Shown here: positions 1-64,000 of the stretch, piece by piece
Layout of the letters: every line of letters starts with the position of its first letter
How positions within the stretch are numbered: the stretch's first letter is position 1
Origin: Lachnospiraceae bacterium
GTDB taxonomy: Bacteria; Bacillota; Clostridia; Lachnospirales; Lachnospiraceae
Direction of reading: 5' to 3'
NCBI GenBank assembly: GCA_017938285.1
Contig: JAGBBW010000061.1
Location: 7,627 to 71,626, forward strand
Length of the DNA: 64,000 nt
Made by a program: the position numbers and the translations under genes
The notes under the pieces: model-generated
The model's database searches: none
Seen by the model: the letters and a program-made list of their open reading frames with translations, nothing else
Told to the model about the DNA's origin: nothing

Positions 1-2
1 GT

Positions 3-176
3 TCATCATTCAGAGGTGCAGATTTGTCGGAATGCATTATAAAAAATGTAGTATTCTCCAAATGTGATTTACGGGGAGCTGATTTATCCTGTGCAGGACT
101 TGAAACCTGTATACTGGATGGTATCATTTATGATGATTCAACCGTTTGGAATAAGAATTTGGAAAAGGATGTTTAG
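3..176 (+). CDS. Pentapeptide-repeat protein, C-terminal fragment (5' end lies outside the window)
   Basis: Frame 3 reads SSFRGADLSECIIKNVVFSKCDLRGADLSCAGLETCILDG... with A(D/N)LxX-type 5-residue periodicity. Stop codon at 174-176. Confidence 0.5.
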   Translation, partial: SSFRGADLSECIIKNVVFSKCDLRGADLSCAGLETCILDGIIYDDSTVWNKNLEKDV

Positions 177-334
177 AAGATATTTTAAGAAATATCAGAA
201 AATTTTGATTGACCTGGAAGGAAGAAAAATGAGTATTGAATTGTTTGATAAAAAATCATAAAAGAAACAGAAATATTATAATAGCATATTTTCTTATACT
301 AATCATTTACAGTATAATTTTTCATGAAGGAACG

Positions 335-616
335 ATGAAAGACAAATTGATTTTATATGTGACAACGGCACTGGGAGTGACGTTTAGTTATTTTTTTTAT
401 TATGCCTTTTTTGCGCTTATGATGAAATGCCCTTTTGCATCAAAAAAAATAATGAGAAATACATTGACAATTTTAACCTATTTCCTTGCAATAATATCAC
501 CACTATACGGATTTTATCATGTTACAGGTGGATTTTCCAGAGTAGCATTTTGGTTGCCTGTACTGTATATGGCAATGGTAAAGTTACTGGAAAAGATGGA
601 AATAAAGGAGCAGTGA
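335..616 (+). CDS. Small hydrophobic membrane protein, hypothetical
   Basis: ORF 236-616. The internal Met (MKDKLILYV...) follows GAAGGA. There are 3-4 predicted TM stretches in AT-rich local sequence. No family recognised. Confidence 0.4.
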   Translation: MKDKLILYVTTALGVTFSYFFYYAFFALMMKCPFASKKIMRNTLTILTYFLAIISPLYGFYHVTGGFSRVAFWLPVLYMAMVKLLEKMEIKEQ

Positions 617-719
617 TAAAATGAAAAATGGTATATTGACCTTGCACCCTGCTTCTTTCCATCTGCACAGATATTAAAGAAAACAGAAAGAAGCATGGTG
701 CACAGACAAAGGTGACGGC

Positions 720-1076
720 TCAGCTCAGCATTCCTCCCACACATCCGGAAAGCAGGGCGAATGCCAGCATGGTCAGGGAACGTTCCAGTTGTACGCTGAA
801 ATCCGGAGAAAGGGAAATGGTCAGAACCAGGTAAATAATAAAAAAGGCGGTGCCAAAGCCCAGTCCCCAGAGAAATCTCCGTGCCTCGGCATGTTTTGCA
901 AAATACCATGCTCCGGTAAAGGTGGAAAGACAAAGGGCGACAATAAGCAGAGCGGACATAACAGAGTCCCCAATCTGGCCTTTCAACATGACAAAGGCAA
1001 GAAGAAACACCAGAAGTCCCATAACCAGGGTGGAAAACAGGAGTCCTTTAAGAAGGTAAATTATGTTTTGTTTCAT
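720..1076 (-). CDS. Small integral membrane protein (resembles the TIGR04086-type family of Firmicutes)
   Basis: ORF 720-1217 minus strand. The likely start is the internal MKQNIIYLLKGLLFSTLV. Four hydrophobic segments. The family assignment is from memory only. Confidence 0.5.
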   Translation of the reverse strand: MKQNIIYLLKGLLFSTLVMGLLVFLLAFVMLKGQIGDSVMSALLIVALCLSTFTGAWYFAKHAEARRFLWGLGFGTAFFIIYLVLTISLSPDFSVQLERSLTMLAFALLSGCVGGMLS

Positions 1077-1270
1077 AAAGAAAGTACCTCGTTGTATGTA
1101 ATAGGGTGTTGTTACATATATATGAGGTGCTTTAGTTTTATATGCCGGAGGAATGTTTGGTTTTCTCTGTAAAAGGTCTTTTGTGTTATTCTCAAAAATT
1201 TCCCTTGCACTTTCCATTCATTTGCGTTATGATGTGCATGACAAATTAAATAATGAGAGGAAATAGAATA

Positions 1271-1342
1271 AGAGGAGAAAAATTCTCTGCCCGCATGCGG
1301 GCGGGCATTTTACTCCGTAAAACGAGGAGAATTATGTTATGA
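1271..1342 (+). promoter_or_regulatory. Leader element copy A: SD-like AGGAG, GC hairpin (GCCCGC-N6-GCGGGC), T-run, then the real SD. It contains a 15-codon uORF whose stop overlaps the ABC substrate-binding-protein start codon.
   Basis: The sequence agaggagaaaaattctctgcccgcATGcgggcgggcattttactccgtaaaacgaggagaattatgttATGA is near-identical in layout to two copies upstream of proS (52264-52374). Confidence 0.35.
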
Positions 1343-2892
1343 AAAGAAAATTACTTCTTACATTACTTCTGTTTTCCATGCTGACTGCACTTTGCGCATG
1401 CAAGGGCGGTACGGATCAGGGAAACACTCCGGATAATATTTCTTCTGGAACTCCTGCGACGGGTGGAGAAATCGTCGTAGGAATTACACAGGATCTGGAC
1501 AGTCTTGACCCACATATTGCAGTTGCGGCAGGAACCGACGAAGTTCTGTTTAATATTTTTGAGGGCCTTGTGAAGCCTGATAAAAATGGAAATTTTGTAG
1601 AAGCTGTAGCAGAAAGCTACGTTATCTCTGAGGATGCAATGACCTATACCTTCACCCTCCGGGAAAATGTAAAGTTCCATAATGGGGACACTGTTACGGT
1701 GGAAGATGTCGTATATTCACTGAAGCGCTGCGCCGGTCTCTTAGACGTTCAGGATCCGAATGTCTTGGTAGATTCGGCGCTTTCTCGTAGTATTGCGGAA
1801 ATTACTGCACCGGATGAACGTACCGTGGTGTTAAAGCTTCATCAGGCAAACACGGAGCTGCTTCCGTACTTAACCTGCGCCATTATTCCGTGTGATTATG
1901 ATGCGCAGGCAACCAGTCCGGTAGGTACCGGACCATTTAAGTTCGTGTCCTATGCACCGTTAGAGAGCTTTGTCATTGAGAAGAACAAGGATTACTATGG
2001 AACCATGGCATATCTTGACAAGGTCACTTTTAAGATTTATGCCAGTTCTGACGCTGCATTCCTGGAACTGATGGCGGGAACCATTGATATTTTCCCATAT
2101 CTCACGGACGAACAGGCAACCCAGCTGTCTGAAAAGTATTCCATTGAAGTAGGTACCATGAATCTGGTGCAGGCACTGTTTCTTAACAATGGAGTGGCAC
2201 CGTTTGACAATGTGAAGGTGCGTCAGGCGTTCTGCCATGCCATTAACCGTCAGGAAATTCTCAATATGCTCTCCGGCGGCCGTGGAACCATTATCAACAG
2301 CGGTATGACACCTGGTCTGGCAAGCTACTATAATGATGCAGTGACAGAGTATTCCTATGATGTGGAAAAGGCAAAGCAGTTGCTGGCAGAAGCCGGCTAT
2401 GGAGATGGTCTGGAAATTACCATTACCGTACCGTCCAACTACCAGTACCACATGGATACTGCCCAGGTGATTGTGGAGCAGTTGAAAAAGGTAGGTGTGA
2501 CAGCAAAGATTGAACCGGTAGAGTGGGCAAGCTGGCTGTCCGATGTGTATAAGGGCAGAGACTACCAGGCAACGGTGGTTGGTCTGGATTTCAACCTGGC
2601 ACCAAGTGATGTGGTGAAGAGATACCAGTCCACCGCAAGCAATAACTTTGTGAACTATTCCAATGCTGCGTTTGACAGTACCTTTGCAGTTGCACTGGCT
2701 TCGATTGAGGAACAGGAAAAGACAACTGCCTATAAGGAACTTCAGAAGCTTCTGGCAGAGGATGCGGCTTCGGTTTACATTCAGGACCCGGCACTTTTAA
2801 CTGCGGTGAGCAAAGAGCTGGGCGGTTATACCTTCTATCCGGTCTATGTGCAGGATATGTCGCTGGTATATTTTAAGGAATCACAGAAATAA
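1339..2892 (+). CDS. ABC transporter substrate-binding lipoprotein, peptide/nickel (family 5, Opp/Dpp-like)
   Basis: 517 aa. Signal peptide with lipobox LTALCAC. Family-5 SBP-like sequence throughout. Followed by two permeases and an ATPase. Confidence 0.9.
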   Translation: MKRKLLLTLLLFSMLTALCACKGGTDQGNTPDNISSGTPATGGEIVVGITQDLDSLDPHIAVAAGTDEVLFNIFEGLVKPDKNGNFVEAVAESYVISEDAMTYTFTLRENVKFHNGDTVTVEDVVYSLKRCAGLLDVQDPNVLVDSALSRSIAEITAPDERTVVLKLHQANTELLPYLTCAIIPCDYDAQATSPVGTGPFKFVSYAPLESFVIEKNKDYYGTMAYLDKVTFKIYASSDAAFLELMAGTIDIFPYLTDEQATQLSEKYSIEVGTMNLVQALFLNNGVAPFDNVKVRQAFCHAINRQEILNMLSGGRGTIINSGMTPGLASYYNDAVTEYSYDVEKAKQLLAEAGYGDGLEITITVPSNYQYHMDTAQVIVEQLKKVGVTAKIEPVEWASWLSDVYKGRDYQATVVGLDFNLAPSDVVKRYQSTASNNFVNYSNAAFDSTFAVALASIEEQEKTTAYKELQKLLAEDAASVYIQDPALLTAVSKELGGYTFYPVYVQDMSLVYFKESQK

Positions 2893-2967
2893 TCAGAAAA
2901 ATCAAATCGTAAAGAACCGGATGGTTATGAAATGCCGGATATGCAGGGAAAGGGGGAAACTTAATTT

Positions 2968-3903
2968 ATGAAATTTATTATAAAGAAAACTGGCTCTCTC
3001 ATTATTACACTTGTCATTATTTCATTTTTAAGTTTCCTTGCTTTTTCCCTGATTCCGGGGGATGCGGCGGTGGCAAGTCTTGGTATGGACGCTACCGAAG
3101 CAGATATTAACGCACTGCGGGAGGAACTGGGGTTAAACCGTCCGGTGCATGTACAGTATGCTGACTGGCTGCTGTCGGCCCTGCAGGGTGATTTTGGTGT
3201 TTCCACCCAGTATCATCTGCCGGTGAGTGAGCTGGTGGTAAAACGGCTTCCGGCAACGATTACGCTGGCAGTGTATTCCATGGTGATAATTATTCTGGTT
3301 TCTTTTCCGGCGGGTCTTCTGGGAACGAGAAAGCCGAACGGTGCCATGGATACCGTTATGACAGTGCTGTCCCAGGTGGGCATGGCGGTGCCACAGTTTT
3401 TTCTTGGCATTCTGCTTACTTTTTTCTTTGGTATTGTGCTGGACTGGTTTACCGTGGGTGGTTATGTCGGTGTGCAGGAAAATCCGGCAGGTTTTTTCCG
3501 GTTCCTGGTGCTTCCGGCAGTGGCGGTGGCAGTGCCTAAGTGTGCTACCATGACCCGGTATATACGAAATGCAGTGGTAGCGCAGAAAAAGCAGGATTAT
3601 GTGCGGACTGCCCGTGGAAAGGGAAATTCAGAAAAAAGAGTATTGTTACAGCATGTATTAGTGAATGTTATGATGCCGGTAGTGACCATGCTTGCCATGA
3701 TGGCAGCAGATGTACTGGCAGGAAGTATTGTAGTGGAGCAGGTATTTAATATTCCGGGACTGGGAAGGCTGTTGATTACTTCCATTTCCAACCGGGATTA
3801 TCCGGTGGTGCAGGCAATCGTGGTTTACATGGCGTGTGCCGTGGTGATTATGAATACACTGGCGGACATTGCATACCAGAAGCTGGACCCAAGAGTGCGG
3901 TAA
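2968..3903 (+). CDS. ABC peptide/nickel transporter permease (DppB/OppB-like)
   Basis: 311 aa multi-TM protein. N-terminal MKFIIKKTGSLIITL and a C-terminal ADIAYQKLDPRVR tail are typical of this family. Confidence 0.9.
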   Translation: MKFIIKKTGSLIITLVIISFLSFLAFSLIPGDAAVASLGMDATEADINALREELGLNRPVHVQYADWLLSALQGDFGVSTQYHLPVSELVVKRLPATITLAVYSMVIIILVSFPAGLLGTRKPNGAMDTVMTVLSQVGMAVPQFFLGILLTFFFGIVLDWFTVGGYVGVQENPAGFFRFLVLPAVAVAVPKCATMTRYIRNAVVAQKKQDYVRTARGKGNSEKRVLLQHVLVNVMMPVVTMLAMMAADVLAGSIVVEQVFNIPGLGRLLITSISNRDYPVVQAIVVYMACAVVIMNTLADIAYQKLDPRVR

Positions 3904-3987
3904 ATGGGCTTTTGGAAAATGTCTGGAAGCAGAACAAAATAAACAACGGGTTGTGGTAAGCAATGGGAATGTTTAAAGGAGAAGAAC

Positions 3988-4776
3988 ATGAAGAAACGAA
4001 TTAATTACAACTTAATTATTGGTTATACTCTGATTTTTCTCGTACTTCTTCTGGCTTTGGTGGGTCTGTTTTATACGCCATATCCGGCCAATGAGATGAA
4101 TGTGCTGGAAAAAAACCAGGCGCCGTCCCTTTCCCATTTCTTTGGAACAGACCAGTTTGGACGGGATATTTTCAGCCGTGTCATGGAAGGGGCTTCCACC
4201 AGCTTTCTGATTGCGGTGTGTGTTGTTCTGGTGGGAGCAGGAATCGGCACTCTTGCGGGAGCGGTGACTGCTTATTTTGGAGGATGGCTGGATGCGGTCC
4301 TTATGCGTGTGAATGATGTGATGGCAGCATTTCCAAGTGTGCTGCTGGCCATCTGTTTTGTGGCGGTGATAGGTCCCGGCACTTATAACCTGATTTGTGC
4401 ACTTGGAATCGTATTTATTCCGAGCTTTACCCGTGTGGTGCGGAGTGAGGTTCTGGTACAGAAAGAATTGGACTATGTCAGGAATGCGAAGCTCATGGGA
4501 GCTGGAAATCTGCGCATTCTTGTTTTTCATATATTGCCGAATATCCGGCCGGTATTAAAAACTTCCCTGCTGGTAGGGTTTCAGAATGCCGTATTGTCGG
4601 AGGCCGGCATGAGTTATCTTGGTCTGGGTGTGACCCAGCCTGACCCAAGCCTTGGAAGAATGCTGTCAGAAGCGCAGGGCTACCTTTGGAATGCACCGTG
4701 GTATGCGCTGGCACCGGGGCTGACCATTCTGGCGCTGACCCTGGGACTGGGTCTGGTGACCTCGGATAAGGCGTAA
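3988..4776 (+). CDS. ABC peptide/nickel transporter permease (DppC/OppC-like)
   Basis: 262 aa. The motif FGTDQFGRDIFSRV is typical of OppC/DppC N-termini. RBS AAAGGAGAA. Confidence 0.9.
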   Translation: MKKRINYNLIIGYTLIFLVLLLALVGLFYTPYPANEMNVLEKNQAPSLSHFFGTDQFGRDIFSRVMEGASTSFLIAVCVVLVGAGIGTLAGAVTAYFGGWLDAVLMRVNDVMAAFPSVLLAICFVAVIGPGTYNLICALGIVFIPSFTRVVRSEVLVQKELDYVRNAKLMGAGNLRILVFHILPNIRPVLKTSLLVGFQNAVLSEAGMSYLGLGVTQPDPSLGRMLSEAQGYLWNAPWYALAPGLTILALTLGLGLVTSDKA

Positions 4777-4795
4777 GAGAGGAAAGGAGGTACCT

Positions 4796-6385
4796 ATGAC
4801 CCTGTTGCAAATCAGAAATTTAAGAATAGCGTTTTGTTCCAGCCGTCAGGCAGATGGTTTGTTTTTGAAGTCCACGGAGCAGGAAGTGGTTCATGGCATT
4901 GACCTGTCCATTGGACAGGGGGAAATTGTAGGACTGGTGGGGGAGTCCGGTTCGGGTAAAAGTGTGACTTCCCTTTCTGTGATGAAGCTGCTGCATGAGG
5001 AGGCGGTGATTACGGCGGATGAAATGACGTTTGCCGGAATACCACTGTTGTCCCAGACGGAGGAGGAATGGCAGAAACTGCGGGGAAACCGTATTTCCAT
5101 GGTATTTCAGGAGCCGATGACTTCGTTAAATCCGGTGCTTACCATTGAGAAGCAGGTAGAAGAGGGACTTCTGCTTCATGAGGAAGAAAAGTATAAAAGC
5201 AATAAAGAACTACGCCGTGCCAGGGTGCTGGAGGTTCTGGCAGAGGCAGGATTAAAAGAGCCGGAGGAACTGTTAAAGAAGTATCCCCATCAGTTATCCG
5301 GCGGTATGCGGCAGCGTGTGATGATTGCCATTGCCATGCTCTGCAGCCCGGAACTTCTGATTGCAGATGAACCGACAACGGCACTGGATGCGGCAACCCA
5401 GGAAATTATTTTAAAACTGCTGTCGTATTACAGTGAGACGTATGGTACATCAATCCTGTTTATTTCCCATGATCTTTCCCTGGTGGCGAGACTTTGTGAC
5501 CGGGTTGTGGTAATGAAACACGGACGGGTGGTGGAAACCGGAACAAGGGAGGAAATTTTTGAGCATCCACAGGAGGAGTATACGAAACAGTTGATTTCTG
5601 CGGCAAAGGGGGAGCAGCTGGCGGAAGCAGGGGAATCCCGGTCCGGTGTGCCGTTACTGGAGTTAAAGCATGCTGTCATCCAGTACAGGGAGAAAAATTT
5701 CTTTGGGAAGGAAACGGTGACGGAGGCCGTGGATGATGTTTCCTTTACGTTACACCGGGGAGAAATTCTTGGTCTGGTGGGCGAGAGCGGTTCAGGAAAA
5801 TCCAGTCTGTCCAAAGCGGTGACCGGACTGCTGGCACTGACCAGTGGAGAACTGGTTCTGGCAGAAGGAATCCGCCGTCCCCAGATGGTATTCCAGGACC
5901 CGTATGGCAGTCTGAATCCAGCAAAGAAAATCGGATGGATTTTAGAGGAACCGTTAAAAATTCATGGTGGTTTTTCAAAAATAGAACGAAAAAGACTTGT
6001 CAGAGAGGCCCTGAAAGAGGTAGAATTAGACGAAGCGTATGCAGGAAGGTATGTAAGAGAACTGTCCGGTGGACAGAGACAGCGGGTTGCCATTGCGGCA
6101 GCACTGATACAGAAACCGGAGCTGGTGATTCTGGATGAACCGGTGTCGGCGCTGGATGTAACGGTGCAGGGACAGATTCTGGAACTGCTGTACCGTCTGA
6201 AGGAAGAACATGGTATGTCTTATCTGTTTGTGTCCCATGATATGAGTGTCATCCGGCGGATATGTGACCGGGTACTTGTATTGTATCAGGGAAAACTGGT
6301 GGAAGAAGGAAGGACAGAGGATGTGCTGGAACATCCGCAGCACCCATATACCAGAGAACTGCTGCGCAGGAAGGAAGCAGAGTAA
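4796..6385 (+). CDS. Fused tandem ABC ATPase (DppD/DppF-like, two NBDs)
   Basis: 529 aa with two Walker A motifs (GESGSGKS twice), two signature motifs ([16 protein letters not shown]) and two Walker B motifs ([16 protein letters not shown]). Confidence 0.9.
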
Positions 6386-6411
6386 AAAAGAGCAGTGCGC
6401 AGGAAACGCAC

Positions 6412-8322
6412 ATGGAGATGGAGACTGCAATGAAGAAAGTAAGACAGAAGAAAAAATTTCCACGTATGATTTTAAAGTATATCGGCAGGCATAAGTGGTC
6501 GTACCTGGGTGGTATTATTACGTTGTTTGTGGTGGATTTTGCCAATCTCTATATTCCGGAATATACCGGAGATATCATTGATGGTCTGACGATAGGGAAT
6601 ATGGATTTGAACGGGGCACTGCATTATGTGTTCCTGATTTTACTGGTAGGACTTGTCCTGATGACAGGACGCTTTTTCTGGCGTTTTTTCATATTTGGAA
6701 GCTGCCGGAAAATTGAACTGGAAATCCGGGAGGATATGTTTTCCCATTTAACCGGACTGTCCATGAACTATTACAACAACAATAAAACCGGAGATCTGAT
6801 GGCTCACTTTACGAACGATTTAAATTCTGTGCGTATGGCGGTGGGACCGGCAGTGATTTCCACATTTGATGCAGTAATCATGACAATCATGGTGCTGGCA
6901 AAGATGATTGAGCATGTGAACCTGGAGCTGACCCTGCTGGCAGTTGTGCCGTTACTGGTCATTTTGTTTGGTGGTGTTTATTATGGAAAGGCGGTAGAAA
7001 AGCGTTTCTCAGAAAAACAGCAGGCGTTTTCTGATTTAACCGATGAGGTGCAGGAGAGCATTTCCGGTATCCGTGTGATTAAGGCTTTTGTGCAGGAGCA
7101 TCAGGAGATGAAGTCTTTTGCAAAAGCAAACCAGAAAAATAAAGAAAAAAATATGCAGGTAGTAAAACTGAATGCGGTTGTTATGCCGCTTTTGGACGCA
7201 CTGATAGGTCTTTCCAGCGTTATTACGTTATTGTATGGTGGTTATCTTGTATCTGAGGGAACGATTACAGCAGGCCAGTTTGTAGCCTTCAACCAGTATA
7301 TTGGTATGCTGGTGTGGCCGATGATTGCTACCGGGGACAGCATCAACCTGTTTTCCCAGGGTATTGCTTCCATGAACCGTATCCAGAGTATTTTTGACGA
7401 ACAGCCGGAAATTAAGGATACGGAAAAGACCGTGGCGGGCATTACGGCTCTGCAGGGTGACATTCAGCTTACCGGTTTAAATTTCCGTTACAGGCAGGCA
7501 ATGCCGGAAGCGTTAAAGGATATCAGTGTAAAGATTCCAAAGGGCAGTACCCTTGCTATTCTGGGCCGTACCGGAAGCGGCAAGACAACCATTGCCAACC
7601 TGCTGCTGCATATGTATAACGTAGAGGACGGTATGATTTCCTTTGATGGACGGGATATTAACGAGATTCCGTTAAAAACACTCAGAGAGCAGATTGCGTA
7701 TGTTCCACAGGATAACTTTCTGTTTTCGGACACGCTGCAGACCAACATTGCTTTTGGTGTGAGAAATTTTAAAGAGCGTCCGGCGGAAAAGACAAAACAT
7801 AAACTGTTTTTAAGCCGCAGGGAAAGCGAAGAAGCGTATCTGGAGCAGGAACTTTATAACCGGGAAAGCCAGGCAGACAAAGAATATAACGATCTGGATA
7901 AGGTGCAGGAAGCAGCAAAAATGGCCTGCATTCATGATAACATTATGGAATTTCCAAGGCAGTATTCCACCATGGTGGGTGAGCGTGGCGTGACCGTATC
8001 CGGCGGACAGAAGCAGCGAAGCTCCATTGCCAGGGCCCTGATGAAGGAGGCGCCGATTCTGATACTGGATGATTCCCTCTCTGCGGTCGATACCGATACC
8101 GAAGAGCAGATTTTAAAGAATTTAAAAGAGAACCGGGCGGGAAAAACGACAATTATCATTGCCCACCGGATTTCCACCATCCAGAACGCCGACCATATTC
8201 TTGTATTGGAAAATGGTGAAATGGCAGAGTACGGCACCCATGAGGAACTGCTGGAACAGGGTGGTATTTATGCAGGACTGTATGAAAAGCAGCAGCTGGA
8301 AAAACAGCTGGAAGCTGTATAG
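6412..8322 (+). CDS. ABC exporter TMD-NBD half-transporter, degenerate-site partner of a heterodimer
   Basis: 636 aa. Six-TM domain followed by an NBD with GRTGSGKTT and VSGGQKQR. Walker B is ILILDDS, so Asp replaces the catalytic Glu. A roughly 45 aa insertion lies between the Q-loop region and the signature motif. The true start may be the ATG at 6430, which has a better GGAG spacing. Confidence 0.88.
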   Translation: MEMETAMKKVRQKKKFPRMILKYIGRHKWSYLGGIITLFVVDFANLYIPEYTGDIIDGLTIGNMDLNGALHYVFLILLVGLVLMTGRFFWRFFIFGSCRKIELEIREDMFSHLTGLSMNYYNNNKTGDLMAHFTNDLNSVRMAVGPAVISTFDAVIMTIMVLAKMIEHVNLELTLLAVVPLLVILFGGVYYGKAVEKRFSEKQQAFSDLTDEVQESISGIRVIKAFVQEHQEMKSFAKANQKNKEKNMQVVKLNAVVMPLLDALIGLSSVITLLYGGYLVSEGTITAGQFVAFNQYIGMLVWPMIATGDSINLFSQGIASMNRIQSIFDEQPEIKDTEKTVAGITALQGDIQLTGLNFRYRQAMPEALKDISVKIPKGSTLAILGRTGSGKTTIANLLLHMYNVEDGMISFDGRDINEIPLKTLREQIAYVPQDNFLFSDTLQTNIAFGVRNFKERPAEKTKHKLFLSRRESEEAYLEQELYNRESQADKEYNDLDKVQEAAKMACIHDNIMEFPRQYSTMVGERGVTVSGGQKQRSSIARALMKEAPILILDDSLSAVDTDTEEQILKNLKENRAGKTTIIIAHRISTIQNADHILVLENGEMAEYGTHEELLEQGGIYAGLYEKQQLEKQLEAV

Positions 8323-8340
8323 GAAGGGGGATGGACTGAC

Positions 8341-10110
8341 ATGAGCAGCAAGAAATTATCTTCCATGGAAGAGTCGGTTCAGGGACCTGTATTTCGCCGT
8401 CTTTTAAAATATGCCGCACCATACTGGTGGCAGTTTCTGATCTGTCTGCTGTTAGTGCTTGGTATAACAGTGATAGAGATTTACCGTCCGGTTCTGACCG
8501 GTAAGGCAATTGACCTGTTTTCGGAATCTGCGGATTTTTCCCAGATTGCAGCGCTAAGTATCCAGTATGTGGTTGTTCTGGTGCTTGGATTTATTTTTAA
8601 TTTTTTGAACACCTGGATTTTACAGCTGACAGGGCAGACGATTATTTACAACATCCGTCAGGAAGTATTTGAGCATATCCACAGTCTTTCCATGCGTTTT
8701 TTTGATATTACACCGGTGGGAAAAATCGTGACCCGTGTGACGAATGACGTGGAAGCACTGAATGAAATGTACACCCAGACCCTGGTTCGTCTGATAAAAA
8801 ATATAGCGAAAATTATCGGTCTGACCGTGGTGATGTTTCTATTAAATGTCCGCCTGGCGGTACTGGCACTCTGCCTGCTTCCGTTAATTGTGGTACTGAC
8901 CATTGTGTTTAAAACGATTTCCAAAACAACCTACCGTATTGTACGGACGAAGCTGACCGCCCTAAATACATATCTTTCCGAGCATTTATCCGGTATGAAG
9001 GTGATTCAGATATTTGCGAAAGAGCGGGAAAAGAACATGGAATTTAAAGACCGCGCCAGGGATTTATTCCATGCCAGCTACCGGGAAATGCTGGTGTTCG
9101 CTATTTTCCGTCCACTGATGTACATTTTGTCCATTGTGGCACTCTGTATCATTCTGGGGGCAGGAAGCAGTGTGGTACTGGAAGGCGTAATAACCGCCGG
9201 TGTGTTATATACATTTTCGGATTATATCCGTTCTTTCTTTGAACCGATTCAGGAACTGGCAGAGCAGTTTTCCACATTGCAGTCTGCCATGGCATCGGCA
9301 GAAAAGATTTTCACCATTATGGATGAGGAGTCTCTTGTAAAGAATCCGGAACAGCCGGTGCAGATGGATGGAATCAAAGGACGTATCGTGTTTGAGCATG
9401 TCTGGTTTGCTTACCAGGGAGAAGACTGGATTTTAAAGGATGTCAGTTTTACCATAGAACCTGGACAGCGGGTGGCCTTTGTCGGTGCTACCGGTGCTGG
9501 AAAGTCCTCCATTCTGAATCTGATTGGCAGATATTATGATATCCAGAAGGGGCGTATTACCATTGACGGCGTGGATATTAAGGACATGAGTACCGATGAA
9601 CTGCGTGGTGCTATCGGTCAGGTACAGCAGGATGTGTTTATGTTCACCGGAGATATCAGATCCAACATCCGTTTAAAGAATGAAACCATTACAGAAGAGG
9701 AAATCAAAGAAGCTGCCCGTTATGTCAATGCAGACGGTTTTATTGAGCAGCTGGAGCATGGATATGATGAGGCGGTGACTGAGCGTGGTGCCACACTTTC
9801 CGCCGGACAGCGCCAGCTGATTTCTTTCGCAAGAACACTGGCATATAATCCGGCAATTCTTGTAATGGACGAAGCTACGGCAAACATTGACACCGAAACG
9901 GAACAGTTAATCCAGGAGGCACTGGAAAAGCTTATGCAGGGAAGAACGACCATTATGGTGGCGCATCGTCTGTCTACCATACAGCATGCGGATAAAATTA
10001 TGGTCATGCATAAAGGACGTATCCGGGAAAGCGGCACTCATCAGGAGCTTCTGGCCCAGGATGGAATTTATAAAAAATTATACGAACTTCAGCTGGCCAG
10101 TGTAATATAA
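8341..10110 (+). CDS. ABC exporter TMD-NBD half-transporter, consensus-site partner
   Basis: 589 aa. GATGAGKSS, LSAGQRQL and a canonical Walker B LVMDEAT. Sits immediately downstream of the degenerate partner. Confidence 0.9.
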   Translation: MSSKKLSSMEESVQGPVFRRLLKYAAPYWWQFLICLLLVLGITVIEIYRPVLTGKAIDLFSESADFSQIAALSIQYVVVLVLGFIFNFLNTWILQLTGQTIIYNIRQEVFEHIHSLSMRFFDITPVGKIVTRVTNDVEALNEMYTQTLVRLIKNIAKIIGLTVVMFLLNVRLAVLALCLLPLIVVLTIVFKTISKTTYRIVRTKLTALNTYLSEHLSGMKVIQIFAKEREKNMEFKDRARDLFHASYREMLVFAIFRPLMYILSIVALCIILGAGSSVVLEGVITAGVLYTFSDYIRSFFEPIQELAEQFSTLQSAMASAEKIFTIMDEESLVKNPEQPVQMDGIKGRIVFEHVWFAYQGEDWILKDVSFTIEPGQRVAFVGATGAGKSSILNLIGRYYDIQKGRITIDGVDIKDMSTDELRGAIGQVQQDVFMFTGDIRSNIRLKNETITEEEIKEAARYVNADGFIEQLEHGYDEAVTERGATLSAGQRQLISFARTLAYNPAILVMDEATANIDTETEQLIQEALEKLMQGRTTIMVAHRLSTIQHADKIMVMHKGRIRESGTHQELLAQDGIYKKLYELQLASVI

Positions 10111-10133
10111 TAGTACTAAAAATCTGTAATGAG

Positions 10134-10163
10134 TTGACAAAGTCCATTGCAGAGTGTTACAAT
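10134..10163 (+). promoter_or_regulatory. Sigma-A-type promoter upstream of dapA
   Basis: TTGACA at 10134-10139, 18 nt spacer, TACAAT at 10158-10163. Confidence 0.45.
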
Positions 10164-10191
10164 ACGGACAATCGCAAACAAGGAAGGGGAT

Positions 10192-11085
10192 ATGAAAATG
10201 GCAATTTTTACAGGCGCAGGTGTAGCCATTGTTACACCATTCAAGGAAAATGGAGAAGTAAATTTCGATAAGCTGGGCGAGTTAATCGATTTTCAGGTGG
10301 AAAACGGTACCGACAGTATTGTTATTGTAGGAACTACAGGAGAGGCTTCCACACTGACCCACGATGAGCATGTGGAGTGTATCCGTTATGCGGTGGAAAG
10401 GACTGCAAAGAGAATTCCTGTTGTGGCAGGTACAGGTTCCAACTGTACAGAAACAGCAGTATTTCTGACAAAGGAAGCAGAAAAGGCAGGAGCAGATGGT
10501 GCCCTTGTAGTGACTCCATACTACAACAAGGCAACCCAGAAGGGTCTGATCCAGCATTTTGGTACCATTGCCAAATCCGTAAATATTCCTCTTATTTTAT
10601 ATAATATTCCGGGAAGAACCGGCTGCAACATTCTTCCTGCAACCGCAGCTGCTATGGTAAAAGAGTATGATAACATTATCGCCATGAAGGATGCCACCGG
10701 CAATCTGCCACAGACATTAGAAACTCTGGAAGCATGCCAGGGTGACATTGATATTTATTCCGGTGAAGACGGACTGATTACTCCAATGATGTCCATTGGC
10801 GGCAAGGGTGTAATTTCTGTATTATCCAACATTGCACCACGGGATACCCACGATATCTGTGCAAAGTACCTGGCAGGTGATGTAAAGGGCAGCTTAGAGC
10901 TTCAGATGAAGTATCTGCCGGTGATTCGTGCGCTGTTCTGTGAAGTAAATCCGATTCCGGTCAAGAAGGCATTAAACCTGATGGGCATGGAAGTTGGTCC
11001 AATGCGTATGCCATTAACAGAAATGGAAGAAGCACATGCCAAGGTTCTTTACGAAGAAATGAAGAAGGTTGGTCTGGTAAAATAA
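10192..11085 (+). CDS. dapA: 4-hydroxy-tetrahydrodipicolinate synthase
   Basis: MKMAIFTGAGVAIVTPF..., GTTGE and YNIPGRTG motifs. RBS AGGAAGGGGA. The track ORF begins at an upstream TTG, which I rejected. Confidence 0.92.
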   Translation: MKMAIFTGAGVAIVTPFKENGEVNFDKLGELIDFQVENGTDSIVIVGTTGEASTLTHDEHVECIRYAVERTAKRIPVVAGTGSNCTETAVFLTKEAEKAGADGALVVTPYYNKATQKGLIQHFGTIAKSVNIPLILYNIPGRTGCNILPATAAAMVKEYDNIIAMKDATGNLPQTLETLEACQGDIDIYSGEDGLITPMMSIGGKGVISVLSNIAPRDTHDICAKYLAGDVKGSLELQMKYLPVIRALFCEVNPIPVKKALNLMGMEVGPMRMPLTEMEEAHAKVLYEEMKKVGLVK

Positions 11086-11194
11086 CAATAATACCTGGAT
11101 AGGGTCTGAGAAAAGAAGAAGGAGCTGCCGCATGGAAACATGTTTTATGTGGCAGCCTCCTGCGTTGTATTTTTACAGGAGGAAAAAGAAAAGA

Positions 11195-11953
11195 ATGACA
11201 AGAATTATTATGTGTGGCTGTAACGGAAAGATGGGTCGTGTCATCAGCCAGATTGTAAAAGAAGATGAAAATGCAGAAATTGTAGCAGGTGTGGACATTT
11301 CCGGTGAACAGCTGGACGCTTATCCGGTATTTCCGTCCATTAAGGACTGTAATGTGGAAGCAGATGCGCTGATTGATTTCTCGGCTCCTGCAGCTCTGGA
11401 TGATATTCTGGCGGTTGGTATGGCAAAAAATCTTCCATTGGTGCTTTGTACCACCGGTTATAATGAGGAACAGCTGAAAAAAATAGAGATGGCATCCAAA
11501 AATCTTGCTATTTTACGTTCTGCCAATATGTCCCTTGGTGTGAATCTGCTGCTTGGTCTGGTACAGGCTGCGGCAAAAGTACTTTCTGAGGCAAATTTTG
11601 ATATTGAACTTGTGGAAAAGCATCATAACCAGAAGGTAGACGCGCCATCCGGTACGGCACTGGCACTGGCAGATGCCATTAACGAAGCACTGAACAATGA
11701 ATATGAATATAAGTATGACCGTTCCAGGGAACGTGTAAAGCGTGAAAAGAAGGAAATCGGCATTAGTGCAGTACGTGGCGGCACAATTGTCGGGGAACAT
11801 GAAGTGATTTTTGCTGGAACTGACGAGGTTATTGAATTTAAGCATACGGCTTATTCCAAGGCTATTTTTGGAAAGGGAGCCGTGTCTGCAGCGAAATATC
11901 TGGCTGGTAAGGGTGCCGGAATGTACAGCATGAAGGATGTAATTAACCTGTAG
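11195..11953 (+). CDS. dapB: 4-hydroxy-tetrahydrodipicolinate reductase
   Basis: MTRIIMCGCNGKMGR... and EKHHNQKVDAPSGTA (the DapB signature E-x-HH-x-K-x-DAPSGTA). Confidence 0.9.
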   Translation: MTRIIMCGCNGKMGRVISQIVKEDENAEIVAGVDISGEQLDAYPVFPSIKDCNVEADALIDFSAPAALDDILAVGMAKNLPLVLCTTGYNEEQLKKIEMASKNLAILRSANMSLGVNLLLGLVQAAAKVLSEANFDIELVEKHHNQKVDAPSGTALALADAINEALNNEYEYKYDRSRERVKREKKEIGISAVRGGTIVGEHEVIFAGTDEVIEFKHTAYSKAIFGKGAVSAAKYLAGKGAGMYSMKDVINL

Positions 11954-12006
11954 GCCGTTACAAGAGGCAGGAAGAAACAGTGGTTATTTTATAAGAACAT
12001 AAAAAT

Positions 12007-12033
12007 GAGGAGGTGCAGTAACTGCACCTCCTT
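12007..12033. terminator. Bidirectional intrinsic terminator between the convergent dapB and Big_2 genes
   Basis: GAGGAGGTGCAG-TAA-CTGCACCTCCTT gives an 11-12 bp stem, flanked by A-run and T-run sequence. Confidence 0.65.
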
Positions 12034-12071
12034 ATGATTTTGTACCGTATGGTGCTGTTCGCATAGATTAG

Positions 12072-12863
12072 TTAGTTGGCATCACCCGTCGCGGATTCTG
12101 CATCTTCAGCAGTTTTACCAGCGGCATTCAAATTCTTAAGGAATGTTTCAAAATCAACTTCCTCTGTGTTATTCAGAAGAGGATCAGAAACATCTTCGCT
12201 TACGTCAGCCGGGAGCATACCGTCTTCCGGAACTTCTGCAGAAAGTTCTTCTAAATCGGTTCCCTTTGGATAAACATAAACTTTACAAACTGCAAAACGA
12301 CCATTATCAATCTGGGCAAATATGTACGTAGCCCCTTCAGCTCTGGCAGTAATACGACCACCGGCGCTGACAGAAGCGATTGTCTTGTCATAGCTGGAGA
12401 ACTTTGCGGTCTCTGCTGCGTTTAAAGGCTGGATATTTCGCTCGAGCGTTAATTTCTGGCCAACCGTCATCGTCAGTTCCAACCTGGAGAACTGTACGCT
12501 GATAGCAGGCGGTCCAACCTTGATATCGCAGGAAAGAAGAGCAATGGTGTTTTCTCCTTCTGTGACAGTGACGAGGATGGTAGCTGTACCAACAAGATTG
12601 CCGGTAACCGTACCGTACTCATCCACAGAGACAACAGCCGGAGCAGAAGATACATAAGAAACAGTCTGCCCCTCACTCAGATTGTATACATAAATGGAAA
12701 AAGACTTTCCTTTTACGATAGTCTGGGAATTTACATTCAGTTTGATATCCTGAGTTTCGTCCGCATAAGCAGTAACCATCTGGTTAGAGAGCGGAGCAGA
12801 AACTCCGAGGAAAAGAATTAAGCCGAAGATAAAAAATACTTTTAAATAATTTTTTAGCCTCAT
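12072..12863 (-). CDS. Secreted Ig-like (Big_2-type) domain protein
   Basis: The start MRLKNYLKVFFIFGLILFLG is a signal peptide and follows AGGAGG. Two Big_2-like repeats (SSAPAVVSVDEYGTVTG, SSYDKTIASVSAGGRITA) and an acidic tail. Confidence 0.7.
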   Translation of the reverse strand: MRLKNYLKVFFIFGLILFLGVSAPLSNQMVTAYADETQDIKLNVNSQTIVKGKSFSIYVYNLSEGQTVSYVSSAPAVVSVDEYGTVTGNLVGTATILVTVTEGENTIALLSCDIKVGPPAISVQFSRLELTMTVGQKLTLERNIQPLNAAETAKFSSYDKTIASVSAGGRITARAEGATYIFAQIDNGRFAVCKVYVYPKGTDLEELSAEVPEDGMLPADVSEDVSDPLLNNTEEVDFETFLKNLNAAGKTAEDAESATGDAN

Positions 12864-13139
12864 GGCTATTCCTCCTAACATAAAATCCTTGCGTCACATC
12901 CTGAACACAGTATATCAGCCTTTTTTGTCAGAACCATGGCAAAACATTGTCATTACTGGGACATTTTGCTGCTGTATCGCTGTTTTGGTCAGGAAAAAAA
13001 GTAATGCAGTGTAATATCCAGCAACAATTTTGACACAATTTCCAGTTACTTTAATCTTGTCATAATCGTAAAAGTAAAATATACTGTAACTAAGGAAGAA
13101 CGAAGTTACAGTAAAAACTGCAGCTTCACTGCGCAAATT

Positions 13140-13172
13140 CGGCGGGGAAAAGGCTTTAATCAGCGTTTCCCT
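13140..13172 (+). repeat. 33-nt motif, copy 1 (cggcggggaaaaGgctttaatcagcgtttcCct), upstream of the response regulator gene
   Basis: 31/33 identical to 61834-61866. Contains a 7 bp hairpin around the loop TTTAATCA. Confidence 0.6.
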
Positions 13173-13233
13173 GATAACAAGTGGTAAAAGGTTTTACAGG
13201 TACTGAGTTATATAAGAAAAGGAGGATGATAGT

Positions 13234-13929
13234 ATGTCCTACATATTGATTGCGGACGACAATCCGGACATTACCAGTATTTTATCGTTATATGCAGAAA
13301 AAGAAGGATTTGAGCCGGTGGTGGCTTCGGATGGGGAAGAGGCAGTGCGGCTGTTTAACCAGTATAATCCGGTAGTGGTTCTGCTGGATGTCATGATGCC
13401 AAAGGAAGATGGGTATGAGGTCTGCCGCAAAATCCGTGCCAAGTCGGATGTGCCGGTGATTCTGGTGACTGCCAGAGGAGAGGATTTTGAGAAAATCATG
13501 GGTCTGGATATCGGCGCAGATGATTATATTGTCAAGCCGTTCAGTCCAAGTGAGGTCATGGCAAGGGTACGTGCCGTACTCCGCCGTATGACAAAGGGGG
13601 AAAAGGAGTCCAATACGAATATTCTCCGTGTGGGCAACCTGGAAATTAATCTGGAGGAGTATACCCTTTCCATCGGTGATACGAAGATGGCACTGACGAA
13701 AAAGGAAATTGAAACGATGTGGACCCTGGCCAGCAATCCGAACAAGGTCTTTACCAGAGATAATCTGCTGGACAGTCTCTGGGGTTTTGATTATTATGGT
13801 GATCCAAGAACTGTGGATTCCCATATTAAGCGGCTCCGGGCAAAACTGGATGCCGTAGACCATCCGCAGTGGGGCATTAAGACCATCTGGGGTGTTGGCT
13901 ACAAGTTTGAGATTGAAGGACAGCAATGA
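13234..13929 (+). CDS. OmpR/PhoB-family response regulator
   Basis: 231 aa. The receiver domain has DD, VVLLDVMMP (phospho-acceptor Asp present) and KPF. C-terminal winged helix ends in GVGYKF. Confidence 0.9.
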   Translation: MSYILIADDNPDITSILSLYAEKEGFEPVVASDGEEAVRLFNQYNPVVVLLDVMMPKEDGYEVCRKIRAKSDVPVILVTARGEDFEKIMGLDIGADDYIVKPFSPSEVMARVRAVLRRMTKGEKESNTNILRVGNLEINLEEYTLSIGDTKMALTKKEIETMWTLASNPNKVFTRDNLLDSLWGFDYYGDPRTVDSHIKRLRAKLDAVDHPQWGIKTIWGVGYKFEIEGQQ

Positions 13930-15395
13930 AAGAAGAAACATTAAAACCAAAATACAATCGTCTTTTTATCAAAACATACACCCGTTTTGCGGCGGTGATT
14001 ACGGTGTTTGCCGTACTGCTGGGCGTGTTGTACATGAGAATGTATGAAGAGGCAACGGTAGAGCAGTATGAACAGCAGCTGATTCAGAAAGCGCAGGGTA
14101 TTTCCAGCCGCTGTTCCACTTATTTTAAGGATAAGCTGAGCAGTGAGTGGTGGAATTATCTGCAGATGTTCAGCGAACTGGAAGGAACGGAAATCTGGTC
14201 GATTTCCAATCCGAAGGCACTGCATCCCCTTGGTACGGATATGTCCATTGGTCTGGATGTATCGGTGTTATCCCAGGAGTATGTGGAGATAGCAGAACAG
14301 GCATTCAGCAGTAAGATAGAAACCCGCACGAAGTTCAGTGCCTATCACGAATGTGACGTTGTGACGGTGGGTGTGCCGGTACAGGGTATCAATGGGGAGG
14401 TGGCAGGTGCCATCATTCTGAATGCTCCGGTAGAGACGCAGAAAGAGGTTGTAGCCAGCAGCTGGTCCATGATTTTAATGAGTGGCATGGTGGCGCTGAT
14501 GATTTCGTTCGTTATTGCCATTCCGTTTGCAAGGAGTCTGACCCAGCCGATTACGAGCATGCGTTCTACCGCCCTGGAACTGGCTTCCGGCAATTATGGG
14601 GCGGAAACCGGAATTATCCGGTACGATGAAATCGGGGAACTGGCAACTACCATTGACTTTCTGGCGGATAAACTGGCAGAAAATGAAGTAGAACGGAAAA
14701 ACATGGAGCAGATGCGCCTGGATTTCTTTGCCAATGTATCCCATGAACTCCGGACTCCGATTACCGTGGTGCGGGGTTACACCGAGTCCCTGGTGGACGG
14801 CGTGGTGGTGGATGAAGAACGCAGAAACCAGTACTATGCGAGAATGCTGTCGGAGTGCCAGAGCATGGAACGTCTGGTAGGCGATTTGCTGCTGCTGTCC
14901 AAAATGCAGAACCCGGATTTTGCCATAGAGAAAGAACCAGTGCATTTACAGCAGGTATTCAAGGACATCAGGCGTACTGCCTGGGCAATTGCGGATGAGC
15001 GCCAGATAGAAATTGTCATGAACCAGCCGGAAGAACCGTGTATGATGATGGCAGACTATGTGCGCCTGCGCCAGATGTTTGTTGTTATTATTGATAATGC
15101 CATCAAGTTTTCAAAGGATGGCTCCAGTGTGTACATTACGGTGGAATGTGATGAGAATATCCGGGTGTCCATCCGGGATGAAGGTGTTGGTATTTCCGAA
15201 GAAGAACTGCCATATATCTTTGAAAAATTTTACAAATCCAAGCTACGCCAGAATGCCAAAGGCTCCGGTCTGGGACTTGCCATTGCAAGGCAGATCTGCT
15301 TAAAGCATGGCGGAACGATTCAGGTGGAGAGTTTTGTCGGAAAAGGTACAACCTTCCACTTTACTTTTCCAAAGATGGAAGAAATAAATACTTGA
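13926..15395 (+). CDS. Sensor histidine kinase (two TM segments, HAMP, HisKA, HATPase_c)
   Basis: 489 aa. H-box FANVSHELRTPIT, and N, G1 and G2 boxes (IDNAIKFS, DEGVGI, GSGLGLAI). ATGA overlap with the regulator gene. Confidence 0.9.
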   Translation: MKEETLKPKYNRLFIKTYTRFAAVITVFAVLLGVLYMRMYEEATVEQYEQQLIQKAQGISSRCSTYFKDKLSSEWWNYLQMFSELEGTEIWSISNPKALHPLGTDMSIGLDVSVLSQEYVEIAEQAFSSKIETRTKFSAYHECDVVTVGVPVQGINGEVAGAIILNAPVETQKEVVASSWSMILMSGMVALMISFVIAIPFARSLTQPITSMRSTALELASGNYGAETGIIRYDEIGELATTIDFLADKLAENEVERKNMEQMRLDFFANVSHELRTPITVVRGYTESLVDGVVVDEERRNQYYARMLSECQSMERLVGDLLLLSKMQNPDFAIEKEPVHLQQVFKDIRRTAWAIADERQIEIVMNQPEEPCMMMADYVRLRQMFVVIIDNAIKFSKDGSSVYITVECDENIRVSIRDEGVGISEEELPYIFEKFYKSKLRQNAKGSGLGLAIARQICLKHGGTIQVESFVGKGTTFHFTFPKMEEINT

Positions 15396-16141
15396 TAAAT
15401 GTAAGAGAATGTAGTAAAATAAAATCACAAAAGTTCTTATCCTAGGGTGTGCGATACTCCTGTTATTTTGAACCTACATTACTTTAAACGGGATTCCAAT
15501 ATCTTTAAGCGGATGTCAGGCCTCCGATACGCAGTGGAAGGCAGAAACTTATTTGAGGTTACCCACCTAGCTTTGCTAGGAGTCAAAATACAGGAACCGG
15601 CATTTTGGGATAAGGACGATTAGGAAATACGGTAAGGTACATAAGAGGGACAGTACCAAAGATTGTCTCACGAAGGATAACTTACCGAAGAACCTTCTGG
15701 ATGACTTACGTAGGATGACATACCGAAGAAAACTTACATAGGCTTACGTGAGATGGCGGTGACGAAGGAAGACACCTGCAAAAGATGGCGGTGGCAAAAG
15801 AAAACCGTAACAAAAGAATCCAGGGGTACATAAGATGGAGTATCAGGGTGCTGCAGAGATGTGGCACCCTTTTTTGCGTGGTGCGCCTGGCAGTGCACAT
15901 TTCGAATGGGCAAAAGTCCCTGATCCACCCCGGTAGTGGGAAGGATATAGACAAGAGCAAGGATTTTCGAGCACTTATGAAATTGGCAGTATAGTTTTGT
16001 ACATTTTTTAAATTGTTCCATTTTGTTATGGACATGTGGCAGTCCAGGTTATACAATTCTCTTAAAAAACAGCCCCAAAGAAAAAAGGAAACGGTATCAG
16101 TTCCTTTTGTAACACTGCCTCCCAGGTAATTAACGGAATGA

Positions 16142-16723
16142 CGTTTTCTTAAAAAAGTACATACCGCACTGGATGTAGTGGGAATGGTTCCTGTATTTGG
16201 GGAAGTCTGTGACGCAACCAATGCGGTAATCTATCTGATGGAAGGTAACCTTGGTGAAGCTGCCATGTCAGGAGCTGCCTGCATTCCCGGATGGGGAAAT
16301 GTGGCAACCGCAGCCAAATGGGCAGGAATAGTTACAGGTGGTGCCACTGCGGATGCAGCAAAGGCATACGATAAGATGAAAGATGCCGGAAACGGACTGG
16401 ACGGTATTCATGATGCACAGAAAGCGGCGGATAAGGCTGGGACGGCTGGGAAAACGGCAAAGAAAGCAGCTGGTGCTGGGGGGAAGGGTGGCTTAAATTC
16501 AATTAACAAGTTAGATGATTTGCTAGTTGATCCAAGTAAGCTTGCCGGTGTAAGTGGAAATGAACTATATGAATATCTGTTAAAAAATGGATACGATGTG
16601 AACCCCCTAAGTAAAGGTAGTTATAAAGGAATACCATTTGAGGAAGGCGGAGGCTTTAAAGTTAATTGGGGTGGAGACAGAATCCTACAATATCATCGAA
16701 TAGGAGCAGGAAAATGGATATAA
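16142..16723 (+). pseudogene. Orphan, 5'-truncated polymorphic-toxin C-terminal cassette (PT-TG-like pre-toxin segment, G/A/K-rich linker, short C-terminal toxin module)
   Basis: The frame is open from 16142 with no upstream ATG. The sequence HTALDVVGMVPVFGEVCDATNAVIYLMEGNLGEAAMSGAACIPGWG resembles the pre-toxin TG domain. It is followed by an overlapping small gene. A promoter-like TGGACA-17-TACAAT lies at 16029-16057. Confidence 0.55.
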
Positions 16724-17001
16724 ATACTTTGAGGGAAAAAGTTGAAAGGATATTTTTAGAACTAGGGTTTAAGAATGAGATGATAGGAGTAAAACAATAT
16801 CGTTACTTAGTGTATAATAACTGTTATTGTAAAATAACATACTTAAACTCAAGGGAAGCATTTGTTATTGAATGCGCAGACAATGCGGAAGATGCTTCAA
16901 ATGGTGTATTAGAGGATGGAGATTTGTATTATCTGAATATTCCAGAAGAAGAGATGTTATGCAAATTGAGAAAAGACATAGTGGCATATTACATGGAGTA
17001 G
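16714..17001 (+). CDS. Putative cognate immunity protein, hypothetical, 95 aa
   Basis: The ATG overlaps the toxin-fragment stop. Small acidic cytoplasmic protein in the expected position for an immunity gene. No family recognised. Confidence 0.45.
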   Translation: MDINTLREKVERIFLELGFKNEMIGVKQYRYLVYNNCYCKITYLNSREAFVIECADNAEDASNGVLEDGDLYYLNIPEEEMLCKLRKDIVAYYME

Positions 17002-17209
17002 AATGTAACAAATTCGTAACATTTTCTTGACACCCTCAAAACGTCCAGGTTACAATGGCACGCAAGAGGGGGTACAAGAGGGATGAAATATTTCCTTAAT
17101 ACCAAACCACATTTCACCCACCGGCACTATTTTCGCCCCTGCTTATTTTAGTGGCATCTTAAGAAATCCTGTCTTTCACATTTTCCCAACAAGTCTTAAA
17201 TTTTTCATT

Positions 17210-17455
17210 ATGGGTAACTACCTCGACTTCGGTCCTAAAATCGCACACAGGGGCAACACAGGCTCTCGTAGGGGAATGGTTCCTGTGCTCTATGATGTAG
17301 ACCATACTATTGATTTGCAATTAGGCGGAGCAGATGATATAGTGAATAGGAATCCATTAAATATGAGTGTTAATAGAAGTTTAGGTGTACAAATTAAAAA
17401 TGCTATTAAAGATTATCCAGATGGAACGGTATTTGGACAATCTACGATACAGTAA
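17210..17455 (+). CDS. Orphan HNH/EndoVII-type nuclease toxin C-terminal module, 81 aa
   Basis: GMVPV (same 15-nt gggaatggttcctgt as cassette 1) is followed by DVDHTIDLQLGGADDIVNRNPLNMSVNRS, which fits the D-H...GG...N...N HNH layout. Promoter-like TTGACA-18-TACAAT at 17027-17056. Confidence 0.5.
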   Translation: MGNYLDFGPKIAHRGNTGSRRGMVPVLYDVDHTIDLQLGGADDIVNRNPLNMSVNRSLGVQIKNAIKDYPDGTVFGQSTIQ

Positions 17456-17465
17456 GGAGAATGAT

Positions 17466-18017
17466 ATGATTAGAGATTTCTTATTGTTTTTTAAAGAGAA
17501 CATCGTGATTGAGTATTCAGAGGATTTGTATAATGATTTTATCATGCAATTAGGTGGAAAAAGATTTGGACATGGGCTGTTTAATTCATTTTCAAAGGAC
17601 AATGTAAAGAAATGGACAGAGATTGTCAGTGAAGCATATCCTGAGTTTCAGAATTTGTTTCAGATTTTTGGTTATGATTGGCTTGGGCGTTGTTTTGGAA
17701 TTGATTTGAGAAAAAATACATATGGAAATATTTTAATGTTTGAAATAGGGACTAATGATGTGTTAGAAATTCCTTGTGTGTTTGATAAATTTCTTAATGA
17801 AGAAATTCCATTATATGCTGATGCATGTTTAGCAAAAACATTTTTTGATGAATGGATGAATAACTTTGGTAGGGAGATTGTCTATGGAAGATGTGCTGGT
17901 TATAAAGTTCCGTTGTTTCTAGGAGGAGAAGATAGTGTGAACAATCTTGAGGACAGTGATATGGAAGTATACTGGAGCGTAATAACACAAATAAAAAGAA
18001 AATTTGTCTCCATTTAA
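17466..18017 (+). CDS. Immunity protein, GAD-like / DUF1851 (Tdi1-like) type
   Basis: MIRDFLLFF... follows TAAGGAGAA. The GYDWLGRCFGIDL and YKVPLFLGGEDSVNNLE motifs resemble the Tdi1 C-terminal/DUF1851 immunity family (from memory). Confidence 0.55.
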   Translation: MIRDFLLFFKENIVIEYSEDLYNDFIMQLGGKRFGHGLFNSFSKDNVKKWTEIVSEAYPEFQNLFQIFGYDWLGRCFGIDLRKNTYGNILMFEIGTNDVLEIPCVFDKFLNEEIPLYADACLAKTFFDEWMNNFGREIVYGRCAGYKVPLFLGGEDSVNNLEDSDMEVYWSVITQIKRKFVSI

Positions 18018-18180
18018 AGACACCAACTACCTAAGGAAGCACTGATTAATTCATTGCTTCCTTAGAAGTTTCCTGCGGATCGCACGAATTTGCTGGGCGG
18101 TGCAGGAGAAAGTGAGAGGATATATTTATCAAATAAAAGTGTAAAGTACGTTGATGTTTTTTTTAAGAAAGGACGGAAAT

Positions 18181-19227
18181 ATGCAATTTAAATTACCTTT
18201 TAAGAAAAGAATACCACTTGTTTTATTACAACGTAATGGGATGATTTATTGTCAGATGCAGTATGAAGTTTTAAGGGAAGACAGAAGGAAACCAGGATAT
18301 TATGTGGAAATGTACGAGTTAGGTCAAAATAAGCCGGCGTTTGAAATAGGTCGGTTTATTTTGAATCTCCTGGATAGATTTTTAAATCATCCGGAATGGA
18401 TGGAATCAGAGGTATGGAAAGCTTCTGGAATGACATGGGAGAATTATTTGGATTCTGTAGATGAAAAAATTATGGAATCACTTGGTGCAAAATCGGAGAA
18501 GGATTATTATATGTATTATAGAATGTTCCATATAGAATACGATGTGGAATCAGACAGGTACAAGATAGAGCTGGCGTGGCCGATAACGAAGGGAAAACAA
18601 TATTATAATGATTTTTCTCCTTCCACAGGAAAACCAGGTCTCCTGACCTTCCCCACTCCACTGGAATTTGATTCCACAATCGCACCGGAACTCCTTGGCC
18701 GCATGGTACTGGAAGCCTTTGACCGCTGTCAGCAGCTGACAGATGCCGCCGCTGGGAATAAGTTCGAGGTAAAGGAACTGACGCTTTTCGATGGTTCCGT
18801 TCTGGAGATTCAAATGCCCCGGGATAAGCATTTTTTTGATTCGGGGGACATGGGAACCGCAGAAATTTACCAGATGTATGAGTATTTTCCCAAAGAGGAC
18901 GCAGAAGATGCCCAGGCACAGTTTTTCCTTGGCATAGGGGAAGAACTGAATTGTGACATAAGTCAGGACAACATTACGGCAGTGTGGGAAAGTAATTACG
19001 GTAAGGCAGAGTTTCTGGAAATAAAAGCAGTGAAGCAAGGCATCTACTGTCTGCGGGCGGAACTGAGAAATAAAACAATACATAAGGTGTCATATTTTGT
19101 GCAACAGAACAAAAAACTGCTTCTGGAGTGCAGCATGGAAGTATTCCAGCCGGGAAAGAGAAAAAAGCTGGAGGAAAAGCTTTTGGAACTGTTTGAAGAA
19201 TTTGCAGGGCGGTGCAGGAGAAAGTGA
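18181..19227 (+). CDS. Hypothetical protein, tandem paralog 1 (divergent N-half, shared C-half)
   Basis: 348 aa starting at MQFKLPFKKRIPLVLL. The C-terminal ~200 aa is ~95 percent or more identical to the next gene. No family recognised. Confidence 0.6.
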   Translation: MQFKLPFKKRIPLVLLQRNGMIYCQMQYEVLREDRRKPGYYVEMYELGQNKPAFEIGRFILNLLDRFLNHPEWMESEVWKASGMTWENYLDSVDEKIMESLGAKSEKDYYMYYRMFHIEYDVESDRYKIELAWPITKGKQYYNDFSPSTGKPGLLTFPTPLEFDSTIAPELLGRMVLEAFDRCQQLTDAAAGNKFEVKELTLFDGSVLEIQMPRDKHFFDSGDMGTAEIYQMYEYFPKEDAEDAQAQFFLGIGEELNCDISQDNITAVWESNYGKAEFLEIKAVKQGIYCLRAELRNKTIHKVSYFVQQNKKLLLECSMEVFQPGKRKKLEEKLLELFEEFAGRCRRK

Positions 19228-20278
19228 GAGGATATATGAATTTTCAATTAGCATCTAAAGAAAGAATTCCGTTGATATTGTACATGGACAAAAAAAGGGT
19301 AATTAGTGAATTGCAAAGTAGTACATTAAAACCAGATGGAAATTTTAAAGGATATTATTTTGAATATTCGCATTTTGAAAGAAACTCAAGTGAAGAGGCA
19401 TTTGGAAAATATGTATTTGCGGAATTGATGAAGTATAATGCATACGGTGATATGACACAAGAAGAAATTTACAATAAAACTGGAATGACAAGGGAAGAAC
19501 ATAATGAGAAAATGGAAGTTTTGGAACTGGATTTGGCAGAAGTGAAGACGTTAAATCAGCTTTATCAAAAATATCTCAGATGTAGTATTAGGTATCATGT
19601 ACTGGAAAACAGGTATGAACTTGGATTGTCCTGGTTGAAACATAAAGGGAAGGAATTATTTTTTGAGACAGCTTCTTCCACAGGAAAACCAGGTCTCCTG
19701 ACCTTCCCCACCCCACTGGAATTTGACTCCACAATCGCACCGGAAACCCTTGGCCGCATGGTACTGGAAGCCTTTGACCGCTGTCAGCAGCTGACAGATG
19801 CTGCCGCTGGGAATAAGTTCGAGGTAAAGGAACTGACGCTTTTTGATGATTCCGTTCTGGAGATTCAAATGCCCCGGGATAAGCATTTTTTTGATTCGGG
19901 GGACATGGGAACCGCAGAAATTTACCAGATGTATGAGTATTTTCCCAAAGGGGACGTAGAAGATGCCCAGGCACAGTTTTTCCTTGGCATAGGGGAAGAA
20001 CTGAATTGTGACATAAGTCAGGACAACATTGCCGCAGTGTGGGAAAGTAATTACGGTAAAGCAGAGTTTCAGGAAATAAAAGCAGTGAAGCAAAGCATCT
20101 ACTGTCTGCGGGCAGAACTGAGAAATAAAACAATACATAAGGTGTCATATTTTGTGAAACAGAATGAGGAACTGCTTCTGGAGTGCAGCATGGAAGTATT
20201 CCAGCCGGGAAAGAGAAAAAAGCTGGAGGAAAAGCTTTTGGAACTGTTTGAAGAATTTGCAGGACGGTGCAGGAGAAA
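18621..20278 (+). repeat. Direct repeat: 18621-19223 and 19676-20278 (offset 1055 bp, about 603 bp, few mismatches). A 40-bp junction remnant sits at 18086-18125.
   Basis: Direct alignment of the two segments. The motif gaatttgc(a/t)gggcggtgcaggagaaagtgagaggatatat recurs at 18086 and 19198, and partially at 20253. Confidence 0.85.
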
Positions 20279-20288
20279 ATGTTGCTGA
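19236..20288 (+). CDS. Hypothetical protein, tandem paralog 2
   Basis: 350 aa starting at MNFQLASKERIPLILY, after GAGAGGATATATG. The N-half is only distantly similar to paralog 1, and the C-half is nearly identical. Confidence 0.6.
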   Translation: MNFQLASKERIPLILYMDKKRVISELQSSTLKPDGNFKGYYFEYSHFERNSSEEAFGKYVFAELMKYNAYGDMTQEEIYNKTGMTREEHNEKMEVLELDLAEVKTLNQLYQKYLRCSIRYHVLENRYELGLSWLKHKGKELFFETASSTGKPGLLTFPTPLEFDSTIAPETLGRMVLEAFDRCQQLTDAAAGNKFEVKELTLFDDSVLEIQMPRDKHFFDSGDMGTAEIYQMYEYFPKGDVEDAQAQFFLGIGEELNCDISQDNIAAVWESNYGKAEFQEIKAVKQSIYCLRAELRNKTIHKVSYFVKQNEELLLECSMEVFQPGKRKKLEEKLLELFEEFAGRCRRKCC

Positions 20289-20461
20289 GTTACAATTTAC
20301 GAGGTACGAGTGAACTGTACTGTTGTTGAATTCCCCCGAAATTTTCCGTGAAACTTTAGTTGTGCATCACAAAAAAGTGAGATATAATATCTACTAAACA
20401 ATAACCGCAAAGTATGCAGGCGGGATTCTTTTTAGAATGGTTTCGGAACAGGAGGATTCGT

Positions 20462-22381
20462 ATGAAGGATGGATTTATCAAAGTGGCAGCAGCAACTCCC
20501 GAAGTCAGGGTGGCAGACTGCCTCTGGAATGGGGAGCAGACCATACAGCTGATAGAAGAAGCGGAATTACAGGGGATTAAGGTTTTAGTATTCCCGGAGC
20601 TTGGTATTACCGGATATACCTGCGGTGACCTGTTTTTGCAGGATACACTGTTAAATGCAGCAAAGAAAACCATGTGGAAGATTGCAGAAGCGACAGAGGG
20701 AAAGGACGTTTTTGTTTTCGTGGGACTTCCTTTGGAAATTAAGGACAAGCTTTACAATGTGGCGGCTGCCATCCAGAATGGTGAACTGCTTGGTCTGATT
20801 CCGAAGCAGTATATTCCAAATCATTCTGAATTTTTTGAGGGACGGCATTTTGCGGAAGGCAGGGCAGAAGTGGTGGATGTGTTTGTGGACGGCCAGCTGG
20901 TGCCGTTTGGACAGAATCTGCTGTTTGGCTGTGAGACTGCCGGGATTACCCTGGCTGCGGAAATCTGTGAGGATTTGTGGGCACCGGTGCCGCCATGCAG
21001 CCGTCATGCCCTGGCAGGAGCCAATGTGATTGTCAATCTGTCCGCCAGCAATGAAGTGATTGGAAAAGCAGCATACCGCAGGGAACTGGCAAAGAACCAG
21101 TCTGCAAGACTGCTGTCTGCTTATATTTTTGCCTGTGCCGGAGAGGGTGAGTCCACGACAGACCTGGTCTTTGCCGGTCATAACCTGATTGTGGAAAATG
21201 GAACGGTTCTGGAAGAAAGCCGTTTTACGACAGGACTTCTGGTATCGGAGATTGATGTGCAGAAGCTGCGCAGTGAACGCAGAAGAATCGACAGTTTTGC
21301 TGCGGCAGAGAGGGAAGATTATACGGAAATTATTTTTTCCTATCCATCCATGCTGGATGAAGTGGCAGAAACGCCGCTGACGAGAAAAATAGAGAAATCG
21401 CCGTTTGTTCCGGCGGACCCTGCACTGCGTCAGGCACGTGCTGCGGAAATCAGTATGATTCAGGCACTTGGGTTAAAGAAACGTCTGCAGCATACGAACT
21501 GCAAATCCGCAGTCATTGGTATTTCCGGTGGTCTGGATTCCACACTGGCATTGCTGGTAACCTGCAAAGCCTTTGACCTGCTGAACCTTCCGAGAACGGG
21601 AATTGTGTCTGTTACCATGCCGTGTTTTGGAACGACAGACCGGACCTACAACAATGCGATAACACTGGCAAAGGAGCTTGGAACAACAGTCCGGGAAGTG
21701 TCCATTAAAGAATCCGTGAGGAAGCACTTTGAAGATATCGGCCACGATGAGACAAAGCATGATGTGACTTATGAAAATTCCCAGGCCAGAGAGCGTACCC
21801 AGGTGCTGATGGACATTGCCAATGGCTGTAATGGTATGGTAATCGGTACTGGTGACCTGTCCGAACTGGCGCTTGGCTGGGCAACCTACAATGGCGATCA
21901 CATGTCCATGTATGGCGTGAACGGTTCCATTCCCAAAACACTGGTGCGTTATCTGGTGGCATATTTTGCTGTGGAAGCAAAGGGGACAACACTGGAAAAG
22001 GTTCTGACGGATATTCTGGATACTCCGGTCAGTCCGGAACTGCTGCCGCCGGAGGACGGTCAGATTTCCCAGAAGACCGAAGATTTAGTAGGACCTTACG
22101 AACTGCATGACTTCTTCCTTTACTATATTCTGCGCTTTGGATTTGCTCCAAAGAAAGTATTCCGTCTGGCAAAGTATGCTTTTGCAGGAGAATACGAGGA
22201 TGCGGTAATACTGCACTGGTTAAAAACATTTTACCGTAGATTTTTCAGCCAGCAGTTTAAACGCTCCTGTCTGCCGGATGGTCCAAAGGTTGGCTCTGTC
22301 GGTGTGTCCCCAAGAGGAGACCTGCGGATGCCAAGTGACGCCTGTGCAGGGATGTGGCTGGCAGAACTGGAAGAAATGTAA
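20462..22381 (+). CDS. nadE: Glutamine-dependent NAD+ synthetase (CN-hydrolase domain plus NAD synthase domain)
   Basis: MKDGFIKVAAATPEVRVAD follows AGGAGG. CN-hydrolase motifs (FPELGITGY, EICEDLW) and the PP-loop GISGGLDS. Confidence 0.9.
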   Translation: MKDGFIKVAAATPEVRVADCLWNGEQTIQLIEEAELQGIKVLVFPELGITGYTCGDLFLQDTLLNAAKKTMWKIAEATEGKDVFVFVGLPLEIKDKLYNVAAAIQNGELLGLIPKQYIPNHSEFFEGRHFAEGRAEVVDVFVDGQLVPFGQNLLFGCETAGITLAAEICEDLWAPVPPCSRHALAGANVIVNLSASNEVIGKAAYRRELAKNQSARLLSAYIFACAGEGESTTDLVFAGHNLIVENGTVLEESRFTTGLLVSEIDVQKLRSERRRIDSFAAAEREDYTEIIFSYPSMLDEVAETPLTRKIEKSPFVPADPALRQARAAEISMIQALGLKKRLQHTNCKSAVIGISGGLDSTLALLVTCKAFDLLNLPRTGIVSVTMPCFGTTDRTYNNAITLAKELGTTVREVSIKESVRKHFEDIGHDETKHDVTYENSQARERTQVLMDIANGCNGMVIGTGDLSELALGWATYNGDHMSMYGVNGSIPKTLVRYLVAYFAVEAKGTTLEKVLTDILDTPVSPELLPPEDGQISQKTEDLVGPYELHDFFLYYILRFGFAPKKVFRLAKYAFAGEYEDAVILHWLKTFYRRFFSQQFKRSCLPDGPKVGSVGVSPRGDLRMPSDACAGMWLAELEEM

Positions 22382-22436
22382 TTTGAAACGTAATTAGGAA
22401 GGTATTGAATAGTTAATTTGAAACAATAGGACGAAA

Positions 22437-22475
22437 ATAAGCCTGCCTTGTACATGGTGGTACAGGTAGGCTTAT
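22437..22475. terminator. Hairpin between the convergent nadE and membrane-protein genes
   Basis: ATAAGCCTGCCTTGTAC-loop-GTACAGGTAGGCTTAT, an imperfect stem of about 14 bp. Confidence 0.5.
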
Positions 22476-22501
22476 AAACGCTGTAACAGTATTTTAATTC
22501 T

Positions 22502-22966
22502 TTATTCCACCACTGCCTTTTCCAGCGTCCGTTCAATTGCTTCCATCAGCAGCGTCTGCGTATATGTACTGCCCTCCGTAAGTTCCAGTTCTTCGAATGG
22601 AATATTTTTACTTAACTGCAGTTCCAGGTCTTCCAGTGCCGGGTTTAAGAGTGGGTACATGGTTTCCACTGCTTCATCCAGATTGACGAGGCGGACAGAA
22701 TTGATGTGGTCACTGTCGCAGACCAGTTCCAGATGAATCGTGGTGTCATTCAGCTCCATGGTTGAGGTATAGACGCCGGGATAGTACATGGCGGAGGTTT
22801 CTGTGCTGTCGCTCTGGGCGGATGGTGGAGTGATGCCGGGAGTGGATTCCTTCTCCATGGAAACCAGGGCAACCACGAGGAGTAATATTGCGACACCAAA
22901 GACAACAAGAGCGGCGGTCAGAAGCAGTTCTTTCAGCTTAAAAACGACAATTTTTGTTTTGGACAT
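22502..22966 (-). CDS. Membrane-anchored hypothetical protein
   Basis: The start MSKTKIVVFKLKELLLTAALVVFGVAILLLVVALV follows GGAGGTG. One N-terminal TM segment and an acidic extracytoplasmic domain. Confidence 0.55.
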   Translation of the reverse strand: MSKTKIVVFKLKELLLTAALVVFGVAILLLVVALVSMEKESTPGITPPSAQSDSTETSAMYYPGVYTSTMELNDTTIHLELVCDSDHINSVRLVNLDEAVETMYPLLNPALEDLELQLSKNIPFEELELTEGSTYTQTLLMEAIERTLEKAVVE

Positions 22967-23012
22967 AAGCACCTCCAAAGATTTTCTGATACAGTATATG
23001 AAGGAGAATGTC

Positions 23013-26000
23013 ATGGCATTACAGTTTATTTTAGGTGCCTCCGGCACAGGAAAAACAACCTATTTGTATGGGCATATCACCCGCCTTGCGGCAGAACATC
23101 CGGAAACGGACTATTATTTTATTGTGCCGGAACAGTTTACGTTACAGACACAGAAGGAGCTGGTACAGCATAATCCGGCCGGGGGGATTTTTAATATTGA
23201 TGTACTGAGTCTTGCCCGGCTTGCCCACAAGGTATTTGAGGAGCTTGGCAGGGAACAGCGCAAGGTGTTAAAGGACATCGGCAAGAGTATGGTAATGAAA
23301 CGGGTACTGTCAGAATGCCGGGACGAACTCGTACTGTTTGGTGCAAATGCGGGACAGAATGGATTTGTAGAGGAAGCAAAATCCCTGCTTTCGGAATTGT
23401 TCCAGTACGGTATTGGAGAAGCAGAACTGCTGGAAATGATAGAGGAAAACAAGGAGAAGGAACTTCTCTGCAAAAAGCTTGCGGATATACTGCTGCTGCT
23501 GCGGAAGTTCCGGGAACTGCTTGGGGAACAGTATATGACGTCAGAAGGCATTTATGATGCACTGGCGGAGTGCATCGGGGAGTCCCGCTGCATGAAAAAC
23601 TGTGTGGTAGTACTGGAAGGATTTACCGGATTTACTCCGTCCCAGTATGAGCTTTTACGGAAATTGCTGCGTCTCGCAAAAACAGTGTATCTTTCCGTTA
23701 CCATTCCAAAGGATGCGGTATTTGCGCCAAAAAAAGAACATGACCTGTTTGCCATGAGCCGGAATACCGTGCAGAGAGTAACAAAACTGGCGGAGGAAGT
23801 GCGCTGTGAGGTTCTGGAGCCGGTGGAAGCCGGGGCAGAAGATTACCGTCATCCCGCCGGAAGTACCCTGCATCATCTCTGGGGCAGTCTGTTCCGTTAT
23901 CCGGTAAAGTCAAATAAAAAGGAAACCGATGGGGAACTGACCGTGTATGCCGGAGCTGACGCAAAAGCGGAATGCCGGTATGCCGTAACGAAAATTCTGC
24001 ATCTGATTCAGCAGAAAGGCTACCGCTACCGGGACATTGCGGTCATCGTCAGCGATATTAACCAGTACGGAGAACTGATGGAGCAGGAACTGACCAATTC
24101 CGGGATTCCATGTTTCCTGGATTATAAAAAGAATATGTCGGAGAATACCTTTGCAGAATATCTGAAAGCGGTGCTGCGTCTGGCGGAAGCAGGGTTACAT
24201 ACGGAAGGCGTATTGTCTTATGTGAAAAATGCGTTGTCCGGCTGGGAGAAGGAGCAGGTATGGAGCCTGGAAAATTACTGTCTTGCTCTCGGAATCAAAG
24301 GTTACCAGTTTGAGAAGGAATGGAAACGGACCTATCGCACCAGAACGGAAGTATCGCTGGAAGAACTGAACAGTCTTAGAAAACGGCTGGTTTCAGAAGT
24401 AAAACCACTCATCGATGTATTTCAGAATCCGGAGGCTACGGTGGAGGACCGGACCCGGACACTGTTCTATTTTTTAAAGGACCATGGTCTGGAACAGCGT
24501 TTAAAACAGAAGGAAGAGGAATTCCTGGCAAAAGGGGACCGTCTCCGTGCCCGGGAATATGCCCAGGTATACCGGGTTGTGCTGGAACTGTTTGACCATC
24601 TGGTGGAACTTCTGGGAAAGGAAAAAATTACACCGAAGGAGTACCGGGAACTGGTGGAAACGGGACTCAGGGAAGCCAAGGTTGGTCTGATTCCAACCGG
24701 CTCTGAGCAGATTGTGATTGGTGACATGGAGCGAACACGATTAAAGGAAATCAGGGCGTTGTTTTTCCTTGGGGTAAATGACGGCAAGGTACCGCCGGTA
24801 TCGGGAAATCAGGGGATTTTGAGTGACAAGGACAGAAAGGAACTGTCGGGAGAACGGTTTGAACTGGCACCGGACCCGGTGACGCGGGCAGGCAATGGGC
24901 AGTTTTATTTATACATGAATCTGACAAAACCGTCGGAGCGTCTGTATCTGACGTATGCAGCAGTGGGAACGGATGGAAAAACCGTTCGTACCTCTTATCT
25001 GATTGGGAAGCTGAAGGCATTGTTTCCATCTCTTGTTATCCGCACAGAGTATGATTCTGAGGCCGAGTCACTGGTGCAGAACGATAAGGGACGGAGAGCA
25101 TTTCTGACCTCCCTGCGGGAATTTGCTGCCGGGGAAGCGGAAAGCATTTTTGGGGAACTGTACCGCTGGCATGCAGATAATATATGGGAGGAAGAACTGG
25201 AACGGCTGATACGCCAGGCGGTAATGCAGGCAGAAAAGGAACAGTTGTCGGCGGAGACAGCAAAGGCATTGTATGGCAATACCATTGTGGGCAGTGTGAC
25301 CCGGATGGAGCAGTACGCCCGCTGTGCGTTTGCCCATTTCTTAAAGTATGGATTGTCCCTGGAAGAACGGCAGGAATACCGGCTGCAGGCGCCGGATATC
25401 GGTAATCTGTACCATGACGGGCTGAAGAGGTTTGGAGAAGAAGTGCTTGCCATGGGAAAGAAGTGGCAGGAAATTTCCGTGGAAGAACGAAGTGCTTTGG
25501 CAGAGCGTTGTGCTAAAAAGGCGGTGGAAGAATATTCCACGGATATCTTTACAAGCTCTGCCAGAAACCGCTATCTGACAAAGCAGATGGAACGGGTACT
25601 GAAAAAGACGCTGGATATTTTAACGGTGCAGCTGGCTGGCAGTGATTTTCTGCCGGAGGCTTTTGAAAAATCCTTTTTCCATACGGACCGGAATTTAAGT
25701 CTGTATGGAATTATTGACCGTGTGGATTCCTGTGAAACAGAACAGGGAAAACTGATTAAAATTGTGGATTATAAATCCGGCACCCGGGATTTTTCCATGG
25801 AAGAACTGTACTATGGACTTTCCATGCAGCTTGCCATGTATATGACGGCAGTACTCCGGGACAAGGAAAATAAAGACGCTGTTCCGGCGGCTATGTTTTT
25901 TTATCATGTGGATGACCCGATTGTGGATAAGTCCGACCATGCAGAGAAGGAAGTGTTGAAAAAACAGCGGGTGAAAGGGCTGGTCAACAGCAAAAGGGAA

Positions 26001-26402
26001 ATTGTCCGGCGGCTGGACCATGAGTTTCAGGATGCAGCCGGAGGACTGGCGGCATCCGTAAAGTCGCTGCGGATTCCGGTAGAAACGGATAAGGAAGGAC
26101 AATACAAAAAATCATCCAAAGTGGCAGACAGTGCCATGTTTGAAGCAATTTTTGATTATGTTTACCGGAAACTGAAGGAGGAGAGCGAGGAAATTCTGTC
26201 CGGTTCAGCAGAGATTGCCCCATATAAGTGCAGGCAGCGGACCGGATGTGATTACTGCAGTTATGCTTCGGTGTGCGGCTTTGATAAAAAGAGTGGAAGC
26301 AGATACCGTATGCTGGAACCGCTCAGTGATGAGGATGTGTTTGAAAAACTGCGGGAAGGCAGGATAGAAAATCTGGATAACGGACCGGATAGAGAGGAGT
26401 AG
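23013..26402 (+). CDS. addB: Helicase-exonuclease AddAB, subunit AddB
   Basis: MALQFILGASGTGKTT follows GAAGGAGA. C-terminal nuclease/Fe-S cluster cysteines CRQRTGCDYCSYASVC. Directly upstream of addA. The longer track ORF from 22788 overlaps the opposite-strand gene, so I rejected it. Confidence 0.9.
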   Translation: MALQFILGASGTGKTTYLYGHITRLAAEHPETDYYFIVPEQFTLQTQKELVQHNPAGGIFNIDVLSLARLAHKVFEELGREQRKVLKDIGKSMVMKRVLSECRDELVLFGANAGQNGFVEEAKSLLSELFQYGIGEAELLEMIEENKEKELLCKKLADILLLLRKFRELLGEQYMTSEGIYDALAECIGESRCMKNCVVVLEGFTGFTPSQYELLRKLLRLAKTVYLSVTIPKDAVFAPKKEHDLFAMSRNTVQRVTKLAEEVRCEVLEPVEAGAEDYRHPAGSTLHHLWGSLFRYPVKSNKKETDGELTVYAGADAKAECRYAVTKILHLIQQKGYRYRDIAVIVSDINQYGELMEQELTNSGIPCFLDYKKNMSENTFAEYLKAVLRLAEAGLHTEGVLSYVKNALSGWEKEQVWSLENYCLALGIKGYQFEKEWKRTYRTRTEVSLEELNSLRKRLVSEVKPLIDVFQNPEATVEDRTRTLFYFLKDHGLEQRLKQKEEEFLAKGDRLRAREYAQVYRVVLELFDHLVELLGKEKITPKEYRELVETGLREAKVGLIPTGSEQIVIGDMERTRLKEIRALFFLGVNDGKVPPVSGNQGILSDKDRKELSGERFELAPDPVTRAGNGQFYLYMNLTKPSERLYLTYAAVGTDGKTVRTSYLIGKLKALFPSLVIRTEYDSEAESLVQNDKGRRAFLTSLREFAAGEAESIFGELYRWHADNIWEEELERLIRQAVMQAEKEQLSAETAKALYGNTIVGSVTRMEQYARCAFAHFLKYGLSLEERQEYRLQAPDIGNLYHDGLKRFGEEVLAMGKKWQEISVEERSALAERCAKKAVEEYSTDIFTSSARNRYLTKQMERVLKKTLDILTVQLAGSDFLPEAFEKSFFHTDRNLSLYGIIDRVDSCETEQGKLIKIVDYKSGTRDFSMEELYYGLSMQLAMYMTAVLRDKENKDAVPAAMFFYHVDDPIVDKSDHAEKEVLKKQRVKGLVNSKREIVRRLDHEFQDAAGGLAASVKSLRIPVETDKEGQYKKSSKVADSAMFEAIFDYVYRKLKEESEEILSGSAEIAPYKCRQRTGCDYCSYASVCGFDKKSGSRYRMLEPLSDEDVFEKLREGRIENLDNGPDREE

Positions 26403-26405
26403 ACC

Positions 26406-29400
26406 ATGGCAGAAATCAGATTGACCCCGGAACAGCAGAAGGTAGTAGATACAAGAAACTGCAATCTGCTGGTGGCTGCCGCTGCTGGTTCCGGTAAAAC
26501 GGCAGTGCTGGTAAAACGGATTATAAAAAAAGTAACAGAAGAAAAACAGGATATTGACCGTCTGCTGATTGTGACATTCACGAATGCGGCAGCGGCAGAA
26601 ATGAGGGAGCGTATTGGTGCGGCTATTGAATCTGCGTTGGAGCAGAATCCGGAAAATACCCATCTGCAGCGGCAGATGCTTTTACTTCACAATGCCCAGA
26701 TTACGACGATTCACAGCTTTTGTCTGTCCGTTATCCGGGAATTTTTTCACCGGATTGAGCTGGATCCGGGGTTCCGCATTGGAGATGAAGCGGAACTTTC
26801 TTTACTGAAATCGGATGTTCTGGAAGAAGTGCTGGAGGAATGCTATGAGAAAGAAGAAACTTCGTTTCTTTCTTTTACCGAATGTTTTGGTTCTGCCAGA
26901 AATGATGAGGCGGTGATGGAATATGTCAGGAGACTGTATAATACCGCCATGAGCCAGCCATGGCCGGAGCAATGGCTGGATGGCCTGACGGAAGCCTTCT
27001 GGCTTTCCAAAGAAGAGTTCCTGGCGCATCCCATGCTGGAACAGGTATGCAGGGCAGCAAAAAGCTGCCTGACGGACTGTCTGGCGGTGGCAGAGCGTAT
27101 GATTGCGCTGACAGAAGAAGCAGATGGACCGTTTTTGTACCGGGAAACCTTTGAAGATGACAGGGCAGTCCTGTGTTCCCTGGCAGCAGCGGCTACGGAT
27201 TATATGACATTAGCCAGGGCACTGGATGAGTTTAAACTGGGACGGCTGTCTTCGAAAAAGCAGGAAGTTTCCGAAGAAAAGAAGCAGCTGGCGAAAAATC
27301 TGCGGGAACATATCAAAAAGCAGATAAAGAAGCTGAAAGAGGATTTTTTTTACGAAGACCCGGAAGAATTATGGAACAGCATAGTGCATATGGAACAGCC
27401 GATGCAGGGGCTGGTGTCTGTAACAAAGGCATTTGCACAGCGCTATGAGAAGGAAAAAGCAGAAAAGAATCTGCTGGATTTTAATGATCTGGAACACAAA
27501 GCATTGAAAATTCTGGTAGAACAGGCAGCAGACGGCAGTACCGTTCCTACGGAGGCAGCAAAGACGCTGTCTGCCAGATATGATGAAATTATGATTGATG
27601 AATACCAGGACAGCAACCTGATTCAGGAACTGGTGCTGACCAGTGTGTCCGGAGCATGGAGGGAGCAGCCCAATGTGTTCATGGTGGGAGATGTCAAACA
27701 GAGTATTTACCGTTTCCGTATGGCATGCCCGGAACTGTTCATGCAGAAATATGAAACGTATGGAGATTCGGGAAAAGAACAGAAAATAGACCTGGCAAAA
27801 AATTTCCGGAGCAGGAAAGGAATTCTGGATGCGATTAATGTATTGTTTGCCGGACTTATGCATAAAGAGTCTACAGAAGTAGAATACGATGCGGCGGCTT
27901 CTCTTTATTTTGGTGCCAGTTATCCGGAGGAAAAGGAAGCCCATGGCACGGAGGTGCTGTTTGTATCCATGCAGGAGGAGAAAGAAGAAGCGTCTGGAAC
28001 AGGGGCAGGACAGGCGGATTCCGCTGCGGAACAGGAAGAGGAATCCGTGACGGCTGAAACAGTGGAAGAAGGAGAATTAAGCCAGGAGGAGAAGACAAAG
28101 GTGCAGGCAGAAGCTTTTGCCGTGGCGCAGCGTATCCGGGAACTGATGCATTCGGATCTTACGATTGGCAGTGAGGAACGAAACGTGGATTATGGTGATA
28201 TTGTGATTCTGCTTCGTACCATGAGCGGCTGGTCAGAGGCTTTTCTGGAGGTGTTTGCAGAACAGGGAATTCCGGCGTATGCGGATACCAGCTCCGGCTA
28301 CTTTAAGACCTTTGAAATACGGAAAACACTGGATTTTCTGCGGATTCTGGACAATCCGAAGCAGGATATTCCGTTTGCAGCGGTACTTCATTCACCGATT
28401 GGCGGTTTCTGTGCGGAGGAAATGGCGGAACTCCGGGTGAAGTACGGAGCGGTTTCCATGGAACATAAAACGAACCGCTGTCTGTACGAGGCGGCAAGAG
28501 AGGCAGCCAGGTGCTGTTTGACAGGGAAGGCGGAAGCGGAGGAGAGAACCAGTGCTATTGGAGAAAAAGCAGCCAGATTCTTTGCATTATATGACCATCT
28601 TCGTGAGGAAGCAGAATATGTCAGCATTCATGAGCTGATGGAGCATTTTTACCGGTACAGTGGTTTTTATGATGTGGTAACGGTTATGCCCGGAGGAGAA
28701 CGCCGCCGGGGAAATCTGGATATGCTCACCGTCCGGGCAAAGCAGTATGAGTCCACCAGCTTTAGTGGTCTGTATGATTTTATCCGCTATATTGACCGTC
28801 TGATAAAATATGAAGTGGATTTTGGCGAAGCGGGAAACGGCGACACAGGAAAAATGGTGCGGATTATGAGTATTCATAAAAGTAAAGGACTGGAATTTCC
28901 GGTGGTATTTTTGTGCGGCATGGAAAAGAAATTTAACCGGCAGGATATGAAAAGCCGGATGATTTTTCATGCAAAACTGGGACTTGGTCCGGAATTTGTA
29001 GATACGGAGCTCAGAGTAAAATCTGCCACTCTGTTAAAGAAAATCATAGCCAGGCAGATGAATGAGGAAATGATTGCGGAAGAACTGCGGGTACTGTATG
29101 TTGCCATGACAAGAGCAAGGGAAAAGCTGATTCTGGTTGGCACGATGAAACAGCCGGAAAAACGGTATGCGGCGTGGAAGGAGCGTTCGGAAACGGTAAA
29201 TGAACGTGGCATGCTGGCTTCCTATATTTCCAGGGCAGAAACTTATTATGATTTTGTGTGTCCGCTTCTGTTTGCCGGAAACGCCGGAATCAGGGGAATG
29301 GAACTGGAAGAATGGGTCAGACAGTTATCAGCAGGAGAAAAGATTAAGGTTTCCCTGTTAAAACAGATGGAAGAGGAACGGTTTCCGGAAGCAGAATTCC

Positions 29401-30326
29401 AGGGGAATTTTGTGCTGTGGGAATGTGGCAGGGAAGCGCAGGAACGGCAGAGGACAGAAGTTCAAAGAACAAAGGAAGAACTTTTGTTTCTGCTGGAACA
29501 GATGAAAACCATGGGACCGGATAAAAGTGAAACGGCGAAGGAAATCCGGACACTGTTAGACCTTCAGGAACAGTACAGATATCCGTATGGCACAGAAGCA
29601 GATTTGCCGGTGAAGGTGACAGTTTCAGAACTGAAAAGGCTGCACCTGGAGGAAGCAGAACAGGAGGAAGTTAAGGAAGAAGTTTCTTTTGAGGATATAG
29701 AAAAATATCCGGAACTGATGATGGCAGAGAACTCCTCTGGAGAGTTTTTACCTGTGGAGGATGACGCAAGCTATCCGGAATTTCTCCTGCCGGAGAAAAC
29801 AATATCCGGTGCAGACCGTGGTACGATATATCATCATGTGATGGAACTGTTTCCGTTTGAAGGAAAGCCGTCCCGCAAAAAAGTCCAGGAGTTTCTGGAC
29901 ACAATGGTGCAGGAAGGAAAACTCCGGACAGAAGAGAGGGAAATTATCAGTGATTACAAGGTGTGGAAATTTTTTGATTCTTCCCTTGGAAAACGTATGT
30001 GTCAGGCGGAGGCAGCAGGGAAGCTTCACCGGGAGCAGCCGTTTGTGCTGGGACTTACGGCAAAGGAATTATATCCGGAAACAAACAGTGGAGAGACAGT
30101 GCTTGTGCAGGGAATTATCGATGCATTTTTTGAAGAGGAAGACGGTCTGGTGCTGATGGACTATAAGACGGACTATATTCATACAGATGCAAAAGAGGAA
30201 CTGACGAAAAAGTACAAAGGACAGCTGGGTTACTACCGCAAAGCATTGGAGCGGCTGAAAGGAAAGCAGGTGAAGGAAATCTGGTTTTATTCGTTTTCGA
30301 AGGATCTGGATTTTCGGATTGAGTAA
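26406..30326 (+). CDS. addA: Helicase-exonuclease AddAB, subunit AddA (UvrD-like helicase plus RecB-type nuclease)
   Basis: 1306 aa. LVAAAAGSGKT, DEYQDSN, and a C-terminal nuclease GIIDAFFEE...LMDYKTD. An acidic insert lies around residues 520-560. Confidence 0.92.
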   Translation: MAEIRLTPEQQKVVDTRNCNLLVAAAAGSGKTAVLVKRIIKKVTEEKQDIDRLLIVTFTNAAAAEMRERIGAAIESALEQNPENTHLQRQMLLLHNAQITTIHSFCLSVIREFFHRIELDPGFRIGDEAELSLLKSDVLEEVLEECYEKEETSFLSFTECFGSARNDEAVMEYVRRLYNTAMSQPWPEQWLDGLTEAFWLSKEEFLAHPMLEQVCRAAKSCLTDCLAVAERMIALTEEADGPFLYRETFEDDRAVLCSLAAAATDYMTLARALDEFKLGRLSSKKQEVSEEKKQLAKNLREHIKKQIKKLKEDFFYEDPEELWNSIVHMEQPMQGLVSVTKAFAQRYEKEKAEKNLLDFNDLEHKALKILVEQAADGSTVPTEAAKTLSARYDEIMIDEYQDSNLIQELVLTSVSGAWREQPNVFMVGDVKQSIYRFRMACPELFMQKYETYGDSGKEQKIDLAKNFRSRKGILDAINVLFAGLMHKESTEVEYDAAASLYFGASYPEEKEAHGTEVLFVSMQEEKEEASGTGAGQADSAAEQEEESVTAETVEEGELSQEEKTKVQAEAFAVAQRIRELMHSDLTIGSEERNVDYGDIVILLRTMSGWSEAFLEVFAEQGIPAYADTSSGYFKTFEIRKTLDFLRILDNPKQDIPFAAVLHSPIGGFCAEEMAELRVKYGAVSMEHKTNRCLYEAAREAARCCLTGKAEAEERTSAIGEKAARFFALYDHLREEAEYVSIHELMEHFYRYSGFYDVVTVMPGGERRRGNLDMLTVRAKQYESTSFSGLYDFIRYIDRLIKYEVDFGEAGNGDTGKMVRIMSIHKSKGLEFPVVFLCGMEKKFNRQDMKSRMIFHAKLGLGPEFVDTELRVKSATLLKKIIARQMNEEMIAEELRVLYVAMTRAREKLILVGTMKQPEKRYAAWKERSETVNERGMLASYISRAETYYDFVCPLLFAGNAGIRGMELEEWVRQLSAGEKIKVSLLKQMEEERFPEAEFQGNFVLWECGREAQERQRTEVQRTKEELLFLLEQMKTMGPDKSETAKEIRTLLDLQEQYRYPYGTEADLPVKVTVSELKRLHLEEAEQEEVKEEVSFEDIEKYPELMMAENSSGEFLPVEDDASYPEFLLPEKTISGADRGTIYHHVMELFPFEGKPSRKKVQEFLDTMVQEGKLRTEEREIISDYKVWKFFDSSLGKRMCQAEAAGKLHREQPFVLGLTAKELYPETNSGETVLVQGIIDAFFEEEDGLVLMDYKTDYIHTDAKEELTKKYKGQLGYYRKALERLKGKQVKEIWFYSFSKDLDFRIE

Positions 30327-30429
30327 CCAGCTGTGTGGTTGTGTGAACAGGAATCAGGTTCGGGCGGTATGATTAGAAATGGAAATTGTGGCAATACTTA
30401 GAACAAAAGAATTGTTTCAGGAGGTTGTC

Positions 30430-30630
30430 ATGAAAAAAAGAAAGCCAATTGTACTTAGTGAAGTAAAGCCGGAAGAAATGAGAAAATACGAGATTGCAAA
30501 AGAACTTGGTTTGCTGGATAAGGTGTTAAGCGAGGGCTGGCAGTCATTATCGGCAAAAGAAACCGGGAAGATTGGTGGTATGCTGTCGAGACAGGCGCGG
30601 GAAGCGAAGAACGGACAGCAGGGAAAATAA
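30430..30630 (+). CDS. Alpha/beta-type small acid-soluble spore protein
   Basis: 66 aa. KYEIAKELGL ... ETGKIGGMLSRQ matches the two conserved SASP alpha/beta blocks. RBS CAGGAGG. Confidence 0.72.
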   Translation: MKKRKPIVLSEVKPEEMRKYEIAKELGLLDKVLSEGWQSLSAKETGKIGGMLSRQAREAKNGQQGK

Positions 30631-30637
30631 ATATAAG

Positions 30638-30664
30638 GACCGGAAGGCATACAGCTTTCCGGTC
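30638..30664. terminator. Hairpin between the convergent SASP and rpoD genes
   Basis: GACCGGAAGG-loop-CTTTCCGGTC, 8 bp plus one mismatch. The T-tract is weak. Confidence 0.45.
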
Positions 30665-30700
30665 TCTGTATTATATGGAGTATATATTTCGGACAGTATT

Positions 30701-31819
30701 TTAGATATCGTATCCCTTTAACAGCTTCGCCCTGCTTGGATGGCGGAGCTTTCTTAATGCCTTGGCTTCAATCTGGCGGATACGTTCTCTTGTAACGTTG
30801 AATTCTTTGCCTACTTCCTCCAGGGTGCGGCTTCTGCCGTCGTGGAGACCAAAGCGGAGGGTCAGAACCCGCTGTTCCCTTTCGGTCAGGGTTTCTAAAA
30901 GTTTGCCAATCTGATCCTGCAGCATGGCGTATGCAGCGGCTTCTTCCGGCCCCATGATGCGCTCGTCCTTGATAAAATCGCCAAGGTGGCTGTCGTCCTC
31001 TTCACCAATTGGAGAATCCAGGGAGATAGGGTCAGCAGAAACCTTTAAAATTTCTCTTACCTTATCTACCGGAAGTCCCATAACATCAGCAATTTCCTGA
31101 TCGGACGGTTCACGGCCCAGCTCCTGCATAAGAGTACGGGAGACACGGTAAGTCTTGTTGATAACTTCAGACATATGAACCGGAATACGGATGGTACGGG
31201 ACTGGTCTGCAATGGCACGTGTAATTGCCTGACGAATCCACCAGGTAGCGTAAGTGGAGAACTTATATCCCTTGGTGTGGTCAAACTTTTCCACCGCCTT
31301 AATCAGACCTAAGTTTCCTTCCTGAATCAGATCAAGGAAGGAGAGTCCACGGCCGACATAACGCTTGGCAATGCTGACAACAAGACGCAGGTTGGATTCC
31401 GCCAGCTGGCGCTTGGCAATTTCGTCACCACTCTGAATCTGTTCTGCCAGTTCGATTTCCTGTTCAATGGAAAGCAGCGGATAGTCGCCGATTTCCTTTA
31501 AATACTGCTTTACCGGATCGTCAGACATGACGCTGGCAAGGGCATTTAAGTCCTCAGCCTCCAGTAACGCTTCATCCTCCTGGTCCATGTCCAGGAGAGC
31601 TTCTTCACTTGGCTCGTCCTCTTCCATCGGAGTCATGACAACGATTCCGCTGTTTTCCAGATATTCGTAAATCTTGTCAATCTGGCTGGAGGATAAGTCA
31701 AAGCCCTTGAAAAAGTCATTTACTTTATCAATTTCCAGAACATCCTTATTGGCACGTCCAACAGCAATCAGTTCCTTTAATTTTGCTTCAAAGTTAGCCT
31801 GTAATTCATTCATTTTCAT
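30701..31819 (-). CDS. rpoD: Primary RNA polymerase sigma factor (SigA/RpoD)
   Basis: 372 aa from MKMNELQ. Region 2 ([17 protein letters not shown]), region 3, and region 4 ([30 protein letters not shown]). The 477-aa track ORF extends into the gltX promoter, so I rejected it. Confidence 0.92.
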
Positions 31820-31937
31820 TTCCTCGGTTCCTTCTATTTGGCATAAAAGCCGACTAAACGACATTATAACACAGGTGGCGGCAAATTGAAAAGAGAAATT
31901 TTTACCGAAATGCAGAATTTTTATACTCACAAAAGAA

Positions 31938-31966
31938 TTGACACAGAATTGACGGAGGAATATAAT
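31938..31966 (+). promoter_or_regulatory. Consensus sigma-A promoter for gltX
   Basis: TTGACA at 31938-31943, 17 nt spacer, TATAAT at 31961-31966. Confidence 0.6.
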
Positions 31967-32018
31967 TGGTACAGTATGTTCAGAAGTAAAGAACAGTGGA
32001 AATTGGAGGAGTTTATAC

Positions 32019-33485
32019 ATGGACAAGATCAGAACAAGATATGCCCCAAGTCCGACCGGACGTATGCATGTGGGCAATTTAAGAACCGCATTATATGAGT
32101 ATTTAATCGCAAAGCACGAGGGTGGCGATTTCATCCTTCGTATCGAAGATACCGACCAGGAACGTTATGTGGAAGGTGCTACGGAAATCATTTACCGCAC
32201 GATTGCAAAGTGCGGCATGGAATATGATGAAGGTCCGGACAAGGACAAGGGCTTTGGTCCGTATGTACAGAGTGAGCGTATGAAGACAGGTGTTTACATG
32301 GAATACGCCAAGAAACTGGTAGAGATGGGAGAGGCGTATTACTGCTTCTGTACGAAAGAACGTCTGGAAGGACTGCGTACTTCCGTTTCTGACAGTGACG
32401 AATCCAAGGAAATCGTAAAGTATGACAAGCACTGTCTGCACTTAAGCAAGGAAGAAATCGAAGCAAAACTGGCAGCAGGAGAGCCTTTCGTTATCCGCCA
32501 GAATATGCCGGCTACAGGTACGACAAGTTTTACGGATGCAGTGTATGGCACAATTACGGTAGAGAATGAGGAACTGGATGACATGATTTTGATTAAGTCC
32601 GACGGTTTCCCGACCTACAACTTTGCTAACGTAATCGATGACCACTTAATGAAGATTACCCACGTTGTCCGTGGTAACGAATACTTATCTTCCACACCAA
32701 AGTATACGAGATTATATCAGGCGTTTGGATGGGAAGAGCCTACGTATGTACATTGTCCGCTGATTACGGACGAAGAGCACCGCAAGCTTTCCAAGAGAAG
32801 CGGCCATTCTTCCTTTGAGGATTTACTGGAACAGGGCTTTTTGCCGGAAGCCATTGTGAACTTCATGGTGCTGCTTGGCTGGAGTTCTGGTACGGACCGT
32901 GAAATTTTCTCCTTAAAGGAGCTGGAGGAAATTTTTGATTACCATCATATCAATAAGGCACCGTCTGTCTTTGACATTCAGAAGCTTCGCTGGATGAACG
33001 GCGAGTATATGAAGATGTTGGACGATGACAAGTATCTGGAGCTGGCAGTTCCTTATGTGAAGGAAGTTGTAAAGAAGGACTACGACTTAAATAAGATTGC
33101 CATGCTGGTAAAGACCCGTATTGAGACACTTTGCGACATTGGTGAGAAGATTGATTTCTTTGACGAACTTCCGGAGTACGATACGGAAATGTATGTACAC
33201 AAGAAGATGAAGACGACAAAGGAAAGTTCCCTGACCGTATTACAGGAGTTGTTGCCGGAACTGGAAGCACTGGAAGATTATTCTATTGCTGGTGTAGAGG
33301 CAGTCTTAATGGGCTACATTGCAAAGACCGGTATCAAGAACGGACAGGGTCTGTGGCCGGTTCGTACCGCCGTTTCCGGCAAGCAGTCCACACCGGGCGG
33401 TGCTTATGAAATCATGGAGATTCTCGGCAAGGAAGAGTCCTTGAACCGTATCCGTAAGGCAATTGAGATGTTGTCTGCGGAGTAG
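32019..33485 (+). CDS. gltX: Glutamate--tRNA ligase
   Basis: [26 protein letters not shown] (HIGH-type motif) and KLSKRSG (KMSKS-type motif). Confidence 0.93.
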
Positions 33486-33499
33486 AAGGAAGGTAAATT

Positions 33500-35509
33500 T
33501 TGAACTTCAACGAGGCACAACAAAAAGCAATAGCACACAGAGAGGGACCAATGCTGGTACTAGCTGGTCCCGGCTCTGGAAAAACAGCCGTCATCACAAG
33601 AAGGGTTCTGGAACTTATCCGTCAGGGAGTGGCTCCAGGCAATATTCTTGTGATTACGTTTACCAAAGCGGCAGCAGTGGAAATGCAGGAACGTTTTGAG
33701 CGTCTGCAGAACGAAGGAGGGGCTGCGGTACCTGTGGGACGGGTCAATTTCGGTACCTTTCATGCCGTGTTCTTTAAAATTCTAAAATATGCCTATCGTC
33801 TGGATGCATCCAATATTATCCGGGAAGAAGTCAGTACACAGATGCTGTCGGACATTATCCGGAAGCTGGAGATGGAAATTGAAGATGAGAGGGAATTCAT
33901 TGACGGAATCCGGTCAGAAATCAGCAGAATAAAATCCGAACGGATTGACATAGCGACCTATTATTCCATGAACTGCCCGGAGGAGCAGTTTCAGCGGATT
34001 TATCAGGAATATACAGAAAGAATGAAGCAGCAGCGTCTGATTGATTTTGATGATATACTGCTGTATACGTATGAACTTCTGGAAAAACGGCCGGACATTC
34101 TGAAATTGTGGCAGGATAAGTACCGGTATGTTCTGATTGACGAATTTCAGGACATCAACCGGATTCAGTATGATATCATCCGTATGCTGGCGGCACCGCA
34201 GGACAATCTGTTTATTGTGGGGGATGATGACCAGTCGATTTACCAGTTCCGGGGAGCAAAACCGGACATTATGCTGAATTTTACAAAAGATTATCCGGGG
34301 GCGGAGCAGGTTCTGTTAAATTATAATTACCGTTCCCAGGAGGAAATTGTAAAGGCGGCCCTGCGCCTGATTGGCAACAATAAAAAACGGTATGAGAAAA
34401 AAATCCTGTCTACAAAGGAGGCCGGAATGCCGGTGAAAACGGAAAACTTTCCGTCCCAGGAGGAAGAGGGGGAACGGATGGTGGAATTAATCCGTAAGTA
34501 CAAGGCACAGGGCATTCCTTACCGGGAAATGGCAGTGTTATTCCGTACGAATACCCTGGCAAGAAGCCTGATGGGAAAACTGTTGTCGTATAATATTCCA
34601 TTCCAGATGAGGGATGTGGTGCCGAACCTGTTCGAGCACTGGATTGCAAAAAATATGATTGCATATATAAAACTTGCCATGGGCAGTCGGGACAGGGGAC
34701 TTATGCTGCAGGTGATGAACCGTCCGAACCGTTATCTGGCGAGGGACACGCTGACGGAACCGGTGGTGGATTTTAATAAATGGAAGTGGACCTACCGGGA
34801 GAGGGACTGGATGGTGGAACGCCTTGATAAGCTGGAGTATGACCTGGAAATGATTTCAAAAACAAATCCATATGCCGCCATTAATTATATCCGCCGTGGA
34901 ATCGGCTATGACAGTTATCTGGAGCAGTATGCGGAATACCGCAGAATGCGGCCGGAGGAACTGATGGAAACTTTAACAGAACTGCAGGAAAGTGCCAGGG
35001 GGTTCCAGACTTTTGAAGAGTGGTTTGCTTACATGGAACAGTACAAAAAGGAGCTGGAGCACCAGAAAGAACAGCGGGAAAAGCGGAATGCAGAGGGCGT
35101 GATGCTGGCAACCATGCATTCTTCCAAAGGACTGGAGTATGAGGTGGTGCTGCTGCCCGATGTAAATGAAGGAATTACGCCTTATAAAAAAGCAGTGTCT
35201 GAGGAGGAACTGGAAGAGGAAAGGAGGATGTATTATGTTGCCATGACAAGGGCAAAACAGTTCCTGCATGTGTTTTCCGTACGGCGTCTTCACGGAAAGG
35301 AGATGGACCTGTCACGCTTCGTTGGGGAGATGGCAGTGGGGACCGGGGAGCTTTTGCCGGGAACCAGGGTGGTTCATGCCACATTTGGCGAAGGAACCGT
35401 AGTTATCCAGGAAAAAGATACCATAAAAATATATTTTACGTCGATTGGTGAAGAAAAGAAGCTGCGGCTGGATGTGTGCCGGAAAAATAATCTGCTCCGG
35501 CTGGAATAA
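33500..35509 (+). CDS. UvrD/PcrA-family ATP-dependent DNA helicase
   Basis: 669 aa with a TTG start. AGPGSGKT, DEFQDIN, TMHSSKGLEY, and a C-terminal GTRVVHATFGEGTVV tail. Confidence 0.85.
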   Translation: MNFNEAQQKAIAHREGPMLVLAGPGSGKTAVITRRVLELIRQGVAPGNILVITFTKAAAVEMQERFERLQNEGGAAVPVGRVNFGTFHAVFFKILKYAYRLDASNIIREEVSTQMLSDIIRKLEMEIEDEREFIDGIRSEISRIKSERIDIATYYSMNCPEEQFQRIYQEYTERMKQQRLIDFDDILLYTYELLEKRPDILKLWQDKYRYVLIDEFQDINRIQYDIIRMLAAPQDNLFIVGDDDQSIYQFRGAKPDIMLNFTKDYPGAEQVLLNYNYRSQEEIVKAALRLIGNNKKRYEKKILSTKEAGMPVKTENFPSQEEEGERMVELIRKYKAQGIPYREMAVLFRTNTLARSLMGKLLSYNIPFQMRDVVPNLFEHWIAKNMIAYIKLAMGSRDRGLMLQVMNRPNRYLARDTLTEPVVDFNKWKWTYRERDWMVERLDKLEYDLEMISKTNPYAAINYIRRGIGYDSYLEQYAEYRRMRPEELMETLTELQESARGFQTFEEWFAYMEQYKKELEHQKEQREKRNAEGVMLATMHSSKGLEYEVVLLPDVNEGITPYKKAVSEEELEEERRMYYVAMTRAKQFLHVFSVRRLHGKEMDLSRFVGEMAVGTGELLPGTRVVHATFGEGTVVIQEKDTIKIYFTSIGEEKKLRLDVCRKNNLLRLE

Positions 35510-35616
35510 AACAAAAATATCTTTAACAGAATCTTAACACGACGCTATGCTATTATAATTTGTGGATAGTACAGAAATACAGAACGTATGTGTGTTGTGT
35601 TAAGGAGGGTCAGGAC

Positions 35617-36354
35617 ATGACAATCAGGCAGAAGGCTTTGATTGCAGAGGATGACAGAGCGTATGGGGAAGAACTTTCCAGACTGCTTTCTGAAAAAGGA
35701 TATGAGGTTTTACTGGCACATACCGGGGCGGAAGCACTGCGGATGACAACCTCCCACTGTCCGGAAGTGGTTCTGTTAAATCTGACGCTGCCGGATATGG
35801 ACGGGATGAGTATTCTGGGTGAGATCAGAAGCTGGTCTGTGATGCCGGTCATTATTATTTCCCAGAGTGCAGAAGAAGCGGATATTGTCCGGGCGCTGGA
35901 CAGCGGGGCGGATGATTATGTGACAAGACAGTGCGGACCGCAGGAACTGCTGGCAAGAATCCGGGCAGCAATCCGTCATACCCGTACCGGAAGCGGAGAT
36001 CTGCAGTTTGCCAACGAAGGGAAAATTGTAGTAGGCAGTCTGACGATTGATTATAATAAATACCGGGTGTATGTCGGCGGAGAAGATGCAGGTCTTACAC
36101 AGAATGAATTCCGGCTGGTGGCACTGCTTGGAAAATATGCAGGAAATGTGCTGACATATGAGCGGATTATGAAGGAACTCTGGGGACCGAATGCTGGCGG
36201 TGATAATCAGGTACTCAGGGTAAATATGACCAGTATCCGCAGAAAAATCAAAGAAATTCCAGGGGAGCCAAAATATATCCATACGGAAAACGGAATTGGA
36301 TACCGGATGATCAGCAGGGAAGAAGCTGCAGAACTGGAAGCACAGACGTCATAA
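35617..36354 (+). CDS. KdpE-like OmpR-family response regulator with a non-canonical receiver domain; orphan (no adjacent kinase)
   Basis: 245 aa. The receiver reads VVLLNLTLPDMDG, so Asn55 occupies the phospho-acceptor Asp position. DDYVTRQC replaces the usual DDY..KPF. The C-terminal winged helix (ENGIGYRM) is intact. Confidence 0.8.
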   Translation: MTIRQKALIAEDDRAYGEELSRLLSEKGYEVLLAHTGAEALRMTTSHCPEVVLLNLTLPDMDGMSILGEIRSWSVMPVIIISQSAEEADIVRALDSGADDYVTRQCGPQELLARIRAAIRHTRTGSGDLQFANEGKIVVGSLTIDYNKYRVYVGGEDAGLTQNEFRLVALLGKYAGNVLTYERIMKELWGPNAGGDNQVLRVNMTSIRRKIKEIPGEPKYIHTENGIGYRMISREEAAELEAQTS

Positions 36355-36531
36355 CAAACATTGGAACGCCGGTTTTTTATGGCGTCTGTGGTTTCACCGG
36401 ACTAACTGAAAAACGTGTAAAAATCAGTCGAAAAACATGAAAAAGATACGAATTTCCACTTGCTAAAAAGGGCTGGATATGATACAATAATGAGGTAATG
36501 AGAATATTCCTCATTTTTTTATGCTCTTTAT

Positions 36532-36549
36532 TTGTTAAAAAATAAACAA
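36532..36549 (+). promoter_or_regulatory. Candidate Rex (redox repressor) operator upstream of ldh
   Basis: TTGTTAAAAAATAAACAA differs at one position from the clostridial Rex consensus TTGTTAAnnnnTTAACAA. It lies 24 nt upstream of the ldh start. Confidence 0.35.
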
Positions 36550-36572
36550 TGTTAAGAAAGGAACAGGTGACT

Positions 36573-37520
36573 ATGAGCAGAAAGATTACCATTATTGGCG
36601 CAGGAAGCGTAGGAGCAACAATTGCATACAACTTATCTTTGGATGATACTGCATCTGAAATCGTGTTAATTGACGTAAAGAAAGAAAAAGTAGAAGGTGA
36701 AGTATTAGATATTATTCAGGGTACCTGTTTCAGAGAGCCGATTGCGATCACCGCAGGCGAGTATGAGGACGCAAAGGATTCTGACATTATCATCATTACT
36801 TCCGGTGTGGCACGTAAGCCTGGCCAGTCCAGACTGGAACTGACACAGACCAACGTTAATATTTTAAAGGATATCACACCAAAGATCGTTGCTGTGGCTC
36901 CAAATGCCAAGTATATCATCGTAAGCAATCCGGTAGATATCATGACTTATGTTTTCACAAAGATTTCTGGTATTCCGGAGAACCAGATTATCGGTTCCGG
37001 TACCATGTTAGATACAGCAAGACTGCGCTGTGGTATTGCAGAGCACTTCAACATTGCACAGAAGAACGTACACGCTTATGTATTTGGTGAGCATGGCGAT
37101 ACTTCCTTCATTCCATGGAGCAAGGCAAGCATTTCTTCCATTCCGATGGATGAGTATGCAGAGCTGATGAAGGCAAGAGGCATGAATGTAGAGCCAATCG
37201 ACAAGGATGCCATGTTAGAGTATGTTCAGAAGTCCGGCGGTAAGATTATTGCAAACAAGGGTGCTACTTTCTATGCAGTTTCCAACTCTGTATGCAAGTT
37301 ATGCAGCATTCTGCTTGCTTCCACAGAGTCCATGAGTACAGTTTCCTCCATGATGCATGGAGAATACGGTATCGAAGATGTCTGCTTAAGCACTTCTACT
37401 TTAGTTGGTCCTAACGGATGCCGTGGTAAGGTAGAAACCAAGCTGACAGACGAAGAAGTTGCACTGCTCCGCAAGAGTGCAGACGCTTTAAAGGAAATCA
37501 TTGCACAGATCGAGCTGTAA
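36573..37520 (+). CDS. ldh: L-lactate dehydrogenase (NAD-dependent)
   Basis: MSRKITIIGAGSVGATIAY, ITSGVARKPGQSRLEL, GEHGDTSF. Confidence 0.9.
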   Translation: MSRKITIIGAGSVGATIAYNLSLDDTASEIVLIDVKKEKVEGEVLDIIQGTCFREPIAITAGEYEDAKDSDIIIITSGVARKPGQSRLELTQTNVNILKDITPKIVAVAPNAKYIIVSNPVDIMTYVFTKISGIPENQIIGSGTMLDTARLRCGIAEHFNIAQKNVHAYVFGEHGDTSFIPWSKASISSIPMDEYAELMKARGMNVEPIDKDAMLEYVQKSGGKIIANKGATFYAVSNSVCKLCSILLASTESMSTVSSMMHGEYGIEDVCLSTSTLVGPNGCRGKVETKLTDEEVALLRKSADALKEIIAQIEL

Positions 37521-37551
37521 AAGCAAAAATTAGAAGGAGAATGGTTTAGTT

Positions 37552-38343
37552 ATGAAGTACAGTTATTATCCAGGATGTACCTTAAGAACAAAGGCAAAAG
37601 ATCTTGACGCTTATGCCAGAGCTTCTGCTAAGGCGCTGGGATTTGAACTGGAAGAAATCGAGAACTGGCAGTGCTGTGGTGGTGTATATCCACTCGGTAC
37701 TGACGAAATCGCAACAAAGCTTTCTTCCGTTCGTGCGCTGAATGAAGCAAAGGAAAAGGGTCAGGATTTAGTAACTCTTTGTTCTGCATGCCACCACGTA
37801 ATCAAGCGTGTCAACAATGACATGAAGAATAACGAGGACATCCGCACCAGAGCAAACAATTACATGCAGCTGGAACAGCCATACGCAGGTGAGACAAATG
37901 TACTGCATTTCTTGGAAGTACTGCGTGACAAGGTTGGATTTGACCAGCTGAAGGAAAAGGTGGTAAATCCTCTGACAGGAAAGAAGATCGGCGCTTATTA
38001 CGGCTGCCTGCTTCTGCGTCCGGGCAAGGTTCTCGGTTTCGACAATCCGGAGAATCCTACCATCATCGAAGATTTCATCCGTGCTATCGGAGCAACTCCG
38101 GTAGTATACCCATACCGCAACGAATGCTGCGGCGGCTACATTTCCTTAAAGGAAAAAGAAATGGCAAAGAATATGTGTGATAAGATTAAGGACAGTGCGG
38201 CAGGCTTTGGCGCAGAAATGTTAATTACTGCATGTCCGCTCTGTATGTATAACTTAAACAAGAGTTCCGAGACAGAGCTTCCTGTTTACTACTTCACAGA
38301 ATTACTTGCCGAAGCACTTGGAGTAAAGGAGGACGCAGAATAA
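37552..38343 (+). CDS. hdrB: Heterodisulfide reductase subunit B-like protein (two CCG domains)
   Basis: 263 aa. YYPGCTL and two CCG motifs (WQCCGG, NECCGG). Confidence 0.8.
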   Translation: MKYSYYPGCTLRTKAKDLDAYARASAKALGFELEEIENWQCCGGVYPLGTDEIATKLSSVRALNEAKEKGQDLVTLCSACHHVIKRVNNDMKNNEDIRTRANNYMQLEQPYAGETNVLHFLEVLRDKVGFDQLKEKVVNPLTGKKIGAYYGCLLLRPGKVLGFDNPENPTIIEDFIRAIGATPVVYPYRNECCGGYISLKEKEMAKNMCDKIKDSAAGFGAEMLITACPLCMYNLNKSSETELPVYYFTELLAEALGVKEDAE

Positions 38344-38732
38344 TGAGCAGTGCAAAGAATCAGGCTGAAAAGATTAAAGAAATCAGCGGCGTGAATCCAT
38401 TAAAGTGTATGAAGTGCGGAAAATGTTCTGCTTCCTGTCCGGCGTTCAACGAAATGGACATTAAGCCACACCAGTTCGTATCCTATGTACAGAACGGTGA
38501 CATCGAAGCGCTGGCAAATTCCAAGTCTCTCTGGAAGTGTCTCTCCTGCTTTGCCTGTGTAGAGCGCTGCCCAAGAGATGTACAGCCAGGTAAGTTAATT
38601 GACGCAGCAAGACAGCTGGTAGTCCGCCAGAAGGGTCAGACCGGTCTTGCACCGGAAGAAATTCCGGAACTGCTGGATCCGGAACTTCCACAGCAGCTGC
38701 TTGTCAGTGCGTTCAGAAGATACAGGAGGTAA
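38343..38732 (+). CDS. hdrC: Heterodisulfide reductase subunit C-like 4Fe-4S protein
   Basis: 129 aa. CMKCGKCSASCP and CLSCFACVERCP. ATGA-type overlap with hdrB. Confidence 0.75.
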   Translation: MSSAKNQAEKIKEISGVNPLKCMKCGKCSASCPAFNEMDIKPHQFVSYVQNGDIEALANSKSLWKCLSCFACVERCPRDVQPGKLIDAARQLVVRQKGQTGLAPEEIPELLDPELPQQLLVSAFRRYRR

Positions 38733-38738
38733 GCCGTA

Positions 38739-40727
38739 ATGCAGAGAATAGGTGTTTTTGTCTGCCACTGTGGTAGTAATATTGCGGCTACGGTAGACGT
38801 TAAAAAAGTAGTAGAAATGGTTCAGATGGAGCCGGGCGTTGTTCATGCAGAAGACTACCAGTATATGTGTTCCGAAGCAGGACAGGCGAAGATTGCAGCA
38901 GCAATCCATGAAAAGAATTTAACAGGTATCGTGGTATGTTCCTGTTCCCCTCGTATGCATGAAAATACATTCCGTACCGCTGCACAGCGTGCGGGCTTAA
39001 ATCCATACATGGTGGAAATTGCAAATATCCGTGAGCACTGCTCCTGGATTCACAAGGATATGGAAGAGGCAACAAAGAAGGCCGTTATCCTTGCAAGGGC
39101 AGCGATTGCAAAAGTAAATTTAAATACTCCATTACAGCCGGGCGAGAGCCGCGTAACAAAGCGTGCCCTGGTGATCGGTGGCGGTATTGCAGGTATCCAG
39201 ACTGCTCTTGATATTGCAGATGCCGGCTACGAAGTAGATATCGTGGAGAAGACTCCAAGTATCGGCGGAAGAATGTCCCAGTTAGACAAGACCTTCCCTA
39301 CCCTTGACTGTTCCGCATGTATCCTCACTCCTAAGATGGTAGAGGCTGCTGCCCATGAAAAGATTAAGATTTATACATACAGTGAAGTGGAAAAGGTATC
39401 CGGTTTCGTTGGTGATTTTACCGTAGATATCAGAAAGAAAGCAAGAAGCGTTGACGCTAACAAGTGTACCGGTTGTGGTGTCTGCCAGGAGAAGTGTCCT
39501 TCCAAGAAGGCTCCAAGCGAATTCAACCGTGGCTTAAATACAAGAAGCGCTATCTACACTCCATTCGCACAGGCCATTCCAAATGTGCCGGTTATCGACC
39601 GTGACGCATGTCTTAAGTTCAAGACAGGCAAGTGCGGTGTCTGCGAAAAGGTTTGTCAGGCAGGTGCTATCGACTATACACAGCAGGATGAAATCGTAAC
39701 CGAGAAGTACGGTGCCATCGTTGTAGCTACCGGTTTTGATACCATCAAGCTGGACAATTACGATGAATATGCATACAACCAGAGCAAGGACGTTATCACT
39801 TCCTTAGAACTTGAGCGTATCATGAACGCTGCAGGTCCTACCAAGGGTCACTTAGAGCGTTTATCCGACGGCAAGCATCCTCACGAGATGGTATTCATCC
39901 AGTGTGTAGGCAGCCGTTGCTCTGACAACAGAGGTAAGAGCTACTGTTCCAAAATCTGTTGTATGTACACAGCAAAGCACGCCATGTTAATCCGTGACAA
40001 GTATCCGGATGTAAACGTAACGGTATTCTACATCGACGTTCGTACCCCAGGTAAGAACTTTGATGAGTTCTATAGAAGAGCAGTAGAAGAGTATGGTGTA
40101 AACTACATTAAGGGTCAGGTTGGCAAGGTTATCCTTAAGCCAAACGGAAAGCTCTTAGTACAGGGCTCTGACTTACTGGATAACAAGCAGATTCTGAAAG
40201 AGGCTGACATGGTAGTTTTAGCAACTGCTATCGAGCCGGAACCATCCGTAAGACAGATTGCAACCATGCTGACTGCAAGTATTGATACCAACAACTTCCT
40301 GACAGAGGCACATCCAAAGCTTCGTCCGGTAGAATCCCCAACCGCTGGTGTATTCTTATCCGGTGTCTGCCAGGGACCAAAGGATATTCCGGAAACTGTT
40401 GCCCAGGCCGGCGCGGCCGCTGTTAAGGCCATCGGCTTACTGGCAAAGGATAAGTTAATGACAAACCCATGTACCGCAAAGGCTGATGAGCTTATGTGTA
40501 ACGGATGTTCCACCTGTGCCAATGTATGTCCATATGGTGCTATCTCTTATGAAGAGAAGGAAGTCAACGACCACGGTATCCGTGAGACCCGCCGTATCGC
40601 AGTAGTAAACAACGCACTGTGTCAGGGCTGTGGTGCATGTACCGTAGCTTGTCCGTCCGGTTCCATGGATTTACAGGGCTTCTCTAACAGACAGATTATA
40701 GCGGAGGTAGATGCAATATGTCGTTAA
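38739..40727 (+). CDS. hdrA: Heterodisulfide reductase subunit A-like flavoprotein (FAD plus several Fe-S clusters)
   Basis: 662 aa. N-terminal CHCGSNI, ALVIGGGIAGIQTAL, and several CxxCxxCxxxCP motifs. Confidence 0.85.
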   Translation: MQRIGVFVCHCGSNIAATVDVKKVVEMVQMEPGVVHAEDYQYMCSEAGQAKIAAAIHEKNLTGIVVCSCSPRMHENTFRTAAQRAGLNPYMVEIANIREHCSWIHKDMEEATKKAVILARAAIAKVNLNTPLQPGESRVTKRALVIGGGIAGIQTALDIADAGYEVDIVEKTPSIGGRMSQLDKTFPTLDCSACILTPKMVEAAAHEKIKIYTYSEVEKVSGFVGDFTVDIRKKARSVDANKCTGCGVCQEKCPSKKAPSEFNRGLNTRSAIYTPFAQAIPNVPVIDRDACLKFKTGKCGVCEKVCQAGAIDYTQQDEIVTEKYGAIVVATGFDTIKLDNYDEYAYNQSKDVITSLELERIMNAAGPTKGHLERLSDGKHPHEMVFIQCVGSRCSDNRGKSYCSKICCMYTAKHAMLIRDKYPDVNVTVFYIDVRTPGKNFDEFYRRAVEEYGVNYIKGQVGKVILKPNGKLLVQGSDLLDNKQILKEADMVVLATAIEPEPSVRQIATMLTASIDTNNFLTEAHPKLRPVESPTAGVFLSGVCQGPKDIPETVAQAGAAAVKAIGLLAKDKLMTNPCTAKADELMCNGCSTCANVCPYGAISYEEKEVNDHGIRETRRIAVVNNALCQGCGACTVACPSGSMDLQGFSNRQIIAEVDAICR

Positions 40728-41158
40728 ATAATGAAGAATTCAGACCGAAAATTGTAGCGTTCTGCTGTAACTGGTGCAGCTATGCAGGCGCTGACTTAGC
40801 AGGCAGCAGCCGTCTGGCTTACCCTGCTGATGTAAAGATTATCCGTGTACCTTGTTCCTGCCGTGTTAATCCAATGTTCATTTTAAGAGCATTTGAGAAG
40901 GGCGCAGATGGTGTTATCCTTTGTGGATGTCATCCGGGCGACTGTCACTACAGCACAGGTAACTACTATGCAAGAAGACGTATGACACTTCTGTTCTCCA
41001 TGCTGGACTATATCGGTGTGGAAAATGGCCGTACCCGCGTAGAATGGGTATCTGCTGCGGAAGGTGTTAAGTTCTCTCAGACTATGAACGAATTTGTAGA
41101 AAAGATTCATTCTCTTGGTAAGAATGTAAGATTGGGGGATTTAAGATGCAGGAATTAA
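40718..41158 (+). CDS. mvhD: MvhD/FlxD-like iron-sulfur protein
   Basis: 146 aa. IVAFCCNWCSYAGADLAG ... VPCSCRV ... GCHPGDCHY is the typical MvhD pattern. Confidence 0.8.
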   Translation: MSLNNEEFRPKIVAFCCNWCSYAGADLAGSSRLAYPADVKIIRVPCSCRVNPMFILRAFEKGADGVILCGCHPGDCHYSTGNYYARRRMTLLFSMLDYIGVENGRTRVEWVSAAEGVKFSQTMNEFVEKIHSLGKNVRLGDLRCRN

Positions 41159-42117
41159 TCAGTCGTGCAAAAGAGCTTCTGGCAGACGGTACCGTAGCCC
41201 GTGTTCTTGGCTGGAGAGCAGGCGATCTTCCATACAATCCGGAACCGGCTTATTTTACTACCGCAGAAGAACTTGAAAATTTTGTATATAACGGTTTTTG
41301 TGGCGCAAACCTTAGCAAGTACATGATTGAGGCTTCCAAGCTGGAAGGCAAGACCATGGTCTGCTTAAAGCCATGTGATACCTACAGCTTCAACCAGCTC
41401 ATCAAGGAGCACCGTGTAGACCGTGAAAAGGCATACATCGTTGGTGTTGGCTGTAAGGGTAAGTTAGACATTGAAAAGGCAAAGAAGCTTGGAATCAAGG
41501 GTATCGAGAGTGTATCCGGTGCAGAAATGACCAACGCTGCCGACACACTGACCTTCCAGACGATTTATGGCGAAAAGTCCTGTTCTTACGCTGAGGCAAT
41601 GTTAGAGCGTTGTCATGTATGTAAGGGCAAGGAGCATATGGTATATGATGAGCTGATTGGCGAGTCTAAGGATACCAAGGATGCAGAGCGTTTTGCTGAG
41701 GTAGAAAAAATCGAAGCAATGTCTCCTGCAGAAAAGTTTGCTTTCTTCCAGAAGGAACTTAGTAAGTGTATCCGTTGTAATGCCTGCCGTAACGTATGTC
41801 CGGCCTGCAGCTGCCGCAAGTGTGTTTTCGACAGCACCAAGTTCGACAGTGCGCAGAAGGCAAATGTGGATTCCTTCGAAGAGAAGATGTTCCATGTCAT
41901 CCGTGCGTTCCATGTAGCAGGACGTTGTACTGACTGTGGTGAGTGCAGCAGAGTATGTCCACAGGGCATTCCACTTCACTTATTCAACCGTAAGTACATT
42001 AAGGATATCAATGAGTTATATGGTGAATACCAGGCTGGTGCAGATACAGAATCCAGAGGACCATTAACAAACTTTACATTTGACGATTGCGAACCAAGCA
42101 TCGTAACACAGCGGTAG
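41146..42117 (+). CDS. 4Fe-4S dicluster protein, FlxC-like position
   Basis: 323 aa. CIRCNACRNVCPACSC and CTDCGECSRVCP. Sits between the mvhD-like and flxB-like genes. Confidence 0.55.
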   Translation: MQELISRAKELLADGTVARVLGWRAGDLPYNPEPAYFTTAEELENFVYNGFCGANLSKYMIEASKLEGKTMVCLKPCDTYSFNQLIKEHRVDREKAYIVGVGCKGKLDIEKAKKLGIKGIESVSGAEMTNAADTLTFQTIYGEKSCSYAEAMLERCHVCKGKEHMVYDELIGESKDTKDAERFAEVEKIEAMSPAEKFAFFQKELSKCIRCNACRNVCPACSCRKCVFDSTKFDSAQKANVDSFEEKMFHVIRAFHVAGRCTDCGECSRVCPQGIPLHLFNRKYIKDINELYGEYQAGADTESRGPLTNFTFDDCEPSIVTQR

Positions 42118-42134
42118 AAAGGGGATAATGTTGT

Positions 42135-43166
42135 ATGTATAAGATAGCAAAAGAAAATCTTCCGGCATTATTCCAGTTGATTGCCGGAGAAAGAGAACTG
42201 TATGTTCCAGTAAATAATAATGGCCAGGTGAATTTCGCAGCATGGACCGAAGGCGCAGTGGTTGACTTAGACACATTAAAGAGTGTAAAGTCTCCAAAGG
42301 ATGCGTTCTTCCCACAGAGTGAAAACCTGTATACCTGTTATAAGGATGGCAAGAAAATTACTATCCAGCCGGAAGAATTACAGAACCAGAACTTCGTAGT
42401 ATTTGGTATGAAGGCCTGTGATGTCAAGGGTGTTGAGGTTCTTGACAAAGTATTTTTATCCGAGCCTGTAGACAGCTTCTACGCAGCAAGACGTGCCCAT
42501 GGTACTATCGTTGCCCTGGCTTGTCATGAGCCGGAAGAAAGCTGCTTCTGTAAGGTATTCGGTATTGACTGTGCGGAACCTGTGGCAGACGTTGCTGCCT
42601 GGATGGTAGAAGGGGAACTGTACTGGAAGGCTCTTACCGAAAAGGGTGAAGCTTTAACAAAGGCAGCCGCTTCCTTACTGACAGAAACAGACGAGGCAAA
42701 GGTAGAGGCAGAAAAGGCTGCTATCCGCGCCATCGTGGAAAAGCTTCCATATTCTGACCTTTCCTTAGAGGGCTGGAATGGCGATGCTTTAACAGAAAAG
42801 TTCAACTCCCCTGTATGGGAAGATTTATATAAGCCATGTCAGGCATGCGGAACCTGTACCTTTGTATGTCCGACCTGCCAGTGCTACGACATTAAGGACT
42901 ATGATACAGGACACGGCGTACAGCGTTACCGCTGCTGGGATTCCTGTATGTACTCCGATTTCACTATGATGGCCCACGGTAACAACCGTACCAGCCAGTT
43001 ACAGAGATTCCGTCAGAGATTCATGCACAAGTTAGTATACTTCCCTGCAAACAATGATGGTATGTACTCCTGTGTAGGCTGTGGCCGCTGCGTGGAGAAG
43101 TGTCCATCATCCTTAAATATCGTAAAGGTAATCAAGGCTTTTGAAAAACAGGGAGGTGACCAGTAA
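42135..43166 (+). CDS. Fe-S oxidoreductase, AsrA / sulfhydrogenase-beta / FlxB-like
   Basis: 343 aa. CQACGTCTFVCPTCQC and CVGCGRCVEKCP, with AsrA-like overall layout. Confidence 0.6.
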   Translation: MYKIAKENLPALFQLIAGERELYVPVNNNGQVNFAAWTEGAVVDLDTLKSVKSPKDAFFPQSENLYTCYKDGKKITIQPEELQNQNFVVFGMKACDVKGVEVLDKVFLSEPVDSFYAARRAHGTIVALACHEPEESCFCKVFGIDCAEPVADVAAWMVEGELYWKALTEKGEALTKAAASLLTETDEAKVEAEKAAIRAIVEKLPYSDLSLEGWNGDALTEKFNSPVWEDLYKPCQACGTCTFVCPTCQCYDIKDYDTGHGVQRYRCWDSCMYSDFTMMAHGNNRTSQLQRFRQRFMHKLVYFPANNDGMYSCVGCGRCVEKCPSSLNIVKVIKAFEKQGGDQ

Positions 43167-44023
43167 TGTGCGATTGTACATGTCATGAAAATTACACACT
43201 GGATACCTTAATTCCAAAGGTTGGTGTGATTACAGATATCCGCCAGGAAACTCCGGACGTTAAGACCTTCCGTGTCAATGCTCCAGAGGGCGGTAAGTTA
43301 TTTGAACATATGCCTGGCCAGTGTGCCATGGTTTGTGCTCCGGGTGTCAGCGAAGGTATGTTCTCCATTACCTCTTCTCCGACCAACAAGGAGTATCAGG
43401 AATTCAGCATTAAGAAGTGTGGTATGCTCACCGAGTATCTGCACAGCTTAGAGGTTGGTTCTGAAATTACCGTGCGTGGACCTTACGGTAACCACTTCCC
43501 GGTAGAAACTGAATTAAAGGGCAAGAACCTGTTATTCATTGCCGGTGGTATCGGTCTGGCTCCACTTCGTTCCGTTATCAACTATGTCATTGATAACCGT
43601 GACAACTATGGAACAGTAGATATCCTGTACGGTTCCCGTTCCGCAGATGACTTAGTTCAGTTAAAGGAAATCCAGGAAGTATGGATGAAGACTCCGGGTA
43701 TCAATGTATACCTGACCATTGACCGTCCACAGGAAGGCTGGGATGGCAATGTAGGTTTCGTTCCTTCCTACTTAAAGGAACTGAACTTCGCAGCAGAAGG
43801 CAAAGTTGCCCTGGTTTGCGGACCGCCTATCATGATTAAGTTCGTTCTGGCTGGACTTAAGGAAATGGGCTTTAAGGATGAGCAGGTTTACACAACACTG
43901 GAACTTCGTATGAAGTGTGGCGTTGGTAAGTGCGGACGTTGTAACATTGGTTCCAAGTACGTTTGTAAGGATGGCCCGGTATTCCGTTTTGACGAAATCG
44001 ATGAGCTTCCAAACGAATATTAG
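43166..44023 (+). CDS. FAD/NAD(P)-binding 2Fe-2S oxidoreductase, AsrB / HydG / FlxA-like
   Basis: 285 aa. FNR-like fold motifs (MFSITSSP, LLFIAGGIGLAPL) and a C-terminal CGVGKCGRCNIG cluster. Confidence 0.72.
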   Translation: MCDCTCHENYTLDTLIPKVGVITDIRQETPDVKTFRVNAPEGGKLFEHMPGQCAMVCAPGVSEGMFSITSSPTNKEYQEFSIKKCGMLTEYLHSLEVGSEITVRGPYGNHFPVETELKGKNLLFIAGGIGLAPLRSVINYVIDNRDNYGTVDILYGSRSADDLVQLKEIQEVWMKTPGINVYLTIDRPQEGWDGNVGFVPSYLKELNFAAEGKVALVCGPPIMIKFVLAGLKEMGFKDEQVYTTLELRMKCGVGKCGRCNIGSKYVCKDGPVFRFDEIDELPNEY

Positions 44024-44051
44024 TTTGTTGTTTTTCACTTTCACAAGAAAA

Positions 44052-44203
44052 GCTTTTTGAATTACAATATCCATGTCCGCCTGACTCTCCGGACAGGTGT
44101 TCGTCCAGGCTGGAACAAACAAAGAAAAGATTTTGTTTGTCCATCCTGTCCGGACACCTATCCGTTGAGATGTCGGACATTTGGAAATTGCAATTCAAAA
44201 AGC
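44052..44203. repeat. Long imperfect nested palindrome (about 150 nt hairpin) in the flxA-frdB intergenic region
   Basis: Four arm pairs occur in mirrored order: 44052-44072/44183-44203, 44073-44079/44174-44180, 44089-44097/44145-44153 and 44112-44123/44132-44142. A third copy of the tttttgaatt motif lies at 44318-44333. Confidence 0.6.
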
Positions 44204-44383
44204 TGCATAGGTTGTGAAAAGGCGAAGAAAAAGTTTGAGTGTGGTTTGAAAAACAGCAAAAACTTGGGCAGGCTGCAGAAAGAAAACACTAGGTAAACAA
44301 CTTGAGATATGAATAAAGTTTTTGAATTGTGGAAGCTATGTTGCAGCAATGCAATTCGAATTATTTCAAAAGGAGAAAAAATC

Positions 44384-45058
44384 ATGGCAGATATGATTAA
44401 CATCTACTTATACGGTAAGAAGTATGAAGTACCGGCAAGCTTAACCATCATGGAAGCATTTGAATATGCCGGCTATCAGTTAGTACGTGGCTGTGGCTGC
44501 AGAAACGGTTTCTGCGGTGCCTGTGCTACCATCTACAGAATTAAGGGCAAGAATGAATTAGTTGGCTGTCTTGCCTGCTCTACAAAGGTTGAAAATGATA
44601 TGTGCGTAGCAACCTTACCATTCTTCCCATTAGAGAAGAAGGTTTATGATATTACAGAGATTAAGCCTACGGCACAGATTATGATGCAGCTGTATCCTGA
44701 AATTTATGCCTGCGTTGGCTGTAATGCATGTACCAAGGCATGTACCCAGGACCTTGATGTTATGCAGTATATCGCTTACGCACAGAGAGGCGAGTTCGAA
44801 AAGTGTGCGGAACTTTCTTTTGACTGTGTAATGTGTGGCGTATGTTCCTCCCGTTGTCCGGCTGGCATTTCCCACCCACAGGTTGCACTGCTTGCAAGAA
44901 GACTGACCGGTAAGTACATCAGACCGGAAGCAGAGCATCTGACCAAGAGAGTAGAAGAGATTGAAAACGGTGACTGCCGTGCATTAATCGAAGCTATCAT
45001 GCAGAAGCCTCTGGAAGAACTGAAGGAAATGTACAATACCAGAGAAATTGAGAAGTAG
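44384..45058 (+). CDS. Fumarate reductase/succinate dehydrogenase iron-sulfur subunit-like protein
   Basis: 224 aa from MADMINIYLYG, after AAAGGAGAA. 2Fe-2S motif CGCRNGFCGACA, plus CVGCNACTKAC and CVMCGVCSSRCP. Confidence 0.7.
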   Translation: MADMINIYLYGKKYEVPASLTIMEAFEYAGYQLVRGCGCRNGFCGACATIYRIKGKNELVGCLACSTKVENDMCVATLPFFPLEKKVYDITEIKPTAQIMMQLYPEIYACVGCNACTKACTQDLDVMQYIAYAQRGEFEKCAELSFDCVMCGVCSSRCPAGISHPQVALLARRLTGKYIRPEAEHLTKRVEEIENGDCRALIEAIMQKPLEELKEMYNTREIEK

Positions 45059-45071
45059 GAGGATACCAATT

Positions 45072-46694
45072 ATGAGTTTACCATATACCGCTGAGATGAT
45101 GGAATCCGTAAAAAAGGTAGAGGCTGGCAGAGCTGCCCGTATTGGTTTTGAGCCAAAGCGTATGACAGCAGAAGAAAAGACTGCCCTGCTGGAAGCATTC
45201 CATCCGGACTACAATCTCGACAGTTTTGAAGAAATTAAGGTTGGCCCGAATAAGGGTCAGAAGGCTCCGAAGGAATTAGTGGAAATCCTTCAGGGTGAAA
45301 GCAGAATCAAGGGAATGAACCTTGATTTAAGCAAGGTGGATTATGATGTAGACGTTCTCGTTATCGGTGGCGGCGGTGCAGGTTCTTCCGCTGCAATTGA
45401 GGCAAACGAGGCAGGCGCAAACGTTATGATCGTTACCAAGCTTCGTATTGGTGATGCCAATACCATGATGGCAGAAGGTGGTATCCAGGCAGCAGATAAG
45501 GAAAATGACTCCCCTGCACAGCACTACCTTGACGTTATGGGCGGCGGTCATTACGCAAATGTTCCTGAATTAGTAGAAAAGCTGGTTTGTGATGGTCCTC
45601 TGGCAATCAACTGGCTTGACAAGTTAGGCGTTTTATTCGACAAGGATGAAAACGGTAACATGATTACTACCCACGGTGGTGGTACTTCCCGTAAGAGAAT
45701 GCACGCTGCAGCAGACTACTCCGGTGCAGAAATCATGAGAGTACTTCGTGATGAAGTTATCAACAGAGGTATTCCGGTTGTTGACTATACAGCAGCTATC
45801 GAAATCATCAAGGATACCGAAGGTAAGGCAGCAGGTGCTGTTCTTATGAACATGGAAACAGGAGAAATCCTGATTGCAAGAGCTAAGACCGTAGTTATTG
45901 CTACCGGCGGTGCAGGCCGTATGCATTACCAGGGATTCCCAACTTCCAACCATTACGGTGCTACCGCAGATGGTCTGGTTCTGGCTTACCGTGCAGGTGC
46001 AGCATTACTTTACCAGGATACGTTACAGTATCACCCAACCGGTGTTGCATTCCCAGCGCAGATTTACGGTGCACTGGTAACAGAAAAGGTTCGTTCCATG
46101 GGCGCTATGTTCGTAAACCGTGAAGGTGAAGTATTCATGCATCCACTGGAAACAAGAGACGTAGCCGCTTCCGGTATCATCCGTGAGTGTAAGGAAAGAG
46201 GCATGGGTGTCCAGACTCCACAGGCAGAAGGTATCTGGCTGGATACTCCAATGATTGATATGATTCACGGTGAAGGCACACTGGAAAAGAGACTTCCAGG
46301 TATGCTCCGTATGTATTTAAGATGTGGTATCGATATGAGAAAGGTGCCGATCGTAATTTATCCGACACTGCACTACCAGAACGGCGGTATCAAGATCTCC
46401 GCAAATGGTATGTCTGATATCGAAAACCTCTATGTAGCTGGTGAAGCTGTCGGAGGAATCCACGGAAGAAACAGACTGATGGGTAACTCCTTATTAGACA
46501 TCATTGTATTTGGCCGTAATGCAGGTAAGCAGGCAGGTGCCAAGTGCAAGGAAGTTGAGTTAAAGGAATTAACACTGTCCCATGTGGATGATTACTCTAA
46601 GATGCTCGCTGACGCTGGTATTGAACCAAAGGTAGTTTCTCCTAAGTTATTACCAGACTACAGAAAAGACGGCGTAACAAGATTAGAGAAGTAA
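45072..46694 (+). CDS. Fumarate reductase/succinate dehydrogenase/L-aspartate oxidase-family flavoprotein; probably a soluble fumarate reductase
   Basis: 540 aa. VLVIGGGGAGSSAA, QYHPTG, HYQNGGI, GEAVGGIHGRNRLMGNSLLD. Asn130 aligns with the FrdA His that binds FAD covalently. There is a roughly 90 aa N-terminal extension. Confidence 0.72.
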   Translation: MSLPYTAEMMESVKKVEAGRAARIGFEPKRMTAEEKTALLEAFHPDYNLDSFEEIKVGPNKGQKAPKELVEILQGESRIKGMNLDLSKVDYDVDVLVIGGGGAGSSAAIEANEAGANVMIVTKLRIGDANTMMAEGGIQAADKENDSPAQHYLDVMGGGHYANVPELVEKLVCDGPLAINWLDKLGVLFDKDENGNMITTHGGGTSRKRMHAAADYSGAEIMRVLRDEVINRGIPVVDYTAAIEIIKDTEGKAAGAVLMNMETGEILIARAKTVVIATGGAGRMHYQGFPTSNHYGATADGLVLAYRAGAALLYQDTLQYHPTGVAFPAQIYGALVTEKVRSMGAMFVNREGEVFMHPLETRDVAASGIIRECKERGMGVQTPQAEGIWLDTPMIDMIHGEGTLEKRLPGMLRMYLRCGIDMRKVPIVIYPTLHYQNGGIKISANGMSDIENLYVAGEAVGGIHGRNRLMGNSLLDIIVFGRNAGKQAGAKCKEVELKELTLSHVDDYSKMLADAGIEPKVVSPKLLPDYRKDGVTRLEK

Positions 46695-46740
46695 GAGATT
46701 TCACAAAGATGTTACATAGGATACGGTAAGGAACGATAAA

Positions 46741-46782
46741 CTGTTGGGAAATGGGTTACAAAACTCTTTTTCCAACAGTTTT
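46741..46782 (+). terminator. Intrinsic terminator after the flavoprotein gene
   Basis: CTGTTGGGAAA-loop-TTTTCCAACAG followed by TTTTA. Confidence 0.6.
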
Positions 46783-46835
46783 ATGGCGTATTCTTTGTGT
46801 AATATCCGGAATTTGTGCAGGAATGGAGTAAAGAA

Positions 46836-47987
46836 ATGGATATTTTAACATGGTTTCAGGAGAGTGTATGGGCCAATAACCTGATGTTGATTTTTACAAT
46901 TCTGGTTCTTGGTTATGCTTTGGGAAGAATTACAATCTGCGGTCTGGACTTGGGAACTGCGGGTGTGCTTTTAGTAGCACTGGTATTCGGACACTTTGGG
47001 GTAGTGATTCCGGATGTGGTAGGTGATCTTGGTCTGATCTGTTTTGTAACGGCAGTTGGTTACATTGCAGGACCAAAGTTTTTCCGTAACATAAAAGCAA
47101 ATGCAAAGTCGTACATATTGATTGGTCTGGTGACAATTTTGTCTGGTGCCCTGGTATGTGTGGCAGTCATTAAACTGTTCAATGTTCCTACAGATATCTG
47201 CGTTGGTCTGATGTCCGGTGCTCTGACCAGTACACCTGGTCTGGCAGCAGCAAAGGAAGCGGCAGGTGTAAATGCTGCCGTTGGTTACGGCATTGCATAT
47301 CCATTTGGCGTGGTAGGCGTTGTACTCTTTGTTCAGTTAGTACCAAAGATTTTAAAGACGGATATGGATGCAGAACGTGCAAAGTTTACGGCAGCAGCTA
47401 CCGTACAGGCAGAGCAGAAGACAGAAAAGAAGAGAATTTCCATTGATGAGTTCGGTTTCTTTGGATTTGCCCTTGCGATTATTCTTGGTATAATTCTTGC
47501 AAAGATTACCATTCCTCTTCCAGGCGGCGGTTCTTTTGCTCTTGGAACTTCCGGTGGTCCTCTGCTTGCAGGTCTTGTGCTTGGTCATTTTGGCCATATC
47601 GGACCGGTGAATATTAAGCCGGATACTGGTATGTTAAAGTGTATCAGGGAATTCGGTCTGGCACTGTTTTTAATGGGTGCTGGTCTGGAAGGCGGTGCCG
47701 GTTTTGTGGAAGTATTACAGGAACAGGGTGTCATGCTGTTTGTATATGGTGCACTCCTGACCACGATTCCAATGTTCGTAGCTTACTTCTTCGCAGCAAA
47801 AGTTCTGAAACTCAGTGTATTTAATAACCTGGGCTCCATCTGTGGCGGTATGACAAGTACACCGGCTCTTGGTACGTTAATCCGTGTAACAAAGACAGAT
47901 GATGTAGCAGCAGCGTATGCAGCTACCTATCCGTTTGCACTGATTCTCGTAGTACTCTGCTGTCAGTTTATCGGTATTCTTTTTTAG
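46836..47987 (+). CDS. AAE-family (YidE/YbjL/AspT-like) transporter lacking the central TrkA-C domains; candidate C4-dicarboxylate carrier
   Basis: 383 aa from MDILTWF. Two homologous halves, each with GLxxGxxxG-type motifs (LDLGTAGVLLVALVFGHFG and ALGTSGGPLLAGLVLGHFG). Confidence 0.65.
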   Translation: MDILTWFQESVWANNLMLIFTILVLGYALGRITICGLDLGTAGVLLVALVFGHFGVVIPDVVGDLGLICFVTAVGYIAGPKFFRNIKANAKSYILIGLVTILSGALVCVAVIKLFNVPTDICVGLMSGALTSTPGLAAAKEAAGVNAAVGYGIAYPFGVVGVVLFVQLVPKILKTDMDAERAKFTAAATVQAEQKTEKKRISIDEFGFFGFALAIILGIILAKITIPLPGGGSFALGTSGGPLLAGLVLGHFGHIGPVNIKPDTGMLKCIREFGLALFLMGAGLEGGAGFVEVLQEQGVMLFVYGALLTTIPMFVAYFFAAKVLKLSVFNNLGSICGGMTSTPALGTLIRVTKTDDVAAAYAATYPFALILVVLCCQFIGILF

Positions 47988-48119
47988 TAAATAATTCGCT
48001 GCTGTATTCAGCAGCCATAATACAGGCTGTGGAAGACTGCCCTGGAAATTTTTCAAAAGGGGTAGTCTTTAACAGCCATTTCATGTATAATAAATAATAA
48101 AAAAATGGAGGTCAATCAA

Positions 48120-48962
48120 ATGCGTGAAATTAACGTAAGTCAGATTACAGATGTGGTTGAAAAGCTTTGTATCGAAGCAAACCAGCATCTGCCTGAGGAT
48201 GTAAAGTGTGCAATCAAGAATTGCAGAGCCTGTGAAGACTGGGACATCGCTCAGGGTGTATTGGATAAGATTATTGAAAATTATGAAATTGCAGATTCCC
48301 AGTGTGTGCCGATCTGTCAGGATACTGGTATGGCATGTGTATTCCTTGAAATTGGACAGGATGTTCACTTAGTTGGCGGCAATCTGGCAGAGGCAGTAGA
48401 CGAAGGTGTCCGCCGTGGCTATGGCAACGGCTATCTTCGTAAGTCTGTTGTTAAGGACCCGGTTCGCCGTGGCAATACCGGAGATAACACACCGGCTATG
48501 CTTTACACAGAAATCGTTCCGGGTGACCAGGTAAAGATTACCGTGGGACCAAAGGGCTTCGGAAGTGAGAACATGAGTGCCATCCGTATGTTCAAGCCAT
48601 CCGCAGGTCTGCAGGGTATCAAGGATTTCATTCTTGAAACTGTGGAAACAGCAGGTCCGAACCCATGTCCTCCAATGGTAGTGGGTGTTGGTATCGGTGG
48701 TACATTTGATAAGGCAGCCTTACTTGCCAAGAAGGCTCTGATGAGACCAATCGATTCTTCCAATCCGGACCCATTCTATGCTGACCTGGAAGTAGAAATG
48801 TTAGAGAAGATTAATGAGCTTGGTATCGGACCACAGGGCTTTGGTGGAAAGACTACAGCCATTGGTCTTAACATTGAAACATTACCAACCCACATCGCAG
48901 GTATGCCATGCGCAATCAATATTAACTGCCATGTAACCCGCCACAAATCGGAGGTGATTTAA
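48120..48962 (+). CDS. Class I (Fe-S) fumarate/tartrate hydro-lyase, alpha subunit
   Basis: 280 aa from MREINVSQI, after GGAGG. CQDTGMA and VGVGIGGT motifs. Confidence 0.85.
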   Translation: MREINVSQITDVVEKLCIEANQHLPEDVKCAIKNCRACEDWDIAQGVLDKIIENYEIADSQCVPICQDTGMACVFLEIGQDVHLVGGNLAEAVDEGVRRGYGNGYLRKSVVKDPVRRGNTGDNTPAMLYTEIVPGDQVKITVGPKGFGSENMSAIRMFKPSAGLQGIKDFILETVETAGPNPCPPMVVGVGIGGTFDKAALLAKKALMRPIDSSNPDPFYADLEVEMLEKINELGIGPQGFGGKTTAIGLNIETLPTHIAGMPCAININCHVTRHKSEVI

Positions 48963-48963
48963 G

Positions 48964-49521
48964 ATGGAAAAGCATATTACATTACCTTTAACAGAAGAGC
49001 TGGCAAAGACTCTCAAGGCTGGTGATTCCGTTTATGTAACAGGTACAATTTATACATCCCGTGACGCAGGTCACAAGCGTATGTGCGAAGCACTGGCAAG
49101 AGGCGAGGAGCTTCCATTTGACCCGACTGACGCTACTATCTACTATGTAGGACCAACTCCTGCAAAGCCAGGACAGGTTATCGGTTCCGCAGGCCCTACA
49201 ACAAGCGGACGTATGGACGCATATGCACCAACCATGATGAGCGTTGGCGCAAGAGGTATGATTGGTAAGGGAGCACGTCTTCCAGAAGTTATTGATGCCA
49301 TGAAGAAGTATTCCGGTGTGTACTTTGGTGCCATTGGTGGTGCAGGTGCATTACTTGCCAAGTGTATTAAGAGTGCGGAACTCATCGCATACGAAGATTT
49401 AGGTGCAGAAGCACTGCGTAAATTATATGTGGAAGATATGCCGCTGGTTGTTATTATTGACAGCGAAGGCAATAATCTTTATGAAGAAGGAAAGGCAGCT
49501 TATCTCGCTTCCAGAAAGTAA
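48964..49521 (+). CDS. Class I (Fe-S) fumarate/tartrate hydro-lyase, beta subunit
   Basis: 185 aa. GTIYTSRDAGHKRM, GPTTSGRMD, IGKG. Confidence 0.85.
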   Translation: MEKHITLPLTEELAKTLKAGDSVYVTGTIYTSRDAGHKRMCEALARGEELPFDPTDATIYYVGPTPAKPGQVIGSAGPTTSGRMDAYAPTMMSVGARGMIGKGARLPEVIDAMKKYSGVYFGAIGGAGALLAKCIKSAELIAYEDLGAEALRKLYVEDMPLVVIIDSEGNNLYEEGKAAYLASRK

Positions 49522-49550
49522 GGATGAGACAGCGGTTTACTGCCTGTAAA

Positions 49551-49606
49551 CAGATACTGCAAAAGGAGCCGGTTCGTGATGAAACCGGCTCCTTTTGCAG
49601 TATCTG
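49551..49606. terminator. Perfect 24-bp inverted repeat (8-nt loop) after the fumarase genes
   Basis: CAGATACTGCAAAAGGAGCCGGTT-cgtgatga-AACCGGCTCCTTTTGCAGTATCTG. No clear T-tract follows. Confidence 0.55.
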
Positions 49607-49645
49607 TTCACGCATACCTTTGCATGGAAAATGTTCATTTTCTGG

Positions 49646-49674
49646 TTGACAAAGGAAACGGAATAAAATATAAT
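49646..49674 (+). promoter_or_regulatory. Consensus sigma-A promoter driving the riboswitch leader
   Basis: TTGACA at 49646-49651, 17 nt spacer, TATAAT at 49669-49674. Confidence 0.6.
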
Positions 49675-49686
49675 TTACTCATATAT

Positions 49687-49760
49687 GTAAGGGCAAAACA
49701 GCTGAAAAACTGTGACGCAAAGCTATAGGGCCTGTAAAAGGGCAGCCAGTTACCGTAAGG
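49687..49760 (+). promoter_or_regulatory. c-di-GMP-I (GEMM-I) riboswitch aptamer
   Basis: GGGCAAAAC-AGCU-GAAAA-ACUGU-GACGCAAAGCU...GGGCC...GGCAGCCAGUUACCG parallels the Vc2-type consensus GGCAAAcc..GAAA..GGGACGCAAAGCC...GGUUACCG. Confidence 0.75.
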
Positions 49761-49762
49761 AA

Positions 49763-49797
49763 GCATTGTCTTGGATTATATGACAATGCCTTTTTTC
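49763..49797 (+). terminator. Riboswitch expression-platform terminator
   Basis: GCATTGTC-11 nt-GACAATGC, followed by CTTTTTTC. Confidence 0.6.
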
Positions 49798-50186
49798 TTT
49801 TACAGCGTTTTGCTCCATTAATAATTCAGGAGCATTGGCAGAAGATGACGCAGGGGTTAGTTTATACAAAGAAGGATGATAAGAAGACAGGTTTGTCAGC
49901 AGGGTCCGGTTCAGCCGGATAATATCTGCTGGATTTTTTTGACTTTATTGAGTTAATATGAGAATACAGAGATGGATGAAAACATCAGTATCAGATGTTT
50001 ATAAAATGATACAATTTGAAATGGAAGAGGTGGAACAGGGAAAAGCGCAGAAAAAGTTATCAGGAAAGCAAAGGAAAGACAGAAAAGAGAGAAGTAAAAA
50101 GAATGTAGGCAGAATGATGTAAGACAGGAAACGCAAAGAGGTAACTGGAATATGGTTGCCAGACAACAAAGAACAGGAGTGTAGCG

Positions 50187-51902
50187 ATGGAAAAAAGAAA
50201 CTTGAAAGAAAAAATCAAAAACTGGCCAATTAAGAAGAAATTTTTGTTTTCCTTTGGAACGATTATTGCATCCACGTTCCTTTTAATTGTAGTTCTGCTG
50301 ATCGGTTTAAAAACAGTGGAATCTAATGTGGAGGGGCTTTTTGACGGACCAACCACCAGCACTTTCTATATCGGGGATATCCGTTTTGGTCTGGTAGCCA
50401 ACCAGAGGGCGATTAATCGTGTGATTGCGGTTGGTGACAGTGTGCTGGCAGAAGAAGAAACCAGGATGGAAGAGAATATCAAATTAGTGCAGGAGGCGTA
50501 TGATGTCCTGACAGGAACGCTGATTTCCAAGGATAACAAAGTAATACTGGAAGAAATTAAGGTATTGCTGGATACAGAGGAAACATACCGTGCAGAACTG
50601 CTCCGGCTGTTGAAAACAGGGGATATGGCAGGAGCCAATGACTATGATGAAGAGTATTACACTCCTCTCGTAGATGAAATCAGAACAAAAGCAGACAATC
50701 TGGACCAGAGTATTTATGCGGTAGGTGAAGATTACAAGAACAGTTCGGCGACTACAGCGTATGTAATGATTGCAGTAGGCGTGATTCTGCTTATTCTGAT
50801 TACATCCATTGCGGTTGGCTTAACCAGAATCATGACAAAGAGCATTGCAGAGCCGGTAGCCCAGATTGAAGCAGCGGCAAAGCAGTTAAGAGTAGGTGAT
50901 TTGTCCCATGGTAATGCCATTACATACGAATCCGAGGATGAACTTGGTGTACTTGCTAAGAATATGAAGGAATCCATTAATATTCTAGATGGTTACGTTA
51001 AGGATATCTGTATGAATTTTGAAAAAGTTGCCAAAGGTGATTTGAGTCAGGATTTTGATTTGATTATTGACTATCTTGGTGATTTTGCAAGTATTAAATC
51101 TTCCTTTGTGGTTATTCTGAAGGAATTTAATGAAACACTGCGTCAGATGAAAGAAACTTCTGCCCAGGTAGACCACGGTTCGGAAGAAGTAGCCGGTGCA
51201 GCAAATGATCTGGCAACCGGAACCAGTGAGCAGGCAAGTGCTGTGGAGGAGCTTACGGCGACAATTGCAACTGTAAGCAGTATGGCGGATGAAGCAGCAA
51301 AACAGGCGGAAGTTGCTTATGGCAACATGATGGAAGCAGTAACAGAGGCCCAGGAAGAAAAGGCACAGATGCAGGAATTACAGGCAGAGATGATTCGCAT
51401 TAAGGAAATTTCCAGCGAAATTGAAGCAATCGTTACTTCGATTGAAGAAATAGCGGACCAGACCAGTCTGCTTTCCTTAAATGCTTCCATTGAGGCAGCA
51501 AGAGCCGGTGATGCAGGCCGAGGTTTTGCTGTGGTAGCGGATCAGATTGGCAAGCTGGCAACAGACAGTGCCCGTGCGGTTGTAGATACCAAGGAACTGA
51601 TTAGTAAGACCGTAGAAGAAATTGACAAGGGCAACAAGGTAACAGAGAAGACGGCAGCAGGTTTTGAGCGCATTATCAGGGAACTGGAAAACTTTGCGGA
51701 ATCTGCAAAGGCAAACAGCGAAGTGTCCAGAACCCAGTCCATGGCATTACAGCAGGTGGAAGAGGGCGTAGACCAGATTACCCTTGTAACCCAGCAGAAT
51801 GCTGCATCCTCCGAAGAATGTTCTGCCATCAGTGAAGAACTGGCAGCAAGAGCAACGGAGATGGACAGCCTGGTGGGCAGATTTACACTGTATGAGAAGT
51901 AG
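50187..51902 (+). CDS. Methyl-accepting chemotaxis protein
   Basis: 571 aa. TM segment, sensor domain, TM segment, HAMP, then a signalling domain with [33 protein letters not shown]. Confidence 0.9.
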
Positions 51903-51921
51903 AAAATATTGTTAGAGTGAC

Positions 51922-51950
51922 TTGACAAATTCCTTTTCACGGCATAAAAT
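51922..51950 (+). promoter_or_regulatory. Sigma-A promoter for the proS leader
   Basis: TTGACA at 51922-51927, 17 nt spacer, TAAAAT at 51945-51950. Confidence 0.55.
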
Positions 51951-51956
51951 AAGTAA

Positions 51957-52200
51957 ACATAAATAACGTGACGTTGAAAAGGAATAGTACAAAATCCGGC
52001 GTGTCCAGAGAAGAAGCGGTTGGTGAAAGCTTCCCACAAACGGTTTTGGAACCTGCCTTGGAGTCCTGCATGAAAGTGCAGCGTAGGTCTGCGATAAAGA
52101 CAAACGAGAGAATGAACCAGCAATGGTTTATTAATTAGGGTGGTACCGCCGAATGTTCGGTCCCTTTTGCAGCAGAAAAGCATGCAAAAGGGACCTTTTT
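51957..52200 (+). promoter_or_regulatory. T-box leader (probably proline-specific) with terminator
   Basis: AGAGA and GGTGAAAG stem I elements. A candidate CCU specifier in aaCCUGcc. T-box sequence AATTAGGGTGGTACCGCC at 52133-52150. Terminator GGTCCCTTTTGC...GCAAAAGGGACC followed by TTTTT. Confidence 0.8.
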
Positions 52201-52263
52201 GCGCGATAAAAACGCGACCAAAAAAGCGTCAGCTTTTGAGGTGCTTATCGCAAAATGAAAAAC

Positions 52264-52374
52264 AAGGAGGAAAATCCTCTGCCCGCATAAGGGTGGGCAT
52301 TTTTCTCCGAAAAACAAGGAGGAAAATCCTCTGCCCGCATGAGGGCGGGCATTTTTCTCCGAAAAACAAGGAGG
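52264..52374 (+). repeat. Two tandem 52-bp units plus a third SD-box: (AAGGAGG-AAAATCCTCT-GCCCGC-N6-G(C/T)GGGC-ATTTTTCTCCGAAAAAC), ending at the proS RBS
   Basis: AAGGAGG occurs at 52264, 52316 and 52368, giving a 52-bp period. The hairpin is preserved in unit 1 through a G-U pair. The core matches 1271-1342. Confidence 0.7.
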
Positions 52375-52380
52375 ATTAGT

Positions 52381-53814
52381 ATGGCGAAAGAAAAGAAACA
52401 GGTAGAGGCAATCACTTCTATGGACGTGGATTTTGCACAGTGGTATACCGACATTGTGAAGAAAGCCGAATTAGTAGAGTATTCCGGTATTAAAGGTTGT
52501 ATGATTATCCGTCCGACCGGATATGCCATCTGGGAGTTAATCCAGAAGGAATTAGACGCCCGTTTTAAAGCAACCGGCGTAGAAAATGTTTACATGCCGA
52601 TGTTTATTCCGGAAAGTCTGTTAAATAAGGAAAAGGATCATGTGGAAGGCTTCGCACCGGAAGTTGCCTGGGTAACCCATGGTGGCGGCGAAAAGCTCCA
52701 GGAAAGAATGTGTGTCAGACCGACTTCTGAGACTCTGTTCTGTGATTTCTATTCCAGAATTATCGAGTCCCACAGAGATTTACCAAAGGTATATAACCAG
52801 TGGTGTTCCGTAGTCCGCTGGGAAAAGACAACCAGACCATTCCTTCGTTCCATGGAATTTTTATGGCAGGAAGGCCACACTGCCCATGCAACCGCAGAGG
52901 AAGCAGAAGAGAGAACTATCCAGATGTTAAATCTGTACGCAGATTTCTGTGAAGATACCCTTGCCATTCCGATGGTTCGTGGTCAGAAGACGGAGAAGGA
53001 AAAGTTTGCCGGAGCAAAGGATACCTACACCATCGAAGCTCTCATGCATGATGGTAAGGCGCTGCAGTCCGGTACCAGCCACAATTTTGGTGATGGTTTT
53101 GCAAAGGCATTTGACATCCAGTATACCGATAAGGAAAACAAGTTACAGTATGTACACCAGACTTCCTGGGGCATGACCACCCGTCTGATTGGTGCAGTTA
53201 TCATGGTACACGGTGACAATAATGGTCTCGTTCTGCCACCGGCCATCGCTCCAACCCAGGTAGTGATTATCCCAATCCGCCAGCAGGCAGAGGGCGTGTT
53301 AGAAACTGCTGACAAGATTCGTGAGAAGCTTGGTGGCTGCCGTGTGAAGGTAGATGATTCCGACAAGAGTCCGGGCTGGAAGTTTGCAGAGCATGAAATG
53401 CGTGGTGTTCCGGTTCGTATCGAAATCGGACCAAAGGATATCGAAGCAGGCCAGGCGATGGTGGCAAGACGTGACACCGGAGAAAAGGTTGCCATTGCCA
53501 TTGACGCACTGGAAACAGAGATTCCAAAGTTACTGGAAAGAATTCAGAAGGAAATGTTAGAGCGTGCCAGAGTACATCGTGATGAGCATACCTATGATGC
53601 CCACAACGCAGAAGAAATGGCGGATATTGCTGCTAACAAGCCGGGCTTCATCCGTGCAATGTGGTGCGGCGACCGTGCCTGTGAGGACAGCTTAAAAGAA
53701 ACAGCAGGCGTGACCTCCCGTTGTATGCCATTTGCGCAGGAAACAATTGCAGATACCTGTGTATGCTGTGGCACGCCGGCAAAGAAGCTGGTTTACTGGG
53801 GCAAGGCATATTAA
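52381..53814 (+). CDS. proS: Proline--tRNA ligase (short, archaeal/eukaryote-like type)
   Basis: 477 aa from [26 protein letters not shown]. Class II motifs, and a C-terminal zinc-type CVCCG...YWGKAY. An in-frame upstream ATG at 52339 lies inside the repeat hairpin, so I rejected it. Confidence 0.92.
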
Positions 53815-53850
53815 TAACCCAGTTAAATAACAAATAGGAAGAAACAGAAA

Positions 53851-53902
53851 AGAAACTTATCTCTGATTTTTTAAGGAAACAGAGACAGGTTTCTTTTTTT
53901 TG
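53851..53902 (+). terminator. Intrinsic terminator after proS
   Basis: AGAAACTTATCTCTG...CAGAGACAGGTTTCT followed by a T8 run. Confidence 0.6.
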
Positions 53903-53988
53903 AAATAAAATTTAAAAAACCAGGGGTTTATACCAAAAAGTATGGATATACAGGGTGTAAAAGAATTTATTTCAGGAGGAATGAGAGT

Positions 53989-54429
53989 ATGGAAAATGCA
54001 GTTTTAAATCAGATTAAATATTTGTTTGAGGAAAAAGGAATCCGTTATTACAGCGATGACAGTGAGAGAATCGGAGCAAAGTTTTCTGATTTTGTTTTAA
54101 TGTTTCATGTAACAGAAGAAGCCCTTTCTTTTAAAATGTATTTGGAAGAAAAGGCTTCTGCACAGTGCAGACCGGATGTGCTGGAATATTTGAACTACGC
54201 AAACCAGATCATGAAGGAAGGACATTTCATACTGGATAACGAAGGGGACATATACTTTATTATTTACACGGAGCGTTCGACAGACAGTTACATATCGGAT
54301 GGCCGTATCATGGACATACTGACAAAAGGTTACTCTGCGAATGAGATGTTTCATGAGGAACTGAAAACGGTAATTGCCGGAACAGCGACTCCGCTGGATG
54401 CGATTCGGAATACGATTAGTAACAGGTAA
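53989..54429 (+). CDS. Small cytoplasmic protein, possibly YbjN/T3SS-chaperone-like fold
   Basis: 146 aa, RBS CAGGAGGAA. The alpha/beta pattern and length resemble the YbjN family, but this is a weak judgement from memory. Confidence 0.35.
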   Translation: MENAVLNQIKYLFEEKGIRYYSDDSERIGAKFSDFVLMFHVTEEALSFKMYLEEKASAQCRPDVLEYLNYANQIMKEGHFILDNEGDIYFIIYTERSTDSYISDGRIMDILTKGYSANEMFHEELKTVIAGTATPLDAIRNTISNR

Positions 54430-54504
54430 AGGGAAAGAGGTCCAGGGATTGAATAACATCGAAAAAGAGAATATAATAGAAAAGGCAGGAAACTGGTGAA
54501 GCAA

Positions 54505-54533
54505 TTGAAAATTTGCAGAAAAAGCAATATAAT
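54505..54533 (+). promoter_or_regulatory. Sigma-A promoter upstream of the multi-ATPase operon
   Basis: TTGAAA at 54505-54510, 17 nt spacer, TATAAT at 54528-54533. Confidence 0.45.
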
Positions 54534-54587
54534 AGATGGTGAAATCGTTACGAATTATCGGTAATTTGCAAAAGGAGAAGAGGAAAA

Positions 54588-57500
54588 ATGCTGGATAGTA
54601 CGGTAAAGAATATGCTGTTTTTGTATGTAGACCACCTGGTTTGTCTTAGTATGGAAAACGGGGATAGAATAGAGGGAGAACTGCTGGCAGTGGAGGAGGA
54701 TGCGGTTGCCCTTTTGAAGGAAGGGGAAGTAAAACGGTATTCTTTTGCTGAGCTGACAGACGTGCGTTATGTGGGAAATCTGACAGATTACCGGACATTT
54801 GCTGGTACTGGAGAAATTGACAATACGTTCGTTTTTGATATATCTGCATGCAGTGATGAAACTATCATTGAGAAAATTAAATATCAGGAATATAACTGTA
54901 CCATGAGCTGCCATCTTGTCTTTGATATGCAGATTAAAGCTGCGGATATAAGGGTGGAGCGTTTTTACCATGTCAGGAATATGGATATCCTTGGTAAGTC
55001 AAACTATCTGTATACCTTTACAAACGGAACCTGTCTGTCTGGTATGCTGATGGAGTCTGGTGAAACCTATTCCCTTGTCTGTAATAATCGTACTATCATG
55101 GAATTTGACTGGAAAGAAGTGGAAGACATTACACGCCAGCCGGTAATTAATGATGAGATTACCGTTTATATGAAAACAGGAGAAGTATACAGTGGTATAG
55201 TTTGTGCCGCACAGCAGGAATTCTGCAATATTATGCTGGGCAGAACGCAGCTGCAGAAGATTCGTTATGCAGAAATGAAACGGCTCTTTTTTCATGGAGA
55301 GGTTACGGAATGCATGCCGGGAAAGCATGGTGTAGTAGACAATATCTATCGGTGTAAATATCCGCATTATCTTCAGAGTATGGAGCAGGCAAAGCTGTTT
55401 CAGTATGGTGCAAAGGTAATGTATATGGTAGGCATTAATCAGCGGGCGCAGGTGGCCAAGGAAGTAGAAGTTCTGATTTCTGAAACAGAGAAAGCGGAAG
55501 CAGAACATAAAATCGGAATTATTCTGACGATTGGTCCGATTACACAAACCGGAAGCTCCCAGAAGTGGTTTGGATACATCGGAAATAAATATGTCATGCA
55601 GTCCTGTGGAGAACCGGTGAGGGGGGATCTTGTATTTTATCCTGATGCGCAGCTTTTTACAAGATCACTGAATCTGCAGGAAAATATTTATGTGGTGAGG
55701 TATACCCCGACCGGACAGCTGAATGAACGGGGGCAGCAGCCGGTGACCATACTGGAGATGGTAGAAGCTATTCCCAAAAAATATATTGGTATGGTTGAAA
55801 TTGTGGATGGTGTCATTGTCAAAACACCGTTGTATCAGGCAGTGATTGGGGGCAGTCTCACGGGTTCTGTGTATAAAAATAAAGAAGTGGAAATTATCTG
55901 CAAGGATGGAAGTACCTGCACCGGAATCGTAGCAGAGCATAATGAGAAAGGCTTTACGCTGCATAATGGAGAACTAATCGATTATACCAGAATTGAAAAT
56001 GTCAGAATTTTTGACAGGGTTTCTTCGTATGGTGATAATGGGGTTGGTTTTACTGTTTCAGGCTTACGTTTTCATGTGAATGACAGCGCACTGGATATGG
56101 AGTCGGTGGAGATGTTAGCTGCCAACGTGAGAATATCTTATGTACTGGCGAATAATCTGTCAGGCAATGACCGGAAAGTTTTATGGAAATTTTTCAATAT
56201 TGTAGAGATGAAAGTATGGAAGGATTCTGTTCAGAAACCTGTGGAGCAGCCGGAAGGGGATTCTGAGCAGAAGATAAAGGAACTGCCGGAGAAATCTCCG
56301 GTTCAGGAAATTGCAGTGCTGTCGGAAAAGGATAATGGAATGTTATTAAAACAGCGGTTCGGCGAAATCCCAGGTGGTATAGAGGGAGGATACGGTATTC
56401 TGCATAAGGATTTTCGTAATCCGAAGGTTGTTTATGTCAACAGCACTTACCGTAATCCAAGGCTGACCACGGAAAAATGTGGAAAAGGACTGCCTTTTAA
56501 TGCCGCAGAAGTAAAGATACATGCCGAGGAACTGTTTGTACCGGGAGATTTTTACATTGTAAGGTATAAGGAGGTTTCCGGGGAAGCATATCGTTATGAA
56601 ATAGAATTTGTTGGTAAAATTAGAAAGTTGCCTTCCCTGATGGCGATTGATATTGAAGACAGTAACAGACTGTTTATCAGAATACAGGAGGGAGTTTCTG
56701 CAATTCCACAGAAGCCGGTAGTATATCAGAACAGCGTGCCGGAAGTAACAGATGGAGAAACGGTATTTTATGAATATGAGCGGATTTTAGGTAATGCAGA
56801 AGCAAATTATTATGGTCTTACCATGGAAGCAGTGATTCATGCGGCAGAAAAGGCGGGACTCTCCATAACAGACCAGGATATTGCTGTATGGCGGTTTGGT
56901 GTTTTGGAAAACAAAGATTATGCCATGACCATAGGCATATTGAACAGGGGAGTAGAGTTTGAACTTTCCCTTGTGGAACAGAAAGCCTTTAATATTCTAA
57001 AGACAGCAAAGCGTAAAATGATGGTGGCGTTTACCTGCAAAAACGGAAAAATTGCGAAGGTGAAGCTGGTACCGGACGAAGTATTGAAACTGCTGTGCTG
57101 GCAGAAAGGAACCGTAACTTCCTGTGGTGCTAATGACAAACACATCATAATTGACAAAAAAATTGTTCATTACTTATCTGTGCGGAGTGATGGACTGGTT
57201 AATAATTATGCAAAAAACGGACGGCTGGAAAAAGAAGAGGTTTATGTAAAGGTAGTACATTATGCGGAGTGGGGAGAAAAGAAACGACTGGTTTCTGCTG
57301 CCGCAGAAATACATCTGCAGGTTGAAATGGCAGATATTTTATATAATACAACACAGAACCGGTATATGGCATATAGAAACCAGACCCAGTTTGTTGCCCT
57401 GGAGGATGTGAGTTCGGAGAACCTTGCAGCATTAAAAAATACTTCGGTAGGTGTGCGTTTTGTACCAGAACCGGGAAGTAACCAGCTGAAAGCGTATCTT

Positions 57501-59636
57501 ATGGACAAGATTACAGAAAAAATTTCTCCGGAAGAAAATTTTCAGAGAAAAGTGGAAGCATTAAGGGACGATTTTAAGAAAGCAGCGGGTTCGCTGGATA
57601 TTTACCGCAGTACGGCAGAATGTCTTGCAGGCCGTACAGAATATCTCTTAAAGGAACTGGGCGGCGACAGGGAAGAACTGTTCCATGTACTGGTGGAATT
57701 GAAGGAACTCAGTGGTAATCTGGCGGCAAAGCAGGGAAGTGATTATACGGTGTTCCAGCTGGTACTGGAAAAAGCAGAGGGAGACATTTCAGAAATGCAG
57801 AGAGCATTAAAATGGGAAACCGAAGTAGAACAGATTCTGGCAGAATTACTGGACAGACTGGAAGCAATGGTCGGAAAGGATCTGAATGATTTATATAAAA
57901 AGTCTGCTCCTAAAATAAGCTGCCGCCCCAATGTAACGGAAATTGGGAAGTCAGAGCAGTATCTGTATATTCTGCTTTCCAATGAAGGAAATAAACAGCC
58001 GGCGGCTAAGGTGAGAGTCATTTTGGAGGCTACAGAACTGCCGGATGGTATGCTGCAGAGGGAGGTAGAACTGACAGCCGCCTTAGAAGCAGGTGCAGAG
58101 GCAATCCAGGTACCATTCCGTCTTGCGGTTTCTGATTTTAATGGAGATGGTTTCCTTGTAAACTGGACGATTAAGTACCAGTGTATTACCGGATATCAGG
58201 ATGGAAGGAATGAGCTTGGGGATCTATCCACTGAAGGAACATTCGAACTTCTGATTGCAAATGGAGAGCAGAACAAAAACAGAGAGGCAAAGAATCCGTA
58301 TGCAGAACCGGCAAAAGGAATGCCGCTGAAGACCAGGGAAATGTTTTTTGGACGGGTGAGACAACTGGTAAATTTCTGGAACCATGTACTGGACAAAGAA
58401 ACAGGAAAGCTGATACCGGGAAAAATGACGATTATTTATGGTCTGAGGCGTTCCGGCAAAAGCAGTCTGGTGCACCAGATTATGAATACGCTGAATACGA
58501 ATGAAATGGCAGCAGATGTACGGCAGAATGAAGATCTGGAGATAGCCTGGAAGGAAACAGAAAAACCATATGTTATCTATTTCCGGAATATGGGAGGAGA
58601 TTTTACCTATTATCAGGAACCGCTCTGGTTTGAGCAGTCATTGTATTTTGCAATCATGGATCAGTTAGGCAGGCAGATACCAGGGGAACTGAAGCAGGAA
58701 CTGCTGGCAGAGTGCGGCTGCATCCGGGAATCAGAAAAGAGCAGTGCGGCCAGGATGTCTTTGGATAAGATTATTGAGAATCCGGTCACAATGAAATTAC
58801 AGTTTAAGAAGTTTATTGAGGGATTCCGGAGACTGGATCAGGACAGACATAAGCTGGTGCTGATTATGGATGAATTTACAACACTTTGTGTCAAGGCAGC
58901 AAATTATACAGCAGAAGGGTATAAGAACTGGGAGAATGTTCCAACGTTTATAAATTCCTTTGCGGACATGGGATTTATTCAGATTGTTATCGGACATTCT
59001 TATATGATGACATCGTTGGAGCGGCTTGGAATTCTGAATCAGACCGTAGAAAATATCGACCAGTTAAAGCTGGAGGTATCGGAACTAGATTCTGTAGAAG
59101 CAAAAAAATTAATTATTGAGCCGATGGAAAGTGCCTTTGGCTGCAAACCATTTGATTCGACCATGGGTGTGAAAGCGGTGGAAAATTTACTGGATTTATC
59201 AGGAAGGCTGCCATTGATGATTATGCGCCTGTGTAACAGACTGTTTGAATATTTTAGAAGGTCAGACAGTGCCAGAATCGTTACTGATGATGTCCAGAAT
59301 ATGCTGCTGCACTGGTTTAAGGACCAGGAGAGTGTCACAAAGTTCAATACCAGCATTTTTGATGTGCTGATTGAGGAGGACAGCGTTGGCGGATGCCTGG
59401 AGGATCGTGATACATGGAAGTTCCTGGAGCATGTAGCCAAGCTTTCCATGAAGAGTGCAAATCGTGACTGTGATGCGGAAGAAGCGTTTAAAACGTGTGA
59501 ATCCCTGGCAAAAGAACGATGTGAAACGATAGCCAAGGAGCTGGATAAGCGGGGCGTTATTTCCCGGGAAGATGGAAGAATTAAAATTTTTGTTGGCCTG
59601 TTTGGAAAATACAATCAGTATAAAAAAGGATGGTAA
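54588..59636 (+). CDS. Giant 1682-aa protein: about 950 aa of repeated small beta-barrel-like modules, a helical/coiled-coil segment, a beta-sandwich-like segment, a PF01637-like (GxRRxGKS) ATPase and a C-terminal winged helix
   Basis: RBS AAAGGAGAAGAGG. Walker A IIYGLRRSGKSSL (nt 58440-58466), preceded by FFGRVRQL. Walker B LVLIMDEF (about nt 58855-58878). The C-terminal IAKELDKRGVISREDGRIKIF looks like a winged helix. The N-terminal modules are described in the findings. Confidence 0.85.
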   Translation: MLDSTVKNMLFLYVDHLVCLSMENGDRIEGELLAVEEDAVALLKEGEVKRYSFAELTDVRYVGNLTDYRTFAGTGEIDNTFVFDISACSDETIIEKIKYQEYNCTMSCHLVFDMQIKAADIRVERFYHVRNMDILGKSNYLYTFTNGTCLSGMLMESGETYSLVCNNRTIMEFDWKEVEDITRQPVINDEITVYMKTGEVYSGIVCAAQQEFCNIMLGRTQLQKIRYAEMKRLFFHGEVTECMPGKHGVVDNIYRCKYPHYLQSMEQAKLFQYGAKVMYMVGINQRAQVAKEVEVLISETEKAEAEHKIGIILTIGPITQTGSSQKWFGYIGNKYVMQSCGEPVRGDLVFYPDAQLFTRSLNLQENIYVVRYTPTGQLNERGQQPVTILEMVEAIPKKYIGMVEIVDGVIVKTPLYQAVIGGSLTGSVYKNKEVEIICKDGSTCTGIVAEHNEKGFTLHNGELIDYTRIENVRIFDRVSSYGDNGVGFTVSGLRFHVNDSALDMESVEMLAANVRISYVLANNLSGNDRKVLWKFFNIVEMKVWKDSVQKPVEQPEGDSEQKIKELPEKSPVQEIAVLSEKDNGMLLKQRFGEIPGGIEGGYGILHKDFRNPKVVYVNSTYRNPRLTTEKCGKGLPFNAAEVKIHAEELFVPGDFYIVRYKEVSGEAYRYEIEFVGKIRKLPSLMAIDIEDSNRLFIRIQEGVSAIPQKPVVYQNSVPEVTDGETVFYEYERILGNAEANYYGLTMEAVIHAAEKAGLSITDQDIAVWRFGVLENKDYAMTIGILNRGVEFELSLVEQKAFNILKTAKRKMMVAFTCKNGKIAKVKLVPDEVLKLLCWQKGTVTSCGANDKHIIIDKKIVHYLSVRSDGLVNNYAKNGRLEKEEVYVKVVHYAEWGEKKRLVSAAAEIHLQVEMADILYNTTQNRYMAYRNQTQFVALEDVSSENLAALKNTSVGVRFVPEPGSNQLKAYLMDKITEKISPEENFQRKVEALRDDFKKAAGSLDIYRSTAECLAGRTEYLLKELGGDREELFHVLVELKELSGNLAAKQGSDYTVFQLVLEKAEGDISEMQRALKWETEVEQILAELLDRLEAMVGKDLNDLYKKSAPKISCRPNVTEIGKSEQYLYILLSNEGNKQPAAKVRVILEATELPDGMLQREVELTAALEAGAEAIQVPFRLAVSDFNGDGFLVNWTIKYQCITGYQDGRNELGDLSTEGTFELLIANGEQNKNREAKNPYAEPAKGMPLKTREMFFGRVRQLVNFWNHVLDKETGKLIPGKMTIIYGLRRSGKSSLVHQIMNTLNTNEMAADVRQNEDLEIAWKETEKPYVIYFRNMGGDFTYYQEPLWFEQSLYFAIMDQLGRQIPGELKQELLAECGCIRESEKSSAARMSLDKIIENPVTMKLQFKKFIEGFRRLDQDRHKLVLIMDEFTTLCVKAANYTAEGYKNWENVPTFINSFADMGFIQIVIGHSYMMTSLERLGILNQTVENIDQLKLEVSELDSVEAKKLIIEPMESAFGCKPFDSTMGVKAVENLLDLSGRLPLMIMRLCNRLFEYFRRSDSARIVTDDVQNMLLHWFKDQESVTKFNTSIFDVLIEEDSVGGCLEDRDTWKFLEHVAKLSMKSANRDCDAEEAFKTCESLAKERCETIAKELDKRGVISREDGRIKIFVGLFGKYNQYKKGW

Positions 59637-59640
59637 TAGA

Positions 59641-61824
59641 ATGGAGAGTATTACAACAGAAAGAACGAGCGGGTTTATTGGCAGGGTAAATCTGTTTGAT
59701 GACATAAGAAAAGGTGTTTTTGTAACTCAGTTGGGAACGGGCACCTGTTATTCCCTTATGGGATTAAATGGAATTGGAAAAACACGCCTTGTGGAGGAAT
59801 GGGCAGAGAACTGGAGGAAGGATACCAGTAAGGACCCGAATATCTATTATTTCAGTACCCGTTTATCCGACGCAGACAGTGAGTGGAGCTACTGGGTAAA
59901 GCTGATTCAGGATGTCAGAAGGGTAATTCGTGAGGAGCAGTTAAGAAAAGCACCAAATCCGGAAGAAAACCTGGTGAATGAGATTTTAGACATATATAAA
60001 GAGATAGACACGAATCCTGCATTGTATTCGGAAATAGCAGGACTGAGGAATATGCAGAGAGACCGGTATTTCCGAAATTTTTTCGAGGTTTTTGAAGAAC
60101 TGGGAATTCATCTGATTATTACCATAGATGAGTTTGATGCAGCAGCAACCCTGTTTCCAAAGGAAAAGGGAGATGGCAGTTTCTTTCGAAAACTTTACAG
60201 TCTGTCTGGCAAAGCAGGAAAAAAGAATCTGACCATTTTGATTATTTCCAGACGGCGTATCGGAACCCTGGCACATGGGATGGAGCATGGTTCCGATATT
60301 GAAGATGCGTATCCTCCGTATGCCCTGAAAGGATTTACTTACCAGGAGCTGATCGAATATTTTCAGGGACTGGATAATTACAGTGCCATGACGGATGAGG
60401 CATTTAATGCAGTAATTGGATATTGTGGCACACATCCGGGGCTTCTGACTACCATGGGAGCTGCCATTGATTCCGTACCGTCCGGAAGTCCAATTGATGT
60501 GGATACCCTGTTTCTGCAGCGGAGACTGCCACTGGAAAAAACATTTGAGCGGATGCAGAAGCTGATGAAGCTGGAATACGTGGATGCAGAGAAGGAAAGA
60601 AACTGTATTGCTCCGTTCCGGCAGGCATTTCTTGGTCCGGTGTATGATTCGAGACTGGCATCCAGACTGAAAATGCTGCAGGATTATGGTTTTATAACCC
60701 ACAGGGGAGAGTACGAGGAAAATTTATATGAACTGGCAGGCTGGAAAAAAGAAGGAATGGAAACGGATGTATTCCGTTCTTATGCGGAGCAGCATGCGTA
60801 TGAACCGGTATCTCCTTACTTTGTGCTCTATATGAAATATAATGTTTTGCCGGAAGAAATGGACGACCTGGACAGAAGGAAGAGTTTTACGGAAGTGAAT
60901 ATCCGGAAAATGCTTGTAGACGTATATAAAAGTAAGTATGGGCCGGCGTGGAGAGCAGAGATGGAACAGGAAAAGGAGGGAAGCGATAAGGTTGCCAGGA
61001 TATTTAGTGGTAAGCAAACCTATCTGAAGAATATGGACAAGACTGCGGCAGCCAATCGTTCGGATATGGAGTATACCATTCTGAATGTGCTGGCCTTCCA
61101 TGAATATGCGCAGATTATTATAAAATACTGGGATCAGGCAAAGGTATATTTCCAGTCCTACGAACCGGAAGAGCTGGAAAAAGACTTTTTCTTCCTGTCT
61201 ATAACAAGAAATACGATAGAACATGAAAATGCAGAAATGTTGAATAACGAATATTGTGAAGTTGCTGCAAAGATTTGTGAAAGAATCAATAAGGGAATTG
61301 AAGAGGGACGGGGAGGTATTGTAAGAAATAAACCAGCCCGTCCGGCAGATGCTCCGGGGTTCAGTGGCTGGGGAGAACTGACGGCTGGAACTCCATTTCA
61401 AAACAGGCAGGGAAACAACTCACAGAATACAGTTTCTGGAAACAGCGCCGGACAGAATCAGGAGAGTCAGGCAGCACAGGGGAATACGCAGACGGAGGGA
61501 GCGGTTACCCAGGTACCGGTCAGCTGGGGCTATAACTATGAAGAAGTATTGGGACGTATGAGTGGGTCCTCCCAGGCGTTTGAGATTACATATAATTTTG
61601 AAAGAACATGCAGTTTTTCATTAACGGATGGTACAACAGTACGTTATGCAAAAGGAAATGTTGTGCTGGATGGAAGAAAGTATGTGGTTGCAATGGAAAT
61701 GGGAAGACACCGCTTTGAGAAAGACACGCCGGAAATGGCAGAAGTGTATGCTGTCTTTGACTATACCGAGGAGAAAAATGGAAGACCGGTTCCTCGTAAA
61801 GCATTTATGGGCAGATTAAAATAA
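59641..61824 (+). CDS. STAND-type NTPase fused to a HEPN (Swt1-like) domain, a Q/N/G/S-rich linker and a small C-terminal beta domain
   Basis: 727 aa from MESITTERTSGFIGRV. Walker A GLNGIGKTRL (nt 59761-59790). Walker B LIITIDEFD. HEPN motif RNTIEH at nt 61207-61224. The start lies 4 nt after the stop of the giant gene. Confidence 0.8.
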   Translation: MESITTERTSGFIGRVNLFDDIRKGVFVTQLGTGTCYSLMGLNGIGKTRLVEEWAENWRKDTSKDPNIYYFSTRLSDADSEWSYWVKLIQDVRRVIREEQLRKAPNPEENLVNEILDIYKEIDTNPALYSEIAGLRNMQRDRYFRNFFEVFEELGIHLIITIDEFDAAATLFPKEKGDGSFFRKLYSLSGKAGKKNLTILIISRRRIGTLAHGMEHGSDIEDAYPPYALKGFTYQELIEYFQGLDNYSAMTDEAFNAVIGYCGTHPGLLTTMGAAIDSVPSGSPIDVDTLFLQRRLPLEKTFERMQKLMKLEYVDAEKERNCIAPFRQAFLGPVYDSRLASRLKMLQDYGFITHRGEYEENLYELAGWKKEGMETDVFRSYAEQHAYEPVSPYFVLYMKYNVLPEEMDDLDRRKSFTEVNIRKMLVDVYKSKYGPAWRAEMEQEKEGSDKVARIFSGKQTYLKNMDKTAAANRSDMEYTILNVLAFHEYAQIIIKYWDQAKVYFQSYEPEELEKDFFFLSITRNTIEHENAEMLNNEYCEVAAKICERINKGIEEGRGGIVRNKPARPADAPGFSGWGELTAGTPFQNRQGNNSQNTVSGNSAGQNQESQAAQGNTQTEGAVTQVPVSWGYNYEEVLGRMSGSSQAFEITYNFERTCSFSLTDGTTVRYAKGNVVLDGRKYVVAMEMGRHRFEKDTPEMAEVYAVFDYTEEKNGRPVPRKAFMGRLK

Positions 61825-61833
61825 CTAAGTCTC

Positions 61834-61866
61834 CGGCGGGGAAAACGCTTTAATCAGCGTTTCTCT
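61834..61866 (+). repeat. 33-nt motif, copy 2 (cggcggggaaaaCgctttaatcagcgtttcTct), in the 73-nt gap before the SpoVK-like AAA+ gene
   Basis: 31/33 identical to 13140-13172. Hairpin GAAACGC-TTTAATCA-GCGTTTC. Confidence 0.6.
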
Positions 61867-61897
61867 ATATTGGCTATGAGCTTTTGGGGGAATAAGG

Positions 61898-62881
61898 ATG
61901 GAAGAACAGAGTTTTATGAGTGGCATGAAAAATAGTGCGGAAGTGAATGCTGGTCTGGAGGAAACTATTTTTGATTCACCGGAAGTGAGAGGAATCCGCC
62001 AGATAGAAGAAGAACTTTACCAGCCGGGAGAAATTCCGGACAGCTCTGTGGTGCAGCAGATTTATGAAGTGAAAAAGCGGATGGAGCTGTTCGATAAAAA
62101 AAAGGCGTTGGAAAACTGGAAAACAGGAGAGGTTCCGGAAAAGAAAAAAACCATTCCGAATTTTGTCATTATGGGAGGTCCGGGAAGTGGAAAGACCACA
62201 CTGGCAAAAAGGCTGGCTGCTTATCTGGGCAGTGACTGCGGGAAGCGGGCAAATGTGATAGGAAGTGTGCAGAGACAGTGGATTCTGATAAAATCTGCCT
62301 CCGATTTAAAGGGCACCCATGTAGGACAGACGGCGGAGCGGGTGTACAATATGCTGGTAAATGCAGCAAAGAACAAGCAGATTATTTTTATTGATGAAGC
62401 ATATCACCTTCAAAATGATGAATTTGGACGGGAGGCGGTGGATATGCTGCTTCCCCTGTTGTCCGGAGACAGGGATGTGATTGAAAAGGCAGCAGACGGG
62501 CAGGTCGTTTCCTATTCCTTTTCAGAACATGGGACTGCCGTACCACCAATCTGGTTTGGCGGTTATGAGCATGAAATGAGGAAAATGCTCTCGGAAAATC
62601 CAGGGTTATACCGGAGAATGATAAAATTGTCCCTGTCCACACCCGGAGTAAAGGAACTGTTTCGGAACTTATGTATGCTTTCGAAGGACAACCAGGACTG
62701 TCTCACCGTCTTTCTGGATAATGAAAAAGAAATCAAGGATTATTTTGCCTGGGGGATGCGGCCGGAATATGTGGATTATTTTTCTTCCTATGCCGGTGTG
62801 AGAAGCATGTATGAGACAGCGGAGGTGTATTTGTCCAGGTCCATGGAAAAATCCCAGGCAGGAAGCTGCTGCACCGGATGA
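61898..62881 (+). CDS. AAA+ ATPase of the SpoVK/CbbX/EccA type
   Basis: 327 aa. FVIMGGPGSGKTTLAKRLA, IIFIDEAYHL, FGREAVDMLLPLL, and GGYEHEMRKMLSENPGLYRRM matches the family layout (A/GGY...NPGLxSRF). Confidence 0.8.
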   Translation: MEEQSFMSGMKNSAEVNAGLEETIFDSPEVRGIRQIEEELYQPGEIPDSSVVQQIYEVKKRMELFDKKKALENWKTGEVPEKKKTIPNFVIMGGPGSGKTTLAKRLAAYLGSDCGKRANVIGSVQRQWILIKSASDLKGTHVGQTAERVYNMLVNAAKNKQIIFIDEAYHLQNDEFGREAVDMLLPLLSGDRDVIEKAADGQVVSYSFSEHGTAVPPIWFGGYEHEMRKMLSENPGLYRRMIKLSLSTPGVKELFRNLCMLSKDNQDCLTVFLDNEKEIKDYFAWGMRPEYVDYFSSYAGVRSMYETAEVYLSRSMEKSQAGSCCTG

Positions 62882-64000
62882 TAGAAGAGAAAAAGGCAGA
62901 GATAAAGAAACAGTACAAAGCAGTGCTGACAGATATTAAAAGTGCAGAGTTTGAAATAGAAACTGACATTACAGCAACCCTGGAAGACAGGATAGGAAAC
63001 AGGGAAACTGTGGATACGCTGCGTTCCATTATAGAATGTCTGTACCGGAACGCCACTAGGCAGGAAATTGCAGATGCCCCGAAAGGAGTACTGTTTACAG
63101 GTCCGTCCGGAACCGGAAAAACCTCTCTGGCAAGGGCGGTAGCCGGAGAAATTCAATTACGGTTTGAACAGAATATAGAGCAGAATCTGAAAGTGGCATT
63201 TATTTCCACAGTAGCTTCGGAACTAAGAGAAAGCGGAAAAATGAAGCGTCTGTTTGAAGAGGCAGAGGAGTACGATGTCTGTATTATTTTCATTGACGAA
63301 CTGGATGCTATTGGAAGAAAACGGGATATGCCAGGTGCCAGACCAGAGCTGTTATATCAGTTGTTAAAAGAAATGGATGAAGTTGAGGCAAGGAAAAATG
63401 TGTTTGTAATCGGTGCTACCAACGATCCCCGGATACTGGATCCGGCACTCTTACGTCCGGGACGGTTGGAACGTTTTCTGGAGCTTTCCCTGCCAGACCT
63501 GGAAGAGAGAATACTGCTGCTGCGAAAATATATCATGGAGCTTCCTTTTTTGCAGGAGGCATTGCAGGAGGAAAAAAACAGGGAAGAGATGGAACGGTAT
63601 CTGACGGGACATGCGCAGCTGCTCATGGGATATTCCCAGGCGGATATGAAGGGGCTGGTGAACCGGGCCGCCATGGAATGTATGGGAAAAATGTCAGATA
63701 TTCACAGGTATGATAATAGTATCGTGACATTTTACCGTCATATTTTCGGGATGCTGATCGTGAAAAATTTTCAGCTCAAGACTCCGGTGAATTACCAGAA
63801 GGTGGCATTTTATGCGGAACGTTATGAGGAGGTATCAGCGTTGGCGGTACATCAACTGGGACATTATGTTGTAAATGAGTCTTTTTCGGTCCGAAAGGAT
63901 ACGGAAAAAGTTTCGATTTTGTTCCGGGATGATTCCTTTGCCTATATGGACTGGTGGCGGGAATATACTCCGACGGACCGGGAAAAGCTGCTGCGCCAGA
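62878..64000 (+). CDS. Soluble FtsH-like AAA+ protein with a degenerate M41 zinc motif (HQLGH); 3' end lies outside the window
   Basis: ATGA overlap with the previous gene. GVLFTGPSGTGKTSLARAVAGE, IIFIDELDAIG, GATNDPRILDPALLRPGRLER, then AVHQLGHYVV at nt 63850-63864 where FtsH has HEAGH. No N-terminal TM segments. Not in the ORF track because no stop codon occurs before the window end. Confidence 0.8.
   Translation, partial: MIEEKKAEIKKQYKAVLTDIKSAEFEIETDITATLEDRIGNRETVDTLRSIIECLYRNATRQEIADAPKGVLFTGPSGTGKTSLARAVAGEIQLRFEQNIEQNLKVAFISTVASELRESGKMKRLFEEAEEYDVCIIFIDELDAIGRKRDMPGARPELLYQLLKEMDEVEARKNVFVIGATNDPRILDPALLRPGRLERFLELSLPDLEERILLLRKYIMELPFLQEALQEEKNREEMERYLTGHAQLLMGYSQADMKGLVNRAAMECMGKMSDIHRYDNSIVTFYRHIFGMLIVKNFQLKTPVNYQKVAFYAERYEEVSALAVHQLGHYVVNESFSVRKDTEKVSILFRDDSFAYMDWWREYTPTDREKLLRQ

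Follow-up and report, generated by a model that had tools for sequence, protein, structure and literature searches.

A rare two-gene module of STAND-like ATPases, one with a predicted HEPN domain, as a putative conflict system of Clostridia

The locus at the end of the window (the whole 64,000-nt stretch of DNA that was analysed) raises the question whether four consecutive NTPase genes on one strand make up a single conflict system, and whether such a system is already known. A sequence-only reading had taken them for one operon. Four plus-strand ORFs do lie where it placed them: gene A (54588-59636, 1682 aa), the proposed sensor STAND; gene B (59641-61824), the proposed executor STAND, 727 aa when started at the second ATG of ORF 59572-61824; ORF C (61898-62881, 327 aa); and ORF D (62878 to the window end). 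The last two, however, are halves of one frameshifted gene, here called CD. All features given below are on the plus strand. The gap between A and B is 4 nt and that between B and C 73 nt, as previously read. A sigma-70-like promoter candidate (TTGAAA-17-TATAAT, 11/12 positions) was located 5' of gene A at the expected place, 54505-54533, and a second one at 54449-54477 (TTGAAT-17-TATAAT, 10/12); both are consensus matches only, and the region overall holds 27 such promoter-like sites versus 19.5 +/- 5.3 expected. The hairpin of the B-C gap is present at 61843-61862 (AAACGCT/AGCGTTT, 7 bp, 3 G-C). It is a weak terminator-like element at which the transcription unit of A and B may end, and the B-C junction that holds it occurs in no other species. 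Folding of the 73-nt gap is not better than that of shuffled sequence (z = -0.66), and no convincing promoter was found in it. None of the proteins has a TM-grade hydrophobic segment (maximum Kyte-Doolittle value for a 19-mer of 1.1-1.3). The profile matches of the window proteins (Pfam, NCBIfam, PADLOC) agree with the domain calls, yet all fall under curated cut-offs, AAA excepted.

Protein A comprises an N-terminal array of small beta-barrels, then a helical region and, at its C-terminus, a P-loop ATPase. Its giant N-terminus had been described as repeat-rich, and sliced hhalign comparisons confirm that it is internally repetitive. Repeat 1 (54600-54785, aa ~5-66), a putative Sm/LSm-like small beta-barrel detected in this way, matches the segments aa ~161-280 and ~401-520 with 95-97% probability. 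Repeat 2 (55140-55427, aa ~185-280), also Sm/LSm-like, is matched by Pfam LSM under the cut-off (E 6.6e-4, aa 187-221) and by a PDB Lsm chain (E 0.05, profile positions 183-228), and aligns with the aa 441-520 slice at 98% by hhalign. Repeat 3 (55860-56147, aa ~425-520), whose kinship likewise comes from sliced hhalign, would consist of an Sm-like part and, after it, a possibly cold-shock-like one; it is matched by NCBIfam MM0924 (E 0.0057, aa 429-472) and by the PDB profiles CSD-Cmr6 (E 4.7e-4), CSD (E 0.17) and Hfq (E 0.56). For the window's A, all these Sm/CSD assignments are under curated thresholds. Taken per member, the A family matches, for repeat 2, LSM in 6/11, SM-ATX in 5/11 and RimP_C SH3 in 4/11 sequences (best E 9.7e-8). 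The ATPase core (58335-59087, aa ~1250-1500) is of the ATPase_2/AAA_16 type, with Pfam matches under cut-off to ATPase_2 (2e-5), AAA_14 (5e-5) and AAA_16 (2e-3), the latter matching all 11 of 11 family members. The Walker A motif GLRRSGKS stands at aa 1285 (58440-58463), as first noticed, and the Walker B motif MDEF at 58866-58877; G1285, G1290, K1291, D1428 and E1429 are invariant in the family alignment. Only the layout points to a candidate terminal winged helix. In remote relatives of A the N-terminus is swapped for other domains, TPR-like helices among them.

Protein B is, judging from profiles and a structural model, an ORC/STAND-like ATPase that carries a winged helix and a predicted Swt1-like HEPN domain; a low-complexity linker then leads to a small C-terminal domain rich in beta structure. 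A protein 100% identical to it has no annotation beyond 'ATP-binding protein [Lachnospiraceae bacterium]'. The ATPase, lid and winged helix extend over 59674-60810 (aa 12-390), with Walker A GLNGIGKT at 59761-59784 (aa 41), Walker B IDEFD at aa 162-166 and an SRRR motif at aa 203-206. Pfam matches under cut-off were AAA_16 (4e-6), ATPase_2 (5e-6) and NACHT (2.6e-4), and both Walker motifs are invariant in the A as well as the B family. The AF2 model of B has a pLDDT of 68. Its best Foldseek matches in the PDB, at E 2e-5 to 4e-3, are Orc1/Cdc6, ORC subunits, NB-ARC (NRC1/NRC4), Dark and RdrA. The helical domain, modelled at pLDDT >90, gave no significant Foldseek match and retrieved no solved HEPN structure. 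This predicted HEPN domain (60823-61320, aa ~395-560) is called from family-level profiles; the window's own B sequence has no match to Pfam HEPN families. Pfam HEPN_Swt1 matches 12/14 and 28/41 members of the B family (best E 2.2e-7), and further HEPN families match as well. The catalytic-type motif RNTIEH lies at 61207-61224 (aa 523-528). R523 and H528 (R-x4-H) are the sole invariant columns in an alignment of 75 diverse B homologues, 72 of which contain R[ND]xxxH. The pairing of a STAND/ORC-like NTPase with HEPN, considered typical of conflict systems at first reading, is upheld by way of the B family, and A+B bears the marks of such a system. The Q/N/S/G-rich linker and beta-rich C-terminal domain (61321-61821) are modelled at pLDDT <50 and show no similarity to the repeats of A; most B homologues end in a different, shorter C-terminal domain.

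The sequence-only reading had staked its claim on synteny of all four genes across genomes. Among 18 related loci, only A and B proved syntenic, and there they are always adjacent. In 12 of 12 further contexts, counted as distinct, with upstream DNA and besides the window's own species, a giant A-like gene is located directly 5' of a B-like gene for a protein of 500-730 aa, with an overlap or 0-30 nt between them. These contexts come from Lachnospiraceae, Acetatifactor, Eubacteriales, Ca. Enterenecus and uncultured Clostridia. The linkage extends to P0189 and P0247, two remote B homologues: the giant encoded upstream of each matches the A profile (E 1e-71 and 6e-68, respectively). A single protein of 1995 aa, P0253, fuses an A-like part (aa 636-1468, E 6e-47) to a B-like part (aa 1507-1992, E 2e-41). 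By sequence comparison, the conserved unit is a rare two-gene module, A+B. Its spread is patchy, with 14 clusters among 5.8 billion proteins at word-index sensitivity and 148 representatives at E <= 1e-30 among 1.84 billion proteins, and no relative was found in phage, plasmid and IMG/VR collections. The flanks differ between genomes, as for a mobile cassette. Restriction, methylase or WYL neighbours occur in four contexts: in L031 the pair sits amid GmrSD/Orf5-like, PDC-M09A and type IV restriction genes, in L019 and L022 WYL proteins are encoded directly 3' of it, and in L018 a type II methylase 5' of it. Most neighbourhoods consist of ordinary metabolic and transport genes (MatE, AsnA, TrkHA, LacZ, ruvAB).

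We lean, with modest confidence, towards A and B being the two components of a STAND (NLR-like) conflict system, which most likely acts against phages and is abortive. Protein A would act as the sensor: its variable N-terminus, which in the window's clade holds Sm/LSm-like and possibly cold-shock-like barrels, would bind an invader-derived cue; given these barrel types, single-stranded nucleic acid is the most obvious guess. Binding would license an ATP-dependent hetero-oligomer between the C-terminal STAND module of A and the N-terminal one of B, a step that we purely infer, as the ATPase cores of A and B resemble each other only remotely (hhalign 87% probability, E 4e-6). HEPN RNases need dimerisation, as established for RNase L, Ire1, Csm6 and Cas13. 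Clustering of B would join its HEPN domains into the composite R-x4-H active site, and the cutting of cellular and/or invader RNA would lead to growth arrest. The linkage and fusion of the two genes, their invariant motifs, the fold matches of B, the variable sensor, the defence-type neighbours in four contexts and the nSTAND2 precedent discussed below speak for this reading. The mostly ordinary neighbourhoods, the lack of relatives in phage, plasmid and IMG/VR collections, the missing HEPN matches of the helical model and of the window's B, and the sub-threshold Sm/CSD assignments speak against it.

That no known defence system fits was partly correct: no model of PADLOC-DB v2 matches A or B, but a computational study (Kaur, Iyer, Burroughs, Aravind 2021, eLife 10:e70394; PMC8195603, 'GT4 domains', Fig. 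6C, Fig. 6-source data 1) had predicted what is the nearest described relative in architecture, the nSTAND2 two-gene counter-invader system, laid out as '??+STAND+wHTH -> STAND+wHTH+helical+HEPN'. Our literature search found no experimental test of it. Both are tightly coupled two-gene operons with STAND-based products, a giant first and a HEPN protein of ~600 aa second, and both are mobile and patchy; the nSTAND2 loci that we fetched have giants of 1925-1980 aa overlapping proteins of 609-736 aa with R-x4-H near the C-terminus. A+B could be a divergent Firmicute branch of nSTAND2, acting as a toroidal hetero-multimer with the effector-bearing STAND as a catalytically dead adaptor. Gene order, sizes and domain order agree with this, and the hhalign alignments are collinear across Walker B and the RxR/SRRR and GxP lid motifs and, in the giants, across their entire STAND module (340 columns). 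However, the similarity is not significant: nSTAND2 compared with B gives E 0.019 (2.5% probability) and E 0.11, its giants compared with A give E 0.0038 (8.8% probability), and hmmsearch gives E >= 0.017. Moreover, the eroded NTP-binding motifs (dead P-loop) that define the effector-bearing STAND of nSTAND2 contrast with the invariant GxxGxGKT and DEFD of B, its effectors switch between GT4 and HEPN whereas the HEPN R..H is retained in every B relative examined, the N-termini of its giants are unrelated to that of A, and it is listed from Proteobacteria while the A+B family comes from Clostridia. We regard such a branch as unlikely. By sequence A+B is not a member of nSTAND2, yet it would belong to an already predicted two-gene kind.

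Somewhat more doubtful still is that A+B serves as a regulated RNase for housekeeping or stress, for instance in the surveillance of RNA or ribosomes, where the Sm/CSD array of A would bind cellular RNA, or as a toxin-antitoxin-like addiction pair in which A restrains B. The mostly housekeeping flanks, the chromosomal location of the pair, away from phages and plasmids, and the Sm/Hfq/CSD/RimP-type barrels, typical of cellular RNA and ribosome binders, would suit such a role, and HEPN domains reportedly occur in non-immune RNases too. However, the extremely patchy distribution, the varying insertion sites, the swapping of the sensor domain between relatives and the defence-type neighbours are more in keeping with accessory conflict genes than with conserved housekeeping ones.

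Gene CD (61898-64000) lies outside the conserved module. Compared with five assemblies 99.6-99.98% identical to it (L001-L005), the window has a 1-nt deletion (AA -> A) at 62859/62860; the extra A is present in 5/5 of them. Four (L001, L002, L004, L005) have a single intact CD ORF of 962 aa, and L003 carries GAG -> TAG at codon 331. Genes iii and iv of the sequence-only reading are, from this comparison, one gene, disrupted here or mis-assembled; their ATGA overlap results from the deletion, and the locus comprises three genes with four NTPase domains between them. CD encodes tandem AAA+ domains, D1 (62162-62476) and D2 (63088-63489), then an M41-like domain with HQLGH at about 63850-63864 (Pfam AAA twice; Peptidase_M41 at 30.5 bits versus a cut-off of 29.9). 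It shares classical-clade AAA+ modules and the M41-like domain with FtsH, IetA and SpoVK/CbbX proteins, and PADLOC IetA models match D2 at 2e-24. However, equivalog scores are far under cut-off (FtsH 163 vs 600, IteA 62 vs 510, SpoVK 59 vs 423), an IetS-like protease partner is lacking, and, as had been seen for D, HQLGH replaces HExxH and there is no TM segment. A tblastn search with CD and all downstream genes found no homologues of CD, g359, g198, SSB or TraG in the 18 related A/B loci, contrary to the idea of further operon components downstream, and CD homologues were found in other contexts without A/B. It is very improbable that A, B, C and D are one co-functional NTPase system with AAA+ unfoldase-like proteins working with the STAND/HEPN pair, as first proposed: the common strand, the short gaps, the weak hairpin and lack of a convincing promoter between B and C and the identical arrangement in six assemblies of one species favour it, but C and D are a single gene, absent from all other A-B loci, found alone elsewhere, and broken in 2/6 assemblies of the window's species while A and B are intact. 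As far as gene content tells, CD is unrelated to A and B, which it merely adjoins, and lies on the margin of a degenerate, mobile-element-like stretch.

The two-component conflict system that we favour can be compared with other STAND proteins, for which 589 clades, 198 of them defence-associated, have been listed (PMC13581612, Nature 2026). With Avs/antiviral STAND and bacterial NLR-like proteins, A+B shares a P-loop STAND core joined to a winged helix, a sensor that is large and variable, a nuclease-type effector and, presumably, the logic of ligand-triggered oligomerisation activating the effector; the B model resembles NB-ARC/NRC and Dark structures. In contrast, Avs is a single polypeptide (N-effector, NTPase, C-sensor), the sensor of A is a small beta-barrel array and not TPR or WD40 repeats, and PADLOC Avs and NLR models match neither A nor B. 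In A+B sensor and effector are split over two proteins, each having an NTPase, and the order is the reverse, with the sensor ahead of the NTPase in A and the effector behind it in B; this departure from the canonical Avs-type order speaks against the model. Finally, with homology claimed for the STAND fold only and a hetero-assembly of A and B being hypothetical, the linkage of a recognition STAND to an executioner STAND conceptually recalls the paired NLRs of plants and animals, such as sensor NLR-NRC and NAIP-NLRC4 (PMC9975940).

The region 54505-64000 carries, on the forward strand, the reading frames that the sequence-only reading had described as an operon of four NTPases. Gene A (54588-59636) encodes a giant protein of 1682 amino acids, and gene B (59641-61824), encoding 727 amino acids, starts 4 nt past it. 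After a gap of 73 nt comes ORF C (61898-62881; 327 aa), which shares an ATGA overlap with ORF D, starting at 62878 and running to the window end with 374 codons within the window. The motifs named by that reading are present as well: GLRRSGKS in A (aa 1285), GLNGIGKT (aa 41) and RNTIEH (aa 523-528) in B, and HQLGH in D. Library scans agree with its domain calls, but weakly for A and B, which match ATPase_2, AAA_16 and NACHT at 19-28 bits and below the Pfam thresholds (curated cut-offs of 27-33). D matches AAA strongly; C also matches AAA, but remains far below the equivalog cut-offs of SpoVK, EccA and CbbX. Overall, the original observation is confirmed in part and its interpretation finds partial support. 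None of the four proteins has a hydrophobic stretch of transmembrane grade. The G+C content is 42.9% for A and 44.1% for B, and slightly higher (45.5%) in the remainder of the window. Two promoter-like sites on the same strand, TTGAAA-17-TATAAT at 54505-54533 and TTGAAT-17-TATAAT at 54449-54477, match the consensus, and such sites are slightly commoner in the 54505-64000 region (27) than in shuffled sequences (19.5 +/- 5.3). The hairpin in the 73-nt gap between B and C, which had been taken as conserved, is not supported as a conserved regulatory element (z = -0.66), and the Rfam search gave no match in this gap.

Several other features were observed further upstream. The gene for a methyl-accepting chemotaxis protein (50187-51902) is preceded, at a distance of about 430 nt, by a c-di-GMP-I riboswitch (49682-49757; Rfam RF01051, 63 bits versus a gathering score of 35). 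A T-box leader at 51965-52168 (RF00230, 120 bits) precedes the gene for prolyl-tRNA synthetase. Next, at 52257-52375, comes a 52-nt unit present in 2.3 copies with 97% identity; it contains a G+C-rich hairpin with a T-run and AGGAGG, and resembles a terminator/RBS module that has been duplicated.

The B protein is 100% identical in the Lachnospiraceae MAG GCA_017625115.1 and in four other assemblies. Over 14 kb these five assemblies show 99.6-99.98% identity with the window and exactly one gap each, the same gap in all five. At this site (62859/62860), about 20 nt ahead of the ATGA overlap, the window reads GGC-AGG and the other five GGCAAGG. With the extra A, C and D form a single 962-aa ORF in four of these assemblies, here called CD, and they do not stand as separate genes. 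The "four-NTPase operon" is made of three genes, the third of which is broken in the window by mutation or assembly error. That an exact look-up of protein C returned no record is explained by this frameshift. In the fifth assembly, L003, a GAG codon is changed to the nonsense codon TAG at codon 331 of CD (L003:9499-9501). Two of the 6 near-identical assemblies thus carry independent disruptions of CD, 10 codons from each other and both in the linker between its AAA modules. These disruptions could reflect relaxed selection, a tolerated split or assembly error. Each leaves an in-frame ATG from which the second half could be restarted.

The CD protein contains two AAA modules found with Pfam (aa 89-193 and 398-531) and a Peptidase_M41-like stretch (aa 647-744), and is predicted to be a soluble tandem-AAA+ protein with an M41-like domain. 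With the FtsH family, CD shares the AAA module and, at the borderline, the M41 domain (30.5 bits versus a cut-off of 29.9). Assignment to FtsH was rejected: CD scores 163 bits against TIGR01241 versus a cut-off of 600, carries HQLGH (63850-63864) in place of HExxH and has no transmembrane segment. It was also rejected as IetA of the IetAS system (Gao_Iet), as the NCBIfam IteA score is 62 bits versus a cut-off of 510, no protease gene is adjoining, and the PADLOC IetA matches span the generic AAA core only. SpoVK was rejected on curated cut-offs. About 30 true homologues of CD were detected, and they are found without A or B, with one homologue in a defence-like neighbourhood and another between smpB and rplS. 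In the former (L024), the CD relative adjoins SACS/HATPase, RelA_SpoT-like and UvrD genes. Among the relatives of CD (P0019-P0048), the three closest share its HQLGH motif; more distant ones (35-43% identity, 1250-1440 aa), the L024 protein among them, have kept HEVGH and have about 500 additional residues at the N-terminus. The C-terminal ~120 residues of CD (aa 832-954; L001:14751-15143) resemble the product of a stand-alone 128-aa gene (L024:4729-5097; tblastn E 1e-9), which has a weak Response_reg match and is encoded 3 kb upstream of the CD homologue. The C-terminus of CD may therefore be a receiver-like domain.

To define which genes belong together, the B family was collected by a word-indexed search of 5.8 billion proteins, which gave 14 clusters. 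A profile search of genome contigs found nothing with B alone and 8 loci with an alignment of 14 B sequences. Contexts were gathered for the 14 clusters and for 8 loci from GTDB genomes, and all were compared by tblastn with A, B, CD and all genes that follow CD in the MAG (359-aa, 198-aa and 250-aa proteins, SSB, TraG/VirD4 and DUF4116). An A-like sequence is located directly upstream of the B-like sequence in every locus with upstream DNA, with junctions ranging from a 4-nt overlap to a 30-nt gap. No homolog of CD or of the downstream genes was detected by tblastn at any collected A-B locus, and the same holds for the upstream YbjN and ProRS genes. The YbjN-like gene (53989-54429) was rejected as a member of the module on this ground. 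The genes 3' of B differ from locus to locus: MatE and AsnA, hexapeptide transferase, TrkH/TrkA, an AraC-GNAT protein, acyltransferase or WYL proteins. Since only A and B co-occur and CD homologues are found elsewhere without them, the proposed four-gene system fails by the synteny criterion that the sequence-only reading had itself set, and a two-gene system remains. We treat CD as a gene separate from A-B that is possibly decaying.

An exhaustive profile search with the B alignment among 1.84 billion representatives retrieved 867 proteins at E <= 1e-3, of which 527 reach E <= 1e-10 and 148 reach E <= 1e-30. The majority are 500-650 aa long and span the ATPase through the HEPN region. For the remote B members P0189 and P0247, a giant gene (1332 and 1534 aa, respectively) is present 2-24 nt upstream, and the encoded proteins resemble A over their middle and C-terminal ATPase half (E 1e-71 and 6e-68 with the A profile). 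In P0253, a 1995-aa protein from a Clostridiales MAG whose gene adjoins ruvAB, A and B are fused: the A profile finds its match at residues 636-1468 (E 6e-47), the B profile at residues 1507-1992 (E 2e-41). This adjacency kept across deep divergence, together with the fusion, provides strong evidence that A and B act together, and we consider it very probable that they constitute a functional unit. Two further B relatives carry several B-type ATPase modules in tandem ahead of the HEPN region, three in P0183 (1525 aa) and two in P0205 (1056 aa). Their first modules have weaker P-loop regions, and their HEPN-like region reads R-D-x3-H and is accompanied by extra C-terminal beta domains. The B family therefore also explores intramolecular multi-STAND arrangements. 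The family is rare, and no B relatives were found in phages and plasmids (tblastn of B) or in IMG/VR (scan with the B alignment).

The B protein has its Walker A motif at aa 41 and a Walker B motif, IDEFD, at aa 162, both invariant in the 14-sequence alignment. The invariant columns include G41, G46, K47 and T48 of the P-loop and D163, E164, F165 and D166 of Walker B, as well as S203, R204, R205, R523, H528 and N530. AAA_16 matches all 14 members, with a best E-value of 1.5e-12. The AF2 model of B has a mean pLDDT of 68, and of 70-95 over aa 20-370. Its best Foldseek matches in the PDB are the archaeal Orc1/Cdc6 (2qby_A, E 2.3e-5) and human, yeast and fly ORC subunits, followed by the NB-ARC of NRC1/NRC4, Dark and RdrA, with 360-470 aligned columns. 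This part of B is an ATPase-lid-winged-helix module of ORC/STAND type. A PDB sequence-profile search with B returned P-loop matches only.

A HEPN domain is placed at aa ~395-560 of B, with the RNTIEH motif encoded at 61207-61224. R523 and H528 are the only invariant columns across 75 diverse B homologues, 72 of which have R[ND]xxxH; the first helix of the domain likewise contains an invariant motif, T-E-x3-R. Pfam HEPN_Swt1 was found in 12 of the 14 family members in an earlier scan and, when the domain was scanned alone, in 28 of 41 sequences (best 2.2e-7). Among these 41, RiboL-PSP-HEPN matched six (5.1e-8), Abi_2 six and HEPN_Apea five, and SAV2148 and MAE_28990 were also matched. The window's own B gave no HEPN profile match at E <= 0.1. 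The domain is modelled as all-helical with a pLDDT above 90. Foldseek with the HEPN-region model against the PDB and BFVD gave no match at E <= 1e-3, the best being generic helical bundles, and the HEPN profile matched HepS alone among PDB sequences, at E 0.3 over the motif. We accept, on the motif and the family-level profiles, that B carries a HEPN domain, and predict it to be an RNase. The domain is followed by a linker rich in Q, N, S and G, then by a beta-rich C-terminal domain with a low-confidence model, which in the window's B differs from the shorter one of most relatives. Kinship of this beta domain with the repeats of A was rejected (hhalign E 0.35); it gives the impression of an S1/OB-like fold.

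The C-terminal third of A contains a P-loop ATPase, as indicated by AAA_16-type profiles and invariant Walker residues. Its Walker A motif is at aa 1285 and its Walker B motif, MDEF, at aa 1427, and G1285, G1290, K1291, D1428 and E1429 are invariant among 11 aligned A sequences. All 11 match AAA_16, and 6 of 11 each match ATPase_2 and nSTAND1. The ATPase cores of A and B align with 87% probability in hhalign (E 4e-6); by BLASTP their similarity is not significant. The N-terminal 1000 residues of A are repetitive: the segments at about aa 5-66, 185-280 and 425-520 share homology with one another (95-98% probability), a fourth copy near aa 735-795 is weaker, and a second repeat type may be present at aa 325-400 and 600-680 (60-72% probability). 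For the window's A, Pfam LSM is matched at aa 187-221 with E 6.6e-4 and 19.8 bits, under the cut-off of 23.4. Within the family, LSM matches 6 of 11 members, SM-ATX 5 and the RimP_C SH3 domain 4 (best 9.7e-8). Searched against the PDB, the A profile gives the CSD domain-containing Cmr6 (4.7e-4), Lsm (0.05), a cold-shock domain (0.17) and Hfq (0.56). These hints at Sm/LSm- and cold-shock-like repeats are consistent but sub-threshold for the window's A. As read from their sequences, remote relatives have kept one Sm-like barrel at the N-terminus, followed by clear CSD-like repeats (L029) or by long helical repeats (L031, P0253). Such a variable N-terminus on a constant ATPase has the look of STAND sensors.

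The PADLOC models of known or candidate defence proteins gave no match with B, P0247, P0253 or the giant of L031, and P-loop-length matches only with A (E of at least 4e-4). The pair is absent from PADLOC-DB v2, the sole defence-system library searched. In the complete genome of locus L031, it is found between a GmrSD/Orf5/HEC-06-like gene, a PDC-M09A candidate and a type IV methyl-directed restriction enzyme, and at L018 a type II methyltransferase is encoded upstream of A-B. WYL-domain proteins are encoded directly downstream of the pair in two unrelated genomes (L019:12001-13924 and L022:11992-14889), one of 331 aa (WYL+WCX) followed by a DUF7916 protein, the other of 965 aa with a C-terminal WYL domain. 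They may regulate the A-B pair. In the window's species, A-B borders a stretch that continues after CD beyond the window end (L001:15212-21727), encoding in order the 359-aa and 198-aa proteins, SSB, the 250-aa protein, a TraG/VirD4-type coupling protein and the DUF4116 protein, before the CCA-adding enzyme gene. The first two gave no family match, and HLEECEVC in the 198-aa protein is read as a putative zf-HC2 anti-sigma motif. This stretch looks like the remnant of a conjugative or mobilisable element. The remaining A-B contexts consist of ordinary metabolic genes, and the support of genomic context for a role in defence is moderate. We see a conflict system in A+B on four grounds, namely how patchily it is distributed, the variability of its insertion sites, its HEPN effector and its STAND logic, and predict a defence phenotype.

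It is known that STAND NTPases switch from monomer to oligomer upon ligand and nucleotide binding, and that the active site of HEPN RNases is formed across a dimer. Plants and animals are known to have sensor/helper pairs of NLRs. Our model starts from what the sequences show: the tight linkage and occasional fusion of the two genes, the invariant R/H pair of the HEPN domain and the variable, repeat-built N-terminus of A; the P-loop modules of A and B are both apparently active. A would bind a trigger, for which single-stranded nucleic acid is the natural guess given Sm/CSD barrels, a phage protein being also possible. The STAND modules of A and B would then co-assemble, the HEPN domains of B would be brought together and cleave RNA, and growth would stop. 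We lean, by a small margin of confidence, towards this division of work between a sensor STAND and an executor STAND with a HEPN RNase. If it holds, both the existence of prokaryotic sensor/helper NLR pairs and the direct reading of nucleic acid by a STAND receptor would become testable in bacteria. A bolder version, which we regard as doubtful, makes A+B the bacterial counterpart of paired sensor/helper NLRs. The tandem barrels of A would sense the ssRNA or ssDNA of the invader directly, rather than a phage protein, A would nucleate a hetero-oligomeric resistosome-like ring with catalytically active B, and HEPN would become an RNase only in this ring. If true, this would be a nucleic-acid-sensing two-NTPase NLR system distinct from all Avs, bNACHT and nSTAND families tested so far. 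At the level of annotation, a false four-gene system is removed, the frameshift in the window is flagged, and gut Lachnospiraceae gain an unannotated candidate defence system that is now labelled just "ATP-binding protein".

A linked STAND pair with the work divided between sensor and executor has so far only been predicted, as nSTAND2 (Kaur et al. 2021, PMC8195603). Both genes of this mobile operon encode STAND modules. One product combines an eroded P-loop with a fused GT4 or HEPN domain, and assembly into a toroidal hetero-multimer was predicted (PMC8195603); we found no experimental work on nSTAND2 in the literature. A+B resembles it in its order, a giant "??+STAND+wHTH" protein followed by "STAND+wHTH+helical+HEPN", in the similar sizes and in the tight or overlapping junctions. 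In six nSTAND2 loci from a metagenome scan, the genes for giants of 1925-1980 aa overlap those for proteins of 609-736 aa. Plasmids and phages, searched by tblastn with an E. coli nSTAND2 sequence, yielded no match. In hhalign (E 0.019, 2.5% probability), the published nSTAND2 alignment runs collinear with that of B across Walker B, the arginine motif and the GxP lid motif, and the nSTAND2 giants align with the A family over the whole STAND module (E 0.0038, 8.8% probability). The small nSTAND2 proteins compare with B at E 0.11 in hhalign, and hmmsearch between nSTAND2 and A or B gave E >= 0.017. No significant homology of A or B to nSTAND2 was found, these alignments being collinear only. Whereas Walker A and B are invariant in B, GxxxxGK[ST] is missing from the published nSTAND2 alignment and from the second protein of the six metagenomic loci. 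A+B thus shares the architecture of nSTAND2; membership of the family is not supported, and one of its defining features, the dead P-loop, is absent. The clostridial A-B family departs from the prediction in having both P-loops intact and a sensor that appears to be built of RNA/ssDNA-type barrels. Among bacterial STAND/NLR-like immune proteins, those characterised (Avs, bNACHT) each consist of one polypeptide and sense phage proteins, and Avs-type STANDs carry N-terminal effector, NTPase and C-terminal sensor in one chain (PMC13581612). In A+B, by contrast, these functions would be split over two proteins and the domain order is inverted. Paired STAND NTPases with a HEPN effector are a kind of system that had been predicted computationally, and A+B represents an unnamed variant of it. 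Without the exotic four-ATPase combination, and with a precedent for its architecture, A-B is less exceptional than the sequence-only reading held. It remains notable for its fusion-backed putative sensor/executor split, its two apparently live P-loops and its nucleic-acid-type candidate sensor array.

Follow-up and report, generated by a model that had tools for sequence, protein, structure and literature searches.

Within the 64,000-nt stretch of DNA from a Lachnospiraceae bacterium analysed here (the window), two adjacent genes look like an apparently undescribed two-gene defence-type system whose known parent kind is the NTPase-plus-HEPN conflict system. The upstream gene, A (54588..59636, as given by its ORF and translation; all features below lie on the + strand), encodes a giant protein of 1,682 aa, the first 975 residues of which, according to structure predictions, fold into some twelve small beta-barrels strung in a row, each belonging to one of two recurring types. 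This barrel array is followed by a helical region, a beta-sandwich, an ATPase, and a putative C-terminal helical/winged-helix-like tail. The partner gene, B (59641..61824), encodes a 727-aa protein with an AAA_16/ATPase_2/NACHT-like ATPase, a putative HEPN-like domain, and a variable C-terminus.

Gene A has a good ribosome-binding site (AGGAGA) 5′ of its ATG, and its product is identical to NCBI MBO5352366.1, 'MAG: ATP-binding protein [Lachnospiraceae bacterium]'. A strong positive GC skew extends across the whole gene region, and opposite-strand ORFs inside it (e.g. 54555..54971 and 54999..55547) were not counted as genes. The family is rare and patchy, with 89 clusters among 1.84 billion representatives; its members are known from metagenomes or MAGs only, carry no annotation beyond 'ATP-binding protein', and diverge fast (22-42% identity). 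Close-homologue patterns of A found 0 relatives among 185,579 GTDB species representatives, and tblastn with the whole A protein found 0 matches in plasmid and phage collections. PADLOC-DB v2 matched A over the length of its P-loop only (PDC-S01, E 4e-4, 30 residues) and gave no match for B, and NCBIfam returned nothing informative for either protein.

AlphaFold2 (AF2) models of A, built on family alignments, reached a pLDDT of 90.7 for residues 1-545 and 84.2 for residues 546-1245. In these models, residues 1-975 comprise four Sm-like and eight OB/cold-shock-like barrels together with three beta-hairpin linkers. A first-pass annotation, made by eye from the sequence, had proposed at least nine modules of two recurring types. 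The modules proved real, and both types are recovered in the models and in pairwise hhalign comparisons of the modules, but the count was too low.

The array opens with a helix (residues 4-13) and the Sm-like barrel M1 (54627..54773, residues 14-62), whose strands are modelled at 17-22, 27-35, 39-44, 47-52, and 56-62. One long strand is common to M1 and M2 (54771..54971, residues 62-128), an OB/CSD-like barrel with strands b1-b3, a helix at 91-98, and strands b4-b5. Two Sm-like barrels follow, M3 (54978..55139, residues 131-184), modelled as a short helix and five strands, and M4 (55146..55295, residues 187-236), with a Pfam LSM match at 187-221. M5 (55293..55475, residues 236-296) is OB/CSD-like (b1-b3, helix 265-270, b4-b5), and M6 (55503..55778, residues 306-397, AF2 strands 308-396) is a CSD-like barrel with insertions that carries the motif KWFGYIG. 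A linker of one beta-hairpin and a helix, M7 (55779..55862, residues 398-425; strands 400-406 and 409-414, helix 415-421), leads to the Sm-like barrel M8 (55875..56018, residues 430-477) and the cold-shock domain M9 (56016..56222, residues 477-545), marked by GVGFT...RFHV.

An acidic, low-confidence linker (56223..56372, residues 546-595, net charge -4), with pLDDT <50 for model residues 1-45, separates M9 from M10 (56379..56627, residues 598-680), a CSD-like barrel defined by its AF2 strands and bearing GGYGILHKDF. M11 (56637..56852, residues 684-755) consists of two beta-hairpins and a helix modelled partly at low confidence (strands 684-691/694-701 and 726-734/737-743, helix 746-755), and M12 (56877..57071, residues 764-828) is an OB/CSD-like barrel (b1-b3, helix, b4-b5) with the signature [YW]RFG ... 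N786. The last two barrels, M13 and M14 (57093..57503, residues 836-910 and 911-972, pLDDT >90), are termed OB-like from the predicted order of their strands and helix only (b1-b3, helix, b4-b5); in hhalign comparisons with the other modules, they score within the control range. M12-M14 make up the family's second conserved block (hmm 708-927, >40 members). No other part of the A family outside the ATPase is conserved as widely as this OB triplet and the N-terminal block.

By profile comparison, both module types are true internal repeats. Self-BLASTP of residues 1-1240 returned the identity match only, even at E 1000; the repeats are too divergent for this approach, and profile methods were therefore used instead. 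Even when limited to four close homologues, profile self-comparison matched residues 187-254 with 14-81 (P 0.005) and 179-284 with 422-523 (P 0.009). Using family alignments of 34-39 sequences, hhalign linked the Sm-type modules M1 and M8 at 98.4% (E 4e-15), M4 and M8 at 98.0%, M1 and M4 at 97.6%, M1 and M3 at 95%, and M3 and M8 at 93%, and the OB-type modules M2 and M5 at 96.6%, M5 and M9 at 96.1%, M2 and M9 at 94.4%, and M6 and M10 at 95.2%. Profile-profile probabilities reached 80-98% between Sm-type modules and 94-97% between OB-type ones, with M12 matching M2 at 83% and M9 at 63%. Among 132 reversed and 132 column-shuffled control comparisons, none exceeded 11% probability or reached E <0.0027, and 0/264 reached 50%, placing the repeat signal far above chance. 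These controls also rule out a beta-rich composition artefact as its source. The alignment used here was built from full-length proteins; one assembled from separate fragments had placed helical and sandwich fragments on the OB block and was discarded. The repeats include a two-domain unit, Sm-like then OB-like, that is present in three copies.

The first-pass annotation had likened the type 1 modules to Sm/SH3/KOW barrels and the type 2 modules to cold-shock/OB folds, and matches from outside the family agree with both assignments. Pfam LSM scored 24.7 bits over residues 1-545 as a whole fragment (cut-off 23.4), where no single stretch passes alone, and 19.8 bits, under the cut-off, on full-length A; it matched 18/34 family members at E<=0.01 (best 7e-7). 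The RimP C-terminal SH3 domain (RimP_C) matched 11/34 members and SM-ATX 6/34, whereas Pfam CSD matched 3/34 with a best E of 2.4e-3 and so does not reach its curated threshold. Of the best 45 PDB sequence matches, ~40 were LSm/Hfq or cold-shock proteins, a result repeated with an independent alignment. These included EDC3-LSm, LSm2/7/8, archaeal Sm, and Hfq, as well as CspA/B/C/D/E, with >20 Csp chains at profile positions 461-516. Individual matches fell on individual modules: LSm7 on M1 (profile positions 7-61), the archaeal Lsm 6tfl on M4 (185-230), the CSD protein 2kcm on M5 (234-292), and the LSm domain of EDC3 (E 6e-4), LSm2, LSm8, and Hfq, the best matches of M8, at 404-463. M8 also had a weak NCBIfam match to MM0924 at 429-472.

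Direct hhalign comparison placed M9 with E. coli CspA at 93.2% (E 2.9e-7) and with CspB at 85%, and M5 with CspA at 53%. By its sequence profile, M9 is recognisable as a five-stranded OB barrel homologous to CspA/CspB. Structure prediction followed by Foldseek, a check proposed with the original annotation, returned barrel folds: the models of A matched Hfq at probability 1.0 (target TM 0.58-0.72, rmsd 1.7-4.3 Å), and also Unr CSD arrays, Spt5 KOW arrays, LEF-3, the SETDB1 triple-Tudor, and Spindlin readers. The Sm order of an N-terminal helix and five bent strands fits M1, M3, M4, and M8 in the AF2 model (pLDDT >90). The segments originally cited as examples of type 1 (residues 20-62, 191-235, and 433-475) coincide with the independently confirmed modules M1, M4, and M8, and those cited for type 2 (residues 326-356, 485-520, and 600-663) with M6, M9, and M10.

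We also examined residues that might contact a ligand. In place of the canonical Sm2 I-R-G, the Sm-like modules conserve [IVL]-R-[YI]-x-G (in M4 and M8, R in 28-30/34 and G in 29-33/34 sequences), and D58 of M1 is found in 34/34. Among OB-type modules, M2 conserves G-x-I-D-x-x-[YF]-x-F, M6 keeps G-[YFW]-I-G and G-x-V-x-F in 27-33/34 sequences, and M12 has [YWF]-R-F-G with R769 in 37/39, G771 in 37/39, and N786 in 39/39. The family consensus of M9, N-G-T-G-[YFW]-I-D ... [FWY]-F-H-[IV] (G 31/34, aromatic 22/34, F 28/34, H 27/34), corresponds to the RNP1 (K/R-G-F/Y-G-F-I) and RNP2 (V-F-V-H-F) motifs; in the window protein itself, where it reads GVGFT ... RFHV, this RNP-type motif has partly decayed. 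Decayed motif positions in the window protein include F234 for a family Arg, D476 for a family Gly, and R494 for a family aromatic. The RNP1/RNP2-type aromatic and His motifs, exposed and conserved in the OB modules, make RNA or ssDNA sensing by the array plausible and suggest single-stranded nucleic acid as the likeliest ligand. Counting against this reading, residues 1-975 carry a net charge of -19 (pI 5.6) and each of the four Sm-like modules is acidic throughout the family (averages of -2 to -5), which is unusual for polyanion binders.

Between the array and the ATPase, AF2 predicts six helices at 57528..57902 (residues 981-1105), for which the top Foldseek matches were the coiled-coil plus Ig-like unit of STAT, and an Ig-like beta-sandwich at 57915..58259 (residues 1110-1224; AF2 strands, pLDDT >90), which matched FimC/Caf1M chaperones, a C3 MG domain, and cohesin at Foldseek probability 0.97-1.0. 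Both a helical stretch and a sandwich just before the ATPase had been anticipated from the sequence. The P-loop ATPase and its putative C-terminal helical tail (58335..59633) have intact Walker motifs, GLRRSGKS at residue 1285 and LIMDEF, corresponding to GQKKCGKTS and MDEFT in the family consensus. The initial description of this domain as STAND-like holds at the level of weak profiles and not at curated cut-offs: all Pfam matches fall below them, with ATPase_2 at 24.9 bits (cut-off 33.2), AAA_16 at 19.1 (32.6), nSTAND3 at 12.3 (27.2), and AAA_14 likewise sub-threshold. A also lacks the C-terminal repeat-type sensor of STAND NTPases; its sensor-like region is N-terminal and modelled as beta-barrels.

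Gene B lies directly 3′ of A in 12/12 loci, whether these were found from A or from B, and the partner is 540-750 aa long. Pfam ATPase_2 matched 8/8 members of the B family (best 5.9e-9), AAA_16 7/8, and NACHT 5/8, and the Walker A/B residues G46, K47, D163, and E164 are invariant in an alignment of 8 sequences, which also shows a hypervariable C-terminal segment. The ATPases of A and B are homologous (hhalign 97.5%, E 6.5e-12), a relationship visible at the profile level only: no significant match resulted when A's ATPase was compared with B by BLASTP. R523-N524-x3-H528 of B is invariant in 8/8 diverse partners and fits the Rx4-6H pattern of HEPN domains; HEPN RNases are known to function as dimers in which the Rx4-6H site is composite (PMC3710099). 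HEPN_Swt1 matched 4/8 B proteins (best E 2.1e-3) and HEPN_Apea 1/8, all weakly, and a PDB profile search with B gave no HEPN match. Like the assignment of A's ATPase, the HEPN assignment is a sub-threshold profile match; the earlier claim of a HEPN neighbour is thus upheld by weak profiles (E>=2e-3) and the invariant R-N-x3-H, but not by a match of curated strength.

Flanking genes are unrelated and different in every locus compared, and such flanks, together with a rare and patchy spread, are typical of accessory conflict systems. Within the window, we found no defence island around the cassette, whose neighbours are ProRS, a chemoreceptor, and AAA ATPases, including an adjoining SpoVK-type AAA gene. 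The two AAA ATPase genes 3 and 4 were considered as parts of the system and rejected, being absent beside the cassette in most other loci.

Among known systems, the CoCoNuT type IV restriction-like systems, which are predicted to target RNA, combine a CnuB/McrB bearing an N-terminal CSD-like OB fold and coiled coil with an Ig-like sandwich in CnuC and HEPN nucleases (PMC11090510). A/B resembles them in having CSD-like OB folds, a helical/coiled-coil region, an Ig-like sandwich beside an AAA+-class NTPase, and a HEPN-type association, and SpoVK-type AAA genes sometimes occur near CoCoNuT as one does beside the cassette in the window. In contrast to CoCoNuT, however, the NTPases of A/B are of the ATPase_2/AAA_16 (STAND-like) kind and not McrB GTPases, there is no McrC/DUF2357 partner, A has twelve barrels (four of them Sm-like) rather than one or two CSDs, and the putative HEPN domain is carried by the paralogous ATPase of B. 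We found no sequence homology between CoCoNuT components and A or B. STAND/NLR-like defence systems such as Avs (PMC7159879, PMC13581612) likewise join an NTPase of the AAA_16/ATPase_2/NACHT neighbourhood to a large sensor and a nuclease effector, and share with A/B a patchy accessory spread and an inferred ligand-triggered oligomerisation. In Avs-type STAND proteins the sensor consists of C-terminal TPR/WD40/LRR-type repeats, whereas that of A consists of small beta-barrels at the N-terminus. A/B also divides sensor and effector between two paralogous ATPases in a manner recalling sensor/helper pairs, and Pfam STAND matches are below cut-off.

The best structural matches of the array itself, the RNA- or ssDNA-binding proteins Unr/CSDE1, Spt5, ribosomal protein S1, and baculovirus LEF-3, also carry tandem small beta-barrels on one chain. 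These have a single barrel type and no ATPase or nuclease partner, whereas in A Sm-like and OB-like barrels alternate and share a connecting strand. Proteins of the SH3/Sm-then-OB kind are known: EF-P/eIF5A and ribosomal protein L2 pair an SH3-like barrel with an OB fold in an RNA-contacting unit. A shares this pairing, but holds it in triplicate within a giant ATPase, and no sequence relation to EF-P/eIF5A or L2 was detected. The Sm-like modules resemble Sm/LSm/Hfq and the EDC3 LSm domain in fold order, Pfam LSM matches, PDB matches, and the Foldseek match to Hfq (rmsd 1.7-3.4 Å); they differ in being acidic and in belonging to a single polypeptide, with OB folds interspersed. Given this tandem layout, they are unlikely to assemble into a classical homomeric ring of six or seven members.

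We place just short of even confidence in the reading that A and B form a conserved 'regulated NTPase plus HEPN effector' cassette, most likely anti-invader (abortive-infection-like), in which A would be the sensor and the ligand of its array most likely single-stranded nucleic acid, probably RNA. In the mechanism that we infer, the array would resemble beads on a string, derived by repeated duplication of the Sm-then-OB unit and presenting many small ligand-binding faces. Ligand binding would be relayed via the helical region and Ig-like sandwich, freeing the C-terminal P-loop ATPase to assemble in an ATP-dependent manner; A would then co-assemble with the paralogous ATPase of B, and the HEPN domains of B would thereby be brought together to form active RNase sites. 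More tentatively, A may be a cytoplasmic receptor that senses ssRNA or ssDNA directly via its barrels, its STAND-like ATPase switch licensing the HEPN RNase, which would make it a nucleic-acid counterpart of the protein-sensing Avs with a triplicated Sm-OB unit not described before.

The array might instead read a protein or peptide, for instance one involved in phage structure or replication, much as Tudor, SH3, chromo, and EDC3-LSm domains and Avs-type STAND sensors do, with the ATPase-HEPN system otherwise the same. The LSm domain of EDC3 binds protein or peptide, and it is the best PDB sequence match; the acidity of the Sm-like modules and of the whole array and the Foldseek matches to SETDB1 and Spindlin point the same way. 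To our knowledge, the bacterial STAND sensors characterised to date recognise proteins. A STAND survey reports protein sensing for the Avs families (PMC13581612). We nevertheless consider a protein ligand rather unlikely, as M9 keeps its RNP1/RNP2 aromatic and His residues and M2, M5, M6, and M12 have related motifs, arrays of several OB or CSD folds, as in Unr, S1, and LEF-3, typically bind single strands, and the putative effector domain is of RNase type.

Nucleic-acid binding could also serve a role outside defence, with the cassette acting as an accessory RNA-metabolism or quality-control machine and the array as an RNA chaperone or substrate platform for an ATP-driven HEPN RNase that acts on host RNA in stress response or regulation. 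Sm, CSD, RimP-like, and KOW-like barrels do mark RNA chaperones and ribosome or transcription factors, the cassette adjoins ProRS among housekeeping genes in the window, and PADLOC yielded nothing. This role seems improbable given the very sparse spread of the family across the clusters and GTDB representatives searched, its fast divergence, flanks that change from locus to locus, and a paired sensor/effector NTPase layout typical of conflict systems (PMC7159879). Quite improbable, too, is an array with no specific ligand, serving as a spacer, an oligomerisation scaffold, or partly decayed repeats while sensing resides in the sandwich, the helical region, or the C-terminus of B. Such a role would accommodate the decay at F234, D476, and R494, the lack of recognisable motifs shared by M13 and M14 with other modules, and the hypervariable C-terminal segment of B; it sits poorly with the wide conservation of the N-terminal block and OB triplet, the highly confident AF2 models, and the surface-type residues D58, G30, N786, and R769, which are invariant or nearly so.

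Soberly read, our analysis defines domain boundaries for a family of ~90 clusters that has borne only the label 'ATP-binding protein'. If the reading of A as a nucleic-acid sensor paired with a HEPN effector is true, the cassette would be an uncatalogued two-gene immune-type system of gut Firmicutes whose sensor is built throughout from RNA-chaperone-type barrels, and may extend the repertoire of bacterial STAND-like receptors, known mostly as protein readers, to nucleic acids. It would also be a natural case of Sm-like domains acting as covalently linked monomers that alternate with OB folds. Its two paralogous ATPases would offer a compact sensor/effector pair amenable to biochemical dissection and comparable to the sensor/helper NLR pairs of plants.

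Gene A (54588..59636, + strand) is an ORF of 1,682 aa with an AGGAGA ribosome-binding site immediately 5′ of its ATG, and its product is identical in sequence to NCBI MBO5352366.1 ('MAG: ATP-binding protein [Lachnospiraceae bacterium]'). At full length, the only Pfam matches of this protein were to ATPase models, all below threshold (aa 1275-1443), and a weak one to LSM (aa 187-221). We describe its architecture from two AlphaFold2 models, covering aa 1-545 (model 1, 34-sequence alignment, mean pLDDT 90.7) and aa 546-1245 (model 2, 39-sequence alignment with the placement of sequences checked, mean pLDDT 84.2), with part boundaries set by the order of secondary structure. Barrels with a short helix followed by five strands were classed as Sm-like, and those with b1-b3, a helix or loop, and b4-b5 as OB/CSD-like. 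The models contain four Sm-like barrels (M1, aa 14-62; M3, 131-184; M4, 187-236; M8, 430-477) and eight OB/CSD-like barrels (M2, 62-128; M5, 236-296; M6, 306-397; M9, 477-545; M10, 598-680; M12, 764-828; M13, 836-910; M14, 911-972), together with hairpin linkers (aa 398-425 and 684-755) and a disordered acidic linker (aa 546-595). Six helices (aa 981-1105) and a beta-sandwich (aa 1110-1224) follow. The first-pass annotation had proposed just such an array of Sm-like and cold-shock-like barrels, then a helical stretch and a beta-sandwich ahead of the ATPase; the models bear out this layout, and the reading of the array was, if anything, conservative.

The internal repeats claimed for this N terminus are also evident in sequence profiles. 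In a four-sequence profile compared with itself, aa 14-81 pairs with 187-254, and 179-284 with 422-523. With deeper alignments, hhalign related the four Sm-type modules to each other at 80-98% probability, M2, M5 and M9 to each other at 94-97%, M6-M10 at 95%, and M12 to M2 and M9 at 63-83%, while the best of 264 control comparisons (reversed or column-shuffled targets) reached 11% (E 0.0027). No sequence link to other modules was found for M13 or M14 in these module-versus-module comparisons. A single long strand spans from Sm-like to OB barrel in M1-M2, M4-M5 and M8-M9, indicating that, in the models, the duplicated unit is an Sm-then-OB two-domain unit.

Similarity to known barrels was found by several routes. 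Scanned singly against Pfam, the 34 sequences of the N-terminal block (aa 1-545) matched LSM (18/34), the RimP C-terminal SH3 (11/34), DUF6897 (6/34), SM-ATX (6/34) and CSD (3/34). The profile of this block had 45 matches at E<=10 among all PDB sequences, ~40 of them LSm/Sm/Hfq/EDC3-LSm proteins, falling on M8, M4 and M1, or cold-shock proteins, falling on M9 and M5; the top match was the EDC3 LSm (E 6e-4), and an independent full-length alignment gave the same pattern. The M9 profile matched E. coli CspA across the whole domain (93% probability, E 2.9e-7). By Foldseek, model 1 matched Spt5 KOW arrays, Unr CSD456 and CSD12, the SETDB1 triple Tudor, Spindlin, LEF-3 and Hfq in the PDB (for Hfq, probability 1.0, rmsd 1.7-4.3 A across 55-63 columns), and LEF-3 and S1-like proteins among viral models. 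Model 2 matched numerous Ig-like sandwiches as well as STAT proteins, in which a helical bundle is joined to such a sandwich. For the helical region and sandwich (window 57528-58259, aa 981-1224), the top PDB matches were STAT2/STAT3/STAT5 (E 3e-5, TM just 0.13-0.20), in which a coiled-coil bundle precedes an Ig-like DNA-binding domain; this likeness may be no more than a common helix-bundle-then-sandwich layout.

When 1.84 billion representatives were searched exhaustively with a profile, A fell into a family of 89 clusters, nearly all giant proteins of 1,400-2,600 aa; at the HMMER level, no small Sm or cold-shock proteins were reached. With aa 1-970 as query, a word-indexed search recovered three relatives of full length, at 37% identity. 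The members are all of metagenome or MAG origin and have no functional names; A had no match in plasmid and phage collections, nor, by close-homologue patterns, among GTDB species representatives. Four regions are common to the family: the N-terminal block, a second block (aa ~745-975), the helical/sandwich region and the ATPase. Most members have inserts missing from the window protein: most relatives among P0005-P0081 carry ~300-500 additional residues between the N-terminal block and the M12-M14 OB triplet, and ~180-260 between the triplet and the helical region (for example, aa 485-889 and 1110-1407 of P0006). The architecture is shortened in the window protein and the three homologues closest to it, and a few relatives (P0048, P0055, P0058, P0068) wholly miss the N-terminal block.

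Family-wide motifs within the barrels resemble, in sequence, RNP1/RNP2 and Sm2 motifs. These include G-x-G-[YFW]-I-D ... [FWY]-F-H-[IV] in M9, G-[YFW]-I-G and G-x-V-x-F in M6, G-x-I-D-x-x-[YF]-x-F in M2, I-D-x-x-[YF]-x-x-K in M5, [YWF]-R-F-G and an invariant Asn in M12, and [IVL]-R-[YI]-x-G in the Sm-like modules, with an additional invariant Asp in M1. The window protein itself shows decay at several of these positions.

Gene B (59641..61824, + strand, 727 aa) starts four bases past the A stop codon, at the start chosen by NCBI and supported by homologues. Its product combines an ATPase of AAA_16/ATPase_2/NACHT-like type with a region in which R523-N524-x3-H528 is invariant; HEPN_Swt1 matches weakly in 4/8 B proteins. 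The A and B ATPases are homologous at the profile level (97.5%, E 6.5e-12, 248 columns); BLASTP between them showed nothing. In 12/12 loci, found via relatives of either A or B, the B gene lies directly 3′ of the giant gene, and the genes flanking the pair differ in every locus examined. PADLOC recognised neither protein. The C-terminal ~170 residues of B (window 61300-61824, aa ~555-727) comprise a low-complexity Gln/Asn/Ser-rich linker and then a small domain. Because this segment is hypervariable or missing among homologues (538-744 aa in length), it may provide a second determinant of specificity.

In the window, the pair is adjoined on its 3′ side by two + strand genes, a SpoVK/CbbX/EccA-like AAA+ ATPase gene (61898..62881; TIGR02881, E 3e-16, far under its cut-off) and a classic AAA protein gene (~62900-64000, continuing past the window end; GPSGTGKT ... 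DELD ... PGRLER); neither is kept beside the pair in other loci. SpoVK-type genes are listed add-ons of type III-A CoCoNuT operons (PMC11090510). Immediately upstream of A is a gene for a YbjN-like small protein (53989-54429, + strand; 27.2 bits with PF10722, whose cut-off is 22), with no counterpart upstream in the other loci examined. Elsewhere, a gene weakly resembling Card1 endonuclease lies, with several unknown genes, downstream of the pair in one related locus (L007, 14505-19399), and a faint NusG-like, KOW-containing gene lies immediately upstream of the giant gene in another (L008, 2574-3137). The serial heterodisulfide-reductase/hydrogenase-like iron-sulfur and flavoprotein genes at window 38739-46694, with a fumarate-reductase-like flavoprotein, are ordinary anaerobe metabolism unrelated to the A-B pair.

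Two kinds of ligand can be considered for A. The CSD/OB motifs and the putative RNase type of the effector favour single-stranded nucleic acid. Charge makes this reading less probable: residues 1-975 have a net charge of -19 (pI 5.6), and the Sm-like modules are acidic family-wide (means -1.9 to -5.1). M5, M6, M9, M10 and M12 range from neutral to slightly basic. CspA is itself acidic. The acidity of the Sm-like modules instead favours a protein ligand, for which bacterial STAND sensors provide a precedent (PMC13581612).

The nearest described analogues in layout are the CoCoNuT systems (PMC11090510), which combine CSD, coiled-coil, Ig-like and AAA+ domains with HEPN; no sequence homology was detected between their components and those of the A-B cassette. 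Beyond anatomy, gene pairing and motif conservation, the steps of a mechanism are those we infer, with A as the would-be sensor and B as the would-be effector. The reading we favour for the A-B cassette is a new form of conflict system in which a regulated NTPase is combined with HEPN (PMC7159879, PMC3710099).

Follow-up and report, generated by a model that had tools for sequence, protein, structure and literature searches.

A giant STAND protein and an adjacent STAND-HEPN protein look like an uncharacterised two-protein conflict or defence system in a Lachnospiraceae bacterium

The closest description of the genes reported here is that of the nSTAND2 two-gene counter-invader operon, a computational prediction by Kaur, Burroughs, Iyer and Aravind (eLife 2021; PMC8195603, section 15, Fig. 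6C). Anantharaman et al. (2013; PMC3710099) described bacterial HEPN-STAND fusions, sometimes with a small C-terminal β (cold-shock-like) domain, and reported that the Swt1/Abi2 clade of HEPN domains is also fused to AAA+ ATPases, that many HEPN proteins serve as the toxins in toxin-antitoxin and abortive-infection modules, and that eukaryotic HEPN proteins have core roles in RNA processing. HEPN domains are also among the listed effectors of bacterial NACHT proteins (bioRxiv 10.1101/2022.07.19.500537).

In this study we focus on a pair of genes found in a 64,000-nucleotide stretch of DNA from a Lachnospiraceae bacterium, referred to below as the window, which encode a giant STAND protein and a STAND-HEPN protein. 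The nSTAND2 operon is described as mobile, and the STAND cores of its two proteins, both nSTAND2-type modules, are predicted to form a hetero-multimeric ring. Like it, the pair comprises two genes whose products both have a STAND NTPase core, and one of the two proteins bears the effector, which in the nSTAND2 case is often a HEPN RNase. The defining features of that operon differ from what is seen here, since its effector-bearing STAND protein has eroded NTP-binding motifs whereas neither Walker A nor Walker B varies in the present HEPN protein family; moreover, the Pfam nSTAND2 profile is matched at only 18-22 bits (cut-off 24), by 2 of 10 distant members of the HEPN protein, the partner module matches nSTAND1, ATPase_2 and NB-ARC and not nSTAND2, and no GT4 variants were seen. 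In characterised Avs and bacterial NACHT proteins, a single chain carries the effector at its N-terminus and a repeat sensor at its C-terminus. Avs proteins have been shown to sense phage proteins. The pair shares with them a STAND NTPase switch combined with a cell-killing or nucleic-acid-degrading effector, but sensing and execution are here apparently divided between two STAND proteins. The effector, moreover, follows the NTPase in the chain, a difference that we count against a role in biological conflict. The sensor/helper NLR pairs of plants (NRC network) also comprise two paralogous STAND proteins, with a proposed sensor and a proposed executor; the likeness is one of analogy, with no specific homology beyond the STAND fold, and effectors and sensors differ. 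In the HEPN-STAND fusions of PMC3710099 the HEPN domain is N-terminal to the NTPase, whereas it is C-terminal here, and no obligatory giant partner is described there.

The STAND-HEPN gene (59641..61824, + strand) encodes 727 residues followed by a stop codon. The longest open reading frame at the locus, 59572..61824 on the + strand, would give 750 residues, and the start at 59641 was preferred because the N-termini of all homologues agree with it, an AAGGA Shine-Dalgarno-like site precedes it and the stop of the giant gene is only 5 nt away. Every string quoted in a preliminary description of the locus was found in the protein, including FIGRV at residues 12-16. That description mixed two numberings: its 'residues 440-540' refer to the 750-residue frame, and its R523 and H528 to the 727-residue protein. 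The giant gene (54588..59636, + strand; 1682 residues) ends 5 nt before the start of the STAND-HEPN gene, a gap that makes translational coupling probable. A scan for consensus signals returned a promoter-like site upstream of the giant gene (54505..54533, + strand; TTGAAA, a 17 nt spacer and TATAAT, with 11/12 matches), which is a consensus match and not evidence of function, and a weak terminator-like hairpin downstream of the STAND-HEPN gene (61843..61862, + strand; a 7-pair stem with a poor T tract). Annotation pipelines label both genes only as 'ATP-binding protein', the giant being entered as 'ATP-binding protein [Lachnospiraceae bacterium]'.

The N-terminal module of the STAND-HEPN protein, with its helical and winged-helix parts, spans approximately residues 12-400 (59674..60840, + strand). 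In the definition given by Leipe and colleagues in 2004, STAND proteins reportedly have an hhGRxxE motif before the P-loop, a Walker A motif of the form GxxxxGK[ST], a Walker B motif of the form hhhhD[DE], a sensor arginine behind strand 4 and, in the helical domain that comes next, a GxP motif, on the NTPase, helical and winged-helix fold common to Apaf-1, CED-4 and NLRs. All these motifs and the fold were found, and in an alignment of 14 homologues, at 30-43% identity, the motifs are invariant or nearly so. The hhGR motif F12-I-G14-R15 (59674-59688, + strand) has an invariant R15 and a nearly invariant G14. Walker A (GLNGIGKT, residues 41-48; 59761-59784, + strand) keeps G41, G46, K47 and T48 in all 14, and Walker B (IITIDEFD, residues 159-166; 60115-60138, + strand) keeps D163, E164, F165 and D166. 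The sensor (IISRRR, residues 201-206; 60241-60258, + strand) has invariant S203, R204 and R205, and in the GxP motif (CGxxPGLL; 60424-60447, + strand) C262, G263, G267, L268 and L269 are the same in every homologue, and P266 is nearly invariant.

Pfam profiles agree with these motifs at the level of the family, with matches to AAA_16 and ATPase_2 in 14/14 members and to NACHT in 12/14. The window protein itself scores below the cut-offs (AAA_16 27.8 bits against 32.6, ATPase_2 26.9 against 33.2 and NACHT 21.3 against 26.7); a precomputed Pfam table assigns it PF01637 and PF13191, and assigns several such families to its homologues. Foldseek aligned approximately 380-440 columns to Orc1/Cdc6 (E 1.8e-5) and to NRC2, Sr35, NRC4, CED-4 and Apaf-1 (E 4e-4 to 4e-3), the low global TM-scores (0.2-0.25) arising because the query aligns only in part. 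The assignment of this region to a STAND/AAA_16 P-loop, made earlier from the letters of the sequence, is thus borne out, and the identification of the module as a STAND NTPase is supported by motifs, profiles and fold.

Downstream of the NTPase, approximately residues 405-558 (60853..61314, + strand) are predicted to form an all-helical, HEPN-like domain (AlphaFold pLDDT 89). HEPN domains are defined in PMC3710099 as all-helical bundles with an R-x4-6-H motif, in which a polar residue (N, D or H) directly follows the arginine and which is placed where a core helix gives way to the loop that leads into the last helix, together with a second conserved acidic residue upstream, typically in E-x3-[KR]. 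The STAND-HEPN protein shows the motif, the upstream acidic residue and the placement. The candidate catalytic motif R523-N-T-I-E-H528 lies at 61207..61224 (+ strand), exactly where the preliminary description had located an R-N-x-x-x-H motif, within RNTIEHEN (residues 523-530). The predicted structures place it at a helix end and the start of the loop ahead of the last helix, between helices 509-522 and 536-556 in the full-length model and between helices 105-123 and 132-153 in the numbering of the domain model. R523, H528 and N530 are invariant in 14/14 homologues and N524 is kept in 13/14; across the wider family, R-x4-H occurs at the aligned site in 135/138 members, and the residue that follows the arginine is almost always N or D. 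From composition, a bare R-x4-H is expected by chance about once in a protein of such size, and the motif is meaningful because it is conserved. Upstream, the segment TEVNIRK (residues 417-423) contains E418-V-N-I-R422 (60892-60906, + strand), an E-x3-R in which both residues are invariant in the 14 homologues.

Profile searches point in the same direction with less force. When the HEPN regions of 12 homologues were searched in isolation, HEPN_Swt1 (PF18731) was the top Pfam match in 10, with E values down to 2e-5 and alignments covering positions 2-109 of the 115-position profile. The scores were 18-26.4 bits, all below the gathering cut-off of 27.5, so that no member of the family matches a HEPN profile at a curated threshold, and the window protein by itself returned no HEPN profile match. 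Other HEPN families (Apea, Abi_2, SAV2148, Csm6, Cthe2314, RTasHEPN and Csx1) were matched weakly. In the PADLOC library, protein B of the candidate defence system PDC-M34 (PDLC04592, 192 positions) aligns through positions ~51-183 to the HEPN region of 10/12 members, with a best E of 2.1e-8; it matches this region only and not the NTPase, and the window protein itself has no match to it. No PDC-M34 model matches the giants, and PDC-M34 is not mentioned in the literature that was searched. The proposal of a Swt1-like HEPN domain therefore stands at the level of the family, where the motifs are kept and HEPN_Swt1 leads in most members, and does not extend to membership of the Pfam family. Together, the conserved motifs and sub-threshold profile matches support the prediction that residues 405-558 are a HEPN domain, apparently nearest the Swt1 clade and outside Pfam HEPN_Swt1 by the curated criterion. 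The family would represent a HEPN subfamily that escapes the present Pfam thresholds.

The lack of any HEPN profile above threshold could be taken to mean that residues 405-558 are a helical domain that is not catalytic and serves regulation or oligomerisation, and that the protein is a STAND regulator or scaffold with a DNA-binding winged helix, as in Orc1/Cdc6 or MalT-like proteins. The best fold matches of the N-terminal module are indeed to DNA-binding Orc1/Cdc6, and no structural match to the four-helix up-down HEPN fold was obtained: with the domain model, Foldseek gave a best E of 1.2 in the PDB (Bcl-2-like bundles) and 0.77 in BFVD (generic helical bundles), in searches where a 41-residue helix hampers global superposition, and a profile search against sequences in the PDB gave no match. 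However, the arginine, the polar residue after it, the histidine and E-x3-R are kept while other positions diverge to about 25% identity, a pattern hard to explain without catalysis, and HEPN families prevail among the weak matches in two independent libraries. We consider a non-catalytic role very unlikely, and favour a HEPN RNase.

In the giant protein, repeated β modules make up the N-terminal part, the middle is helical and the C-terminal module is a STAND-type NTPase. Three internal repeats were delimited by hhalign of alignment segments, at approximately residues 11-89 (54618..54854), 169-281 (55092..55430) and 411-520 (55818..56147), all on the + strand; repeat 1 matches repeats 2 and 3 with a probability of 97%, and repeat 2 matches repeat 3 with 97.5-97.9%. 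Residues 187-221 in repeat 2 give a weak LSM/Sm-like Pfam match (E 6.6e-4, below cut-off), and residues 429-472 in repeat 3 a weak match to NCBIfam MM0924. The C-terminal module (residues 1085-1682; 57840..59633, + strand) comprises a β region, the STAND NTPase and a helical and winged-helix-like C-terminal part. Its Walker A (GLRRSGKS; 58440-58463, + strand) and Walker B (LVLIMDEFT; 58854-58880, + strand) are conserved in 11 giants, and Pfam ATPase_2, AAA_14 and AAA_16 match residues 1275-1443. At other loci, 8/10 partner modules match nSTAND1, three of them above the cut-off. The N-terminal part of the giant is not conserved across the wider family and the C-terminal STAND module is constant.

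The pairing of the two genes is strongly supported as obligatory. A giant open reading frame lies immediately 5' of the STAND-HEPN gene in the window, in the related loci L001-L003 and L005-L007, and in 6/6 Clostridia genome loci with room for it, the homologues being 1599-2161 residues long; over the close loci as a whole, the count of a large partner gene directly 5' is 12/12 besides the window. In a more distant subfamily, 50/51 metagenome loci carry a large upstream open reading frame whose C-terminal module resembles that of the window giant (E 1e-24 to 1e-57), as counted with an HMM of this module among loci with at least 2500 nt upstream. In one protein, P0133 (1995 residues), the partner module is fused to a STAND-HEPN protein, with a match to giant residues 1084-1675 at E 3e-21. 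The NTPase cores of the two proteins are also paralogous: they align with a profile-profile probability of 92.8% (E 3.9e-7), a relation seen by profile-profile comparison only, direct BLASTP between the two modules being non-significant. The two cores share a long insert that separates Walker A from Walker B, and both motifs are conserved in both proteins. Gene pairing, the fusion and the paralogous cores make it very likely, as judged from the sequences, that the STAND-HEPN protein interacts with the giant.

Tight coupling of the genes, with a 5-nt gap or an overlap, would also be expected of a toxin-antitoxin-like or addiction pair, in which a constitutively dangerous HEPN RNase is mainly restrained by the giant, without sensing of an invader; HEPN toxins are common in toxin-antitoxin and abortive-infection modules (PMC3710099). 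Such an arrangement is distinctly unlikely here, because a protein of 1300-2100 residues with its own conserved and apparently active NTPase would be an implausibly costly antitoxin, and because the one-chain fusion in P0133 is easier to reconcile with co-assembly than with neutralisation by a labile partner.

The HEPN-like domain is followed by a linker predicted to be disordered (residues 559-625, 67 residues; 61315..61515, + strand; pLDDT 21-30), whose 38-residue core (residues 575-612) contains 61% Q, N, G and S compared with 22% in the whole protein, in keeping with the Q-, N-, G- and S-rich linker first described; homologues have P/A/T/S-rich linkers at the equivalent place. The β-rich tail, likewise noted before, was recovered as a run of predicted strands at approximately residues 626-727 (61516..61821, + strand; pLDDT < 50). 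The further suggestion, that this tail copies the barrel modules of the giant and that contacts of like with like mediate hetero-oligomerisation, found no support. Both regions are predicted to be β-rich, and where the family's common tail domain begins there is one short, non-significant resemblance to a segment of the giant (score 16.7, probability 0.3%). However, BLASTP of the window tail against the giant gave a best E of 0.34, both tail types, compared with the alignment of the giants by hhalign, gave probabilities below 1%, and an HMM of the common tail domain had no significant match in 14 giants or in three family proteins that are fused or longer. Furthermore, roughly one half of the family lacks the tail and still keeps the partner gene. 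Assembly through the tail is thus scarcely credible, and the predicted hetero-oligomerisation is better based on the pairing, the fusion and the paralogous NTPase cores.

By sequence comparison, the window tail appears to be an orphan. It is unrelated to the common ~65-residue tail domain, and iterated HMM and jackhmmer searches found no relative among 73 family tails, that of P0002, the closest homologue, included. A database search with the tail alone gave no match, which is a weak test in that the query protein itself was also missed. A reading of the common 65-residue domain as S1- or cold-shock-like was dropped, the PDB profile search returning only repeat noise.

The STAND-HEPN family comprises 867 clusters at 50% identity, and a scan of 185,579 species genomes with a peptide pattern turned up no more than 8 loci, every one of them in Clostridia. 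The genes on either side vary from genome to genome; they are housekeeping genes, mostly metabolic or transport. This context, with neighbours such as prolyl-tRNA synthetase and fumarase and no recognisable defence island, counts against a conflict system and would suit a housekeeping machine for RNA processing or surveillance, in which RNA-binding Sm-like repeats cooperate with a HEPN endoribonuclease according to the logic of Las1 or Swt1. In the giants, weak hints of LSM/Sm-like, RimP_C and cold-shock-like domains point the same way, and eukaryotes do have core RNA-processing HEPN proteins (PMC3710099). The very patchy distribution, the differing flanks, the variable N-terminal part of the partner and the C-terminal tails, variable or absent across the family, argue on the other hand for accessory conflict genes and not for core machinery, and we regard a housekeeping role as unlikely. 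Two further results weigh against a conflict role: a search of 2.9 million viral contigs brought up no relative, and neither protein corresponds over its whole length to a PADLOC system (in PADLOC-DB 2.0 the window STAND-HEPN protein matches 0 families and the giant has only weak P-loop matches, with no Avs or NLR model).

On balance, slightly better than even, we favour the view that the two genes form a paired-STAND conflict system, in which the giant would be the sensor or scaffold and the STAND-HEPN protein the executor. The giant would contribute its repeated Sm-like β modules, lineage-variable N-terminal parts and constant STAND module, and the executor its STAND NTPase, helical/winged-helix region, HEPN RNase, flexible linker and small variable C-terminal β domain. 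A trigger, most plausibly RNA or protein derived from an invader, would bind the giant; both STAND modules would then co-oligomerise in a nucleotide-dependent manner, bringing HEPN domains together into catalytically competent pairs, and metal-independent cleavage of RNA could lead to growth arrest or to loss of the invader RNA.

To our knowledge, characterised bacterial STAND defence proteins are single polypeptides that both sense and kill. More speculatively, and with considerable doubt, the pair could be a widespread bacterial counterpart of sensor/helper NLR pairs, in which the variable N-terminal modules of the giant, here the Sm-like repeats, would sense RNA or protein of an invader, the giant would recruit its paralogue into a mixed resistosome-like ring with the C-terminal HEPN RNase as its sole output, and the small, fast-diverging β tails, the orphan tail of the window among them, would tune specificity for substrate or trigger. 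If defence is shown, the pair, which PADLOC does not recognise as a system, would offer a tractable bacterial model of NLR signalling by sensor and executor with an RNase output.

The gene pair shows no mobile-element boundaries, neither a tRNA nor flanking repeats being found. Downstream AAA genes were considered as members of the system and rejected, as none of the 12 related loci checked contains them. In line with an accessory character, WYL-domain proteins are encoded downstream in 2 loci, and the GC content of the cassette is slightly below the window mean.

The window encodes two adjacent STAND-type proteins on the plus strand, the 727-residue STAND-HEPN protein (59641-61824) and, upstream of it, a 1682-residue partner, the giant (54588-59636). 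Together they form a real, conserved and uncharacterised paired-STAND/HEPN system of two genes, of a computationally anticipated kind. The open reading frame of the STAND-HEPN protein extends from 59572 to 61824, and ATG 59641, already chosen in the preliminary description, is the credible start, since it lies 5 nt past the stop of the giant gene, follows an AAGGA site and matches the N-termini of all homologues. All the sequence strings quoted in that description were located in the window, including R-N-T-I-E-H exactly at nt 61207-61224, and its domain calls were largely right. The AlphaFold model of the protein has a mean pLDDT of 67.7 and is good for residues 13-558.

The N-terminal half of the STAND-HEPN protein is a STAND-type NTPase, as had been proposed. 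The Pfam families AAA_16, ATPase_2 and NACHT cover residues 13-270, each slightly under its cut-off in the window protein; AAA_16 and ATPase_2 match all 14 homologues, and NACHT 12 of them. In an alignment of these 14 homologues (30-43% identity) the invariant positions are STAND signatures: R15 of the hhGR motif, G41, G46, K47 and T48 of Walker A, D163, E164, F165 and D166 of Walker B, S203-R204-R205, and C262-G263 ... G267-L268-L269 of the GxP motif. Moreover, the model resembles Orc1/Cdc6, ORC subunits, the plant NLRs NRC2, Sr35 and NRC4, CED-4 and Apaf-1.

A HEPN RNase domain very probably occupies residues ~405-558, judging from sequence features, and would belong to a subfamily missed by curated profiles. 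The window protein alone matches no HEPN model, and the Swt1-like assignment made earlier holds only in part: HEPN_Swt1 is the top Pfam family for the excised region in 10 of 12 homologues (best E 2e-5, profile positions 2-109 of 115), but scores of 21-25 bits fall short of its cut-off of 27.5, which none of the distant relatives passes either (up to 26.4 bits), so that the domain is not a member of HEPN_Swt1. Weak matches extend to the Apea, Abi_2, SAV2148, Csm6 and Cthe2314 families and to the RTasHEPN, Csx1 and Csm6 models of PADLOC, while PDC-M34B, protein B of the PADLOC candidate defence system PDC-M34, is matched by 10 of the 12 (best E 2.1e-8). Catalytic HEPN domains carry R-x4-6-H with a polar residue after the arginine, and an upstream E-x3-[KR] (Anantharaman et al. 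2013, PMC3710099). Both features are found and invariant here, as R523/N524/H528 (N524 in 13 of 14 according to the alignment) and E418/R422. Searching the whole library with a profile brought the family to 867 clusters at 50% identity, of which 148 have E <1e-30; among 165 family proteins retrieved, 138 have the HEPN region, and R-x4-H stands at the aligned site in 135 of these, nearly always as R-N/D-x3-H. Both structure models place this motif where a helix gives way to the loop that precedes the last helix, the position described for HEPN domains (PMC3710099). The domain model of the region has a pLDDT of 89; Foldseek gave no significant match to it in PDB or BFVD, and a profile search of PDB sequences with the region gave none. 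Since these searches were uninformative, we regard the HEPN assignment as well supported by sequence and not confirmed structurally.

The giant contains three clear internal repeats (residues ~11-89, 169-281 and 411-520; 95-98% probability) and a fourth, weaker one, so the barrel modules previously noticed in it are real; a sub-threshold LSM match falls inside the second. Giants are homologous over the N-terminal repeats and the C-terminal ATPase part alike, with conserved Walker A and B. The corresponding C-terminal STAND module of partners in other loci matches nSTAND1 of Pfam in 8 of 10 instances, with three over cut-off, and ATPase_2 and NB-ARC over cut-off once each. At source, the window giant is annotated simply as 'ATP-binding protein'.

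A giant gene (1599-2161 residues) lies directly upstream of the STAND-HEPN gene, with a gap of a few nt or an overlap, in the window itself, six metagenome contigs and all six sufficiently long Clostridia genome loci. The genes downstream of the cassette vary from locus to locus. In a distant, shorter subfamily, a large upstream ORF (up to 2061 residues) is present in 50 of the 51 metagenome loci where 2500 nt or more precede the STAND-HEPN gene. At two loci only was no partner ORF found upstream: L060, the sole exception among the 51, and L059, which has slightly less room. The C-terminal module of these ORFs matches residues 1085-1682 of the window giant (E 1e-24 to 1e-57) and only two carry the window-type N-terminal part; thus the STAND module of the partner is constant and the part ahead of it varies. 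The two proteins have paralogous NTPase cores (profile-profile probability 92.8%, E 3.9e-7), which align between hhGR motif and Walker B, the same long insert included. Furthermore, P0133, a family protein of 1995 residues, unites the partner module (E 3e-21 against the window giant) with a STAND-HEPN protein in one chain. In this natural fusion the partner STAND module occupies residues 908-1465 and the STAND-HEPN part 1507-1992, behind a different N-terminal region rich in helical repeats; another member, P0063 (1525 residues), appears to have three tandem NTPase modules ahead of its HEPN domain. A promoter-like site stands ahead of the giant gene, and behind the STAND-HEPN gene there is a weak terminator-like hairpin. 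The two genes look co-transcribed; each encodes a STAND NTPase that is conserved and seems competent, and the second adds the conserved active-site signature of HEPN.

The link to the giant had been drawn from the C-terminal tail of the STAND-HEPN protein. Gene pairing, the P0133 fusion and the paralogous cores make the partnership real, whereas the tail argument is wrong: the tail is not supported as a copy of the giant's barrels (BLASTP E 0.34; profile-profile probability <1%). The linker and beta-rich tail themselves were predicted as described, residues 559-625 being disordered, with a 38-residue core of 61% Q/N/G/S against 22% in the whole protein, and residues ~626-727 forming beta strands at low confidence. 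A disordered linker behind the HEPN domain is a feature of the family. About 65 of 138 members stop there; 49-51 of the 73 tailed members share a beta domain of ~65 residues, sometimes in two copies, and the remaining tails are unrelated. This unannotated domain, which roughly a third of the family carries (for example P0013 residues 560-632; two copies in P0033 and P0041), has the consensus ...GNLRGxIxG...AxIS...L...G...V.V.I..WD.NA..FN and no sequence match in the PDB. Neither the window tail nor that of P0002, the closest homologue (42% identical overall), matches it, nor do these two match each other.

Among described systems the two-gene operon of the nSTAND2 type comes nearest; its pair of STAND proteins is predicted to assemble into a hetero-multimer, with one member inactive and bearing a GT4 or HEPN fusion (Kaur et al. 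2021, PMC8195603). The window system follows the same logic but departs from two defining features, as both P-loops are intact and Pfam assigns neither protein to nSTAND2. A 2013 survey recorded fusions of HEPN to STAND that end in small beta domains, but their HEPN was N-terminal (PMC3710099), whereas here it lies behind the NTPase; HEPN is also a listed effector of bacterial NACHT proteins (bioRxiv 10.1101/2022.07.19.500537). Among the relatives, none has a solved structure.

STAND proteins undergo ligand-triggered, nucleotide-dependent oligomerisation, and the active site of HEPN RNases is completed when two domains pair. From this general knowledge we propose that a trigger binding the variable region of the giant would induce mixed oligomerisation, whereupon the HEPN domains would pair and then cleave RNA. 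We favour a predicted role in defence or abortive infection because the cassette is patchily distributed and varies in genomic position, its sensor-like and tail regions are variable, the HEPN region resembles the PADLOC candidate, and two loci have WYL-domain neighbours. In these two Clostridia genomes (L012, 10001-10996; L015, 9992-12889) the gene directly behind the cassette encodes a WYL-domain protein, one with WCX and the other of 965 residues; regulators of the WYL type are often found with defence systems. No defence islands were seen around the cassette loci, no phage-borne copies were found in viral contigs, and the cassette proteins matched no PADLOC system model.

A YbjN-like gene (53989-54429, plus strand; 146 residues; PF10722, E 5e-6) separates the prolyl-tRNA synthetase gene from the giant gene, with none at that position in the eight loci with gene tables. 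Two consecutive classical AAA+ ATPase genes follow the cassette, both on the plus strand: the first (61898-62881) encodes a SpoVK/CbbX/EccA-like protein of 327 residues, and the second, with GPSGTGKT, FIDELDAIG and RPGRLER motifs, runs from ~62878 off the window end at 64000. Neither adjoins the cassette in those related loci that were checked, so the pair is probably a unit of its own. Cassette DNA is slightly richer in AT (GC 0.41-0.44 over 54001-60000) than most of the window (~0.44-0.50), and GC skew is positive throughout, which fits nearly all window genes being on the plus strand.
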